Part shown: positions 1 through 64,000 of the stretch, piece after piece
Position numbering within the stretch: the first letter of the stretch is position 1
How the letters are laid out: each line of letters opens with the position of its first letter
DNA from: Selaginella moellendorffii
Lineage: Eukaryota; Plantae; Lycopodiophyta
Length of the DNA stretch: 64,000 nucleotides
Assembly: GCF_000143415.4 (NCBI RefSeq)
Contig: NW_003314261.1
Span: 620,001 to 684,000, forward strand
Reading direction: 5' to 3'
Position numbers and translations under genes: made by a program
Notes under the pieces: model-generated
The model's database searches: none
Seen by the model: only the letters and a program-made list of their open reading frames with translations
What the model was told of the DNA's origin: nothing

Positions 1-631
1 CTCTTGCCTTTTCTGCTTGTGGTTGGCAGAAACTACTCACATTCATTCCAAGATAAGAGAAAACAAATCGATTTATATTATATAGAAAATACTTCTTTTT
101 TTTGTAAAGATTAAGTTCCCCAAAGGCAGATTGTTTTGTTCTAGGGTCGGCCCTTGCATCTCTATCCACCCATTCTCGAGCTTGAATAACTGTACGGCCA
201 TATCACAACTCACTTTTCATGATAGTCACAGGTTCACTGGTTGAGATGGAAATGGATTTTGTGCTACTTTAGATTTTATACTTAGACTTAGCAAGCATTA
301 CTAAACATGGATCTGTCTTCACTATGCAAAATTTCATTGAATAGAGATGTTATATTTAAGGAGGTGTGCGGCAGTTTACTAGTGATTTATAAAGTACAAA
401 AGAAAGGGAAGCTTGATTTACCTTTGTCTCGTGTTTAATGTAAAACTACACCTATATTATTTATTCAGGTCTCTCTTTCTTTTCTCTACAAACGGGGCAA
501 GATTGTTGCAGATACAACAATACGAGGAGAGCCTCGAGAAGTTGATGGATGAATACTCTTGAGAACCTAGACAAGTTTTATCGACAAACTTAAAAAGAAA
601 TTATACTAAAACAAAGAGCCACTCTATCTAG

Positions 632-2206
632 CTATTTATCAAATGCTAACAGTTTCTCGTCTTCTTCGTGTGACAGGCGCCTCCTCTTTGACGGGTCAGG
701 CTCAACGTAATGATTTCCTCCGAGACAAGCCAGGGCAATCATTTGGAGCATGCTGTCAAGCATCACGACCCTGTGTATGTTCGCCCCCCCTCGAGCGCCC
801 TGCTTCAAGCTCTGCGCCATCCGAATTCCAGCGGCTTTGAGAAGGTCATACTGCGTGTACCTCAGCACCACGTCCCCTATAGCAATTCGAAGCAGCCCTT
901 CATAAAACTTTTTTGCCCCGGACGAAAAAAAGCCACCGTCAACTTCATTACTCGGAAGTGGATACCACTACACCAACGAGCAGATTATGAGCCGTGTCAA
1001 GTAAAGCCTCCTCACCTCTGGAGCAATGTACAAGTCTCCCACGATGAACGGCCGCTTCAAGTATTTTGCACCCGATTTCTCCCGGTAGTTTTCACGCAGA
1101 AACTTGGTCCCAAGAGCAAACATCCTGTCAATGACAGCCTTTGAAGTTGGAGCCTGTCCTGATGGTCGAGTCGTCTCCACAAAATCTGTAACCAAAAGAC
1201 GCGGGTAAGAATTCGGAACATGAAAAACGAAAAAACACAACGAAACCCGAATACGCGCTGTCCGAGACTTTGTTACCACCCGCCAATATTTGACCTTCAG
1301 CTTTCAGAATTGCATACGTGAACTTGTGCTTGGAGAGGGCCAACAAGTACACTGCATGAAAAGAAAAAAAATGAATGAAAACATGAAAAAAAAAAGTACT
1401 TGGTTTGTAGTGTCTGTTCGACAAGTTGCACCTGACTTCAGGGCGAGCACAAGCTGCAGCCTGGGCAATTGCTTCCCACGTCTCGTTGGGCTTGAACTCG
1501 CTGATAAAGGCACATCGCTGTGCCGACAGGCGAAGCCGTTCCACCTCACACTCTGTTCGCTTGCGAGGCCCTTCATTGAACACAAACGCTCTCCCGTCGG
1601 TCCGGCCAGTATCTGCCACATCGTAAGGACCCTGAGGAGGTGCTTCCGTGTCGAGATGACTTCCGTCCGAGCTTGAGCTGTCGCTTCCCGATGCGTTACT
1701 GTCCTCGTGCAAGATGGCTTCAACTTCCTCCAAGGCATCGTTCTCCCCGGAAAGGAGAATGACAAAGCCCTTCTGATCCAGTTCATCTTCGTCACCATCT
1801 GCAATGGACTCTAGAAAAGAGGAATTGTACTCTGCATCAGTTGGCGTGGTGAATTTTTCAACCTGACGAATCAATTCCAAATGCCTGGGTCGGAAGTTGA
1901 GCTCTGTGATGCGTTCGTTGTACGATCTGCACAGGTCAAGGTTAACCTGGGGGTTGCGAGCAGGGATGAAAGAACTCACCTCTCGAAATCTGCCATGGAT
2001 GCGCTGATCAGGTGAAGGCAGGCATCGAGCGCATCCGCGTTCATCTTCCCGCCCTTGAACCTGTCGAAGGGGAGCTGAGAAACAGCCGCCTGGTGGCGGT
2101 GGATATTCAGGAACGGCTCCACAGCCTGGAGCACCCCAAAGTTGAACTCGCTCGGCGGAAAACGAAAAGGATCCGTCACCCCCCACACATGCTTCCTCGC
2201 CGCCAT
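632..2206 (-). CDS. Uncharacterised 5-exon protein (~454 aa) with PD-(D/E)XK nuclease-like motif and C-terminal NLS
   Basis: Manual GT-AG splicing (exons 2206-1980, 1926-1400, 1351-1247, 1185-1016, 967-632; 1365 nt) gives a stop-free frame MAARKHVWG...GRTDGRAF...FISEFKP...AIAQAAAC...PSKRRRL...FDK*. It is colinear with the pseudogene at 57097-58502 and shares three intron positions with it. Telo-box AAACCCTA lies just upstream. Confidence 0.7.
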
Positions 2207-5200
2207 CTCTTCGCCTCGCACAAACCCTAGGAAATTGATTTATTTATTAAAGCGTAGACACAGAATTGACTTGCACAAGCCTCAACTCGCCATCTTCATT
2301 CAGCTCGTTCAATTTTGTCCATGTGTTAGATGATGTCCTTCACGCCACGCTGGATTCCTGTTGTTTTTATTTGATTTTTATTTCTTTTTAAATTTTATGA
2401 AGAGTGCTTGCCTGACTTCAGTGCAGCAGTTTTCTGCGGAGATTCTTACTTGAAAAACGATGCCAGGACCAAGCAATTCTAGCCGTACTTGTGATTCCAT
2501 ACAAGAAGTGGCTGTACATAGAATGACAACATTGTGGAGCGCTAAACTAGACTAATTCTGTTAAGCATTATTCTAAAATTAGAATATAGTATACTTTTCA
2601 ATAATATAGATTTTAATATAGATAATGTTATGGCATACTAAATGTACAGAACTAGAATAGAATATCATTTTTTATGTGGAGCGCTATTATAAAACTGAAA
2701 TAAAATATAAATTAATATAGATGCCATATAATCCTCTTAAGCACTAGCAGGGTGCAATAGCTAGGCCTCTAGTAGCATGGCTGGCATGGCCGGGCTTCCA
2801 GCATTGTGGCTGCCATGGCTGCCTATGCATGCTCAACCACCTTATGGCTAGGTTAAGTTGTGCATTGCAAGATCAAAAAAAAATTCATCCACAAGAGTGA
2901 CTCAACAATAGTCTCTTTTAAAGGCTTTCATTTTATTTCTTTAGCAAGGAGTGAACATGCTATAAACTTTAGAAGCGGTAGTGTTCCTTGACTATTATTA
3001 TTTCCTTTCCAGCCATTAATCCCATTATGTTCTCTATTTAGTATATGATCAAGACACTTTAGCATAGATTACTATTACGAAGATAATGTTCACACTTTGT
3101 GAAAAATGCACCAACTTAAATGAATTATAAAGTAATCTCTCTTTGTAATGCAAAATGCATTAACTCTTAAACACCATTTGGTTGTAGGAAATAATTAACA
3201 AAGTTAACCACCCTTGCTACTTTAGGTGTCACCTTGGTTTTACAAAAATGATATGCATTGTTTACAAGTGATATATAGAAAGAAGATAAAGGCCCTAGTT
3301 TAGATAGACTAGAGTTGTTTACATGAACATACCTCTTTGAATAAAAAATAGGAATATTGAAAGAGAGGTGGGTTATATAACTAATCTATAATAATAATTA
3401 AATATTTCACTAGCTAAAGTTAATTTTCCTGTACTAAGATCAATATAATAAACAATATCAAAGTCATAGACAAAAATATCTTAGAGATACTAAATTATCA
3501 ATTAACAAATCTAAACATCTTAAGAAGCATACTAAGTAACTTACAAAAGATAATTGTAGCATAGATAATTTTCACCTTTTACCCTATAAGATTAATAGGG
3601 AATTTAAACCCTTGGACATGTGGGCCAAGAATAATGAAGTAGAACCTAAGTTTCAAGGCTTGAGCCACTGAATAAAGGGATATTGCCAAACTCCCTAGTT
3701 TATAGTTATGAATGATTAATACTCAGCTAAAACTAAAAAGAAAGACTATTATATGGATTTATATAGTATACAAACTTAATAAAGTGGCTTGCTTATTAAG
3801 CTAATCGGCCATTGGCAACTATTGGGTTGAATCAAGTTATATGCAATAATTTTATAGCCCGATCACTATCATCTACATGGAAATACATATTCTTTAGAAC
3901 ATATAGTGCCCATCCCACATGGCTCAAAACATGTACTATATGGCAAAATAGAGTCAAGTTTCCTTGCAAAACCCACCATTCTCCCTGCAAGATCATCAGT
4001 TGTGCAATGGATCTTGCAACAACTTTAGCACTAGATCCTAGCTGAAATTTGAGTGATCTATAAGAAATCCAAGCCAAGAGCCCTACAAATCTAGAGAACT
4101 ATGTTATGATGCCTTCAATTTGTCAGCCCTTTGCTGCTGCATTGTAGATGCTTAGAGGAAATCCACAACCATAAAAAAAATGTAAGGCACACAAGTCGCA
4201 AGCAAAAGAACACAAAACCCTAAACCTAGGAACAATGAGGTGCCATGTATACTACCTTAATAAGCTTGCCATATACAGTTCACGAGCACAGGCTTCTGTC
4301 CTGCTAAAACACACTTGCTGGGCTAATTATTCTAAATTAGCCATAATAATAAAGCTATCTCAACCATAAATAATAAAGCTAGACATCACTATAATTGGCC
4401 AAAGTGTAAGCCTAAGAATAAATCAAAATTACAGAATACATAAGGGTCATCTTTCTAAAAAATGCAACACCCACTTTTCCACTAACTCTAGAAATTGTCT
4501 TAGCCCTAAAAACTTAATATCTCTTTTAGGTTAACAAATTATTTATTAAAGTCCAAGAGTCAACTCCACCCCTTCACTAGTTTGCAATGGTTGGGAAAAT
4601 AGAATAAGTTTTGAACAATAGATAAACCATAAGATTTGTGATAAAATTCCCATCCAAGAGAACAGTGACTCAGTTTTAATGTAAAACTTAACCAACTTCC
4701 AATTCTCATAGCCCAATATAATGCAGAAGTGTTTAAAACATGCTTATAATTAGATAACAATATATAGGAACATAAATAAATATGGATTAAATGATTATTC
4801 AAATCTGATTGAGCAATAATAGGCCTATCAACTAATCTACATCATAAAAGAACTAATAGTTATAAATGACCAACACCCAATTGAAACTAAAAAATGAAAA
4901 CCATTATATGGATTTATATAGGTATACAACCTCCTAAAGAACAAGATTATAGTAAGAGTATTAATATGTCAACCATAAACAATTAAGTTGGACATCACCA
5001 TATGCAACCAAGGTGTGCCACCAAGACAAAGTCAAATTAATGAGAGCATAGAACATATTTAGAGTGTAAACCAAATGCAAGGTGCAATCTACCATCAAAC
5101 ACAACACTACAAAATATACAAAAGTCATATTTTTAGAAAAGTGCAATAACTATTTTTTTTACTAACTCTAAACTCTATCTAACTCAACTCCAACACTAGT

Positions 5201-7199
5201 TTAAAATATCTTGAAAAAAATTAGAATGATTTTCAAATAAAATGATCAATAAATCCAAGATAATTTGTGGAAAAATTCCATCCAAGAGAACATTAACTCT
5301 TAGTTCAAGAATGCAAGGCTTAACAACCTTACTCCTACTTACAACTTCTGCCAAGATCTTCTAGACACATGAAAAGTTTCCTCACTTAGCATCTTGAGAA
5401 AAAGAGAAAGAAAAAAGTGAAACCATTTAGACCATATGTCTTTAAATTTCTCAAAGTTTTAGGTGTTGACAAACCAGATATCAATTGCCCAGATGTGCCT
5501 CTTCATCTGCATTAGTGTAGGTCACATGCATGATTATGAGAACTTACTGCAGCCTCCTGGTTGGGCTCCTCAATGGATACTCATCCTCCTGATTACTTGG
5601 CTCCAACTCTCTACCTTATCATATAGGGGCAAAGATCCACCTTTGGAAGAGCCCGAGCATGCACCCTGAATTGCTCTAAATTGAGGGAACTTTGGATTGC
5701 GGATGATGTGATCATCTTATCCAAGCATCACACTAAGTTGCTACTGCTGTTCCATCTGCTTGTGCCATCTCGTTTTGGTTTTCTGGGGCAAATTGGCACA
5801 TAGAAGGCACTCTGTGGATAAATAAATCACAGTGTGTGCCTAACACCTGATATTTGTGCGAGGGTGGACTACTGAGTTCTCACTTGCAAGTGTGCCCTAA
5901 ACACGTGTTAAATTCCTGTCTCACCTTAATAAGCACACAAGCTATCTCATCGGCTCAGCAAACATTAGGAAATTTCTTACCTACCAAGCCTTGTTAGATG
6001 ATGATTAGTCTGTAACCTTTTAGATAAATTAATGATTAACACTAAATGGACCTTTTAGATGTATGGTTAACGAAATAAGTTCGGTGGTCGTGAAGACAAA
6101 AAAACAAGAGGGCTTTCAAGCTCATGGCCCAGCAAGTGAGGGAGCAAAAATTGTAGGGAGCCTCACAACCTTCTAGTGCCAAATTGCCAATCTTACCGCT
6201 TTTAGGGCACGGCCATGCAAACCCTGAGTGGCAAGATAGTGCCCACATCGCCCCACGGAAAAGAAAAGCCAAAGCTTCCAGCAGCGATGGAGGAGCCAGC
6301 ATGGACAAGATGAGAGCCGGGCAGGGTTCTGTGTGGCGAATTCGCTGGGGAATCATCTCAAACGTGGCAACTGGATTAAGTTCTTGGTGGAGATATGCAA
6401 AACAATTTCTAGGGGCAACTTGAAGAGCTTGGTGTTTGTGCAACACAAGTTGGCAGAGATTTGGAGCTTACACAAGTTAAGTAGCAGAGATGGAAAAGAC
6501 AACTTCTGGGGTCAACCTCAAAAGATTGATGACACCTTTATTGACATTGTCGAGATGCTGCGAGTTTGCTAAGGAGATAACGACTTAAACCGCAGGTTAA
6601 GGAAATGAAATTTAAACTATGACGAGCATTGGAATGGAAAACCATATTGTAATTTGTATTCCATTTTTAGAATAATGCTTGACAGAATCATGTGTTAACT
6701 TCAGTAAAAACTCATAATATGCTTCAGAAAATCCTATATTATATATAGATTCATTTCTAGTTTCAAAAAACATGTTAGATGGTTGAAAACATTCACACTA
6801 TATGTTTTTTCTGAGAGCTAAGTGAATAAAAAAAATCATGTATGGAATGAAAACCATATTCACGGAGCGCTGTTATAAACTTGGGGGATGCAACTGAAAG
6901 AGAAACCGCTGACACCAACAAGTGGGAGGGCTAAGGATCGGGAATAGTGTGGGATATGGATTTACAGGAGCTTACGAGCAACTTCAGGAATCAGCGGGGA
7001 ACACAGGCTCGAGTGGTACCAATGGGGTTCCTCGCAGTCACCATATATATAAAATTATTATATTGCGGGATAAAAAATTATTGGAACAATCTGATCTTTT
7101 TCAGGTGATCTTTGTATGCTTTCTTAGTCTGATAAACCATAAACTTGAAAGCTTTTCAGGTGAAAGATTTTCTGGAACAAAGGGTGCAAGAACTTGAAA

Positions 7200-7808
7200 G
7201 CACTGATCTGACCTCCCAGCTGCAATACAACAGTATGGTGTTTAAGTTTTAATAAGCTAGGAGCAGAAATCGCTGGCGAGTTATACACTTACTGACAAAT
7301 AGCAGGACCCGGGACCTATTGCTTAACATCTCCAAGGTACGTTCGATTCACAGGGATTAGCAGCAAAACGAAGCTCACGTCCTGATCGATCTGCAGGTTT
7401 CTAGATGGGCTCGAGAACTCGCTGCAGAGAACGAGAACGAGCTGGAGCTTCGGATTGCGCTTAGTCTGGTGTGAGCAGAAAAGTCCTGGTCCAAGAGTGG
7501 ACAATAGGAGGGAAACACTCATGGTGGAGAAAACTTATGGCTTGGGCAGCTCCGCGAGCAATAGTCGAGAGGTTTCATGGAACAGCCAGCCAGCTTGTTG
7601 TTCTTCTCGGCAGTGCAGGAGGCTTCCGTTTGTGAGGTACTTGTAATGAGAAGCAGGTCTGTTCTGTCCAGGCAGTAACCAAGAACAGGTACCAAGTGAG
7701 CATGTTTCATTCTCCCGAGGATTTGTACTTCCGATCAATACCACCAGAACACAGCTTCTTCACAGCTACCATTTCACCTCTATCGAGAACAGCCATGATA
7801 CACCAATC
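7200..7808 (-). pseudogene. Receptor-like kinase domain fragment, frameshifted
   Basis: AVLDRGEMVAVKKL, KHAHLVPVLGYC and YKYLTNGSL (subdomains II-V) are spread over three frames. Left boundary approximate. Confidence 0.7.
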
Positions 7809-8495
7809 CGGTATGATCCTTGTGGGGATGACTACGTTGAGGCCTACTTCAACAAACAGGACGTCCAACAAGCTCTCCATGCCAACGTAACAGGCATTCC
7901 TTACAACTGGACGGGATGCAGGTTCCAACTTAGTTTGATTACTTTGTACCGATCTTATCTTTATGTTGCAGCGAAACGATTAACACCAACTGGCAAGATT
8001 CGGATGAGACAATGCTGCCGATTTATAGAAAGCTGATGAAAGCCGGACTAAGAATCTGGGTATACAGGTAACTATTCATTGGCTACTTGAGGCACTCTTA
8101 TTCTAACTGTACAGTGTAGATGTTGACTTGGTAGTTCCAGTGACGTCTTCAGGATACTCGGTTGAGGAACTCAAGCTTAACACAACTAAACCGTGGTATC
8201 CATGGTACTGAAACAAACAGATAGCATCAAATTTGCCTTGGACCTCCATATCTGGTATGTCTCTTCACCAGGTTGGTGGATACATGGGAATTTACGATGG
8301 GCTAACATTTGTGACGGTCCGAGCCACTGATCATGCGGTACCAATGTTCCAACGCGGCTGTACCTTCACGCTCATAAAATCCTTCCTAGCTGGAAATCCA
8401 ATGCCATTGTGGTCAGCTGCTTTCCTTCTTTGGTTGTGATGGCTCAGAATCTCACAAAGTGAGAGAATGAATTGACAAGACAATTACCAAGGTAA
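7809..8495 (+). pseudogene. Duplicated 3' fragment of the SCPL gene (inverted copy of ~18790-19530)
   Basis: Closely matches the reverse complement of the last SCPL exons, introns and 3' flank. Premature stop (TGGTACTGA vs TGGTACCGA) and a small deletion at a splice acceptor. Confidence 0.9.
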
Positions 8496-8745
8496 CTTTG
8501 TTGAGTTCGTTCTAGCAGGTGAACATGTCCATCCACAAGCCAGATGCATCCCATGTTTTGCAATGATTTGGCAAGTGAGACATCAAGAGGTGAAGTTTCT
8601 TTTTTCTTGTCCTTAGTCATTCCATGATTTTTATTGTTTTTTGGTTTGCTTAGGGGGACTGTAGTGGATATGCTTGAATATTCTAGGATATTCTACTATC
8701 TAATAGTTATTATTCATTTTGATTATTTATAATTTATAAACATGT

Positions 8746-8921
8746 TGTGAGTGCTTAGAATATGGAAAGGGAATATAGAAAATGTGCATATCAATTAACC
8801 CAAAAACCCTAACTTATATATAAGAGCGAGTGGTCCGGATTAAAATCAATCCGACGGCTACCAAAATCCCACTATGCTAATATTAATATACGGCATTGTA
8901 ACCGTACATTTAGCCCTCACA
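8746..8921 (-). repeat. 3' LTR (176 bp)
   Basis: TGTGAG...CTCACA termini; direct repeat of 13579-13724; preceded on the minus strand by the PPT. Confidence 0.9.
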
Positions 8922-8924
8922 TCA

Positions 8925-8936
8925 TCCCCTCCTCTC
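8925..8936 (-). promoter_or_regulatory. Polypurine tract of the LTR element
   Basis: Minus strand GAGAGGAGGGGA just before the 3' LTR. Confidence 0.8.
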
Positions 8937-11900
8937 GGAATAATGGAAGGCCGTCAAGGTTCTCTTGTAGATGGGCCGGGATCTGAAGGAACGTTAGGAG
9001 GAGGCATTGGTGGATCTATAAATGGTATTAACTACTCTTGATCCCTTTGTATGAAGCGTTTCAACCGCTGCACATGCATAATCTCTGGAGGATCAATCTA
9101 CTGAACATCATGCTGAACCGCATAAACTTGTGGTCCAACTTGCCACAACACTCGATACGGTCCTTTCCACTATGCAAGGAGCCCCTTAGATAAACCACAT
9201 ACCGTAAGATGGGGAAAACGGACTAACACCAAATCATCCACTTTGTATTCCGCAGGTGGATGATGATGGGAGTTGTAGCGCTGTTGTTGTCCCACATGTA
9301 TGCGGCCTAAGTGTTCGGTAAACTCTGCTTGGACAAGTGGAAGAATGCTCGTCAAATATTGATCCCAGGACCTAGCATCGGGAGCTCGTGGCAATCGCGA
9401 AGGTAAACTTAACTCTGTTGGTAATATTGGATTATGACCATATAGGAGCTTATATAATGAAGCACCAACAGAACTCTACACCCCTGTGACATAGGCATAC
9501 CAAAGAGATGGCAAATAACCATCCTAATTCGAATGTTGAAAGTTCACATACTTTGCAATTATCCCTTTGTCCGAACAAGCCGTTCCACCAGACCGTCTGA
9601 TTGTGGATGATAAGCACTCATGAAAGTGTGGCGTATCCCCAACCGAGATGTCAAAACATGAAATGCCTTAGCCATAAATGCAGGACCATTATCCAAAAGA
9701 ATCCGCTCTGGACAAGAATGTTGGAACACCACACGATTAAGGAGGAAGTATCCAACAGCAGTTGCCGAGGCGCTAGCAAGAGCACCAACTTCCACCCAAC
9801 GAGTCAAGTAATTAGAAGCAATAATAACATACTCATTGCCAGCAATCGACCGTGGAAAAGGTCCCATAAAATTAAATGCCACCAACTCAAACGGACAGGA
9901 AACTACAATTGACTCCAACCGTCTTCCACAGCACAAAGGGGAGTATTATGAGCTTGGCACCAAACGCAGCTACGCACATATCGGATAATATCACGTCGCA
10001 TCTCCGGCTAATAGAAAGACCTGCGCAGCTTCTCGGTCACATGACGATGTCCCATATGCCCACCTAGAATAGGAGAATCATGGTAGGCATGGAGAAACTG
10101 CGGAATAAAGATAGAAGGCACCACCAGTTGTAAATGATTATCAGGATCCATCCCCACAAAATAAAGAAGGCCATTTTCAAGACAATATTCAAAATGTAAA
10201 TGCCAAAAAGGCAAATCATCAGCAAGTGATGTAGGATTCTTAAATGCATCTCGAAGCCTTCGAATCCACGGCTCAATCTTTTGAGCCTCACGAACCTCAT
10301 CAAGAGAAAGTAGATCTTGCTCTGCGCCTTGTGGACACTGAACGTCAAGTATAGCAACTGCCGATGGCATAAAATCCTCGTTTAGAAAATCCATAGATGC
10401 TGGAACAATAAGCTCATTAAAAATATGATAAGAGAGTGGAGAAGGAAGAGGAGCTCGAGAAAGGGCATCAACATCAGCCATAGAACTCTTGGGCGATGAA
10501 CAACATCAAAATTATATATCTGAAACTTCAAAGCCCACCGAGCAATACGACCAACCAGGTTCTTTCGCTTCAATAATGAAGTAACGGCATCATGGTCACC
10601 TTCAAGTAATGTCTGAGAACCATGTAGATATGCATGAAGTTTCTTGAAACCCCAAACTGCTGCTAAACACTCCTTCTCTATCGTGGAGTAGTTCACCTTT
10701 GTTGGTTATAACGTATGGCTTATATATGCAATGGGATGACGCTGACCAGGCACACTCGGACTTTCTTGCATCAATACACCTCCAAGACCAATATTAGAAG
10801 CATCTACATGCAAAATAAAAGGTCGAGTGTAGTCAGGATATGCCAAAACCGGAGGAGTCGTCAACAGCTCTTTGAGATCCACAAACGCCTGCTCACAAGT
10901 TGAAGACCAGATGAAAGATGATATTAATGACTTCAGCAACGCTCGCAACAATGCAATGTGATCAGAAAGATGATCCACAAAACGACCGAAATATTGCACC
11001 TTGCCCAAGAAGCGCTGCACATCATTCACACATTTCGGAGTAGGGAACTTTAGAATGGCTACAAATTTGTTAGGATCAACTTGCAAACCTTCACGAGAAA
11101 TATAATACCCAAGATAAGTTGTGTCCTTGGACCCAAACACACAATTTGATCGCTTCAGCTTTAAACCAATGTCCCATAGCCGATCCAACACTTTACACAC
11201 ATCACGAATGTGCTCCTCCCATGTCCCCTCTGAGTGAATCAAGACATTATCAATGAAGTCAACAGTCACTTCTGGCATATCACAAAGAACCTTGTCCATC
11301 ATCCGCTGGAAAGTTGTTGGAGCATTGTTCAAACCAAACGACATCACCAAGAACTCGTACAAACTAAACAGTGTACGAAAAGCAGTCTTAGGAATATCTT
11401 CTTCGGCCATCGGTACTTGCTAATACCCAGAAGCAAGATCGAGCTTGGTGAACCAATGACTTTGCCCTAGACAATCCAAGAGATCAGCAATGTGAGGAAG
11501 AGGGTACACATTTAAGATTGTCACTTCATTTAACGGATGATAGTCGATGCAAAAACGAATACTCCCATCAGGTTTCGTCACAAGATGAGGTTCACATGCC
11601 CAAGGACTCCGTGACTTTCGAATAACACCCTTCTCCAACATCTCCTTGACATTTGCATGTAAAATCTTGATCTCCTTGGGTGACCGACGACGAACATGAA
11701 CCTTGATTAGACGAGCATCCCCGGTTGGAATCGGATGACGTGTGGCAATCTTGGTCCCAGACAATAAGTCAAATTCAAAGAGATCAAAATACTCCTTCAT
11801 GAGCCGGTCAATAGCTGCAATACAAAGATCATCGGAGGGATCGAAAAAGGGAAGAGCAGAACAAGATGGAAACATAAGAGGAAATAGTGGGGGAACAAAA

Positions 11901-13566
11901 GTAATGGAAGCAGAGGTAGAAGTAGAGGGACAAAGAGGTACGGAAGTGAGAGGAATGGATGAAACATAAGGAAATATGAGACAAGGGGGAGAAGCCTCAA
12001 AGTCACACTTGGCATAATTGTGCTGCAACCAATTCATACCAAGAATGAGGTCAAAAGCTTGACTCGGCACCACCCGCAACGACTGCAACTCAAGCTCGAG
12101 ATCACCCACACGCACAACCAGGTCCACCTCATCTCGTGCACATGCATGTGTATGGCCATTGCTATAAAGAATGAAAACTGGATCCGCCGCACAATGCAAG
12201 TGTAGACGATAAGGTGTGGCAACAGGTCGAGCAATAGAAGATAAACTCAAACCTGTATCAACTAATATGGAGAGAATAATAGAAGACCTCTTGTTATAAA
12301 AATGAGCTTGGAAAGTAAACATTAGATGAACCGGTGCCAAATGAACCCTTTGATGATACTCCTGAAAGAAAGATGGAAGGGTCACTAACTTATTTGCACA
12401 AGGTCCCTCCGTTACTTGCATGACTCCTCGTTTCCTGGATGCACCTCGGTGTCCAAACCTTCCACCGCAGCAGCACCAACGGGACGTTGCTGACGCTAAA
12501 GTCTCCACCTAGGAAATGGAGGTCGCCAATCCGGAAAGCACCGACAACGCCGATAAGTATGACCAACTTCATCACACGCCCAACAACGAACATCATGGCC
12601 ACGACCACATCCTCACCCTTGTCCTTGGACTCGAGTAGCAGCAGCATCAACCTCCATTGGAACAGAGCCATCACTCATAGGAAGTGGAGCTGAAGGACGT
12701 GCAGCAAGAAATGGAAGAGGCGACGTCTTATAACGTTGTGCCAAGTGAAGAGCATCATCAAGGGTGGCAGGAGCAAGTGCATATACAAGTCCGACAAGAT
12801 TTTGACGAAGTGCTGGCCACAACATTCCTAGCTTGATCCGCTCCGATATATTTGGCTCCGCACGAAGCAAAAGACTTCGGAAATGAACGCTAAATTGCAT
12901 CACCGACTCAGATGGCCTTTAGCGAAGACGATGCAATTGTTAGAAAGCATCATCATAGTCATCGGCATGTCTGAAGGCGCGTTTGAAGACATCCAGAAGA
13001 ACACTCCAATCCCCACGAGTGGCTGCTCCCAAACCGTTGTACCATTGCAACACCATCCCTTGGAGACACGTGGGAAACTCACGCAAACATCGAGCATCAT
13101 CCCAAGAATGATATGTGGCAATCACCGTAAAGTGATCGAACCAATGGTACACATCATCCCCAGGATTCCCGCGAAAGAACTCCGGCCGAACGCGAGGATT
13201 AACACCAAGAGTAGGAGGAGTTGTACCATATGCCGTGAATGCCGCCATCAACTAAGTTTGGTTGTTCAATTGCAAGCGCATAGCATCAAGCAATTGTACC
13301 AACTGTTGCTCCAGAGTCAAAGGAGGAGATTGATGATCTACTATGGAGACGAATGAAAAAGAAAGAGCAAAAAAAGAGAAATGACAAAAAGCTAGAAAGA
13401 AATGGTAAATCTAAACAATGCAAAAAGCTAGATCTAAACCAAAATCTTGAAAGGAAAGAACAAAAGAAAGGAAATGGAAAAAACTAAATCTAGACAATGC
13501 AAAAAGCTAGATCTAAATCAAAATCCCAAATTCAAGCCTTTCTTAGAGACAATCAAAGGTGCCCTT

Positions 13567-13577
13567 CATCTCCACCA
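13567..13577 (-). promoter_or_regulatory. Primer-binding site complementary to the tRNA-Ala 3' end
   Basis: Minus strand TGGTGGAGATG, 1 nt from the 5' LTR, is the complement of ...CATCTCCA-CCA of tRNA-Ala. Confidence 0.8.
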
Positions 13578-13578
13578 A

Positions 13579-13724
13579 TATGAGTGCTTGGAATATGTTA
13601 AGGGAAAAACCCTAACTTATATACAAGAGCAAGTGGTCCAGATTGAAACTAATTCGACGGCTACTAAAATCCCATTACGTTAATATTAGTATATGGCATC
13701 GTAGCCGTACACTTGGCCCTCACA
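13579..13724 (-). repeat. 5' LTR (146 bp)
   Basis: Direct repeat of 8746-8921 with a ~30-bp indel and many transitions; one terminus mutated (TG to TA on the plus strand). Confidence 0.9.
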
Positions 13725-15193
13725 ATGTTTATAATTTATAAACTTTCTTAAACCCTTATTAGTATATTCTTTCTTATTCTATCAGTTAATGGTTGATATG
13801 CAATTAGATTAATCTTGTGTAATAATAATATTAAAATGCATATAATTTTTTAATTTATTTGATCAATTGAATTAATAAGTAAAAATAACATTACTATTAT
13901 GCTACATGTAACACATGGCAATTTATTGCGACATTTGTGCTTCACACAAACCATTAAATTTGGAATGGACAGATTAGATTTTAATGGCTATCTGATGTGG
14001 CAGAATTTAATTGGGTACTTTTAGTGCTCACAATAAACACCGAAGATCGTGGAATGCCATATCGTTCTCTTCGTAAGATGGCTCTGGTAGAGCTCCTTGT
14101 CCTGACAATCGAAAGAAACTGCGAAGATTCTTGAGTCCTGAGATCGTCAAGGAAAGACAAAGAGGTTAGAAGCAGGAAAGTTTCTTCCACGATCAACAGA
14201 AGCTTGGATCGTTTTCTCTCTGCCATTCGTCTCCACAAAGGTCACAGGGATAGAGAAAGTCAATCCAACAATAATGGGCCCAACAGCTCACTTTTCACTC
14301 TGGCAACTTTTTCACCCCCAACATTTTCCAAGACCACTCTGTGTTTTAGGTCTGGAGTAGATAGACAGCGGAATGGAGTTAACTGATCTTCATTCCAGCT
14401 CAAGAAAATTCTGGAAGCCGGTTGAAGAAGTTGGCAGCTGCAAGGGATTCTTCAATTACGAAATAAAAATGCCTGTCTTTAGCAATAACGCTGCATATAA
14501 AATCACACACAATTGTCTGCACCTTGGTTTTTATTCACGTAATCCTTTGCTTTGTTGCGCGTGCTGACTTTTGTGCATTATTTTTTAATCTTGTTCACGT
14601 GAAGGAGCATCTTCCCAATGAATGGCATCCTAATTCTAAACAGTGCTTCAAGTACAAAGCCGATTCCCTTTGTGTTGGTGGTGAATTTATTGGTCTATAC
14701 AAAGTTTTTTTGTATTTGTTTAATGCTTTTACGCAAGATGTGATATTTTCAGGTAATCAAATGTGGTGGTCCTCTGAATCCATGGCATCTCCTTATGCAA
14801 AGCGAGCGTAAAGGTGTGGACGAGAGATGAGTGGCAAAGCAAAGTGCCAGTCTTTCAGCGGGAAAACATTTGTTGCTTCTTATTCTTCTTATCTTTGATC
14901 CAACACTAGACCTTGCAACTATCAAAAGATTTGAGTAGTTGTATGTTTTTCACTGTCCCGAGCCGCATAAACTGTCAAAGTCGCACGCTTGAAGAACCAC
15001 TGCGGCCTTTTTCTTGCAATCTTACTGCATCTTTGGGTATCTAATCCTCTTTACTTTTCAGTGTGTTCTGATGTTTCCCTCACATCAGGCGTGCTATAAT
15101 TTTATTGCAGGAAGGTTAAGTGCTATGGTTTTATGGGAGTAGTCCGTGCTCTTGCGGGTCTGATATAGCAGCAGGTGTGAATTAGCCAGAAGT

Positions 15194-17855
15194 ATGGCAA
15201 GCACGAGCAGATGCAGATGCTGCTTGTTGTCACTGGTCCTGCTTGCTTTTGCTTTCTTCTCGTCTACAGGAGTGAAAGATCTGGGCTTCACTTTGGACAA
15301 GTTGGAGGATGAATTCCTATCTGGTCTTTCTAATAATACAATCAGCAAGTTTCTTAAGGAGCTTACGTTGGAGCCACATGTAGCCGGCACGGCAGAGGAC
15401 CTCGCTACTGCAAAATACGTTTTTGATCATTTTGAAGCTTCCGGGATTGTGGCTCATTACTCTGATTACAGTGTGCTCCTCTCTTATCCGATCCGAAGAT
15501 CTCTATCGTTGCACCTTCCTGATGGTTCCTTGAAGGACTTCACTTTGAAAGAAGAGGCAGTCGAGGGCGACCCTTACAGCACTAATCCGAAGGTGATTCC
15601 AACTTTCTTCGCTTATTCACCTTCTGGTACCATCAGCAGTGAAGTTGTTTATGTGAATTATGGTCGAGAAGAGGATTTTCTCACTTTGAAGGATGAAGGA
15701 GTCAATGTAACTGGTACAGTGGTCATTGCAAGGATCGGGAAGATCTTCCGAGGGGATATAGCTGCAAATGCAGCAGCAGCAGGTGCAGCTGCTGCCATAA
15801 CCTACTCGGATCCTTTCGACTATGCAGGGAACGGAACTCAAGGTTACTATCCTTCTTCACAGTGGTTGCCCCCATCTGGTGTTCAACGAGGTTCCTTGTT
15901 TTTGACTAATGGTGATCCTCTTACACCTGGATGGCCCAGTGTTCCGGATGCTGAAAGGCTGGAAATCTCCCAAGTGCAGTTTCCTAAGATACCTGTGTTG
16001 CCAGTCTCGGCTCAGGATGCGCTACCAATACTGGAAGCACTAACAGGGAAGGTTGCTCCACAAGAGTGGCAGGGGGGACTACAACTGTCCTCATACCGAC
16101 TTGGGAGGGGTCCTGCTAAAGTCAAGTTGAGCTATGAAGTGAGTCTTCTTTCTACCTTCTGTTTTAAGTCCAACATCTTGCTGCTGATCAGGGGAATTTG
16201 ACGATGGCTCCAATCAGAAATGTTATAGGGATGATTACAGGGTCTGAAGAGCCAGACAGGTAAGTAATCTAAGACTTCAGATTCTTTTGCGACGCTATAA
16301 TTGAATGTTCAAGGTATATTTTGCTCGGAAACCATCGAGATGCATGGACATTTGGAGCAGCCGACCCCAACAGTGGCACTGCATGTCTTCTTGAAGTAAT
16401 GTTTAGCATCGTGTAGTTCAGTCTGAGCCCCTGCATTTATAGATTGCACGAGGATTCGGAAACTTGCTGAACCTCGGGTGGCGACCGAGGCGAACAATTA
16501 TTTTCTGTAGCTGGGATGCGGAAGAGTTTGGCTTGGTGAGTGCCTCTTACACTTATTTGTGCAGTCTGATTCCGGTCCCCTGTTCTCCAGATAGGGTCAT
16601 CCGAATGGGTTGAGAGGAATCTCAATTTATTGGCTTCTAGAGCAGTTGCTTACCTTAACGTCGACACAGCAGTTGGTGGTCCTAATTTTGATGGACGTGC
16701 GACCCCCCAGCTGGACAATATACTGCTGGAAGTCACCAAGAAGGTTCCAATCCTCTGGATTTTTAATCAAGTAATATCAATTTCGTCCTTGTTCTAGGTG
16801 AAGGATCCAACTTCAAAATACGGGACAGTATATGAAGCTTGGTCTGCATTGAACGGCCATGGTACTCCTAACGTAAGGCTTGATTTCAGCATGCGATCAA
16901 ACTAACCTGAGCGTTTTTCAGATTGGAAGGCTGGGTAGTGGATCTGATTTTTCAGCATTCTTGCATCATGCTGGTATTCCTTCATATGACATCCGATATC
17001 AAACTCGTAAATATGGGGAGATTATACTTCTTTGGTAATAACTGTGTGATGCAGTTTATCCTATGTATCATTCACTGTATGATGATTACAACTGGATGGA
17101 ACGCTTTGGAGATCCCATGTTTCACCGACACGTTGCAGGTAACAAGGTATCCCATTTCAGATATGAGATTCTATGATGAAATTAACAGTTTCTGGAATAT
17201 GGGGCCTGCTTGCAATCCATCTTGCTAGTGATGCTGTTTTATCCTTCAACTATGCTAACTATGCCGACGAGCTGGAGGTGATATTTGATGCCTTTTCTTC
17301 TGAATGACCGATCTGGTGTCAATAGGCGGGTGCAATGGCATTGCAAAAGAATTTGCTATCAGAAAACATCACAGCAAATCCCTTATTTCCTGCGATATCA
17401 AAACTGCGAGCAGCTGCTGCTCAATTGGGAGCAGAAATGATTCAAATGAAGGTTACTAATTTCTTGTTTTTTTTTTCCTAAGATTTTCTGGCTTCATCAG
17501 GTACTCACTGATGCTCAAACCTTGTCTAAGCTGAGGTCCTTGAATGATCGGATGCTTCTGGCCGAGCGATCGTTCTTGGATCCTAGTGGACTGACCAGGA
17601 CTTCCTGGTATAAGCATCTTGTACGTATTCAGAATGTCTAGCTTGACTATTAATGATCCGGGTTGTTGACAGATATATGGGCCATCAGGTAAGAATCACT
17701 ACAATTCGCAGTTATTTCCGGGTGTTTGTGACGCACTAGCTGCTGCAATGAGTATCAACAACAAGGCTAGCTGGAACGCGTTGCAGCATGAGATTTGGAA
17801 GGTAGCACGAGCAATAACAAATGTGGCTCATTTCTTAAGTGGTGAACTTCATTGA
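15194..17855 (+). CDS. Glutamate carboxypeptidase II (M28B), AMP1/LAMP1-like, multi-exon
   Basis: N-terminal TM, PHVAGT, PA domain ([26 protein letters not shown]), [46 protein letters not shown], TfR-dimerisation tail (WYKHL/IYGP). Confidence 0.93.
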
Positions 17856-18907
17856 GGGACATTTCTCTAAAGAACCATGCAACCACTTCCTAGTCAAGTG
17901 GACTGAAACTTAAATGCCACACAAATTATTGGGATTGCAAGTTGCAAATGAGTGTCTACAGAGTCTAAAGAAGGTTGCAAAAAAACTCAAAATCCCTTGA
18001 TCTTGAACATAGAAACACCACACTTCAGAGCCCTTATGGAGGGCAAGTTAGTCTGAAAACACTTGCCAAACAAGAAGTGCTGTTGGAAATCTTCACCAAC
18101 ACTTTGAATTATAACTAGCATGAATAACAATTTAAAATATATAACTACACTTCAGAAGTTTGACTGTACTACAAGACCTTGTAAACAGGATATGTTATTA
18201 AGCTTGGTTTTGGTAAATCCCAGGTTTAAAGTTGAATATTAACTAATCCCTAAGCACAGTTATAATTATATTTGCACTATTTGTAAAATGTTATTGTAAT
18301 TGTGATTTAATATTAATAGTAAAACAGCCATACAAAAGTAGCTATCATGTCAGAAGTAGATTGAAATTTGCCAGCCATGAGCTGTTGCAGCAAGAAGTTG
18401 ATCCAAATTCCTGACAAGATCAAAGCTGGAAGGTTAGAAACTTTCTTGCTTCTAACCTCTTCGCTCTTTTCTTGACTGATTTGTTGCATGCTTGTCTTCA
18501 TGGTATAATATCGCTTTGTTATTGGATTATTTTTCTTACAATCTTTCAGGATGAGGAGCTCTACCAGAAGTTGCCAGAACCATTCGACCAAGAGAACGCT
18601 ATACTCAACCTGGCGTTCAGGCTCACAAAGACTGAAGAGTTTCACTGGAGAAAAAAACAGGAAACTTTACTTCTTGTGTTCCCAAATCACATCTTGGCTG
18701 CCAAATCATCTCATCCCGTTCTTCCGGAATTATACGTTTTTTTTTCTCTGCTAGCAGCGATCCGGTAGAGCAATAAATACGAACTCAACAAAGATACCTT
18801 GGTAAAAGTGTCCCCTGACAATTCATTCTCTCACTTTGTGAGATTTTGAGCTATCACAGTTTGGTTATAAAATAAAACCAAAGAAGGAAAGAAAGAATGC
18901 AGCTAGC

Positions 18908-20792
<1,885 letters not shown>

Positions 20793-21468
20793 TGCTCCAC
20801 CCGGTAATCCGCTGTATCGATCGACCATCAGGCCGATCAATCAATCCTTCTGGAATGATAGGATTATCAGCCCCATTTTATAGCGCGATCGAAAAGATAA
20901 CGTGCCGCCAATGATTGCCGGATTCCCTTCTCCTACCCAGACCCTGTTTGATCGCCGGCCGACGGAACTGATGGATTGGATCGATCATCCTGCGCGTCGG
21001 CGTCGCTTTGTCGGCAGCATCGCCGCGGGGAAATCGGCTCCGAGCGATAGCGCCAGGACAAACACACGAGACGATTGAAGCGTTGGCATCAATCCACGTC
21101 CATCCGGCATTCCACTCCGCGGCCCCTTTCCTCGCATCAATCGCTAGTAGTCCCCACAAGAAATCAATGCCTAGAGAACGAGACAAGATGGATCCATCGA
21201 TCCAGGAGGAAAGAGGGCGGATGACGAAGAAATAAATGCACCGATTCCTTGTTAGAGCCATGGCCGGCTGGCGAGCTAGGGTTTTTTAGTTTATCTCCTG
21301 TTTAAAATTCCCACCCAGATCTCTATCCAACGGCTCCCGGGCCTCGGGCACATCCTACGGTGTCTGTCAGTCCGTACGGTCGACTTTGACCAAAGCATAT
21401 TCTACTTTAGAGATTCTTTGTTCTTCTCTCTCCTCTCGATTAGGGCTCTAGCGTGCGATGGGGCGGAG

Positions 21469-23100
21469 ATGCGGCGATCGGCTTCCCGGGCGTTGATTTT
21501 CCAGGAGCAGGATGACATCGCCAGGATTGTGAGGTCTGTAGGCCAGGATTTGGAGCAGGCGCGGTGGATTCACGCCCAGATCGAGCAGAGCCAGCACCGG
21601 CGGAATCGATTCCTGGCCAATCTGCTGGTGGAAATGTATGGCAAATGTGGCAGGATTCGCGAGGCTCGCGCGGTGTTCGATGGCATGGTCGAGCAACCCA
21701 ATGATTTCTCGTGGAACATCCTGGCGTGGGCGTATGCCACGAATGGGCAATTGGCGGCCGCGGAGGAGATCTTCCATAGCATGACGCTGAGGAGCTCTGT
21801 CTCATGGACGAGCATGATACAGATCTACTCGCACTACTCCAATCCATTCATAGCGCAGGAAGTTCTTGGTAGAATGCCCGAGTGGAATTTGATCTCCTGG
21901 AACACGCTCATAGCAGCGTATGCCCAGAGTGGGCATTTGCAAGAATCTAGTGAGGTGTTCTTGGCTATGCCTAAGCGCGACGTGATCTCCTGGTGCTCTC
22001 TCCTCGCCGGATTCGTCCTCGCCAGCGATCCCTCCTCCGCCCAGAGGTTTTTCCAGCGATCGCCATACCACGACCGCGTGAGCGCGACATCGGTGCTCCA
22101 GGTCCTGGGCGGGGATCAGGGGCGCGTGATCTTCGACCGGATGGAGGAGCGCGACAAGATCTCGTGGAATGCGATGATCGCCGCGAATTGGAGCTCCCTG
22201 GAGGGCGCCCGCGCGGTGTTTGATCGCATCCCTCTGCGCGATCTCGTGGCGTGGACAGCGATGATCCAAGCCAGCGCCAGACTGGGGCTCTTCGTGGCGG
22301 CCAAGGAGTTCTTCGATGCGATGCCGGGGAGAGATCTCATGGCCTGGACGACGATCGTGGCTGGAAGCAGCGAATTCGCGGCCGCCCAGATCGCCTTCTC
22401 CAAGATGCCGCAGTGGAGCGTCGTGTCGCTCACAGCGCTCCTGGATCATCACGACGACCATCGCTCCACTGGGAATCTCTCGCTGGATCTCTTCGATCTC
22501 TTTGATCGAATGCCCGAGAGGAATGTGGTGTCCTGGACGGCAATGCTGGGATCGCTAGCGAGGAGGATGGATCTCCTCGCGGCCAAGCGCGTCTTCGATC
22601 GAATGCCACAGCACACGATCGTGTCCTGGAACGCGATCATGGCGGCCTTCGCGCTCTCCAGCAGCGCCATGACCGCGATCGTGAGCTTCCAGCGATTGAT
22701 CCTGGATGGATTGCCGGTGAATTCCATCACGTTCCTCGTCCTCCTCACGGCTTGCAGCCACTTGGGTCTCGTGGATCAGAGCCGCGACTACCTCGTCGCC
22801 ATGGCTATGGATTTTGGAGTCCCTCCAAGCGTGGATCACTACTCTTGCATGGTGGATGTTCTTGGGCGATCCGGGCAGCTCCAGTTCGCGACGAGCTTGC
22901 TTGCGACGATGCCCATGGTGCCAGATTACGTTGCGTGGTGTAGTGTTCTGAGCGCTTCCAAGAATCTACACGATGTGGAGAGTGGGGTTTTCGCCGCGAG
23001 ATCCGGGCTTGAGTTGCGAGCTCGCGATCCGGGCTTGAATCTACTGCTTTCGAACATCTACTTTGGTGGTCTCCAGAGAATTTCTCCAGATCTTTCGTGA
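21469..23100 (+). CDS. PLS-class PPR protein with E-type C-terminus, no DYW
   Basis: Intronless; LVEMYGKCG; ~31-aa repeats (F..MP.R..VSW.AM); LTACSHLG, HYSCMVDVLGRSG, LLSNIY. Confidence 0.92.
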   Translation: MRRSASRALIFQEQDDIARIVRSVGQDLEQARWIHAQIEQSQHRRNRFLANLLVEMYGKCGRIREARAVFDGMVEQPNDFSWNILAWAYATNGQLAAAEEIFHSMTLRSSVSWTSMIQIYSHYSNPFIAQEVLGRMPEWNLISWNTLIAAYAQSGHLQESSEVFLAMPKRDVISWCSLLAGFVLASDPSSAQRFFQRSPYHDRVSATSVLQVLGGDQGRVIFDRMEERDKISWNAMIAANWSSLEGARAVFDRIPLRDLVAWTAMIQASARLGLFVAAKEFFDAMPGRDLMAWTTIVAGSSEFAAAQIAFSKMPQWSVVSLTALLDHHDDHRSTGNLSLDLFDLFDRMPERNVVSWTAMLGSLARRMDLLAAKRVFDRMPQHTIVSWNAIMAAFALSSSAMTAIVSFQRLILDGLPVNSITFLVLLTACSHLGLVDQSRDYLVAMAMDFGVPPSVDHYSCMVDVLGRSGQLQFATSLLATMPMVPDYVAWCSVLSASKNLHDVESGVFAARSGLELRARDPGLNLLLSNIYFGGLQRISPDLS

Positions 23101-23260
23101 TCCACGAGCTCTTTTTTCCTTCGAAAATCAAGAAAAGCGTTTTTTTTATATCCAACAGCTTATTGCTTGGAAGAACACAATCACGAAAGATACAAACCGC
23201 AAAGAACACTGAAAAAAGATGGAATTTTTCCCTGGAATTTTTCTCGCTTACGCCGTGAAC

Positions 23261-24435
23261 TTACTGCCCGCTGTTGGTGTATCGGCAATTGAATCTCACC
23301 TCGCCGCGATCGCCAGTGAGAGGGCTGATGTTTCCCATCCGGATCATCGAGTCTGGGAAGTGCTTGAAGAAGGCCTCCTTGTTGTCGCTAAAGAGGTTGA
23401 CGAGCTCTTTCGTCTCCTTGGAAGTGGTGAAGAGAACCTCGTCCGAGTTGAGCAGGCCCTTGAAGTACTGGAGGTTCCGGAAGTAGTGATTGTCGAAGTA
23501 GATCGGGCTCACGAAGTCGAGGTTGGCGAGAGTGTTTGGATTGCCTCGCTGCGGGCACAGCTCCACGAGATATCCCAGGAAGTCGTTCTCGATGGTTGGA
23601 TCAGCACGAAACGTTCCACTCTGGTTGTAGAGACGCTGGACGACGTTGGTGCAACGAGCTCGGCCGATTGTGTGAGCGCCTGGATGAAAGTTTCAATGCG
23701 TTTAGCTCTTTACTCGCTGCTGGACAAGCTTACCAGAGAGAACAACTAGATCGAGCACGGATAATCCCACGGCCCTGAAGCTCGAGATCAATCCCGTGAT
23801 GTTGGACGTGGGAGGTGGGATCGAATTGTTGGCAGCGGCTTGGCTGGCAGTTAAGCTATCCCGTCTTCCAAGAAGAACTTCGTAGAAAGGACCACCGCTC
23901 TAGAGAAGGAAAAACAAAAGAAAACAATCAGGCGTGTTATTCATGAAGCATAAGAAAATTACTTCTTGCTTACTTACCACGACGACGGAGTCCCTGGCTG
24001 CGATCGCCAACACATCAGCACACGACACTACTCCGTGACAATGGCTCTCGAGCTCGGCTTTGATCTCGTCCACCACGTCGAGAGCTCGAATGGAGCCATT
24101 GTTGGGGGCTGCCATCTTCTCTCCGGTGAAAGTTGGAGTGTCGTCCAGCAGAACAGATCCATCACAGCCCTGCAAAGGAGAGCATTAGCGCCGGAAGAAA
24201 GAAAGAGCAGCGTCCAACTTACATTGACGAAACAGTCGTGGAAGTGTAGCCTTAGCAGCGACGCCGCGTTCCTGGCCTCCCTGATCACTGCCTTCTCCAC
24301 GACAGCTCTAACGATGGCCTCGGCTTCAGGACAAGTCGAGGCATAGTAGTCGGGGACGAGCTTCAGCGGGTGGCCGTCGACAATGCAAACAAGAGCAACC
24401 AGGACGCTGGTGAAGACGAAAGCAAGCGCTGCCAT
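23261..24435 (-). CDS. Class III secretory peroxidase (4 exons)
   Basis: Signal peptide, [68 protein letters not shown]. Confidence 0.96.
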
Positions 24436-24953
24436 TGCAAAAATACAAGCTCTCTTACGATGAACCGATCAACTGACTGAGAAAAACTCTCGCTCCGTCT
24501 CGACTTAAATCCGGGAGCAAAAGGCTCTCGCCTTTTGACTGGAATGAAAGCTCTCAGCTGGCAACAAGCGCAAGGCTCCAAGGCAGCGGGGATTTGAATC
24601 CTAGGCTAGTGGAGGCGACTCGAGAAGGATGAGGGGAAAGACCAAACCACCACCTACATATTAGATAGACAGACAATGCAAAGAAAAGCTGGCTGTTTGG
24701 TGATTCTTGAGAGAACAGTCGCCACTATGCTTTCTCTTTCTGCTTGCTTGCTTTGACCGGCAAAATTAAATCGCTCGCGATCACTCACAGCTTACTAGAG
24801 AGGTTGGAAGATGATCACATCAACTCGACTTACAGTGAGTGGAGCAAGGGACCCAGCAGAGTAAACTGAGAGGGACTAGAACTAGACTAACTGCTTAACA
24901 AGAGCTTGTATGACGCGCGCACTAAGTATTAAACTTCTTCGTACCTGGGAAAG

Positions 24954-27900
24954 CTACGTGTGTTGCTTCTCTCGGCACCACGGACACGTTTTAAAGCGTT
25001 GAATGTAGTTGTTCCAATCGCTTCTGTTGGCAGGCATCTCACAGTACTTGCAAGACTGTGAGTGTTGCAGCACGGGGTAGCCTGTTACACAGCACGGCTT
25101 GCTTTCAAGCTGCAAAGAAACGAGAGTGTTAAACGCCTCCAAAGATGTTCACTACCAGCTTACTTTGCAATAGAAACAGGTGAGGCTTGCTTCGTATATT
25201 TCGCCGCTACATCTATCGCAGGATCTCGTTGGAAGAACGGGTTCTACCTGCGACAAAAGAGCGTTGTGTTTGATAGATATGCTGTGGCAAAAGGACGCAC
25301 CTGTTGATCCATGCTTAGTTGGATCAACCAGTCTCGAACTTGTTCCCGTTGATTCTCTAAAGATGATCCAGGAAGAAAAGGACAATATCAGTTCCTTCTA
25401 GAAGAGAATGCGAGACTGCATTTACCTTCCAAGTAGTGCTTTTGAGGAACAGGGAATGATCGAGGGATATCACTCGTATCCAAGCCAGACGTGTCAAATG
25501 TACATTCCCCGGTCTGAAGCTCGATAGATTCCGCTATATCAAGGTAGTCGTTGAGATAAACGAATGCCATGTTTTGCCAACCAACCTGAAAGGAATCACG
25601 CAACTTCAACACAAGATGAAATCATAGAAACACCTTTTTGCAAGCGATTCCAGCTTGGTAAAACGCTTCATCAGCTGATATGACATCAATGTAACGCAGC
25701 AGCGAAACACTAAGCTTGGCCGTAATCTCAGGAAGGTCCTGTTCATTAGATTAGTAGTTTCCAAACGGATAGTACATTGAGAAAACCTGTGCTTCAGCTG
25801 CTTGTCGTAACGCAAGATAGTTTGTTATGTACAACAGCTTCTCGATCTCCATTAGTACTGAAAAAACAAAGCGCAGGTCAGAATTAAGAAAGGCTCTCAA
25901 CTTCCACTTACTCGGACAAACAGTGGCAGTCATAGTTTGTGAAATATTAGAAAACAGTTGGAAGAGAATGTCGCGCATTTTCTGCAAAGTGTTCATTGTG
26001 AGAATATAAAGCAAACAAAACTAAGTAAATCTACCTCAACGAGGCCCTCGTTTGACCCCAATACTTGGTAGGCAAGCGAGCAGCAAAATTCGTACGCGTC
26101 AATGGTCATTGGGACACCATACTGTGCTAAAACTGAAACAGCCTCGGACAGCTGCACAGGTCCGAGTTAATGGTGGCATCTCATAGAACAATCAATATAG
26201 TTGGGGTGTTGACCTTCATATCTTCCAGACACTGTTTTGCATGCCTGAACGAGGATTCTCTTTCCGAATCGGGTCCAAGAAGGCTCGAAAGCTCATGAAC
26301 CTTCAGTGACGTATCAGCAGAGATGCTTTTCTAGGAGTAAGAATGCTTTTTTTTTTTAACCTTTTGCCAGTTTGACTGTTGGATGTAAAGTTCAACCGCT
26401 TCTGAGACATTTCCTATCTCTGCTAGTTGTTCTGCTTCTCCTTTTTTCATCAAATGCTCTTTATACTGCTCATCCACAAACTGATTCTCGCGCATTTCAG
26501 TAAAAAACATGATCCCAACTATGATTACCTGCTGAAGACGTGGGTCAGACTCAGCGACTTTTCTTGCCTGGTCCCAGAGGCCAAAAGTTATACACATGTC
26601 CACTGCCTGAAACAGATAAAAACATGCGACGGTGTAGTAAAAAGTCAAAGTGCAGTTTAAAGGAACCTCTCTATGAAAGTCGATGTCCTCGTAGAGCTTC
26701 ACTGCTTCTTCGTATTTTCCCATACTAGTCATCTTGTGAGCAATAGTGCCTACAACTTCTGGCAAGCGCGTCTGCACAGATGCTTGGGCCAATGTCACGG
26801 CCTTCTCCCATATCTGAGCTCACACTGTCAGCAAGTCACAAAAGAAAACAAAACAGCAGAACCTTTTGGAGCTCCGGAAAGTCTGTCACGTGCCTTCTAT
26901 CGACTTGAAGGTAAAAATCTATAGCTTCCGAGTAGTGCCGATTGTTTTCCATCGTTTTCGCCCGCATAAGGATAGCTTCCAGACTTTCTGAATGGTTATG
27001 CAGATACGCCGCCATTTCATGATGGATGTCCGAGACGGCTATAGGAAGATGTGCCTGAGCAACCCGAATGGCATCTTCCCATCGCATTCTATCTTTGTAC
27101 ATGTTTATAGCACGTTCAGGCTTCTTGGCCTGCAAAATAACAACCTGATATTTGAAAGTCTGATAAAAATCAGGTTGCCACCTTCAAGAAGAGTGTTTCC
27201 GCCTTTGATATCTCGTCTTTACTCAGAAGGTGTTCCGCTTGCGCTACCTGTAACTAACGGCTTAGCTCAGTTCATTACACCAAGAAATTCTTACTCGGAC
27301 ATCGGATATTGCTGCCGGCTCACAGAGATCTGCAACACGAAGGGCTGCTTGCCAATCTTGCTGATGCAAATACATGTCGATAGCTTCTCTTGGTCTTCCA
27401 GCTTTAATAAATTGGTCTTCAGCCTCTCCGAAGCGTCCTTCGTCTTCAAGGGACATAGCAAATCTTAGGTGCACCTATACATGTAAAAAACTCTCTGTCA
27501 TCCTTTTCATGCACATGTTTCATGTACCTCTGGAAGTTTGCTCTTGATGGAAGAACGACATAGATCAAAAGCGTGATCAAATGCACACGAGTCTAGAGCA
27601 TAGTCGAGAGCCTGTTCAACAAGTCCCAGCTTTGCAAGTAAATTTGCCCCAGCTTCTCCACCAAGTGACACTGCCCACGCATAAGCAACCTGGTGGTGAA
27701 AGCGATCAGCTCCATGTATAAAAACAAGTTTCAGATACCTGTTTGGCTCCTTGCATTCCACCAAACTGCTTTGCAACACGCATTGCGTCCTCCCACATTC
27801 CGTGCTGACTAAACATCTGTATAACAAACATCTCAACTTTGAAAACTACCGAAGTAGTGCGAAGCTTAATATTACCTTTACACAGGTCTTCCAATCTTGA

Positions 27901-30900
27901 GCTTCCAGGTAATGTCTCTCAGCTTCTAAGTACGAACCTGCATCAGAGCTCCACGGTGTTGTAAGTAATAAAGAAGGAAAAAGAAATAAAGACGAAATCT
28001 TGCATTACCTTCCTTTTCAAGCTGTTCCGCAAGATATAGATGAGTTTCATTCAGGGAATCCTACGGAAGACAACGGCGCAGAAACAACGGTATAAGCACA
28101 GAAATTAAAAGTTACACAAGCAACGCACCTTACGGTAGGTCGATACCAACAACAGCATATCATCGAAGAGCCGTGCTTTCTTGTACATGTTGATTGCCAT
28201 GTCATATTCAGAAGCGTGTACGTAGAGATTTTCGGCTTCTTTAAGCTCGCCCGCAGCCTCCAAGCGGCCGGCCCATTCGAGATATAATGCGGATGCTTCT
28301 GTACTTGATAAGTACTTGGAGGAAACCTTCACAAATAACACACAATTATTTTCAATATTTAAACCTTTTCAACCTTGTTCGCTTCTTGCAGCCTGCCGCA
28401 TCGTAAATACATTTCTATTGCTCTTTGCGGGAGTTTCGCTTGTATAAAGAATTTCTCTGCTTCGGCAAACTGCTTCGTCGACTCAAAATGTTCTGCAAGT
28501 CTCTGGTAGAAAGGGAAAGAGACCTGCAAAGACAATCGGATCTTCAAGAACTAAAAATTCTTACTTTAGGATCTTGTGTCTCCACAATATATACGGCTCG
28601 TTGCCACTGTGAAGCAGACAGTGCAGATTCGATGGCTTTCCTGCCACAACCCGCTTCAATAAAGTGACTGATTGCTGCATCAACCTGTTGAAGTACAACG
28701 CTGTCACATGTGCACGAAAAAAGTAAAACAACGACTTTCCTGCCGTTTTGAAACCAACCAGTCCCCCCATTCTTCTTCTAGGCGAGCTGCTTCACTCGGA
28801 AAATGTCGTCGCGCAAGATCAATTGCACAGCTATATGAATGGCCTTTGACGTAGGCATCTTTGGCTCTAGAAAATTGATGCAGCAGCTCCAAAAACTTGC
28901 CTGCCTATTCAAATACGATATTGTACATTTCGGAATCAGCATATTAGAGTAGGATACCTCTTCAAACATGTTAGCTCGAACGAGCGCTTCTGCAATACGT
29001 TCCAGTGTGTCACTCTGTCGAAAACGTTTAGAAACTTTGGAAAGGCACGGGTACGAAAGACCTGGAACTGGTACGTAGAGTGACGTTGAACACACTCTGC
29101 AGCACAGCCAGGAAGACCTCCATCCAAGAACAAGTCAATCGCGCCTAAGACATCACCTTCCGTTTCTTTCACCTTCCCTGCTTCCTCGTCCTGTTTAAAA
29201 GTGTTACTGTGCATCCTCAAATAAATCACGGACCTGGTTCGTCTGCAAGAGCCATTTGAAGTAACGATCCTGAAGCTCTTCACAACCTGCGTAGGTCTGA
29301 CTTTTAGCAACAGCTATTGCTTCTTTCCACCTAAATGACAAGATCAGCTACGCACATAATGAGAGAGAGAGAAAAAAATGATACCTGTGACACTCTGTAT
29401 ACATTTGTATGGACTCTGCAATGGACCCATGGTCCAGCAGAATACCTTCAGCTATCTGATGGAGAAGCACAACCAATTTAGTTCTCTGCACAAACGGAGA
29501 GATACACACCTTCCACTGATGCTGAAGAACTGCAAGCTTTGCCTTCACGAGATAATTGTCAGCTCCTACAGCTTGATCGGGAGGGCTAGCCTCAATCAGC
29601 TTATTGACCTGCACGCAAGTTTACGGACAGCAGCAAGAACTAGGAAGTGCTACCTTGTGAAGATAGCGAGCCTTGGATACATCACCTAGAGCTGCATAGC
29701 ACCTTTCAGCAAATGCTAACTCCATGTTTTCAAACGACTTTTCCGCCAGCTGATACAACAGAATACAGTCTCATAGAAATCAGAAAACCAAAAAAGAAAA
29801 ACAACACCTGTTTCCACATGGCTTCAATCTCAGCAGTAAATTCCAGCGACTCGAGAATTGAGACCGCACGGCCATAGTCCAGACATTCTAAAGCCACGCC
29901 AAATTCGATAAGAGCCTCGTCCAAGACATACGTTACCTGGATACATTTGTTGTTATCAAGTCAGAGTTGCGTGAAAAAATTGCAAACATGGTGATACCGT
30001 GTTTATGCCTTCACTCACAATCACTTCAGTTCGCTCTTGTCCTCTCTCGATTCCCGTAACTTCCCCCTGCGTGGAACAGTCACAGCTAGATAACAGTATG
30101 TAGGGAAATTAACATACCTTCATTTGAAAAATGGTAGCTTGCTCCGGGTTTTTTATAGTGTACCACACGTAAAGATTGTTTTGGTTCTGCAGTGGGTTGC
30201 TCAACAGAAATAGAAAGAAGAAAAAAGCCCAATATCATACCTGAGCGACTATTACATCACTCCCAGGAACCCATTGTACAAATGTACACAGGTTTAGCAA
30301 CATAGTGCGCTCCTGAAAGTGTCAAAAGTTGGTAAAGTTCATCTTTAAAAGTCAAAGTTCACCTCCGAGCTTATATTAAACAGATGAAGTTGGCGTTTCG
30401 CATCACGGAACAGCAGGTACGTAGACTGTGGATTCAAAGCGAGCCACTCAATTTTACAGGTGTGGTTTGCTGTCCCAACTGTTAACCCACTGAAAACTTA
30501 AATTTCAGCAGCGCTGTGTAGTCAAATTCTGCTAACCTCAAAAGATCTAGCACTCGAATAGTTTGAATGTCTATAAGGTACGCAATCCTTTTGATTTCGT
30601 CTTTTCCCGTGATCGTAGAGCCCGTGATGGATAAGCTGATTAACGATGGGTCGAAATCCTCAGTTCGACAGGTCCCTAACACTTCGTTAAAACCATATTC
30701 GATAACAACCACCTCTCCCGCATCATACATAATACATGCAAATGGATGCTCGAGCAAAAACTTTTCATTTCCACTAGTGTGCCATGATATCTGTAAGAGT
30801 TCGACTTTACGGTGGACATTCAGTGAAAAGTAACACTTACCTCAGATATCTTTCCAGTTTCAAAATTACCTAAGATAATAGTCCCCGAGGTATGTGCCAC

Positions 30901-32702
30901 GAGATACTGCAAAAACTATAAGAGATGAGACGATTGCATTGCAACGCAAACCTGCTCGTTGTAGATGTTAATTTTTGTAATTTCGAGTCCAAATTGCGAG
31001 CCAATAACCGTCTTGATTCCGACAGCCAATTTCGTTATGAGAACCTGTAACAATCGTAGGCAAAGCCAAGTTAACTACAAAGAATGTAGATGCGCCGTTA
31101 CCTGACTCTTCGTAATATATGTGAGTTCAAATTTTCCAAGATACCGTTGCCTGCGCATGCATGAATCAAAAACATCTAGCTTCCCACACAATGTCCCGAC
31201 AGCAAGCTGACTGAAAAAACTTCCGGAGGATATAAACGCTATCCAGTAGAAAACTAGAACAGACCTGCCGTCTGGATTCCACGTTAAGGCTGATACAGTA
31301 TACAGGTTCTCCACAACGTTGTCCAGAATAAGATTCCATCGGCCAGATTGATCCCAGCTACACATTCGTCTCGTCAAACCATGGACAAAACCCGGATCAA
31401 TTTGAAGCACCTGAAGATTTTGAAGCCGCCAAAGTGTCCCAAGGCAAGCGTATCTCCGCTGGGATGGAATGATCCCGAGCAAAACTCATGAGAAACCTGA
31501 GCAGAAAGTGGTTCACTGAATTTTTCTTCGAAAATGCCAAACCTTTCCGCTATATTCGAAATTCTGGCTGACAACTCCATTTGAGTCATACAAAGTAACC
31601 TACAAAGAAGGTAAGGACACTACCAGTAAACAAAGAATGTTGAGGGAACTTCACCTTACAATCCGGCCCAGCAACTGCTATGGCTTTTCCCCAAGCTATC
31701 ACCAGTGGCACTGTACCTGCGACACACGAAGGCTGGAGATAATATAACACAGGCCGAACAACAAAACACTTACTTCATCGTTATGTTTTAGTTGTCTAGC
31801 AGGCAGAAGAAATACCATGGCTTATCATTTTCATGGATGACACGCCGGGAGTTGAGTTATCAAGCATGAACCTTCGAGCCATGAAAAGTAAGACGGGATC
31901 GAACAATAAGAATGCTTACTTGTATATGGAGCCGTCTAAGTGACCAGCAAGGCATGAGAAACCATCTGTGCTAGAGGCCAGACTGACCACCGCACTACCG
32001 CTTCCGTGAGCATACACTGTATGGCTCCTGTTTGTTCTCAATTGTCCAATCTGGAAACTTAAAGTTTGTAACAATGCAAGATCGAGAAGGAAAGAACTGT
32101 GTTGCATACCTTCACCTTTCCCTCAGTGAGACCATAGAAAATCTCCTGTTGGCGAGACAGAGGCCAGATTATGCTTACAACGGACGAGGCCTCTTGAAAC
32201 TTGTTACAAATGGATTTTTTCTCACCCCAGTCCAGTCTGCAAGCAAAGTTCCAAGGTAATAATCCAAGAATGACTGGGGACAAAAGGTACCCGAGCTTGT
32301 AAATAAAAACGATTTCGTCACTTTGGCCGATCGCTAGCTTTGTGCTGTCGCTAGAGAACACCATCGATGTCACTGCATAATGTTTCGAGCCCTGGAGATA
32401 GACGAGAAAAAAAAAACGAACAAGTCCATGAGAAATTTTCGCTAGAAAGAGCCGTTCTAACCTTTGGATCACCAGGTTTTGTAGCAAAGCGATCCTTGAG
32501 CTCACCATTCTCATCGAAAAGATTCACAATCCGGCTCAATGTCGCGACGGCGAGCCTCCGACTAGAAAACCAAGCATCGAAATAAATCCGTGTCGCGCAA
32601 ACATCACGAATCCACGCACCTGTTAGGGCTCCACGCTAGAGCAGTGACCTTGTCGATCTGAGTGCCTCCCGGCATGAGCGATCGTCCATGGCGGAGCTGC
32701 AT
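24954..32702 (-). CDS. IFT172: Intraflagellar transport protein 172 (WD40 + TPR-like solenoid), many small introns
   Basis: Starts MQLRHGRSLMP...KVTALAWSPN; LFDENGELKDRFATKP; WGEKKSICNKF; LDEALIEFG; WAVSLGGEAG; LEDEGRFGEAEDQFIKAGRPREAIDMY; AFVYLNDYLDI; C-terminal CCVTGYPV...CPWC. Confidence 0.95.
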
Positions 32703-33058
32703 TCTCTCGATCGCCTAGCCCTAGTTCTTTACTGGAGGGCGGAATATTTCTCTTTTAAGAGAATATACCTCTTTTTGAAATTGCCAATTCAGCCCTAGAG
32801 AAAATGTGGCGTAGGGTTCCGAGAGGTGCGTGTGGCTACCGCCATCGCCATCGCTACTCCTTGCAATCCAGAGCGCGATTTCCAGGTATGGATCCAGGTA
32901 TTTCCTGGCGATCCGAGATCCCGGCGGATAGATGATCGTGGAAACGGGTTTTCGGGCAAATGCGGCTGCAGCGATGGAGTTTTAGGCTATGGCATGTGGT
33001 GTGACATGGGGCTGGAAGATCTAGACTATGCGTTTCCATGGCGTGCTAGTTGTTTATC

Positions 33059-34745
33059 ATGGGAGATACAGCTGGTTTTGACACCAGTGACAACCGCAAA
33101 GGATTTGGACTCGCTCTAGCTTCCAGTGTGTTCATCGGCTCCAGTTTTATCATCAAGAAGAAAGGATTGAAACGCGCAGCTGCGGACGGAGTAAGAGCAG
33201 GTCATAAGACTTTACATTTTTTTTTTTCGTTTCTCCGAGTGTTTCAATCTATCTCTTTGTTCTTCCCAGGTTCTGGAGGGTATTCGTATCTCTATGAGCC
33301 TTTGTGGTGGGTCGGGATGATGACGAGTAAGTGTTTTCTTTTTTAATTGTTTCTTGAGCTCGTGAAAGATTGATTGATTGAAAAGACAAATAATCTTTGT
33401 TATGGCAGTGATTGTGGGAGAAATCGCAAACTTTGCTGCTTATGCATTTGCTCCAGCGATACTTGTGACTCCTCTCGGTGCTCTCAGCATCATCGTGAGG
33501 TAAAGATCATTTTCACAAGCAGCAAACGATAGTTTATGTTTTGTTTGCTTGAGTAGTGCTACCTTAGCGCATTTTGTGCTCAAGGAGAAGCTCCATGTAC
33601 TCGGGATGCTGGGCTGCCTTCTTTGTATTGTCGGATCGATCACTATCGTGCTCCACGCACCAGGGGAGCGAGTAATGACTTCAGTGACGGAGATTTGGGA
33701 TGCTGCTACTCAACCTGGTATACTTTGGACCCGAATGCATTAAAATGTGTAAGTTTGTATACACATAGGTGTGTAAGCAGATTAAGTTTCCACTGATAAA
33801 CTTGGCTTTCTTTTTTCTCTTGTATCCAGGATTTATGCTCTATGCACTGTGTGTGTTGTCTTTGGTCATGATGCTGAAGATCCATTTTGTTCCCCAGTAT
33901 GGAAACACTCACGTAATGGTTTACATTGGCATTTGCTCCCTGGTGGGCTCTCTTTCGGTGAGAAAACTCGAGCTTATTTCTTGTCGTTTTTCTTTCTGAA
34001 AGTTTGGACTGGATGCGCAGGTCATGAGCGTGAAAGCCCTTGGAATTGCCTTGAAACTAACGTTTCAAGGCCAGAACCAGCTGATATATGTCCAGTCGTG
34101 GATATTTGCAATCTTTGTGGCTGTTTGCGTTGTCACGCAAATGAATTACTTGAACAAGGTACAAACAAATGCTTTGATGTCGATCCAACAAGTTAACGCT
34201 TTTGCTCTTGTTTTTGTTGTTGATCCGGCAGGCACTCGACACTTTCAACACTGCCATCGTTTCTCCAGTCTACTACGTCATGTTCACAGCGCTGACAATC
34301 CTCGCGAGCGTGATAATGTTCAAGGTAACACGCTCAGTTCTCTCCCTTGGACCTGATGAATGATTCGTGGCAATTATAGCTACTCACACAGGACTGGGAT
34401 GGACAAACACCGTCCACGATCGTGACCGAGCTTTGCGGATTCATCACCATCCTTTCGGGGACGTTTTTGCTGCATGTCACCAAGGACCTTGGTGACAACG
34501 CGTTGGATTCGGGAATGAGTAAGCTAGCTTTTGCAAAGTTTCTTCCTAGGAAAGCTTTGATCTGATCGTTTTCTCTTTTTTGCGACACAGGCATTTATAC
34601 TGGAATGACTCCATCAACGTCGACTAGATTATCAGTAGAGATTGGGGGCTTTAGACATTTTGAGACCAACGAGCTCGAGATGGAAGGGATTGACATGGAG
34701 AACATCCCGCTGAGAAGAGAACCAGCAGCTCGGCTGGTTTTTTGA
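33059..34745 (+). CDS. Probable magnesium transporter NIPA (DUF803), multi-exon
   Basis: [79 protein letters not shown]. Confidence 0.95.
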
Positions 34746-35078
34746 TCGATTGAGGTTTTAGATGGTTTTTTCTCTTTGTTATTACCTTTGGATCTTTTTC
34801 GTTCTTCCTTTGACATGTATATAGAGAAAGAGGAGATAAGAAATGGCTACGTGGCGTCAACGCACTGGCCAATGTGATGCTGTTTCGCGCCATGTCTTTC
34901 GAATCGCCGTCGTATATTCTGGGGACAGGTGGCGGAATGTCCGTGACGGATGAGCATATTCGCAAGACATTCCGTCGAGTGGGGTTCTTGAGGTTCTCGT
35001 TTAGATCATCCGCCTTGCCTGCCAGTGCGCGAGAGGGAGAGGGAAATTTGGGGCCGGGAGTGCGAATTCGCGGGCGCG

Positions 35079-35925
35079 ATGGCGGCAACAGTGGCGGCAT
35101 TCACCGCCGCTCCATCATCTTGCTGCGCGGCAGCAGCGTCGGCGGCAGCATCGGCTTCGTCGTCGCCGGCTTCGGCGATCCGGCCGCTTCCACTGAGGAG
35201 AGCGTTCCATGGCGCTCCCGTGAAGCTGCACAGCGCGACAATGCCAGGTTAGTGAGAATCCATCCATTGCTCGCGAAATATTTTTGTGGTACCTAGAGTA
35301 TGTCCTTAGCGGAATTTTTAGTGCTTGCCATCGATCACTGTGTGATTGAGGATTTTGGCCGCCTCGCAGGATCTTTGAGGTTTGCTCCTCTGAAGGCAAC
35401 GACCTCGTCCGAGGAAAGTGGCACGACAACATCCACGGAAGACGTGAGCAAGCAAGTCGAGGACATCTTTTCAGATTTGAAGACCAAGGTTTGGCATGCA
35501 GCATCCGATGAGAGCGTTGTCTCACTTCATATCTTTCTTTGCAGTGGGAATCTGTGGAGAACAAGAGCACTGTTCTGGTTTACGGTGGTGGAGCGCTTGT
35601 GACACTGTGGTTCTCGGCAACGATAGTTGGAGCTATCAACTCTGTTCCATTGGTTAGTGTCACTTGAGAAAAAATCACAATTGCGGTGGCTTACGAAACA
35701 TTTTCTGCTGATCGATCGATCAGCTTCCAAAGGTGATGGAGCTCGTCGGACTGGGATACACTGGCTGGTTCGTCTATCGGTACCTTCTCTTCAAGGTACG
35801 ATTGTTTTCTAGCTCAGAACTCCTCCAGAAGCTGAAAGAATCCGTGCTCGTGGCAGTCGAGTAGAAAGGAGCTCTTGGAAGACGTGGAGGAGCTCAAGAA
35901 GAAGATCACGGGCGCAACCGAGTAA
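35079..35925 (+). CDS. CURT1: CURVATURE THYLAKOID 1 family (CAAD domain), CURT1A-like
   Basis: Ala/Ser-rich transit peptide; WESVENKSTVLVYGGGALV; AINSVPL; LPKVMELVGLGYTGWFVYRYLLFK; SSRKELLEDVEELKKKI. Confidence 0.93.
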
Positions 35926-36213
35926 GACGAGCGATCCGATCACTCAGTAGCAAAGTTTGATCCTCTTACAAAGTGGCCTTTTGCCTGGAAGGAAACAGGT
36001 CGGTTTGATCGCTCGCCTCGAGATCAAACTCACCCGGTTCCGATTTTGGGAAGAAAGAAAAGAAAAATTCAAGCGCAAAAACCAAAAGAAGATCCTCCAG
36101 GAAAGTTGGAAGTTTTACGAAACGACAGGCAAACTTTCATATCTTCTCGATGATCAAACTTATACATATAGGTACTTATACCAAGCAAAAGATCGAGCAC
36201 ACCAAGCGAGAGA

Positions 36214-37287
36214 TCAATTCTCGAGAGATCGATCGGCTTCGACCTTGGCCTCTCGATCAGCTTCTACCTCGGCTTCTCGCGAAGAAGAGAATATCCCCCA
36301 GCTATGGTGGCTCTTCTTCTCGCCATCGTCCCCTTCGTCCTCGTCCTCGTCCTCGTCTTTACACCCCTCTTTCTTCTTGAGCGTAGTCTTCCCTCCTTCC
36401 TTGGAGATGGGCAAATGCATTGGCCCGAATGGAGTCTCCACCTCCAATTTCCCCACCAAGCTATAGCCAGCGCCGCGGCCACGGATGATCCCCCACAGCG
36501 CGGATCCAAAATCCTTGGGACGAAACGAGATGGGCACCTCCAAGAACCCTACTCCATCGCCGGCAATGTCCGCGGACTGCCCGAGCTTGGCGCGGCTGAT
36601 CGGCGTGTCCGCCAGCGTGAGCTCGAATTCCAGCTCGCGCACGCCCAGATCGAATTTGTTCTTGTTCTCCACCTTGATCTTCATCGTCGCCGCGGTCTCC
36701 TCGAGCGAGAGGCGATCCCACTCCACGCTATCCACATCCACGTCGGGCTTGTAAGGGATGGGGATCTCGCCCGTCTTCTCCAGCGGGATCGTGATCCGCC
36801 CAAACACCGGCACGTCGATCAAGAGCGCGACCTTGGCGCGGTAGGGGATCACCGCGCCGGGCTTGATATCATCGTAGGTGTCCTCGATGTCCTTGTAGAT
36901 CAGGGTGAGAGGGATCTTCACCGTCTCGGATCCGTGCGCGTGGATCGTACCCGCGTCGGGGATCGTCCCGGAGACGAGCTTGCGGCCATCGCTCTCGATC
37001 AGGTACTCGATGTCGACCAGAGGAATGGGGACTGGATTGGGGTTCCTGATGAGCACGTCCACGACCACATCGGCCTTCTCGAGATTGATGCTGGGGAGAT
37101 GGAATCCACTCACGCTGGCCGTGGGCTTGCCGAAACCTATCGTCTCCTCGATCTTCTCCCCAATGTCGTGGATGAAATCCTTTACCTTGGCCATGAATCC
37201 CTCGGACTCCTGCTCTTCCTGGTGATCTTTGCTCTTGGCGCCGCGCTCCGCGACCTCGATGCTGCTGGGATCGGACGAATCGGCCAT
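36214..37287 (-). CDS. Tandem LEA_2 (WHy) domain protein
   Basis: KVKDFIHDIGEKIEETIGFGKPTA, NPNPVPIPLVDI, PDAGTIHAHGSETV, second WHy domain, acidic tail; intronless. Upstream in-frame ATG at 37317. Confidence 0.93.
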   Translation of the reverse strand: MADSSDPSSIEVAERGAKSKDHQEEQESEGFMAKVKDFIHDIGEKIEETIGFGKPTASVSGFHLPSINLEKADVVVDVLIRNPNPVPIPLVDIEYLIESDGRKLVSGTIPDAGTIHAHGSETVKIPLTLIYKDIEDTYDDIKPGAVIPYRAKVALLIDVPVFGRITIPLEKTGEIPIPYKPDVDVDSVEWDRLSLEETAATMKIKVENKNKFDLGVRELEFELTLADTPISRAKLGQSADIAGDGVGFLEVPISFRPKDFGSALWGIIRGRGAGYSLVGKLEVETPFGPMHLPISKEGGKTTLKKKEGCKDEDEDEDEGDDGEKKSHHSWGIFSSSREAEVEADREAKVEADRSLEN

Positions 37288-37559
37288 GGATTTGGAGTAA
37301 GATTGGATCGAATGCACGATGGAAGAAAGCGAGCTTCTTCTTTTAGAGTGTAGTGTCGGTGGACCTTAGACGCGTTGCGCAGGGGCAGGATTCGATCCCT
37401 AGTAGTCTCATTTTTCTACCTCTACCGCATTTCATTTTAACGTCCTCTTTTTTACCCTTTGTCTAAATTATAGGGCTAAGATTCGAACACACGATTGTCC
37501 TTTCCTAGCAGTCGCTTTTGATTTTTTCTTCTGGCGAGCGATCGAGCAATCGATCGCTG

Positions 37560-39404
37560 ATGTCCGCCTATGGCCGATCAAGGCGCTTGCTTCTTGTAGC
37601 CGTGGCAGCAGCGGCGCTGCTCGGATTCTTCTCCCCAGCGCGATTGCTCGTTCTCGGCCAATCTTCTTGCCCTCTGGATTTCTCGGTGACTGCCGACGAG
37701 TTTGCTTTCGCGAGGAATGACAGGGATCCGGGACGCCAGTGTCTGGCCGTGAGGGAGGAGCTCAACCTTGTCATCGCGGCGCAGCTCAACAGGACGCAGA
37801 GATTCTTGTTCCCAGCAGCCACCGCATCGTCATGCATCCAAGATTTCCAGGCGTCGCTCCAGCGCCAGGGCGTGGCTCCAAATATCACGGTACGGTGTAG
37901 CATCGATTCTCAGACTCTAGAATCAGGATCCACGCGCTGCCCGAATTTCACCAGCGTCGGGGATTTCACGAGCGCCACGAGCTCGGCCTCCATAGTGAAT
38001 ATCCAGACGAACTGCCGAGGAAATATTGGAGATGGGCCGTCTTGCAGCGCTTGCACTGCCGCTGTGGTGAGCTCGGTGAGCTTTCGATCCAATGGCAGCA
38101 CTTGCCTGGATTACGCTCACATCTACGCTGCCTCCATCGTGAATCTTGATGGCCCGACGGATCCAGGCACAGTGGCATGCATGTTCTTCAACCAGGGAAG
38201 CCGAGGTGGGGAGAAAAGAGAGGTCTGGAAGATCGCTTTGATCGTGGTGGCTGGATTTTTAGCGTTAAGTGGCACAGGAGTGCTGGCTTGGCTATGGTGG
38301 AGGAAACGCTGCAAGGATAAATCTCGAAGGAAGCTGCTGGAGGATCGAGACTCCACTCTCGAGAGATCGATGCATTCCAACGCGAGCTTGATTCGCTTCG
38401 ACATGCACGAGATGAAGGCGGCGACCAGGAACTTCCACCGGACGACGCTCATCGGGCAAGGTGGCTATGGAAACGTTTACAAGGGAGTTCTCAAGGATGG
38501 AACGGTGGTGGCACTCAAGAGATTCAAGAACTGCTCTCCCGCGGGTGACGAGGGATTCGTCCACGAGATGGAGATGATCAGCAGCGTCCGGCACAAGAAC
38601 TTGGCTCCTCTCTTGGGGTGGTGCATTGGAAGCAGCCGCAGCGAGGGACACCAGAGGATCATCGTCTACGAGTTCATGTCCAACGGCAGCCTCGACGATC
38701 ACCTCTTTGGGAAGTTTAAGAAGAACCTCGACTGGCCGACTCGCCAGAAGATAGCGATTGGAACGGCCAAAGGATTGGCATACTTGCACAACGGTGCGCA
38801 GCCAGCGATCATCCACAGGGACATCAAAGGTGGCAACATTCTCCTGGATTCGGAATTCAACGCCAAAGTCGCGGACTTCGGCCTCGCCAAGTTCGCTCCC
38901 GAGGGGATGACACACATGACGACTGGAGTTGCTGGAACCCAAGGCTACGTCGCTCCAGAGTACGTTCTCTACAATCAGCTGACCGACAGGAGCGACGTCT
39001 ACAGCTTTGGGATCGTGTTCTTGGAGCTGCTCAGCGGGAGAAAGGCGCTGGTTCACACTCCAGCCAGCGACACGCCGGTGCCCATCGCGGACTGGGCGTG
39101 GTCAGTGATGAAAGAGACGCGGATCGTGGATATTTTGCAGCAGCCCATGGACAAGCTGGGAGACGAGGAGGTGATGGAGAGTTTTATACTGGTGGCACTC
39201 CTGTGCGCTCATCCCCAGGTAGCTTACAGGCCGAGCATGGCACAGGTTGTCAAGATGCTGGAGAACGATCTCGCGGTGCCGTCCATGCCCGAGAGGCCGA
39301 TCCCACTCATGGTAAACGCGCAGGAGCTCGCCTCCACGACCGGGACGAGCTACTCGGGCTCGGTTCCATTCTACTTCAGCAGCTCGGGAGAACTTCCCAG
39401 GTGA
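37560..39404 (+). CDS. RKF3-like receptor kinase (Cys-rich SPARK ectodomain, TM, kinase)
   Basis: Signal peptide, CPLDF...C-rich ectodomain, GPTDPGTVACMF, TM, GQGGYGNVYKG, ALKRFKNCSPAGD, EGHQRIIV, HRDIK, DFGLAKF. Confidence 0.92.
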   Translation: MSAYGRSRRLLLVAVAAAALLGFFSPARLLVLGQSSCPLDFSVTADEFAFARNDRDPGRQCLAVREELNLVIAAQLNRTQRFLFPAATASSCIQDFQASLQRQGVAPNITVRCSIDSQTLESGSTRCPNFTSVGDFTSATSSASIVNIQTNCRGNIGDGPSCSACTAAVVSSVSFRSNGSTCLDYAHIYAASIVNLDGPTDPGTVACMFFNQGSRGGEKREVWKIALIVVAGFLALSGTGVLAWLWWRKRCKDKSRRKLLEDRDSTLERSMHSNASLIRFDMHEMKAATRNFHRTTLIGQGGYGNVYKGVLKDGTVVALKRFKNCSPAGDEGFVHEMEMISSVRHKNLAPLLGWCIGSSRSEGHQRIIVYEFMSNGSLDDHLFGKFKKNLDWPTRQKIAIGTAKGLAYLHNGAQPAIIHRDIKGGNILLDSEFNAKVADFGLAKFAPEGMTHMTTGVAGTQGYVAPEYVLYNQLTDRSDVYSFGIVFLELLSGRKALVHTPASDTPVPIADWAWSVMKETRIVDILQQPMDKLGDEEVMESFILVALLCAHPQVAYRPSMAQVVKMLENDLAVPSMPERPIPLMVNAQELASTTGTSYSGSVPFYFSSSGELPR

Positions 39405-39512
39405 CCTCCACAGCACAGTTTCTTCTACTTACATTTATATGCTTTCTTCCGAGGAGTTTGGAAGATCTCCATCGCTCGCGAGTTCTATGAGACGGCACAG
39501 TCGAGTTTCTAT

Positions 39513-41453
39513 ATGGACAGAAGCGCTGTGGTCAGACAGATCGAGTCCTCCAAGACGCTCCGAGCAGCCACCGAGGTCCACTCGCGAATCCGTGCCAAGA
39601 TCAATCCATCCGACGTCTTCGTGCTCAACAAGCTCATCGAGATGTATGGGAAGTGTGGCAGCCCGAGGCACGCACAGCAGGTTTTCGATGGGATCCGGGC
39701 GAAAGATAGCTACACTTGGGTGATGATCATCTCGGCCTACGCGCAGAACCGGCAGCTCCTCGAGGCCAAGCGTCTCTTCGACGAGCTCCCGGAGGAGTGT
39801 CCAGTGGCTTCCAACGTCATGCTGTCGGCCTATGCCCGGGCCGGGTATCTGGAAGCCGCGAAGCTCCTTTTCGATCAAATGCCCGAGAGGACACCGGTCT
39901 CGTGGAGCGCGATGCTATCCGCCTATGCCCAAAATGGGCATCTCAAAGAAGCCGAGGAGATATTTTCTTTTATGCCAGAGAGAACGATCGCGTGTTATAA
40001 TGCGATGCTAGCAGCGTATGCCCAAAGTGGGCTCTTGGAAGACGCAAAACTTACCTTCGATGCCACTCCAGAGAAGAACCTCGTGTCGTGGAATGCTATC
40101 CTAACCGCATATGCCCAAAGTGGGCATTTGCAAGTTGCCGAGTTTCTCTTCGAGCAGATGCCGGCGAGAGATCTTGTGACGTGGACAACACTGCTAACGG
40201 GGCACACACACAGATCCCACTTGGATTCCGCCATGGCGCTGTACGGCGGCATGCCCGAATGGGATCCGTTCTGCTCGACCGCAATGCTAACTGCATATGC
40301 CCAGAATGGGCATCTGGATGGGGCAAAGCGGATTTACGTCCAAATTCCGGAGCAGGACCTAGTGCTCTCTACCGCAATGCTCACTGCGTATGCAAGCAAC
40401 GGAAAATTGGCTTTGGCAAGGCAAACCTTCGATCAAATGGACCAGCGCAACGTAGTCACCTGGAACGCCCTGTTATCAGCATATGCCCAGCTTGGGCATC
40501 TGGATGAGGCGTCAAGGCTCTACGAGAATATGCCCGAGCATAATCTCATATCGACAACGGCTGTGCTCGTGGCTCACGCGGAGGCCGGCCACGTGGAAGA
40601 AGCGAAGCGAATCTTCGACGAGATGCCCCAGCAAAACGTTGTGTGCTGGAACGCGATGCTCGTGGCATATGCCCAGAACGGGCATCTGGAGGAGGCCAAG
40701 CACACGTTTGACGCGATGCCCAATCAGAATTTGGTGACGTGGACGGCCATGGTTGGCGCCTACGTTGGCGGAGGGGCCCTAGACGAGGCCAAGGCGCTCT
40801 TCGACGCGATGCCCGAGAGGAATCTCGTGTCGTGCACGACAATGCTGGCGGCGATGGCGCAGCGCGGCGATGTGCACGCCGCGAGGGCGCTGCTGGATGG
40901 GATGTGGAACCCCGACGTGGTGTGCTGGAGCGCGATGCTGGCCGGCTACGCGCAGAGCGGCCACTCGATCGAGGCGCTGGATCTATTCCATGCGCTTGCG
41001 CCGATCGATGCGCCGGACGAAGCGTGCTTCGTGTCCGTGCTCCTGGCGTGTAGCATCCAGGGCAAGGTCTATGGCGCGCGATCCTACTTCGTGTCCATGG
41101 GCATGGACTATGGATTGCGAGCGAGCAAGCAGCACTACTGCTGCGTGCTGGATCTCTTGGGCAGGGCCGGGCATCTCCGCGACGCGCAGGATCTGATTGG
41201 GAGTATGCCGTTCTCGCCGGATGCGCTGGAGTGGCGATGCTTTCTGGGAGCTTGCCGGAGCTACAAGGACATGGAGAGTGGCGCTAGCGCTGCGCGGCGG
41301 GTGTTTAGCTTGGAGCCCGAGGACTCGGCCTCGTATGTGCTCCTGGCAAACATCTACCGGGGTGATCGCAGTGATCTCTGCGGCGCCATCGTGAGGCCGA
41401 GTGATGGAGAAGGCGGTGGCAGCAAGCTCAACGAGAGTTTGATCGTCACGTAG
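39513..41453 (+). CDS. PLS-class PPR protein with E-type C-terminus, no DYW
   Basis: Intronless; LIEMYGKCG; about 14 ~31-aa repeats (AYAQNGHL..A...F..MP.RN.VSW); HYCCVLDLLGRAG; YVLLANIY. Confidence 0.94.
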   Translation: MDRSAVVRQIESSKTLRAATEVHSRIRAKINPSDVFVLNKLIEMYGKCGSPRHAQQVFDGIRAKDSYTWVMIISAYAQNRQLLEAKRLFDELPEECPVASNVMLSAYARAGYLEAAKLLFDQMPERTPVSWSAMLSAYAQNGHLKEAEEIFSFMPERTIACYNAMLAAYAQSGLLEDAKLTFDATPEKNLVSWNAILTAYAQSGHLQVAEFLFEQMPARDLVTWTTLLTGHTHRSHLDSAMALYGGMPEWDPFCSTAMLTAYAQNGHLDGAKRIYVQIPEQDLVLSTAMLTAYASNGKLALARQTFDQMDQRNVVTWNALLSAYAQLGHLDEASRLYENMPEHNLISTTAVLVAHAEAGHVEEAKRIFDEMPQQNVVCWNAMLVAYAQNGHLEEAKHTFDAMPNQNLVTWTAMVGAYVGGGALDEAKALFDAMPERNLVSCTTMLAAMAQRGDVHAARALLDGMWNPDVVCWSAMLAGYAQSGHSIEALDLFHALAPIDAPDEACFVSVLLACSIQGKVYGARSYFVSMGMDYGLRASKQHYCCVLDLLGRAGHLRDAQDLIGSMPFSPDALEWRCFLGACRSYKDMESGASAARRVFSLEPEDSASYVLLANIYRGDRSDLCGAIVRPSDGEGGGSKLNESLIVT

Positions 41454-41504
41454 CTCGCAAGCTCTTTCTCTTTGCAAAAATGCCCATCACCTTGGGAAAA
41501 CTTT

Positions 41505-43640
41505 CTAGTCCAGCTCTTCGAGTTCCTCAAGTTCTTGGCACTTGGCTTTGAGTTTTCCCAGTTCCTGGCGCTTAGCTCTGAGATCAGCGAGCATCTGCGA
41601 GCTGGAAGAAGTCGCGGGAATCTTGTAAATCTTGCACACAGCCTGGAGTCGTCTCTGGTTATCCTGGATATCTTCGAGCTCTTCTAACACGTCGAGGAAA
41701 TCTCCCTCGTAGACCAGCTTGCGCTCACACATCCCGATCTTCTCTTCTGTGAGTAGCATCTCCAGACCATTGTCGTGATCCTGTGCGAGCTCGACACAGC
41801 CCAAGACATCCTCCCAAGTTTCCGGCCGATCCAAATCCACAGCAGCAACACCCTCCAAGTTCCTGGGCTCGAGCAGCGAGAGATAAGCACTGCCTTGCAC
41901 TGGAACAGCCATCTTACACTGCACAACTCCTGAGAAGAAGAAAAGACTAAGATCTTCTCTCAAACTCTAGCAAAGCTCACCTTGCATGGCTTTGTGAGAA
42001 ACCTTTCCAGATACTTGGTATGGCTGAAACTGGAAGCTCGAGAAAGCGTCCGGAGACACGAGAAACAAGAGTACTATGGTGTCCTCCTCAGTGTAGCTGC
42101 GATCGTACTCGTGCCTCCAACTTCGCAGGGCCTGCATTGCCTTTGCCAGATGCTCCACTGCCGGTTTGCGATCGCGACAAACTGTGGCAACTCCCAGCGT
42201 TCGTGGCAACCACACGAAGCCAAGTCCTGTGCTGTTCTTTCCCAGTGGTCTCCATAGGAACTTTGCTGCATCCATGCCTTGAAGAACGCAAAAAGTTTTG
42301 TAGAATCATAGCGAGAAGAAACAAAGAGCGTTATACCAGCTCCGAGCAATGCATCCTCGAGATCTCCTTCGTAGTAACGCAGCAAGAGAGGCTCCACCAC
42401 CTCGGGAGCACCATCGCAGCGTTCACAGCGAAACCTCGTGGACGTAACTTTCGCTTGTACACACTTGGTATGGTACCAGCCGAGACAAGCCCCGCATTGA
42501 ATCCTTCCGGTGGCACGCTCCACAGCAAGCTGAATCGCTCTGCAAGCACGACCAAGTGAGAAGAAGTCCAGCCAAGATCACAAGAACTTCCGCCGGCAAG
42601 GCCATGATGTTGCGCTGGAGAGCCTGGCGGAGCACGTACTGCTCGAAGACGAAGCCCCGCAAGCTCGCGTACTCCTTGAACATCCGAGTAGCCTCAAGAA
42701 ACCTTCCGAGCTTCCCCACGTTCGTAGCGCTACACAGGTACTGCGCAAACATGCTCGCCACCTTGTCCGAGCAAAACGTATACTGGAACCGGCTGAAAGA
42801 TCCGGGCCTCAACACGAAATGGAATAGCCTCCACGATACGTTCTGCGAACTTCCATGGTTTTCCAAGATGGCTGCCACATTCTTGAGCTTCGTGCTCGAA
42901 AGGCACTTGGTAACATCCGAAGCAAAGTCCTCCTCGGTGAGAGTTTCAACCTCGTGATCCCAGAGAAGCCGAGGGACGCCTCCAAACCACTCGAACGCTA
43001 AGTTGGCGGCGGCCACTCTTTGGTACGCGTGAGCTGCTCTCGCGGACGGGCTCCCATCCGGTAGCCGGGGCATCGAATCGGCCCTCCTCTTCCAGCTTTC
43101 CACGAGAGCATCAAACTCTCTCTTGTTCCAAACCGGGAGATAGCGAGTGTAAGTCATGCGGAGCTTCCTCGCGATCTTTGTGTTGCTCTCGTCTGGAGAG
43201 CCCGCAAGGAGTGCTCGAGCGCCGAGCGTCCTGCCGGACGAAATCTTCTGATCGATCAGATGGTAGTCGACACTGGGCGATTCGATGAGGTGGAGAGGAT
43301 AGTCTTGCTTGGCGATGTGCTTGAGAGAGCGGCCTCGAAACTCCCAGATGAAAGTCTCGGACTCGTACAGGATGAGCGAGCCCGGCTTGTCGATGCCCGT
43401 CCTGATGATGAAGTACCACAGGAAGGCCGATTTGCCCACGCCGGAGTTGCCATTCAAGAGGCACAGAGAGCAGTCCTCGATCGCCAGCGTTTCTACGATA
43501 TCCTGGTAGAGCGCATTGAAAACCTCCCGAACATAGAGCGCATCCATCCTCTTGTGCAAAGAAACCACGTCCGGCAGCGCCAGAAATCTCCCAGCCGCGT
43601 AGGAATCACGGCCTCCAAAGCACGCGCGCGCCCCCACCAT
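41505..43640 (-). CDS. Crinkler/RHS-type P-loop NTPase + PHD-like finger + degenerate REase-like domain + SAP-like/coiled-coil tail (4 predicted exons)
   Basis: LYVR, Walker A GNSGVGKS, YHLID, LAGSP, YLPVW..RE, FGGVPR, LRGFVFEQY; IQCGACLGWYHTKC...CERC; WRPLGKN...LFLVSPDAF..F.FQPY...VVQ. Predicted introns 42530-42587, 42278-42336 and 41930-41980 join the ORFs in frame. Confidence 0.75.
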
Positions 43641-44899
43641 CGTGATTAAACCCCTATTTTAAGGGTTAAGTGTTTTACTTTTAATTAGATGTTAATCATG
43701 CTTTAAGAAGGTTGCAGAGATAACGTAGTTGTCACTCTGGTGTATCCACCAGCACGTTCAATGATCTTAGCCTTGTCTAAGACGCTCAAGTTTGTGATCA
43801 ATCTTGGAATACAAGACTTTTCCCCTCAATTTAAAGAAAATGAAGATCTTGTTTTTGATGCTTTCACATTTTGTAAAGAGAAATGAGTTGCTTTGTGAAA
43901 ATCTTTCAAGTTCTGCTCACACTGTGCAAAACTCCAAAAACTTCCTGGATTCATCCTGCGCAAAAACTTCGATAACCTCCTAGATATAGAGCATATCCAT
44001 CCTCTTGGCAAGGAAACCACCTCTAGCACCCAGATTACATCATTTATCTTTATATATTTAAAAGAGCAGGGTTTTATATTCCAATCAAGAATGTGAATGG
44101 TTAGGATGCCAAAGTCAAGTTCTAAATTATAGACACACCCTCTACTTGGGCTTCTCATAAACCCCTTAAACGTCTGCCATTTTAAACTTCTCAAATCCAA
44201 AACGGCACCAATCTTCCTCTTCATGTAGTATAGTAACATTAAGTTGCGGAATTTGGTACTATTTTGGACGCAGGGGTTTGGTCTTCTTGAGTTCAATCAG
44301 GTTGTAAAATGAACCACAAGATAAGCTATATATTAATATAATGTAAGATTTCTATCATAAAGAGAACTGTATCACTGTATAACTGAAAAAGCAATTGAGC
44401 CAATTCTTATAAGGTTAGAATTTTAGTTTTTGTTTAGCAACAATGTCATTGCTTTTCTCAAGAAATGGGAAAAACATCCAGTAAGTTGGTCCTATTTCTT
44501 TTTTTTGCTGATATCAAATTTGTATAGCAAAATACCTCTATTACTGAGGCAATTATTCTTTGTACACTTCTTTTGTTGGAAATAGTTCCATTCTAATTTT
44601 AGAATATATAAGAAAGCTTTTTAGTTTTTATTTTCATTCCTAAGTTGAAATCTGGCAACATCCACCTCTTTCCCAGCAAGCAATCTATTTAATTTCAGAA
44701 TTTAATTAGGAAAATTTCTCAATGATTCCAAGATTGGAAGTTAGTAGTGAGAATGCTAAAGGGGCAAAAGTCTAATTCGAGGAAATAAAAATTATGCTTT
44801 CAAGAACAAAAGCTAAATGTTATTTTCCAAGGTAGTCTCTCAAATCTTTTTGCACTAAGAACATAGGGTAAGCAAAGTTGAGTTTTGCAAAACATGCAT

Positions 44900-46690
44900 T
44901 AAATAAATACATGTCCCTCCTACATCCCCTTCAAATAAATCAAAATATTATCAATGAAATCAATAATTACTTCTAATATATCATAACAAACTTCATTCAT
45001 CATTTGTTGGAAAGTCTCTAAAACATTTTTTAAACCAAATGGCATCACCAAGAATTTATACAAACCAAATGGTGTACAAAAAGCAAATATTGGGAATATC
45101 TTTTTCGACCATTAACATTTACCAATATCTAAAAGTAAGATTTAACTTAGTAATCAGTAGTGTAAAGAAAAGGGTATACATTTGGGATCGTTACTTTGTT
45201 TAATAAACGTAGTTAATGCATAAATGAATACTCCCATTTAACTTCATAAAATGAGGTTCACATGCTTAAGAATCTCTCAACTTTCGGATAACACTCTTTT
45301 CCAACATCTCTTTAATATTTATATATAAAATCTTGATCTTTTCTTATGACCAACAATGAACAAAAACCTTGATTAGATGAATATCTTTAGTTGAAATAGA
45401 ATGATGTATTACAATCTTAACACCAAATGACAAATCAAATTCAAAGAGATTGGCATACTCCTTCATGAACCAATCAACTATTACAACATAAAAGCCATTA
45501 AAAGGATTTGAAGAGGGAATAGAGGAACAAAATAAAAATATAGAAGAAAGTAATAGAAATATAAAAGGGATGGAAGTTAGATAGAAGCAAAAGACAAAAA
45601 GAAACACAAATGAAATGAATAAAAGAAATATAAAGAAATATAAAACAAAAGGGAGAAACTTTAGAGTCACATTTAACATAATTGTGCCACAACCAATCCA
45701 TATAGGATAAAGTTAAAACTTGATTCAACACCATTTGCAACAATTGTACTCAAGTTTAAAATCATCCATATGCACAATTAAGTTTACTTTATCCTATACA
45801 TATATGTGTGTATAACTATTGTTATAAAGAATGAAAACTTGCTCTGCCACATGACATAAATGTAAATGGCAACGTATTGCAATAGGTTGAGCAATAAAAG
45901 ATAAACTTAAACCTGTAACCACCAATATAAAGAGAATAACAAGAAACCTCTTATTATAAAAATGAGCTTGGAAAATAAAATGGATGAATTACTGTTGAGT
46001 GAACCTCTTGATGATACTCTTAAAAAAAAATAGAAGGGTCACTAACTTATTCACACAAAAAGCATCGGCTACTTGTGTGATTTCTTATTTCCTAGAAGCA
46101 TCTTAGTGTTTAAACCTTTCACTACAATAGCACCAACAAAACATTATTAACACTAAAGTCTTCATATAAGAAATGAAAGTTATCAATCCAAAAAACACCA
46201 ACAATGCCAATAAGTATGACCAACTTTATCATGCACCTAACAATGTACATCACGGCCATGACTACATCCTTATCTTTGTTTTTTAACTCGGGCAATAATA
46301 GCATTAACCTTCATTAAAACAAAACTATCTTTTATAGAAAGTGGAGTTGAAAGACGTGTAGCAAAAAGTGGAAGAGGCAATGTCTTATAATATTGTGCTA
46401 AGCAAAAAGTATTATCAAAGGTGGCTAAAGTATATGTATACATAAGTCTTACAAAATCTTCACAAAGTGTTAGTTATAACATTTTTAATTTGATCCACTT
46501 TAACATATTTAGCTCCACACGAAGCAAGAGGCTCCAGAAACGAATACTAAATTGCATCACTAATTTAGATAAATCTTGAAAAAAATAATGTAATTGTTGA
46601 AAAGCATTATCATAAATCATTAGCAAAATGCACATTTGAAGACACCTGAAAGAATGTTTCAATTCACACGAGTGGTTGCACTCAAACCCA
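44900..46690 (-). mobile_element. Truncated, heavily eroded second copy of the gypsy element (gag-PR-RT part)
   Basis: Colinear with ~11200-13030 (e.g. 45961 AATGAGCTTGGAAA = 12301; 46201 = ~12545) but much more AT-rich; no LTRs seen. Confidence 0.88.
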
Positions 46691-46699
46691 TTACTGAAA

Positions 46700-47215
46700 A
46701 AGAGGGCAACAATACCTGTGTTCTTATCTCCTGGAAACTTCAAATCGCTGCTCGTATTGGAGTAAGAGAAGTCAACTCCTGCGAGAGACTCCAATGAACA
46801 AGACATTGCGACTGTACGCAAAGCAAAAACACGAGAAAAGAGAAATTTTGAAGCTCAAGGAAACTCACCTATCCTTCCAGGAAACTTTGTTAGGGGAGAG
46901 TCCCCATTTGGTGATGCGATGTGGCCCAAGCTCTCGAATGATCAAGGAGCAACTGGGACCTGCGAGGAAAAAATACTGTAAATAAAGACATGAAAGACTT
47001 AGAATTCCATTAAGCCATAGAAGACGAAGGATCGTACATGGCCTGGGTGAACTAGCGAAGAGAGCTCTCCCAGCGCTTTGATTCACGGTCATATAAATTC
47101 GCCAAGAACACGATGGCAGCGGCATTTCTCCACCCGATAATCCACTGTATAGCAGCCGATCAATGAATCCTTCTGCCCCATTTGATAGTGCGATCGACGA
47201 GATAACGCCAACGCT
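46700..47215 (-). pseudogene. Duplicated 5' fragment of the SCPL gene (copy of ~20205-20910) with deletions
   Basis: Shares [42 protein letters not shown], the introns and the upstream flank. Confidence 0.9.
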
Positions 47216-47275
47216 GGCATATGATTGCCTTTTCTTCGTCGCCTTATTCTCTCGGCCCGAGAGAAAAGTTGGTCA

Positions 47276-48263
47276 ATGAAGAGCAGAGCTAGGGGAGCAC
47301 CAAGACGAAGACGAGGGCGGCCAAGGTCCATCGTTTGCGCAAGGAGTGCGTGCTCTTACTCACAAGCCCAACCTGGACAGCCTCAGGAAACCTGCGCAAG
47401 TGGCCCCTGCTGGCCTGGTACCCAGACGAGGAGCTGGTCGCCGTGGTGTCCACCTTGCCACTACACCCCCATGTCCTCGTCGCCCTCGGGCCTCATCTGC
47501 GGCCCGTGCTTGCGTGCAACCCGGTCCTCGCTGCGGAAGAATCCGAGCAGTACTGGTCATACCGACACGGCCAGACGAGGTTGCAAGAGCGAGGCGACGA
47601 TAGCCGGCTCTGGGTCCACATCCTCCACACAAACATTGGTGAGCGTGGCCGCCACCACCTTCACACCTTCGACTCGGGAGGTGGCGTCGCGGGTGCCGAG
47701 AGACATGCCTCCCACGGGAGGCCTCGCTGGTGAGTTTGTTTTCTGGGATGGCGGGCTCAAAGGCCTACGACTGGAGCAGCGGCGAGTGGAGTGGGATCGG
47801 CATCTCTGAGCAAGGCAAACTAAACTTGCTAGTGTTTCCAAAGCCGGAGGAGTTGGCCGGCTACACTTACTGCCGTGCGTTTCCGTTCCGCTGTGGGCCG
47901 AGGATCATGGTGGCCGCGCTGTGCTGCATTGACAACACCGCACTTTTAAGCAGGCGGATGGATGATGGGGGGCTGGTGCTACTGGAGGTCGACCACGAGA
48001 GTGGGCTCTTGAAGGCGATAAGTGGTGTGGTGGTGAAGCAGCTTCACGACTTTCATGGGAGCAATTCTGATTACCACCTGCCATGGGTTGTCATGGGTGT
48101 CAACCTACTTGTTTTCCTGGAGGATTTTTACTTCTTACGGCCTGTGGCTTTCGACATCAGGTGTCAATGTGTGGCTGGAATTCCCAAGAAGCTATGGCTG
48201 CGTCCAACCGTGTTGCATCCCTTTAGCTTCGCAATAGCGGAGCTTGGTTGGCTGCTCCTGTAA
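47276..48263 (+). pseudogene. Frameshifted F-box-associated/kelch-like beta-propeller remnant (tentative)
   Basis: GC-rich coding-like sequence with SPSGLIC, VLACNP, AYDWSSGEW, PVAFDI, PFSF motifs typical of plant F-box propeller tails, spread over different frames. Confidence 0.4.
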
Positions 48264-48299
48264 CTGTAATAAAACTATACTTCAATTTAGCAAGCTTGA

Positions 48300-48600
48300 T
48301 TTGCCAAGTTCCATAGAGATACAAAAACCACACCAAATGAAGTGTTGATCATGCCTTTGATAAACTATATATTGGTTCCCATCGTCACTGCCGGTCCAAT
48401 GATCCCACGTTCTTGAAAATGTCGAAGCAGCTCGAATTTGTGATCCAAACTGCATTTGACCCATGCATAAGCTGTGAAATGATCAAGAGCATCAGGAAAC
48501 TTTGAAACCTTGAGATGGGGAGATGCTGGTTTTGAGGAAGTTATACTGTTGAGCTTCCACATTTTGCAAAGACAACTCAATCAATCTTCTGCAAAAATCT
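48300..48600 (-). pseudogene. Tandem degenerate duplicate of the last exons of the alliinase/TAR gene
   Basis: Matches ~48760-49135 (CKMWKLNSITSS vs CNMWKLNSVTSS; AYAWVKC; GIIG). Confidence 0.8.
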
Positions 48601-48745
48601 TCTATCATCCAGGAAGTGAGAGATATGCTATAAAACTGGACTAATGTTAATTGATATTCATACTAGTGACATCGTATTTATGTCTTTAAGGGGCAAATCA
48701 AGCCATAATAGCTTGCTACTTCAATAAGTAATTGAAGTATGATTT

Positions 48746-50672
48746 CTATAGTATGGCTGTACGATCAATGAAGTGTTGGAGAAATTTGTTGAGATGCTCC
48801 ATGAAGTTGTCAAAGTCATCGTTGCCAATGAGGAGTGCAAATCTAACGTAAGAATTATCTCGCTCATCGTCATATCCACCAGCGCGTCCGATGATCCCTG
48901 CGTTCTTGAAAACGTTGAAGCAGCTCGAGTTCATGATCAAGCCTGGATCTTCACATTTGACCCATGCATAAGCTGCGAAATTATCAAAAACATTAAGAAA
49001 CTCTGAACTGAAGATCTGTTTTTGAAGCTCTTAGTTACCTGGAGATGGCGAGATAATAGCTTTGAAGAAGTTACACTGTTGAGCTTCCACATATTGCAAA
49101 GAGAACTGCATCGACCTTGCAAAAATCTTTTCGAGTTTCTGCCATCGAGAATTCATGACTGATTGTGCAAAGTGAAAAATATGCTGCGACTTTGCATAAA
49201 CTTGAGGATCTCGCGCTCCTGTTTTGGCTCCAGTAGTTGAGTAGCCTTCCAGAACAGCTCTCAGCAGCCGCGATGCTCGAAGCTGTGTGTCATGAGAAAC
49301 ACCATTTGTGTTTAGCAACACATATTGTGAGAGTCTAGCATAAACTTTTGGATCCTTGACAATCGCCCAGCTGCAAGAAAATACATAGAGATCTTATCAA
49401 ACAAGAAAAGAGAACAAAAAACTGAAGACCAACAACAAAACCACCAAGAACAAGTACAGCAGACTCAAGTGATTACAAGGATGAAGAACTCTAACAAGAA
49501 AGACGAGGAAAAGGTCAAATAAGTTTACCCGAGCCTGCTTCCTGCGTGTCCGGTGAGCTTGGAGAGAGTGAAGAGCATAACATCGTCGTCCATGGCCTTG
49601 AAAATGGGAGAGTAGTGCGGCCAGTAGTAAGCTCGATCGAAAACCGTGAACGATCCATTAAACTTGAGCTCGGGCTCTTTCATGCTCGCGTCCGGATTGT
49701 TTGGAGCCGCCACAAACTCGATAAAAGTTGAGCCAGTGTTTGCAAACTTTTTGGCAGCGATGGATGGCTCGCCACCCCAAATGTATTGCGTGGAAGCGAA
49801 GAACTCCGTTTGCATTTGGTACGCCTTACAGAAAAATAAAAAAAGTTTGAGAAAGAGTTGTCCAGGACATCTTACCTGGTAGTATGGAGCTCGTGACACG
49901 ACGATCGCTGGTGGTGATTTTGGAAGGGTGTTTGAGGCAATTGGAGCTAGGCTAGCGACAGCAGCGTTGATGAGCTCCATGGATCCAGTCCCAATCACGA
50001 TGAACTTGTCTTTGATCACGGCATTTCCCACGAACTCGTGGACTTGCCGGATGAGCCTCTCCAGCTCCAGCGTGATCTTCCTCCCCTCCCCCGTGGCCTC
50101 GGTGAAGTAGCTCATCCGGTGAACTGGCGGGATCACTACTGCTCCAGCCTCGGCATTCGCGTCCCAAAAGGGCTCCAAGAACATTGGATCACCACTGTCA
50201 ATACCGTGATCAAGCTTGGAACTTAGTTTTCGACTCTAGAGACTTTGAAAGTTTGGTGTGTGATCTTGAAAGCGTACCTATCGACTGTTGCGTTGCAATT
50301 TTTTATCTTGCTCGAGCAATCTGTCCCAGCGAAGCACCTGTTACACTCGCACGAAGGCTCTCCATTTGCCGCAAGGATGGTGTCCACGAATACTCGTCCA
50401 TGGCCCGAGCAAGGAATTGCCGCGGCTTTCTCGGCCTCGGCGGATGCCTTGCTCGTCCAGTGATAATCTCTGGAAGATCTTAAAACACCAGCAGATCGTC
50501 CAAGGTGGAAGAACTCTGATTGAAGGAAGAACACCGCGATTGCGAAAGCCAGGAGGAGATTGAGCAGCAAAGAGAGGAGAAGCGCTTGCTTTGAAACGAC
50601 CCATGGATGACTTGTGCTGCTGACGTAATGGAGGAGAGGCTTCTCCTCATCTCTTGGAGCTCCAGCAGCCAT
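48746..50672 (-). CDS. Alliinase/tryptophan aminotransferase-related protein with EGF-like domain (TAR3/4-like), multi-exon
   Basis: TM anchor, CSGHGRVFVD...CECNRCFAGTDCS, GDPMFLEPFW, APNNPD, DRAYYWPHYSPI, FTLSKLTGHAGSRLG (PLP Lys), YVRFALL. Confidence 0.93.
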
Positions 50673-50779
50673 AGCCACTGAAAGAAAACCCCTACAGTAC
50701 ACAACGTACAAAAACTTTAATATAATCAGAGAATATTAATGTTGGGCCCTAGAGAATTATATTCCGTTGCAGGGAATCG

Positions 50780-50910
50780 AAACCGGGTCTCTCGGATTAG
50801 TATTAGAGGCCTCTGTGCAATGCCCATTCGGGGCAAATGCTGCGATCATAGAAGGCCAGGAGACGAGATCCCTATCCTTGTTCTTGACGAAGATCTCTTT
50901 AGCACGATCA
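50780..50910 (-). pseudogene. Isolated single PPR-motif remnant
   Basis: RAKEIFVKNKDRDLVSWPSMIAAFAPNGHCTEA resembles one PLS repeat; no flanking repeats. Confidence 0.55.
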
Positions 50911-51258
50911 ATAGGTCGTAGGCCCTTGTACATGTTAAGGAAAGGGTATTTTCCAGCACTATTCCATCTCAACCGCCGCCGCAGCAAGCACAATGACTGG
51001 CCCACGTGCCGCGAGCCGGGCCGTGGGATGCGGTGCATCCGACGGCTGTTGTTACTTGCTTTCCGCGCATTTCTCTTTCGCGCTTTCCTTGGTAGCTTCT
51101 CCCGACACGGGCGTTTATCGTCTTCCTGGGGCGCCTTCCCGGAAGAAAATGTGATCCGTTCGAGGCGCGCGAGCTATGCCGCTCCATCCCCGGTAAGGAT
51201 CTTTGGCGGAGGCTAGGGTTTTGGATCGAGAGGGTTTGATCCGGCGAGAGAGAGAGAG

Positions 51259-53236
51259 ATGAAGCTGCTCAACAAGATCTTCCACAAGAAAAACGATCGA
51301 AGCCCCGTGTCGTCGCCGGATGGAGGCGGCAGCGGCAGCAGTGGCAGCAGCAGTGGCCCGGCCATGGCGAAATATTTCTCCAGGAGCTCGGTCATGTCTC
51401 CAAGAACGAAATCGGTGGATGCCGCCAAGGTGCTGCGCGTGCTGGGCGCCGAGAACAGGGATCAGGAGGCGCAGATCATCAAGCAGATGGAAATGCGAGC
51501 CGAGGTGGATCCCGACTCCACGGATGTGTCGTTCGAGGAGGTGGAGGATCACAGGCACCCCGAGAGCTTTGCGAGGCCCACGACCCCGGGCTTCTTCTCC
51601 GAGCACAGGAGGTCTTTGGATTCCTTCGGCGACACCTCGTCGTTCGAGAGCCGATCCATGTCTCCGACACCATCTTCGCGGCTAAGTCCTGCCAACGATC
51701 CGTGGTGTCGATCTCCTCAAAGTCCTCTCAGTGGTAACGGGTATAGCTTAGCGCTAGCAGCGGCAGCAGCAGTCACTCCTGGGAACACCATGACAGATTC
51801 TTCTCGTGTTCCACACCCTCTTCCATCGCGATCGCCACCTCCCGCAGCAGCAGTGTGTCCTCGTGCTGGGAATAGTTTGCGAACCGCGGCGCCAGCTCCG
51901 TTGCCTCTCCCGAGGAAATCACTGGGATGCGCTCTGGATTTCTCGCATCGAAAGAGTTCCGAGAGGTCACCGCGCTTCTCACAGTCTCCACAGTCTCCCC
52001 GCTGGTCTCCTCTCCACTCGCCACAGAGATCTCCTTCCCGGCTGCTAAAGTGTCAAAAGCTCCAGGAACTGGGACGTGGATCTTTCGCGACGGTGTACGA
52101 GGGATTCATGTAAGGTTTTTCGTTCTTCTTTCTATCGTTGGTGGCTCGTTTTTAGCCTGATCTTTTCAGGGAGGATGGGAGCTTCTGTGCTATCAAAGTT
52201 GTGCACGACTCAATCATGACCGAAGAGACCACGAAGGTGAAAAGTCGTCTGCTCTTGTGCTAACATAAATGTTTTCGTTTCTTCAGGAGGTCCAACTTCT
52301 TAGTCAGCTGAATCACCCCAACATTGTGAGGTACCTAGGAGCTTGCATTGTGAGCATCTCGAGGTTCCATGGAATTCATTCTCTTAACACTTCGTTGTCT
52401 TTGGGAACAGGATGAAACTGGCTCCCTCTGCATCTTTCTGGAGCACATGAAATCCTCCCTGAAGACGATACTGAACAAACTTGGCGGTTTCGAGGAGAGC
52501 ACGATACGTGCGTATACACGTCAGATACTTCACGGGCTGGTTTATCTTCACGAAAATCATACGATCCACAGGGACATCAAGTGTGCAAACATTCTAGTCG
52601 ACTCTCTCGGCCAGGTCAAGCTTGCCGACTTTGGTGTTGCGAAACAGGTATTCCTGTGCTTGTTTTTTTCCTTAGTCGCATTAGTCGCTTTAATCTGAGC
52701 TTTGCCGCCGCTTGCAGACCCCACTGGCGTCGTCTTTGAAAGGTACACCGATTTTTATGGCACCGGAGGTACGTTTTGTGAGAGTCAAAATGCGTGACTT
52801 GAGGGGAGCTAAGAATTGGTTGTCGTTTCTAGGTGGTGACTCCAAATCCATCCAAAAGATCCTATGGAACTGCCGTGGACATATGGAGCCTTGGCTGTAC
52901 AATTTTGGAGATGTCAATGGGGAAGCCTCCTTGGAGTGACTTGGGGGTGAGTGAAGAACAAAAAAAATCCTTTTTCTTGTTTTCAATTGACATTTCGTTG
53001 TGATGTGCCAACAGTTCGGGGTTTACTTCAAACTTTCGAAAGGAGAGGCCCCTCCAATCCCAGACAGCTTGAGTCCTATAGCGAAAGACTTCGTTCAACA
53101 ATGCCTGCTCTTCAATCCGGAAGACAGACCAAAAGCCATAGAGCTTCTCCAACACCAATTTGTATTAAACGCGCCGTCATCCGTGCCGTCTTTCCCCACG
53201 TCGCCGTTGGCGTCCCCAAGAGCCTCGCCAATGTGA
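51259..53236 (+). CDS. MEKK-type MAP kinase kinase kinase, multi-exon
   Basis: Ser/Pro-rich N-terminus; [76 protein letters not shown]. Confidence 0.93.
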
Positions 53237-53741
53237 GTCCGACGAGTTCTCTAATTCTTTTTTTGTCCTAACTTGTGATTTGCCTGAAGCAGCCACAGGC
53301 AAAGTGGTGCGAGGAGTTCACTAGTGCAAGACACGACACACTTCCATCCAATCGAGGGGCTGAGACGAAACGGGAACCTGACCATGATAACACGAGAGGA
53401 CTCCGGATTCTCAGCCGTGATCCACAGAACTCGTCTAGAACCTCAGCAGATGATTTATAGAACTCCTCTCAACTTGGGGAGAGAGCCAGAGCTTCAGGGG
53501 CTTGTGCTATAGCTTCCCGGCAGCTGGTTTTTTGTAGAAATGATATATAATCTGTAAGTATATCTTCCTGGTTTGCTTTTCGTTGCTCGGATCTAACTAG
53601 AGTTTCTTGCGATCAAAGGCTCCATTGTTTCCTAAACCGTGAAGATCTGCTGCCGCTGCTATGCTACGATCGACGAATACCAGAGAAAGCTATGATCGAC
53701 GACAGAGAAGCAACGGAGACGGAAGAGGAAGAAGAACAAGG

Positions 53742-54095
53742 CTACATGACGATGCTTGGAGGAAGCCTCGAAGGCATGAAGACGAGACCCATCAAGAGCA
53801 CGAAGATGATGAGAGGGACGAGCATGAGGAAGAGAGGCGGGGGTGGAAGTGGTGGTAGAACAATGGGAAGGACAACGACCAGGACGGCCACCACAGCCAG
53901 CAGCGTGAGCGAAGCACAGTCGAAGTAGTTTACCATGAACAGTGGATCCGAGACGCTGCGATCAGACGAACCATCCGAGGCGGATCTCCGTGGATCAACT
54001 TCTACACCATCAAGCTCGAGCTCAAACGTTTTCTTCGAAGAACACGCGCCGCAGAGACACGAGGAGGAGGAAGAGGAGGAGGAGCTCACGCTCAT
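53742..54095 (-). CDS. ARGOS/ORGAN SIZE RELATED (OSR) family protein
   Basis: TM-LPIVLPPLPPPP-TM (LFLMLVPLIIFVLLMGLVFMPS), the OSR-domain signature. Start uncertain (54095 or 53936). Confidence 0.8.
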   Translation of the reverse strand: MSVSSSSSSSSSCLCGACSSKKTFELELDGVEVDPRRSASDGSSDRSVSDPLFMVNYFDCASLTLLAVVAVLVVVLPIVLPPLPPPPLFLMLVPLIIFVLLMGLVFMPSRLPPSIVM

Positions 54096-54830
54096 CTTAG
54101 AACAAGAGGTCTTGCTCGATCGCTCAGGCCGGAGGAGGAAGAAGAAAAGGAGGAAGAAAGGCCACTGTCTATCATTCTCAGGTTGTTGCAAAGAAGAGAG
54201 ACAATTACGCTGGAGAGATGCAGTGAACTGGAGCAAAAGTCCTGGATCGATCACAGCAGCAGCAGCAGCAGCAGCAGCAGGAGGTAACAGCACCTACATT
54301 CATTGCATTGACATTAAAATCTCCCTTGCCAGGTTCTTTTCTTTCCAGTCCTCGAGGAAGAAGGAAGCTCTCGAAATATTCCCGTAAACTCTTTCGCTGT
54401 GCGGCGTCGCTGTTCTTGCGCAGCGCGAATCACCAAGTGTAAGTGTGTGTGAGAGAGAGGTAGAGCTTAAAGCCACGGAGAGAGAGAGAGAGAATGGAGA
54501 GAGGCCAAGTTCTTCCCCCCCTTGCTAATGCTCTACGTCTTTTTCTCTTCTCACACCCAACAAAAGAAACAAGAAAAGAAAGAGGGGTCGCGAGAGAATC
54601 GCCAGGAACCTTGTTCGATTCAGAGAAGCTTTGGTGTTTTTTTAATCTTTGCTTGAAACATGGAGAACAAGAATGGAGGTCGAATTTTGGGCTTGTACAT
54701 GCATGATTCAGTGCTCTGCAAATGCGTCCTCTCGGTCCCCAAAAGGAGGAAACCTCCATTGTTGTCTCGCGATTATCTCTGTTTTTTTTTTTTCGCAGTG
54801 ATTTGATTCCTTGATTCCACTGTCTCCTCC

Positions 54831-54899
54831 TTTGGTTTGGCGCTAAAATGGATCAAACACTTCGGTTTCGCGGTAAAATGGATCAAACACTTTGGTTTG
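54831..54899. repeat. 30-bp tandem repeat, ~2.3 copies
   Basis: TTTGGTTTGGCGCTAAAATGGATCAAACAC / TTCGGTTTCGCGGTAAAATGGATCAAACAC / TTTGGTTTG. Confidence 0.85.
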
Positions 54900-55080
54900 A
54901 GAGACCCCAGAAGTAATATAACGGTCGTGGTGAGATCACGATTACGACACAGTTGCTGGGGTCCAATCCGACCACCGTTAGTTCTAAGCATCTGGGTCAT
55001 CGCAAAACGGCATTTCCTCACGTGGGCAGTGATCACTCCCTCGAATTCCACGCTCGATCCAATCGATCTCGGCAATCTCT

Positions 55081-56883
55081 CTAGCTCCAGATTGATACCA
55101 TGTTGGCGATGAGCAGCGCATACGCTGCAGCGTTCTCGCCATCCAGTTCCAAAACCTCGTGAGCTGCGCGAATTCCTAGCTCCCCGCCCTGGAGCTGGAG
55201 CTGGAACTTACACGCAGCGAGGACGCACATCCAGTCGAGAGAATCTGGCGCGAAGGGCATGTCCAGCACAAGTTCCATGGAGTCTCTCACGCATCCGGCC
55301 CGCCCAAGTGCGTCCACGACGCAGGTGAAGTGCTGCTTCTTGGGCTCCAGGAAGAAATCCTCGCGCATCGACGCAAAGCAGCGCCGGCACGCCTCCAGTT
55401 CCCCGCCGTGAGTGAATGCCAGCAGCGCCTGGACGAAGCACGACTCGTCCGCCTCCTCGAAGACCACCTTGAAAAGATTGAATTGGTCGACAAAATCTCC
55501 AGCGGTGGGAGTCCTGGCATCGTTCCTCGCGAAAGTGTTGTGCGAATGGGCGGCAAGCACGGCAGACCAAGACAGTACGGACTGTTCCGGGCTGGCGTTC
55601 AAGGTTTTCATGGCCTCACACGCAAGACCGCATTGTCCGTACGCGAGGATCATGGCCGTCCAGGTCACGTCGCTCTTGTCCGGCATTGCACGAAAGAGTT
55701 CCTCTGCTTCCAGCAGATGCCCTGTAGCGGCAAATGCTGCTAGCATGCAGTTTAACGTTGCAAGGTTCCACTCAGGCATTTTGTCAAAGAATTCTTTTGC
55801 TAGACCAATGTGTTGAGACACGCAGTAGCCAGTAAGCATAGAAGTTAAAGTTATAATGTTCTTTTGTGGCATTGATTTGAGCAAGTTGGCGCACTCTTCC
55901 GGATACGAGCCTTGGGCAAGCCCGTCCAAGAGCGTATTCCATGAAACTAGATCCCAGTAGGGCATTTCCTTCAAAAATAGCTTCTTGGCCTCGTCAACTC
56001 GACTGTTTTGAGCAAATGCCGAGAGCATCGTGTTCAAGGACACAATGTTCCAAACCGGCATCGTTTCATAAAAGAAAAGTCGGGCACATTCTACACGGCC
56101 AGCCTTGGAGAACGCTGCAAGCATGGAATTCATTGATACCAAGTTGTGCTCCTGCATAACGTCAAAGAAGATCCGTTTCGCATCTTCCACAAACCCACAC
56201 TGGGCATACAAAGACAGAATCGTAGTCCAGGAAAACAGATCATGCTCTGGCATAGAAAGGAATGTCTCGTTACATTTCTCAAGCTTTTGTGCCTCGGCAA
56301 AAGCCAGCAAAAGGCTGTTCCAAGACACTAGATTCCTCTCGGGCATGGTATCAAAGATTCCTTTTGCACTTCCAAAATCTCTTTCTTGGGCGTATGCATC
56401 TAGCATTGCGTTCCAAGAGACAGTATCTCTTTCCGGCATAGACGAAAAGATATTCTTAACCAGGGAAATATTCCCAGTGATGCATAGGAGAGCCGTCCAG
56501 GCAAACAGATTCCTCTGTGGCATAGAATCAAAGGCTTCTACCGCAAGACCTATATGTCCGTTCTGGGCATATGCCGTCACTAGAGAAGTCCATGACAAGA
56601 GATCTTTCGAGGGTATTTGATCAAAAAGAGACTTCAACTCATCAATCTTTTTCGATCTCCCATAAGCTGCAAGAACTGTGTTATAAGAGACGGTGTCTCG
56701 TCGGGGCATGGAATAAAACATGAGTATCGCATCTGCTAGATGCCCTGTTCGGGAATATGCTGAGAGAAGTGTGTTCCACGCGATGATCGTCTTCTCCGGC
56801 AATGTGTCGAAGATTTGCTTTGCTCGATGGAGACTCCCGGATCGCGAATAGTCTCGGAGCAAAAGAAAGGAATCTTGGAGCAT
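55081..56883 (-). CDS. PLS-class PPR protein with E-type C-terminus, no DYW
   Basis: Intronless; ~31-aa repeats (F.SMP.R..VSWN.ML.AY); HFTCVVDALGRAG; AAAYALL. Confidence 0.92.
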   Translation of the reverse strand: MLQDSFLLLRDYSRSGSLHRAKQIFDTLPEKTIIAWNTLLSAYSRTGHLADAILMFYSMPRRDTVSYNTVLAAYGRSKKIDELKSLFDQIPSKDLLSWTSLVTAYAQNGHIGLAVEAFDSMPQRNLFAWTALLCITGNISLVKNIFSSMPERDTVSWNAMLDAYAQERDFGSAKGIFDTMPERNLVSWNSLLLAFAEAQKLEKCNETFLSMPEHDLFSWTTILSLYAQCGFVEDAKRIFFDVMQEHNLVSMNSMLAAFSKAGRVECARLFFYETMPVWNIVSLNTMLSAFAQNSRVDEAKKLFLKEMPYWDLVSWNTLLDGLAQGSYPEECANLLKSMPQKNIITLTSMLTGYCVSQHIGLAKEFFDKMPEWNLATLNCMLAAFAATGHLLEAEELFRAMPDKSDVTWTAMILAYGQCGLACEAMKTLNASPEQSVLSWSAVLAAHSHNTFARNDARTPTAGDFVDQFNLFKVVFEEADESCFVQALLAFTHGGELEACRRCFASMREDFFLEPKKQHFTCVVDALGRAGCVRDSMELVLDMPFAPDSLDWMCVLAACKFQLQLQGGELGIRAAHEVLELDGENAAAYALLIANMVSIWS

Positions 56884-56928
56884 CAAAAGGTTAACAAAAA
56901 GAGCGGAATGTTTTCAACAAAACAGTAT

Positions 56929-57001
56929 TGGAAATGGGAGGTATCGATCCTCCTACCCCCTACTTGCAACGTAGATACTCTACCAATTGAGCTACATTCC
57001 C
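56929..57001 (-). tRNA. tRNA-Ala(TGC)-like gene, 73 nt
   Basis: GGGAATGTAGCTCAATTGGTAGAGTATCTACGTTGCAAGTAGGGGGTAGGAGGATCGATACCTCCCATTTCCA folds as a full cloverleaf with G3:U70, A73 and T-loop ATCGATA. TATA-like element ~30 nt upstream, T4/T5 tracts downstream. G32 is atypical. Confidence 0.8.
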
Positions 57002-57096
57002 TAATCGTTAACATTAATTTAATGGCCCAATATAATGATATAATGACGTATTTGTTTATCCAAATTTTTTAGGGTTTGGATTTGTGATTTTAGGGT

Positions 57097-58502
57097 TTGG
57101 AATTGAGATGGCGCAGCGTGCTCTTCCCGCCCAATCAGTACACGAGGAAATTCCTCGAGATCAACCAGCCCCTGGTCACATTCGTCCCTAAGGCACCATC
57201 CACGGACAAGGTGCGAAGCAGGAGAATGCCCAACGAGGTTTTGCAGCACGCGATGAAGAGAGCCCTTCTCCGCCACTTCATTACTTCCAGCCGGTAAGCA
57301 CGCATTCCATGTTTCACTTATAGTCTCATTCTCTGCACAGAGTAGCCAAGTCTTGCACTAAGTTATTATTGATGGCCTTTTGGTATCTCACCAAGCCATC
57401 AGCATTATCGGAAAATTACAGACATGGCTTGGAAGTCAACGCTAGCTTTGTGGAAACTGAAGACAAAGGAAATGACCACTCAGCTCAAGAAGCTGAGGTC
57501 ATCGAACTGAAAGCTGGTTACAAAGAGGAAGACATGAAAGTGGAAACTGCATCAGAGGTATGATCCATCTCAAGTCTTGCAATTTTCTCAGTTATGATTT
57601 CCTAGATCAAAGAAAGAGACGATGACGACGAAGCTGATACATCCGAAGCAGAGTCTCTCGATGGAACTGATCAGGGATCAAGAGAAAGGATCTCCTTGTC
57701 AAAGTATTTGATCCTCGGGTGTTCAAGCTTGGAGACTTCGACGACCCCTGGGTCACGGTTTTGGCAATTGGAGAAACGAAAACGCTGGAGAAGGATGCGA
57801 TCTATCAAGCTCTGGCCTACGCTTGCAAGGAAGGACTTGTTAATCTCCACAAGGAACGCGTGGCTCCGATCTTTGTCATGCAATGGGCTTTCAATCGTTG
57901 AAGTTACGCCGTGCTTGACATATACGGATCGGTCAGTCTTCTGGGAGTTGCGATCACCGATGAGTCCTACGAAGGTACTCCACGTTTTAAGTTTTCATTC
58001 TCCGGTTTTCACCGTATTTCTGGCCTTGTGATGCAGATTTCAAGAAACAGCAGAAGAGCCGATAGATGCACCTGCACAGGAAAGGTGACGTCGAGCTACG
58101 GTTTTCCAAAGACGATCTTCAAAAGAAGCTAAGTTGCGGGTGGGATCTTATGCGCAAAAACTGCAGCTCATATCCGGAAATCGACTACCCGGATGGTCGG
58201 TATCTTGTTGCTGAGGTTTTTATCGAGAAACGAGTAAGATAGCTTTCGGGCTTCCAGTCGGTTGTCTGTCTTGACCATTTGTTTTTTCTTAGAACTTCTG
58301 TCTACCATCCCTGAACGTCGCCATACACACGAATGTTGGTGTTTTGAAGCTGTTTGAGGCACTCATGAAGATTGTGATCGGAGATGAGTGTTTGAAGTGG
58401 AGTGTTGAGGATGTTGAGCGAGATGTGGCGTGCAGGGAAGAGTACCATGGTCGGATTATGGGTGCTCTTGTGGATCCACCTCCAAAGCGTCAGAAACTCT
58501 AG
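57097..58502 (+). pseudogene. Decayed paralogue of the 632-2206 PD-(D/E)XK-like gene
   Basis: FPPNQY..., KVFDPRVF...IGETKT...AIYQALAYA, ITDESYE|DF, LFEALMKIVIGD, DPPPKRQKL*. Shares three intron positions with 632-2206; internal stops (57899, ~58063) and frameshifts. Confidence 0.75.
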
Positions 58503-58691
58503 CAGGATTAGTTATGACAACTGCAAGGATCGTACATACCAACCAAATCTTCCTCATAGGATCTGGCAAAGAAACACTATGGAAGCTGGACTTTTGTGGT
58601 AGTCGCTGTGGACGAAGCCCTCTTGGATAAAAAAACCCAGCCACTAGCATTCAACACTATATCATTGATTCAATTTATCCAAGTGTGTATG

Positions 58692-58697
<6 letters not shown>

Positions 58698-58757
<60 letters not shown>
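58698..58757. repeat. (TA)n microsatellite, ~30 units
   Basis: Pure TA run seen directly. Confidence 0.98.
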
Positions 58758-58760
<3 letters not shown>

Positions 58761-58999
58761 CGGAATATTAAATGTGGGATCTAAAACATGTTTAAACATT
58801 ATATCATTTATATATATGAAAACTCAAATATTAATTGGATAGAAATAAGTAACGAAATACATTTTATTTGCATATAAAACTAAAGCACTTGTTCATGGAT
58901 CTCTTTGCATTCCAACAAGGAGCAAATGCACGAGTATATCACAAGGCTTTTTCTTACTAGGAGTGTGTGGCAAGCCAAGTGGTCACAAAAGAGCGCTAT

Positions 59000-61035
59000 G
59001 GAGTCACAACCTTTGTTTCAGGACTCAAAGGCAACTTATAGCACAAGATGCAAAAGCAAGACTTTGGCACTTGCTTAACTTTTTTGCATGATTAGAGAAG
59101 GATATGCTCTTAAAGCTTGGGATTGCCAGAGTCAGATTCGACAAGATTTATGCTGTTCTTGTCATTGATCATGCTTGCACCATCAACATGGCTTGTCCAG
59201 CTCATGTTCCAAGGGAGAAATTGACAGGTATAGTGATTGGTGGAAATGCAATAGTATCATATTCTTCTCCTCCAATAACAGCAACAGATCTTAGAAGAAC
59301 TGAGACACCTCAGGACACCTGATGTTGATCGTCCTCCATCCTTGGATGATGTTGGCAACATGTTGTTCATACTCAAACAGATTGCCACAAAAGACTATTT
59401 CTGATAGCATTCATCACACCGCCTTCCCCAACAAAAAAGGCTCCCTTCTGTCATCACTAGTGATCATCCCTCATAGCTGCCCACAACGCTCGAGCAACGG
59501 ATTTCCAATGGTTTTTCTAGAGCTACTATATGATGCTTATGTCCCCAGGCTCCACATTCTCCATTGTGCTTCCATCCTACAATACACTCCTCATAACTCA
59601 TTTGTCCAGCCCAACATTAAATACACCACAAATGCCCATTACCCCAGTGGCAACACAAACTGGTGACAAGGCCTCTAGCACCAGCTCCATCTGCGATGAT
59701 GATCTTCTTTCTATTGCAGCTGCTTTGGAGGCTACTCAGCTTGGGCTTCCTACTCCAGCAATTCTGTCACCTTTCTTGGTGATACCTCTCATCACTCACT
59801 CCCAAGGCCATGAAGGAGATCTAGAGAGTGTTGTTAGTGCAACATCTCTTTTAGAGAACCCTCTAGAGCTCTTTACAGCATACTTTGACGGTGCATGATG
59901 CCCTCTCAATCATCAAGTAGGAATTAAAGTATGGATTTTAGACCATTAAGAGAAAAAGGTGGCTCAGCTCTCTAGAACACTTCTAGCAACTTCAGCCAAT
60001 AAGATGGATTATTTGGCCATGATCTCTACCGTGGATCTTGCCTCACAACATGGAATCCACCTTGTCCACTATCTAACAACTTAGTGGCAAGTATCATGTC
60101 TGATATTTGGCAATGAGCAATTGATTTCACGTCTCTATTTTACACTATCAGCTCTGACACCAACGGTTGTTCACTCCCTATGCCAATAAAATCCTCCAAA
60201 TAAACTCTCTCATGAGGCGATTGAGACGATGCATGAGTGAACTTTGACAGCTCCTATAATAATAACCTTCTATGACATAGAGCTGCCTCTAGACATGTTT
60301 GAGACTGCCAACACATCTCCAACCCAGATGATTGTTGCAAGCAAGGCTTCCTTTTGGACAACTTAGATATCAATCTTTAAGCACCAGCCTTTGGATTGAG
60401 TATGAAAACTAACTCTTGGAGATTTTTCATTCTTTCAAGGAAGTATTTGCTTGAGACTACTCCCACCTTAGAGGCATCCCTGTGGAAGTCATTTTCACAA
60501 GATCAAGCTCTTTAATTATGTTGTCCCAGTTTGCTAACACATATGACATTTTAGCATAGCATTGTTGCCATCAATTAAGGAGGAACTCATGAAACTTCTA
60601 CAAGCAGGCTTCATCTCTTTTATCTAGTGTTTATACTAGGTTTTCAATTGTGTAAATCCAATGGCAAATTGTAGATTTGCATAGATTTTTGCAACTTCAA
60701 TGACATCACCTTTCAAGACCACTTTCCAACACCTTTTTTCAATGAGCTTCTGGATGACTTGGTTAACCATGAATACTTCTCCTTCATGGACAGCTTCAGT
60801 ACAGATCACCATTGAGCCATCAAATCACTCAAAGACATTGTCTTAGACACTATGGGACATTCTTTTTTATTCAGTCCTCCTTTACAGCGTATGCAATGCT
60901 GGCTCCACTTTCCAATGTTTCATGACATTTTCTTTTCACGACTTATTAGGAGATTCTCTGTGGGTCTACATGGATGATCTTTCCACAAGGTCACTTCTTT
61001 TGAGGAGCATTTGCAGCACTTTGAGCAGGTTTTCA
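59000..61035 (+). mobile_element. Decayed Tat-like gypsy remnant: archaeal-type RNase H followed by RT
   Basis: 59880-60070 reads YFDGA*CPLNHQVGIKVWILD...ATSANKMDYLAMISTVDLASQHGI; 60580-61030 reads EELMKLLQAGFI, ICIDF, DHFPTPFFNELLD, FSFMD, WVYMDD. Boundaries approximate. Confidence 0.7.
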
Positions 61036-61322
61036 CTTATTGTTAAGAGGCAGCCCTTGGTGACAGTAAACTTGCACTTGTCTAGGTTGAGAGTGAAGTG
61101 ATGATGTTAGGGTTTGACATCTCCAAACAAGGCAGAGTCCCTCATGTGGCAAAACACTAAAGCTTTCACCCCCAAGCAGCTGCACTATTTCATTGGGGTT
61201 GTTTAGGTGGTTTATCCAAGTTGGATTTAATTTAGAGAACAATTCTCAATAAAGATTTTATTCCTCTAGAAACCAAAATTTAATATTGTATTTCTTCCTA
61301 CCTTGCTCTTTCTAGTGTAGAA

Positions 61323-61960
61323 TAAACATTAAACTCAAAAACTGCTACTACAAAAAGGATATGCCCATGTTCTTAACTTTCTTATAAGTTACAAGAATTG
61401 TATTGTAAGAGCTGAGAGTAAAGATCTGCTAAATGCCCTGCTTGGAAATATGGAAGATCATTGTATCAAAGGTTTAGTCTCAAAAGTAAAAAATAATCAA
61501 CACCATATTTCTCAAAAGCATTCAATATATCAATTTTACTGAAAAATAACAGTGGAGATGGGAGGTATCGATCCTCCTACCTTTTACTTGGCTATACCAA
61601 TTGAGCTACATCCTCTGATTATTGAAATTAGAGGATTTTATTAGCATTTTTTTTCTTGGGCTTGGATTTTGGGCAAGATGGCTTGAAGGACGAGGTTCCT
61701 CTGCTGTGAGCGCATCTGAAGCTGTGGAAGATCGATCTGAGGTACTAGAAGATCGATCCAAGACACCGGAAGATTGAGGTGAGGCAATCGAGAGGAGATT
61801 AGCAGCCCCTGGTGACATTCATCTAGGATTCCAATCCGCTCTTCCCACCCACAGTATTGCTCAAGACCAACCTGGTGACATTCGTCCCTGAGGCGGACAA
61901 GGTGCAATGCAGGAGAAGGTTCTGCTGCACGCGATGGAGAGAGCGCTTCTCCGCTCTTGT
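61323..61960. repeat. Duplicated module B (AT-rich spacer + tRNA-Ala pseudogene + 5' fragment of nuclease-like gene)
   Basis: Direct repeat of ~62423-63010 (e.g. AAACATTAAACTCAAA, AGAGCTGAGAGTAAAGAT, GATCGATCCAAGACAC, GGACAAGGTGCAATGCAGGAGA). Confidence 0.85.
61553..61615 (-). pseudogene. tRNA-Ala pseudogene with 10-nt deletion in the anticodon arm
   Basis: GAGGATGTAGCTCAATTGGTATAGCCAAGTAAAAGGTAGGAGGATCGATACCTCCCATCTCCA; T arm intact, one mismatch in the acceptor stem. Confidence 0.8.
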
Positions 61961-61989
61961 ATTTGATAAAAAACACTAATTTTTTTTTT

Positions 61990-62365
61990 ATCTCCCATAA
62001 GCTGCAAGAACTGTGTTATAAGAGACAGTGTCTCGTTGAGGCATGGAATAAAATATGAGTAGCGCATTTGTTAGATGCCCTGTTTGGGAATATGCTGAGA
62101 GAAGTGTGATGATCGTCTTCTCCGGCAATGTGTCTCGATAGAGACTCCCGTCTCAGAGCAAAAGAAAGGAATCTTGGAGCATCAAATCAACAAAAAGAGC
62201 AGAATATTTTCAAGGCCCAAAACAGTATTTGGAGATGGGAGGTAATCATTAACATTAGTTTAATGGCCCAATATAATGATCCAAACCTTTTAGGGTTTGG
62301 ATTTTGGAGGCAATTGAGGTGGTGCCCACCCAATCAGTGCGAGATCAATTAGCCCCTGGTCACAT
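61990..62365. repeat. Duplicated module C: PPR 5' fragment + 15-nt tRNA remnant + start of nuclease-like gene (deleted copy of ~56655-57185)
   Basis: CCCATAAGCTGCAAGAACTGTGTTATAAGAGAC...AAAAGAAAGGAATCTTGGAGCATCAAA...TGGAGATGGGAGGTA...TTAATGGCCCAATATAATGAT...GCCCCTGGTCACATT shared with 56.7-57.2 kb. Confidence 0.88.
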
Positions 62366-62612
62366 TTAAATTCATATTACATTTCTATATGCATCTTCTA
62401 AGATCTTTCTGGCATGGAAAAAAAACATTAAACTCAAAGGCTTATACTGCAAAAAAGATAAACTCTCTCATAAACTACAAGAATTGTATTGGAAGAGCTG
62501 AGAGTAAAGATATATTAAATGCCCTGTTTGGAAATATAAAAAGTTATTGTGTCAACATTTTGCTTCACTTTAGTAATTTCTCAAAAGCATCAATGTTTCT
62601 AAAAAATAATAA

Positions 62613-62685
62613 TGGAGATGGGAGGTATCGATCCTCCTACCTTCTACGTGCTGTGTAAATGCTCTACCAATTGAGCTACATCCCC
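62613..62685 (-). tRNA. tRNA-Ala(AGC)-like gene with non-canonical anticodon loop (possibly pseudogene)
   Basis: GGGGATGTAGCTCAATTGGTAGAGCATTTACACAGCACGTAGAAGGTAGGAGGATCGATACCTCCCATCTCCA; all stems pair, G3:U70 present, loop ACAGCAC lacks U33; T5 downstream. Confidence 0.7.
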
Positions 62686-62838
62686 TGATTATTGGCATTA
62701 GAGGATTTCATTAGTAGTTTTTTACTTGGGCTTGGATTTTGGGTTGCGAGCGCATCTAAAGACTGTGGAACATCGACTGGAAGATCGATCCAAGACACTG
62801 GAAGATTGAGGTGAGGCAATCGAGAGGAGCATTCATCT

Positions 62839-63402
62839 ATGAGGCACCAAGTTAGTTTGGGGATTCCAATGCGCTCTTCCCGCCAATCAGTAGACGAGGA
62901 GATTGCTCGAGATCAACACGCTGCTGGTGACATTCGTCTCTGAGGCGCCATCCACGGACAAGGTGCAATGCAGGAGAGCACGCGATGGAGAGAGCGCTTC
63001 TCTGCTCTTCCTTGTGCGCATTCTATGTGGTCTTGCCCAGTTTCACTCTACGATTCTTACAGAGTAGCCAAATCTCGCGCCCACGAAAGTTCATACGAGC
63101 CGCTACACCATGCCATCATCGATGGCCTTTGGTATCTCACCAAGCCATCGGATATAGACTGAAACTCGAGGCTGGCTGAGGACGAAAGAGATGACCATTC
63201 GGATGAAAGTGGAAACTGCGTCAGAGGTATGATCCATCGCTCAAGTTTTTGCAAAGTTCTCATTGATAAGACAATGGCGACGAAGTTGATATGGAGTCTC
63301 TCGTTACTGTTAAAGTATATGATCCACGGGTGTTTGAGCTTCCCAGAGTCAACGATACCTGGGTCACGGTTTTGGTGATTGGAGAAACGAAAACGCTGTG
63401 AG
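62839..63402 (+). pseudogene. Further decayed paralogue of the PD-(D/E)XK-like gene (5' half)
   Basis: KLVWG; RVAKSRAHESSYEPLHHAIIDGLWYLTKPSDID*; KVYDPRVFEL...VLVIGETKTL*. Confidence 0.72.
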
Positions 63403-64000
63403 CAATAAGATGAACCGCCAGAAAAACCAGGCAAACCATGGTCACCGGCTATCTTGGATTCGAGATTTACAACATCGAGCCTCCAGATACCATCAAATGT
63501 TCTCTATGTCCAAAATACTCTCTTGTGATTCCTGTTCCTTGCACTTAAAATCAGGTACTGCGATTCTTCCTACCAGGTGAAAGATCTTAAATCTTTTTTG
63601 GTTGGAACTCTATCGACGAAAAACTTCTTTTCAAACTCATTTGCAGCTTGATCCTGGTAGGCTTCGAGGCCTCTTCCTGCTATCTGCGGCTTCCACCCCG
63701 AGGTAGATCGGCGATTACGATCTCGTCGAAGATGGTAAAAACGACCTCTATAAGTTTGAGGAAGAGATTTTGGAGCCCTTGACGTCGTGGCAGCTTGAAT
63801 GGATCCACATTCTTCGACTTCACATAGAGTCCATAGAGTTTGGAGTCAGCTCCCAACCCCTGGAACGCAATCACACAACTTGGATGAACAAATTGCTTAG
63901 ATATGATCTCCCACCTCGAATGCCTGCTTGACAAGAGAAACTCCGGCGTTATAGCCATCACTGTCGCCGGTGCTAGAAAACCGAAGCCCTCACCTGTGGA

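Follow-up and report, generated by a model that had tools for sequence, protein, structure and literature searches.

The locus at positions 632 to 2206 of the 64,000-nucleotide stretch of Selaginella moellendorffii DNA analysed here (hereafter, the window) raises two questions: whether its five proposed exons make up a genuine host gene, and whether the encoded protein belongs, as the original prediction held, to an unrecognised family of PD-(D/E)XK nuclease-like proteins. The gene is LOC9656481, which lies on the minus strand, with its ATG at 2206-2204 and its stop codon at 632-634, and occupies approximately 620.6-622.2 kb of scaffold GL377565.1. Joined in the order given in Table 1, the exons amount to 1365 nt, and their translation reproduces XP_024527987.1 letter-for-letter (454 aa), exactly the five-exon structure and approximate length that had been predicted. 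RefSeq names this product "uncharacterized protein LOC9656481". The older JGI model, EFJ38289, comprises 444 aa against the 454 aa of RefSeq; it lacks the ten residues GNKVSDSAYS (window 1242-1276, minus strand), which are present in RefSeq, in the RNA contigs and in all paralogues, and their omission is a model error.

Table 1. Coordinates of the exons, introns and candidate motifs of LOC9656481 and of the related far-end copies (positions in the window)
Feature	Position	Strand	Description
Exon 1	1980..2206	-	Residues 1-75 and 2 nt of codon 76; joint 1926|1980 in four runs
Intron 1	1927..1979	-	53 nt, GT..AG, phase 2; position and phase common to far-end copy 1
Exon 2	1400..1926	-	End of N-terminal helices, acidic disordered linker (residues 106-183), nuclease-type core motifs
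Codon E84 (GAG)	1902..1904	-	Candidate Motif I glutamate
Codon D186 (GAC) in GRTD	1596..1598	-	Candidate Motif II Asp, directly before predicted strand 187-192
Codons E219-F220-K221 (GAG TTC AAG)	1491..1499	-	Candidate Motif III (ExK), end of predicted strand 212-220
Codons Q231-A-A-A-C235	1449..1463	-	QxxxY-type motif in helix 227-245; Cys in place of Tyr
Intron 2	1352..1399	-	48 nt, phase 1, productive form
Exon 3	1247..1351	-	Contains GNKVSDSAYS
Intron 3	1186..1246	-	61 nt, phase 1, split GAT codon; common to far-end copy 1
Exon 4	1016..1185	-	From RNA contig joints and translation
Intron 4	968..1015	-	48 nt, phase 0; common to far-end copy 1
Exon 5	632..967	-	End of fold, helical tail, disordered C-terminus; stop codon
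Codons K437-R-R-R440 (PSKRRRL)	677..688	-	Putative monopartite nuclear localisation signal in disordered tail
Far-end copy 1	57094..58502	+	Pseudogene, divergent subfamily
Copy 1 HMM match	57094-57294	+	E 9e-7
Copy 1 HMM match	57671-57898	+	E 8e-9
Copy 1 HMM match	58066-58239	+	E 7e-7
Copy 1 HMM match	58293-58499	+	E 7e-11
Far-end copy 2	62944..63400	+	More decayed, fragmentary pseudogene; stop directly after GETKTL
Copy 2 HMM match	62944-63159	+	E 4e-4

Transcript-type contigs of four runs from four studies (X1, X2, X7 and X10) were compared with positions 300-2500 of the window. The joints 1926|1980, 1351|1400, 1185|1247 and 967|1016 are present in them, all four introns having been removed; each intron reads CT..AC on the plus strand, that is, GT..AG on the gene strand. 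One contig of run X7, 1351 nt long, crosses all five exons with no mismatch. The runs are RNA-like, since 0.72-0.74 of the sampled words of LOC9656481 occur in them, as against at most 0.13 of those of far-end copy 1, a relative at the opposite end of the window; the same observation suggests little transcription, if any, of this copy. We regard LOC9656481 as a functional gene of the host, both transcribed and spliced. Its neighbours are ordinary host genes encoding peptidases, a ferredoxin, an epimerase and a RING protein. Intron 2 is spliced in two ways: run X7 carries the productive 48-nt form, and in run X1 an alternative donor after 1432 lengthens the intron to 80 nt, so that the frame shifts and translation ends after 258 aa, dropping the last core strands. 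The two donors (window 1352-1432, minus strand) may reflect regulated unproductive splicing. Separately, one X1 contig suggests a rare 56-nt variant of intron 3, in which the frame would shift.

To place the protein, we scored a profile of its four closest proteins against 1.84 billion protein cluster representatives, recovering 24 proteins at E <= 0.001, of which 15 reached E <= 1e-10. Among the twenty matches that were looked up, those with a name all come from S. moellendorffii, with the exception of the weakest (P0026, E 1e-4), an archaeal Ig-like protein that was set aside as irrelevant. The remaining relatives are uninterrupted ORFs on Logan contigs of 1.2-2.5 kb, transcript-like in look. 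A word search with the long read-through ORF of LOC9656481 returned four hypothetical proteins of S. moellendorffii. The family amounts to about ten loci per S. moellendorffii genome and looks lineage-restricted, as had been proposed. In a maximum-likelihood tree, the Logan contig sequences interleave with the S. moellendorffii clades and branch lengths reach 1-3 changes per site, from which we infer that the family diversified before the sources of these contigs split and that it evolves fast, in keeping with the earlier claim of rapid evolution.

Sequence searches of Pfam, NCBIfam, PADLOC and the PDB, with single proteins and with the family profile, gave no match for the core domain, to a known non-nuclease family or otherwise. 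In Pfam, the LOC9656481 protein had no match at E up to 10 and none of the 28 family members had a core match at E up to 1; a PDB profile search with the family was empty. The Pfam search of the 28 members did identify an N-terminal SAP domain in two paralogues, and it detected neither membership of HSDR_N (PF04313) or a related profile nor any match to the Crinkler ubiquitin-like header (PF20147), Pkinase_fungal or an NTPase. An NTPase-type ORF elsewhere in the window (42423-43640, minus strand; 405 aa, without a Pfam match) has no profile relation to the family by hhalign (E 0.22). None of the members has a helicase motor or a methyltransferase domain, and the neighbouring genes are unrelated host genes. 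A literature search found no paper naming these loci. We conclude that this is a new sequence family of known fold: "unrecognised" holds for the domain databases and literature searched, but not for gene annotation, in which LOC9656481 was already recorded as uncharacterised.

The fold emerges from structure prediction. The AlphaFold2 model of the LOC9656481 protein, computed with the family alignment, has a pTM of 0.73 and a pLDDT of about 90 over residues 185-400 and most of 10-105, with residues 107-183 and the last ~35 residues disordered; the AlphaFold model of a second, divergent member has a pTM of 0.71. Setting aside helix-only matches to the C-terminal tail of the LOC9656481 protein, the VIA-align matches of both models are mostly PD-(D/E)XK nucleases, which account for most of the top 50 in the second member; BbvCI, a putative REase, McrC, NucC, DUF820 and CidB are among the structures matched. 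In a Foldseek search of the PDB, neither model had a match below E 0.1. An ESM Atlas fold search recovered bacterial clusters of HSDR_N and "restriction endonuclease subunit R" (TM 0.68-0.75 by target), as well as fungal clusters with Crinkler, PDDEXK_12, DUF7924 and DUF6826/Pkinase_fungal, and the language-model features of the core led to PDDEXK_12, HSDR_N and SPOK2_N. For the PDDEXK_12, DUF6826 and SPOK2_N clusters, the Atlas fold TM values of 0.37-0.48 and the feature scores of 0.76-0.85 all fall short of the reliability lines of these tools. Both divergent members are predicted to adopt a restriction-endonuclease fold, with the alpha-beta-beta-beta-alpha-beta core of the PD-(D/E)XK superfamily, whose nucleases dominate their structural matches.

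The original prediction rested on a D...(D/E)xK constellation followed by a QxxxY helix, and in the 28-sequence family alignment these residues are kept family-wide: Asp186 in 20/26 sequences, position 219 as Glu in 25 and Asp in 2 of 27, Lys221 in 20/27, Gln231 and Tyr235 in 25/27 each, together with the upstream Glu84 in 25/26. Conserved alongside them are H91 (23/26), N243 (25/27), Y253 (27/27) and G271 (28/28). In the model of the LOC9656481 protein, the D...(D/E)xK residues are carried by successive strands and preceded by a helical acidic residue, the arrangement of the PD-(D/E)XK superfamily; the Q-Y motif begins 10 residues after the Lys, inside helix 227-245, and a QxxxY helix just C-terminal to ExK is a feature of the RecB/HsdR_N subgroup (PMC2475608). 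The signature is a property of the family but not in full of LOC9656481 itself, which, like its closest paralogue, reads QxxxC, with Cys at the motif Tyr position 235.

In EcoR124I-type HsdR/RecB nucleases, a helix carrying Motif I precedes Motif II by about 117 aa, Motif III follows, and QxxxY lies in the next helix; the E84, D186, E219-x-K221, Q231-xxx-Y235 layout of the family matches this order (PMC2475608). At the profile level, EcoKI HsdR gives a single local match to the family, which lacks significance (hhalign, E 0.13); it aligns GRTD/GFAD with EcoKI GFAD(298)YVLFV, 14 residues before the EcoKI E-A-K. We take D298, E312 and K314 to be the catalytic residues of EcoKI. Among the closest known counterparts is the N-terminal nuclease domain of Type I HsdR and Type IIG/IIL enzymes (EcoR124I 2W00, V. 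vulnificus 3H1T, BpuSI 3S1S, DrdV 7LO5; PF04313), of whose profile the Selaginella family is not a detectable member. Unlike HsdR, the Selaginella protein is eukaryotic, intron-bearing and stand-alone, without a helicase motor or methyltransferase partner, and it has a disordered, acidic insertion as well as a helical tail at the C-terminus that bears a basic motif, with SAP fusions in paralogues. A 2012 census of PD-(D/E)XK families listed HSDR_N as prokaryotic only (PMC3424549).

We favour, as fairly likely, the reading that the expressed host gene LOC9656481 encodes a stand-alone HsdR/RecB-like PD-(D/E)XK protein whose catalytic constellation is intact and which probably acts in the nucleus as a metal-dependent endonuclease or nickase of DNA. 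The N-terminal helices (~residues 10-105) and residues 184-400 would form one HsdR-N/RecB-type PD-(D/E)XK domain, interrupted by an acidic, Ser-rich disordered insertion of ~80 residues and followed by a helical, disordered tail with a KRRR motif. The putative catalytic residues occupy canonical places in the model, with Glu84 by a helix, Asp186 at a strand start, Glu219-x-Lys221 closing the strand after it and Gln231 in the helix that comes next, while the motif Tyr is replaced by Cys235. Metal-dependent cleavage or nicking of DNA in the nucleus would be the most likely mechanism, a nuclear location being suggested by the KRRR motif in the disordered tail, by similar basic clusters in paralogues and by the SAP fusions. 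By analogy with EcoR124I Y183A, which cleaves more than 2-fold more slowly, with mostly nicked DNA as the result (PMC2475608), the Tyr-to-Cys change probably slows the putative nuclease.

A less likely candidate is an inert nuclease-derived binder or scaffold of DNA, RNA or chromatin that keeps the REase fold for binding. It has its model in mL37 and mL65, animal-specific, non-catalytic rRNA-binding proteins described as repurposed endonucleases (PMC8998825). However, E84, D186, E219, K221 and Q231 are intact in LOC9656481 and conserved in most members, which are otherwise 20-30% identical, and such conservation, which is not expected without catalysis or metal binding, counts against an inert role; nor does the altered Tyr position argue for one, as loss of this residue in EcoR124I slows cleavage but does not abolish it (PMC2475608). 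The likeness to mL37 and mL65/mS30 (PDCD9, PF07147) is moreover structural only: in the Selaginella family Pfam gives no match to PDCD9, catalytic-type residues are kept and NLS-like and SAP features are present, and the conserved fold begins within the first ~10 residues, where a presequence would hardly fit. Because the residues are retained and a PDCD9 match is missing, we rejected a mitoribosomal identity of the mL37/mL65 kind.

Among eukaryotes, the Selaginella family resembles fungal Spok, FunK1 (Pkinase_fungal/DUF6826), PDDEXK_12 and Crinkler/CR-type proteins, which are likewise lineage-specific, multi-copy REase-fold domains with D-ExK-QxxxY; by fold and language-model features these are the nearest eukaryotic clusters to its core, at scores below the tools' reliability lines. 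The nuclease domain of Spok3 also has V. vulnificus HsdR (3H1T) as its best match, carries the QxxxY motif and is needed for killing (PMC6660238). This neighbourhood of PDDEXK_12, Pkinase_fungal/DUF6826, SPOK2_N and Crinkler-bearing clusters, along with the lineage restriction, fast divergence, frequent pseudogenes and an unproductive splice isoform, would fit a toxic nuclease of a genetic-conflict system (a killer, drive element or immune executioner) held in check by the acidic linker or a partner protein, close to the effector-like, selfish or defensive role originally suggested. We nevertheless regard such a role, drawn by analogy with Spok and Crinkler, as unlikely. In contrast to those proteins, the family has no kinase, NTPase, coiled-coil, Crinkler header or Pfam match, its host is a plant, and the likeness is at the level of fold only (TM 0.37-0.48), with Atlas scores under that tool's own reliability line. 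Neither a signal peptide nor an antidote gene was identified, LOC9656481 is flanked by the host genes listed above, and dN/dS values below 1 give no sign of positive selection. The broader formulation, a lycophyte-specific nuclear genome-conflict or immune nuclease that would be the plant counterpart of the Spok/Crinkler killing domain, restrained by the acidic linker, unproductive splicing or a partner and subject to birth-and-death turnover, appears equally improbable.

The closest paralogue, SELMODRAFT_414822 (GL377590.1), has in common with LOC9656481 only a 1.6-kb block, the gene body with its introns, at 89.8% nucleotide identity; since introns are included, the duplication occurred at the DNA level and not by retroposition. 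When exon 2 of SELMODRAFT_414822 is read as in LOC9656481, an in-frame stop appears in the acidic linker, which the JGI model splices out via a 42-nt intron. P0003 and P0004 (SELMODRAFT_410804 / 424274) represent a single locus in its two haplotypes, the flanks being conserved, and in one of these alleles the Lys of the ExK motif is changed to Asn. These haplotypes are 93% identical at the DNA level over the gene, as compared with 96-98% in most flanking blocks.

Between LOC9656481 and SELMODRAFT_414822, dN/dS (Nei-Gojobori, on codon alignments) is 0.36 overall (dS 0.127), with 0.24 in the core, 0.48 in the linker and 0.77 in the tail. For the P0003/P0004 alleles it is 0.48 overall and ~0.8 in the core, the latter on small counts, and between LOC9656481 and P0003 dS is saturated. 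By these sequence-based ratios, the core is under purifying selection that is not strong. The proposed birth-and-death evolution agrees with the two pseudogenes in the window, the 1.6-kb gene-body duplicate and the K-to-N allele; the family would spread by DNA-level duplication, retaining its introns, diverging fast and often decaying.

Its multi-copy state, the restriction of the SELMODRAFT_414822 match to the 1.6-kb gene body, a hAT transposase gene ~6 kb upstream of that paralogue, and pseudogene copies in a PPR-rich, repeat-rich region could also be read as marks of the nuclease gene of an unrecognised transposable element, an origin that we rejected as very improbable. No convincing terminal inverted or direct repeats bound LOC9656481, the sole inverted pair being AT-rich and 80% matched. 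Paralogues that diverged deeply still have three introns in common, host genes flank the locus and keep their synteny with the allelic copies, and there is no transposase, reverse transcriptase or integrase partner.

Two divergent copies lie at the far end of the window, with which the original prediction had aligned LOC9656481 colinearly. Plain tblastn with exon peptides reached only E 0.035, and a 28-sequence family HMM run on the six-frame translation was needed to recover them. The HMM matches (Table 1) are colinear and contain every peptide pair quoted for that alignment. Introns 1, 3 and 4 of LOC9656481 recur in copy 1 at identical position and phase, including the Arg codon split by intron 1 and the Asp codon split by intron 3, and the three shared introns that had been claimed are therefore real; intron 2 is absent from this copy. 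Copy 1 carries a TGA at 57899-57901 and a TAG near 58063-58065, at each of which relatives have Trp, and a 1-nt frameshift near 57378. Both copies genuinely belong to the family, but as pseudogenes. Their closest resemblance noted is to the central part of XP_024523852.1 (P0020), a 1665-aa RefSeq model on an 8-kb contig in which PPR repeats are followed by a far-end-type family fragment without the ExK-QxxxY segment and then by further PPR repeats; this is probably a chimeric gene model over a pseudogene.

The analysis provides structural and mechanistic annotation for some ten Selaginella genes listed as "uncharacterized" and missed by every domain database, and adds a stand-alone, intron-bearing plant family to the HsdR/RecB-like PD-(D/E)XK branch, whose other known eukaryotic representatives are mainly conflict proteins of the fungal Spok/FunK1 and Crinkler types. 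Should the protein prove active as a nuclease in the nucleus, the family would offer a tractable case of rapid nuclease turnover in an early-diverging vascular plant; if inactive, it would join mL37/mL65 as a case in which the REase fold was taken over for binding. Confirmation of a conflict or defence role would add to the interest of the family.

Several other features of the window may be recorded. The region 54000-64000 is a diverged tandem duplication whose block consists of a PPR gene and a family pseudogene: 56648-57787 and 61983-63398 are 80-88% identical in patches, with a PPR fragment at 61988-62128. A (TA/TATA)-type microsatellite at ~58690-58790, just downstream of far-end copy 1, translates as YIYIYI. 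Long PPR genes without introns, three in number and one of them encoding an E motif, lie at 21418-23100 and 39513-41453 (plus strand) and at 55081-56886 (minus strand), and an intronless SPARK-domain receptor-like kinase lies at 37518-39404 (plus strand). Retrotransposon remnants of Ty3/gypsy type, with ORFs encoding aspartyl protease, reverse transcriptase and RNase H domains, occupy 9559-12508 on the minus strand.

What the first reader, a model, noticed from the sequence alone, without database searches (positions are those of the whole stretch)
56655..63430. Locally amplified head-to-head module: tRNA-Ala-like gene + nuclease-like gene
Seen: four times (56929, 61553, 62230 remnant, 62613) a minus-strand tRNA-Ala-like sequence lies within ~50-200 bp of the start of a plus-strand copy of the PD-(D/E)XK-like gene. 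The modules alternate between two sub-types (A/C carry the PPR 5' end; B/D carry an AT-rich spacer), so the tRNA-gene pairing appears older than the latest tandem duplication and survives different flanks. Inference, three options: (i) a nuclease-encoding selfish element that carries or targets tRNA-Ala genes, (ii) a nuclease plus tRNA-like RNA (guide, decoy or substrate) system, (iii) passive tandem duplication. Caveats: the intact paralogue at 632-2206 has no tRNA upstream, and all right-end copies look pseudogenised.
Basis: partly seen in the sequence, partly recalled or inferred. Interest (0 to 1): 0.75.

Follow-up and report, generated by a model that had tools for sequence, protein, structure and literature searches.

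The report
Decayed local duplicates carrying a tRNA gene
In this spikemoss (Selaginella moellendorffii) region, one stretch of chromosome holding the start of a PPR gene, an alanine tRNA gene and a nuclease-like gene was copied twice and then decayed, so the four "tRNA plus nuclease" pairs are leftovers of ordinary duplication, not a working or mobile unit.

Summary
The sequences are there. Two tRNA-Ala genes fold correctly (56929-57001 UGC; 62613-62685 AGC). There is also a decayed copy (61553-61615) and a 15-nt stub (62230-62244). All are on the minus strand, 50-200 bp from plus-strand copies of a multi-exon gene distantly related to the gene at 632-2206.

The "AT-rich spacer" of units B and D is a decayed copy of the same PPR 5' end that A and C carry. 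All four units therefore come from one ancestral segment: PPR 5' end, tRNA, gene.

Two events explain the layout:
- An older duplication gave the A/C and B/D lineages (about 82% identity).
- A later tandem duplication copied a 5.3-kb block, 56648-61982. Identity is 91.6% for A-C and 87.7% for B-D. A roughly 4.1-kb deletion followed in the second copy.

No terminal repeats or other mobile-element ends were seen in the region. All four gene copies are broken. The paralogue at 632-2206 has no tRNA nearby.

Earlier scan notes describe other decaying tRNA-Ala-like clusters in this genome, beside genes those notes do not describe as nuclease-like.

The parts
55081..56886 (-). Open PPR reading frame (601 aa, likely ATG at 56883). 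At least its first ~360 bp (back to ~56528, much deleted) was co-duplicated in B/D, and its first ~240 bp (56648-56886) in C.
   Evidence: Pfam PPR E=4.8e-79; ORF list; alignments.
56929..57001 (-). tRNA-Ala(UGC) of unit A. It has the G3:U70 pair, U33 and A37, and a TTTT run 6 nt downstream. It sits 43 bp upstream of the PPR start on the same strand and 107 bp from the ATG of gene copy A on the other strand.
   Evidence: ARAGORN; Rfam 55.5 bits; sequence and flanks.
57002..57108 (.). Shared divergent promoter spacer. It holds a TGGGCC-type site (57023-57029, read on the minus strand) and two TAGGGTTT telo-box-like motifs (57070-57077, 57091-57098).
   Evidence: Read directly from the sequence. 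A similar CTAGGGTTT lies about 30 bp before the ATG of the paralogue at 2206. Motif function is inferred from general plant promoter knowledge.
57097..58503 (+). Gene copy A, a full-length but broken member of the nuclease-like family. The ATG at 57108 is one base out of frame with the exon-1 reading frame (57097-57294). Relative to D, exon 2 has a T run one base longer (57378-57381) and a 23-nt deletion. There are in-frame stops TGA at 57899-57901 and TAG at 58063-58065.
   Evidence: Translations; tblastn P0003 182-282 E=1.7e-5 running through the TGA; collinear weak HMM hits; P0005 (SELMODRAFT_423202) has W at both stops; core alignment with D...ExK...QxxxY.
58690..58760 (.). (AT)n microsatellite after copy A.
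   Evidence: The Rfam mir-297 hit at 38 bits (gathering 90) is a low-complexity artefact.
60675..61098 (+). Probable decayed Ty3/gypsy reverse-transcriptase fragment inside the duplicated block.
   Evidence: Piece 60675-60812 hits Ty3 RT 4ol8_A at E=0.0056 and Ty3 Gag-Pol 7q5b. The YxDD-like VYMDD motif was read by eye. Pfam finds nothing, so support is weak.
61281..61958 (.). Unit B: decayed PPR 5' scrap (about 61336-61500), tRNA relic 61553-61615(-) with a 10-nt anticodon-arm deletion, and gene exon-1 remains (about 61830-61958, +). It is cut off at the junction of the younger duplication.
   Evidence: (28.4 bits).
61959..61982 (.). About 24 nt of filler at the junction between the two copies of the 5.3-kb block.
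   Evidence: Alignment; repeat spacing 5335.
61983..62368 (.). Unit C: PPR 5' scrap (61983-62190), 15-nt tRNA stub at 62230-62244(-), spacer with a telo-box, and the first about 45 nt of exon 1. It ends at the roughly 4.1-kb deletion.
   Evidence: A-C 91.6%.
62370..63398 (.). Unit D: decayed PPR 5' scrap (62434-62560), tRNA-Ala(AGC) 62613-62685(-) with C33 instead of U33 and a T6 terminator, and gene exons 1-3 in pieces (+). The gene is cut off just after the GETKTL stretch of the nuclease core.
   Evidence: (P0001 69-124 to 63040-63207, E=0.027).
632..2206 (-). Intact paralogue (matching SELMODRAFT_402085, 444 aa; exon 1 identical) of the same family, with a telo-box before its ATG and no tRNA nearby.

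Best explanation
This is a nested local segmental duplication in the nuclear genome of Selaginella moellendorffii.

The ancestral arrangement was a compact head-to-head gene pair with a Pol III tRNA-Ala gene in the roughly 220-bp shared spacer: a PPR gene on the minus strand and a RecB-like (PD-(D/E)XK-type) nuclease-family gene on the plus strand.

Three steps then followed:
1. An older duplication copied a segment running from inside the PPR coding region, through the tRNA, into the nuclease-like gene. This gave lineage U1 (now A and C) and lineage U2 (now B and D).
2. A later tandem duplication copied the 5.3-kb block 56648-61982, which held U1, retrotransposon debris and the 5' part of U2. 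This produced the order A-B-C-D.
3. In the second copy, a roughly 4.1-kb deletion removed most of C's gene and a 60-nt deletion removed most of C's tRNA.

The tRNA rides along because it lies between the breakpoints. It is no more tied to the nuclease-like gene than to the PPR scrap on its other side.

What is shown: the homology map, the breakpoints, the divergence classes and the gene lesions. What is inferred: the order of events and that no function links the tRNA and the gene.
For: - All four units align collinearly over PPR scrap, tRNA, spacer and exon 1.
- The B and D 'spacers' match PPR coding sequence above every shuffle (z=8.7 and 4.6).
- A-C at 91.6% and B-D at 87.7% do not differ significantly (Fisher p=0.07). 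Both are higher than A-D at 82.0% and A-B at 83.8%. This fits one duplication of a two-unit block.
- The repeat spacing of 5335 bp equals the block length.
- B ends exactly where C begins, while D continues into exons 2-3. That is expected if the right breakpoint fell inside U2.
- No copy of the unit occurs elsewhere in the 64 kb.
- The only inverted repeats in the 25 longest pairs shown for 55000-64000 belong to an (AT)n tract.
- All gene copies are broken.
- The paralogue at 632-2206 lacks a tRNA but shares the telo-box promoter.
- tRNA genes lying 10-3000 bp from protein genes are common enough in this species to give 49 dicistronic tRNA-mRNA transcripts involving 23 tRNA genes (PMC8166872).
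Against: - The decisive genome-wide test was not possible.
- The tRNA body is better conserved between the old lineages than most of the surrounding DNA (4/56 differences against 37/106 in the PPR scrap, p=6e-5). It also shows one compensatory pair change, 4:69 G-C to A-U. So the tRNA was kept by selection after the first duplication. This is compatible with, but does not require, a role tied to its neighbour.
- The B-D identity is somewhat lower than A-C.
Confidence: 0.85

Rival explanations
1. Selfish or mobile element: the nuclease-like gene and the tRNA-Ala form, or sit in, a mobile cassette. This could be a homing-type nuclease element, a Helitron or Pack-type capture, or a transposon that targets tRNA genes. 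On this reading the cassette inserted repeatedly here.
For: - A nuclease-fold gene next to a tRNA gene recalls tRNA-targeting elements such as Dada transposons (PMC8869645, listed).
- Retrotransposon debris lies inside the block.
Against: - No terminal inverted repeats appear among the 25 longest inverted-repeat pairs shown for the region, and no Helitron-like ends were seen on reading the unit junctions.
- The unit boundaries fall inside a PPR coding region and inside an exon or intron of the gene, and the two events use different boundaries.
- No copies occur elsewhere in the window.
- The gene is a multi-exon, host-type gene. Its promoter motif is shared with a tRNA-less paralogue.
- The tRNA does not match the known tRNA-bearing Helenus-1_SMo LTR (sequence from the PMC10886601 supplement).
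Confidence: 0.05
2. Functional two-part system: the nuclease-like protein and the divergently transcribed tRNA-Ala-like RNA work together. The RNA would serve as guide, decoy, substrate or promoter/insulator element, and the pairing would be kept by selection.
For: - The tRNA body was conserved after the older duplication, with a compensatory stem change, while the anticodon arm drifted (6/17 against 4/56 differences, p=0.008).
- The tRNA lies in the shared promoter spacer.
Against: - All four adjacent gene copies are dead, while two tRNAs remain folded. There is therefore no present co-maintenance.
- At the start-codon position B, C and D all read GTG, so the gene may already have been dead when it was copied.
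- The intact paralogue has no tRNA.
- The tRNA has its own Pol III terminator and is equally close to the PPR gene.
- In earlier scan notes, other tRNA-Ala-like clusters in this genome sit by genes those notes do not describe as nuclease-like (unchecked).
Confidence: 0.04
3. Array expansion by repeated unequal crossing-over in register, rather than one block duplication. This is still passive and differs only in mechanism.
For: Units alternate in type, and A and C begin at the same PPR position.
Against: - The B/D scrap reaches further into the PPR gene than the A/C boundary.
- The B-to-C junction joins non-homologous positions with about 24 nt of filler. This fits a non-homologous tandem duplication better than in-register recombination.
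Confidence: 0.06

Closest known systems
Tandem segmental duplications that carry tRNA genes along, such as the tandem tRNA gene units on Arabidopsis chromosome 1 (from general knowledge, not tested here)
   Same: Local head-to-tail copies of a chromosomal segment include a Pol III tRNA gene with its flanks. The copies decay by deletions and point changes.
   Different: There are only four units here, from two events. The unit also contains parts of two protein genes. Most copies are already wrecked.
tRNA genes lying very close to protein-coding genes in S. moellendorffii (dicistronic tRNA-mRNA survey, PMC8166872)
   Same: A tRNA gene lies tens to hundreds of bases from a protein gene in this compact genome. 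Here the tRNA is 43 bp upstream of the PPR start on the same strand.
   Different: No transcript data were examined here. None of the three family gene numbers searched (423202, 424098, 402085) appears in that paper's supplement. The PPR gene's own identifier is not known here and was not searched.
Helenus-1_SMo, a tRNA-bearing miniature LTR retrotransposon of S. moellendorffii (PMC10886601)
   Same: It is a tRNA-like sequence that multiplies in this genome.
   Different: The Helenus LTR is 120 bp with TG...CA ends, a GGGTTCAATCC-type T arm and 5-bp target duplications. The tRNAs here have a GGATCGATACC T arm and no such ends, and the Helenus T-arm pattern is absent from the window.
Dada DNA transposons, which insert into tRNA and snRNA genes (PMC8869645)
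   Same: An element is associated with multicopy small-RNA genes.
   Different: From general knowledge, Dada elements have a DDE transposase, defined ends and target duplications, and they split their target gene. Here the tRNAs are whole or simply deleted, and the neighbouring gene is a spliced host-type gene.
RecB-like / PD-(D/E)XK nucleases (for the protein family only)
   Same: A D ... E-x-K ... Q-x-x-x-Y motif order occurs in the predicted beta-beta-alpha core of P0003 and of the A-type copies. P0001 has C and P0004 has N at one of these positions. ESM Atlas gives weak leads to PDDEXK_12 and HSDR_N.
   Different: There is no significant Pfam or PDB sequence match. My structure model was unusable, with mean pLDDT 33. 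By these searches the family is confined to Selaginella.

Membership tests
Passive tandem/segmental duplication | Copies are collinear over everything between the breakpoints, including unrelated neighbouring sequence | tested here: met
   PPR scrap, tRNA, spacer and exon 1 align in all four units. Homology of the B and D spacers to PPR coding sequence gives z=8.7 and 4.6.
Passive tandem/segmental duplication | The two halves of a duplicated block show the same divergence | tested here: met
   A-C 91.6% against B-D 87.7%, Fisher p=0.07. Spacing of 5335 bp equals the block length.
Mobile element (DNA transposon, Helitron, homing-endonuclease element) | Defined termini such as terminal inverted repeats, with the same boundaries in each copy | tested here: not met
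   The 25 longest inverted-repeat pairs shown for 55000-64000 are all (AT)n. The boundaries of the two events differ and lie inside coding sequence. Helitron hairpins were only looked for by eye.
Mobile element (DNA transposon, Helitron, homing-endonuclease element) | Dispersed copies at unlinked sites with target-site duplications | not testable with these tools
   There are none in the 64-kb window.
tRNA-Ala gene | Cloverleaf scoring above the Rfam tRNA threshold, with an Ala anticodon | tested here: met
   A 55.5 bits (UGC) and D 52.2 bits (AGC). B at 28.4 bits and the C stub fail.
tRNA-Ala gene | G3:U70 acceptor pair, the AlaRS identity element by established knowledge | tested here: met
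   Present in A and D (sequences).
tRNA-Ala gene | Canonical anticodon loop (pyrimidine 32, U33, purine 37) | tested here: inconclusive
   A has G32, U33 and A37. D has A32, C33 and A37. D is doubtful as a decoder. The canonical Selaginella tRNA-Ala was not available for comparison.
tRNA-Ala gene | Expression and aminoacylation | not testable with these tools
   Only T4-T6 terminator runs downstream were seen.
Helenus-1_SMo LTR | Sequence match to the 120-bp LTR, including its T arm | tested here: not met
   0 matches at up to 3 mismatches. The reference sequence came from the PMC10886601 supplement.
Selaginella nuclease-like family (SELMODRAFT_402085 group) | Significant, collinear protein similarity of copy A to family members | tested here: met
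   tblastn P0003 182-282 to 57683-57970, E=1.7e-5. Five collinear weak HMM hits. Core alignment.
PD-(D/E)XK / RecB-like nucleases | Catalytic motif order D ... (D/E)xK followed by QxxxY | tested here: met
   Seen in P0003, P0005 and window copy A. P0001 has C in place of Y, and P0004 has N in place of K.
PD-(D/E)XK / RecB-like nucleases | Significant profile or structural match to a known member | tested here: inconclusive
   Pfam finds nothing. PDB sequence search finds nothing. The AF2 model has pLDDT 33. ESM Atlas gives only leads at 0.82-0.84.

The most novel reading that the evidence does not exclude
The tRNA-Ala-like genes here would belong to a genome-wide Selaginella class of alanine-tRNA-bodied RNAs. 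In that class the body (acceptor, D and T arms, G3:U70) is kept by selection while the anticodon arm drifts. Such an RNA would have been recruited into the divergent promoter of a RecB-like nuclease gene subfamily as a functional partner or as a TFIIIC-bound promoter/insulator element. The pairing would then recur at unlinked members such as the SELMODRAFT_424098 locus.
Probability: 0.04. Interest if true: 0.55.

Novelty: already known. Interest (0 to 1): 0.12.

Why it matters
It matters little beyond annotation.
- It shows that the apparent fourfold tRNA-nuclease association counts one ancestral arrangement four times.
- It gives a worked example of how a compact plant genome stacks and then erodes local duplicates.
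- It marks copies A-D of the nuclease-like family as pseudogenes.

The small residual interest is in the tRNA. Its body is conserved and shows a compensatory change, while the anticodon arm drifts. This matches other tRNA-Ala-like clusters noted in this genome.

Tried and rejected
**Genome-wide adjacency test**
- The other DNA collections hold no plant genomes, so I did not scan them.

**Looking for copies elsewhere**
- The search of earlier findings by sequence gave nothing.
- Searching the notes for 'tRNA-Ala' together with 'nuclease' found no note holding both words.

**Helenus LTR origin of the tRNA**
- Rejected.

**Confirming the nuclease fold**
- The AF2 model of P0001 from a 4-sequence alignment had pLDDT 33, so I ran no fold search.
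- Pfam and PDB sequence searches were blank.
- A profile word search added no new members.

**Closer relatives of copy A**
- An exhaustive HMMER search with the 76-aa core piece found only SELMODRAFT_423202 (99% identity) and SELMODRAFT_424098 (54%).
- It also returned two repeat-rich hits, P0006 and P0008, which I judge spurious.

**Other points**
Searches were run exon piece by exon piece, by reference.
- The Pfam check of the retrotransposon debris was blank. Only a weak Ty3 RT hit in the PDB supports it.
- The PDB hit of 60847-61098 to designer PPR proteins was not pursued.

Full report
**Source and setting.** The window is nuclear DNA of the spikemoss Selaginella moellendorffii. It holds intronless PPR genes, one with an E motif, and a SPARK receptor kinase. 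Every significant protein hit of the gene family is a SELMODRAFT entry. Earlier scan notes name the same species.

**Observation.**
- ARAGORN finds exactly two tRNA genes in the 64 kb: tRNA-Ala(UGC) at 56929-57001(-) and tRNA-Ala(AGC) at 62613-62685(-).
- Rfam confirms both, at 55.5 and 52.2 bits against a gathering score of 29.
- A third copy at 61553-61615(-) reaches 28.4 bits. It has a 10-nt deletion in the anticodon arm and changes in the acceptor and D stems.
- At 62230-62244 only the last 15 nt of the tRNA remain, after a 60-nt deletion.
- Each of the four lies 50-200 bp from a plus-strand copy of the 5' part of one gene.

**The gene.**
- Copy A (57097-58503) is a distant member of the family of the five-exon gene at 632-2206, which lies on the minus strand and matches P0001, SELMODRAFT_402085 (exon 1 identical).
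- tblastn of P0003 (residues 182-282) hits 57683-57970 at E=1.7e-5.
- A family HMM gives five weak but collinear hits along copy A.
- The core alignment shows the motif order D ... E-x-K ... Q-x-x-x-Y, which is typical of RecB-like PD-(D/E)XK nucleases by established knowledge.
- I could not confirm the fold. Pfam and PDB sequence searches are blank. The AF2 model from a 4-sequence alignment had mean pLDDT 33. The ESM Atlas gives only weak leads: PDDEXK_12 at 0.84 and HSDR_N at 0.82.
- 'Nuclease-like' therefore stands at motif level only.

**All four copies are broken.**
- In A, the ATG at 57108 is one base out of frame with the exon-1 reading frame.
- Exon 2 of A differs from D by a T run one base longer and a 23-nt deletion.
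- A has in-frame stops at 57899-57901 (TGA) and 58063-58065 (TAG).
- An exhaustive HMMER search with the 76-aa core piece found SELMODRAFT_423202 (P0005, 199 aa, 99% identical, on another scaffold). It has tryptophan at both stop positions, so it is an allele or a very recent copy. Its gene model is itself a patchwork of frames.
- The same search found SELMODRAFT_424098 (P0007, 115 aa, 54%), a fragmentary A-type member elsewhere.
- B keeps only exon 1. C keeps about 45 nt of exon 1. D keeps pieces of exons 1-3 with stops and ends just after the E-x-K stretch.
- At the start-codon position A reads ATG, but B, C and D all read GTG. The gene may already have been dead when it was copied.

**The decisive point.**
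- The multiple alignment shows that the B and D spacers are decayed copies of the same PPR 5' coding sequence, shortened by several deletions.
- Local alignments of the PPR 5' region to the B and D spacers score above all 300 dinucleotide shuffles, with z=8.7 and 4.6.
- A further 17/19 match places D 62434-62452 opposite A 56528-56546, deeper inside the PPR gene.
- All four units therefore descend from one segment: PPR 5' end, tRNA-Ala, gene. The tRNA is as tightly linked to the PPR scrap as to the nuclease-like gene. It lies 43 bp upstream of the PPR start on the same strand.

**History.**
- Pairwise identities fall into two classes: A-C 91.6% and B-D 87.7% (not significantly different, p=0.07), against A-D 82.0% and A-B 83.8%.
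- The A-C repeat spacing is 5335 bp.
- B stops exactly where C begins, with about 24 nt of filler at 61959-61982. D runs on into exons 2-3.
- This fits an older duplication that produced U1 (A/C type) and U2 (B/D type). A single non-homologous tandem duplication of the block 56648-61982 followed. That block held U1, intervening DNA and the 5' part of U2.
- In the second copy a roughly 4.1-kb deletion joins 62365 to about 62370, equivalent to A 57190 and pre-B 61281.
- The intervening DNA holds an (AT)n tract and what looks like decayed Ty3/gypsy reverse transcriptase. The hit to Ty3 RT 4ol8 is E=0.0056, the motifs were read by eye, and Pfam is blank.

**Against a mobile or functional module.**
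- The unit has no copy elsewhere in the window.
- The 25 longest inverted-repeat pairs shown for the region are all (AT)n.
- The breakpoints of the two events differ and lie inside coding sequence.
- The tRNA is not the tRNA-bearing Helenus-1_SMo LTR known from this species (PMC10886601).
- The intact paralogue at 632-2206 has a TAGGGTTT telo-box just before its ATG, as copy A does. It has no tRNA: there is no tRNA hit at E<=10 in 1-6000, and the T-arm pattern occurs only at the three right-end sites.
- tRNA genes very close to protein genes are common in this compact genome. One survey reports 49 dicistronic tRNA-mRNA transcripts from 23 tRNA genes, at listed distances of 10-2965 nt (PMC8166872).

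**The tRNAs themselves.**
- A and D differ at 10 of 73 positions. Six differences lie in the 17-nt anticodon arm and four in the remaining 56 nt (p=0.008).
- The body is far better conserved than the PPR scrap (4/56 against 37/106, p=6e-5).
- Two of the four body changes form a compensatory pair, 4:69 G-C to A-U.
- Both keep G3:U70, a T4-T6 terminator and the GC of the anticodon. D has C33 instead of the near-universal U33.
- So the tRNA body was kept by selection after the older duplication. That is what one expects of a working tRNA(-like) gene, whatever its neighbour.
- Earlier scan notes describe other small, decaying clusters of tRNA-Ala-like genes with scrambled anticodon arms in this genome, beside genes those notes do not describe as nuclease-like. 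I could not check those notes.

**Limits.**
- The verdict rests on the internal anatomy of the locus and on the one independent paralogue in the window.

**Verdict.** Confidence is about 0.85, and interest is low.

Noticed in passing
window 56929-57001 and 62613-62685 (minus strand): Between the two folded tRNA-Ala copies the anticodon arm differs at 6 of 17 positions, about the neutral rate. The rest of the tRNA differs at 4 of 56, including a compensatory 4:69 pair change. The copy at 62613 has C33 instead of U33.
   Followed up: partly
window 57070-57098 and 2215-2235: Copy A and the intact paralogue both have TAGGGTTT telo-box-like motifs about 10-40 bp before the ATG. Copy A also has a TGGGCC-type site at 57023-57029. 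This looks like a promoter signature shared by the family.
   Followed up: no
window 57899-57901 and 58063-58065: The two in-frame stops of copy A are tryptophan codons in SELMODRAFT_423202 (P0005), which lies on another scaffold. The stops may be specific to one haplotype or one very recent copy.
   Followed up: partly
window 56883-56886: The 601-aa PPR reading frame starts directly in a PPR motif, with no obvious N-terminal targeting stretch, 43 bp downstream of the tRNA on the same strand. The gene may be 5'-truncated, or the tRNA may sit in its leader.
   Followed up: no
window 60675-61098: Probable decayed Ty3/gypsy reverse-transcriptase fragment, with a weak hit to Ty3 RT 4ol8 (E=0.0056) and a VYMDD motif. 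It lies inside the duplicated block and is missed by Pfam.
   Followed up: partly
window 41505-43640 and about 14-28 kb before the window: Earlier scan notes list Crinkler/RHS-type NTPase-nuclease-like genes nearby, so this chromosome region holds several unusual nuclease-fold genes. I did not examine them.
   Followed up: no
window 63430-64000 (minus strand): An open frame of about 105 aa with no Pfam match abuts the truncated end of unit D. What cut off unit D was not identified.
   Followed up: no
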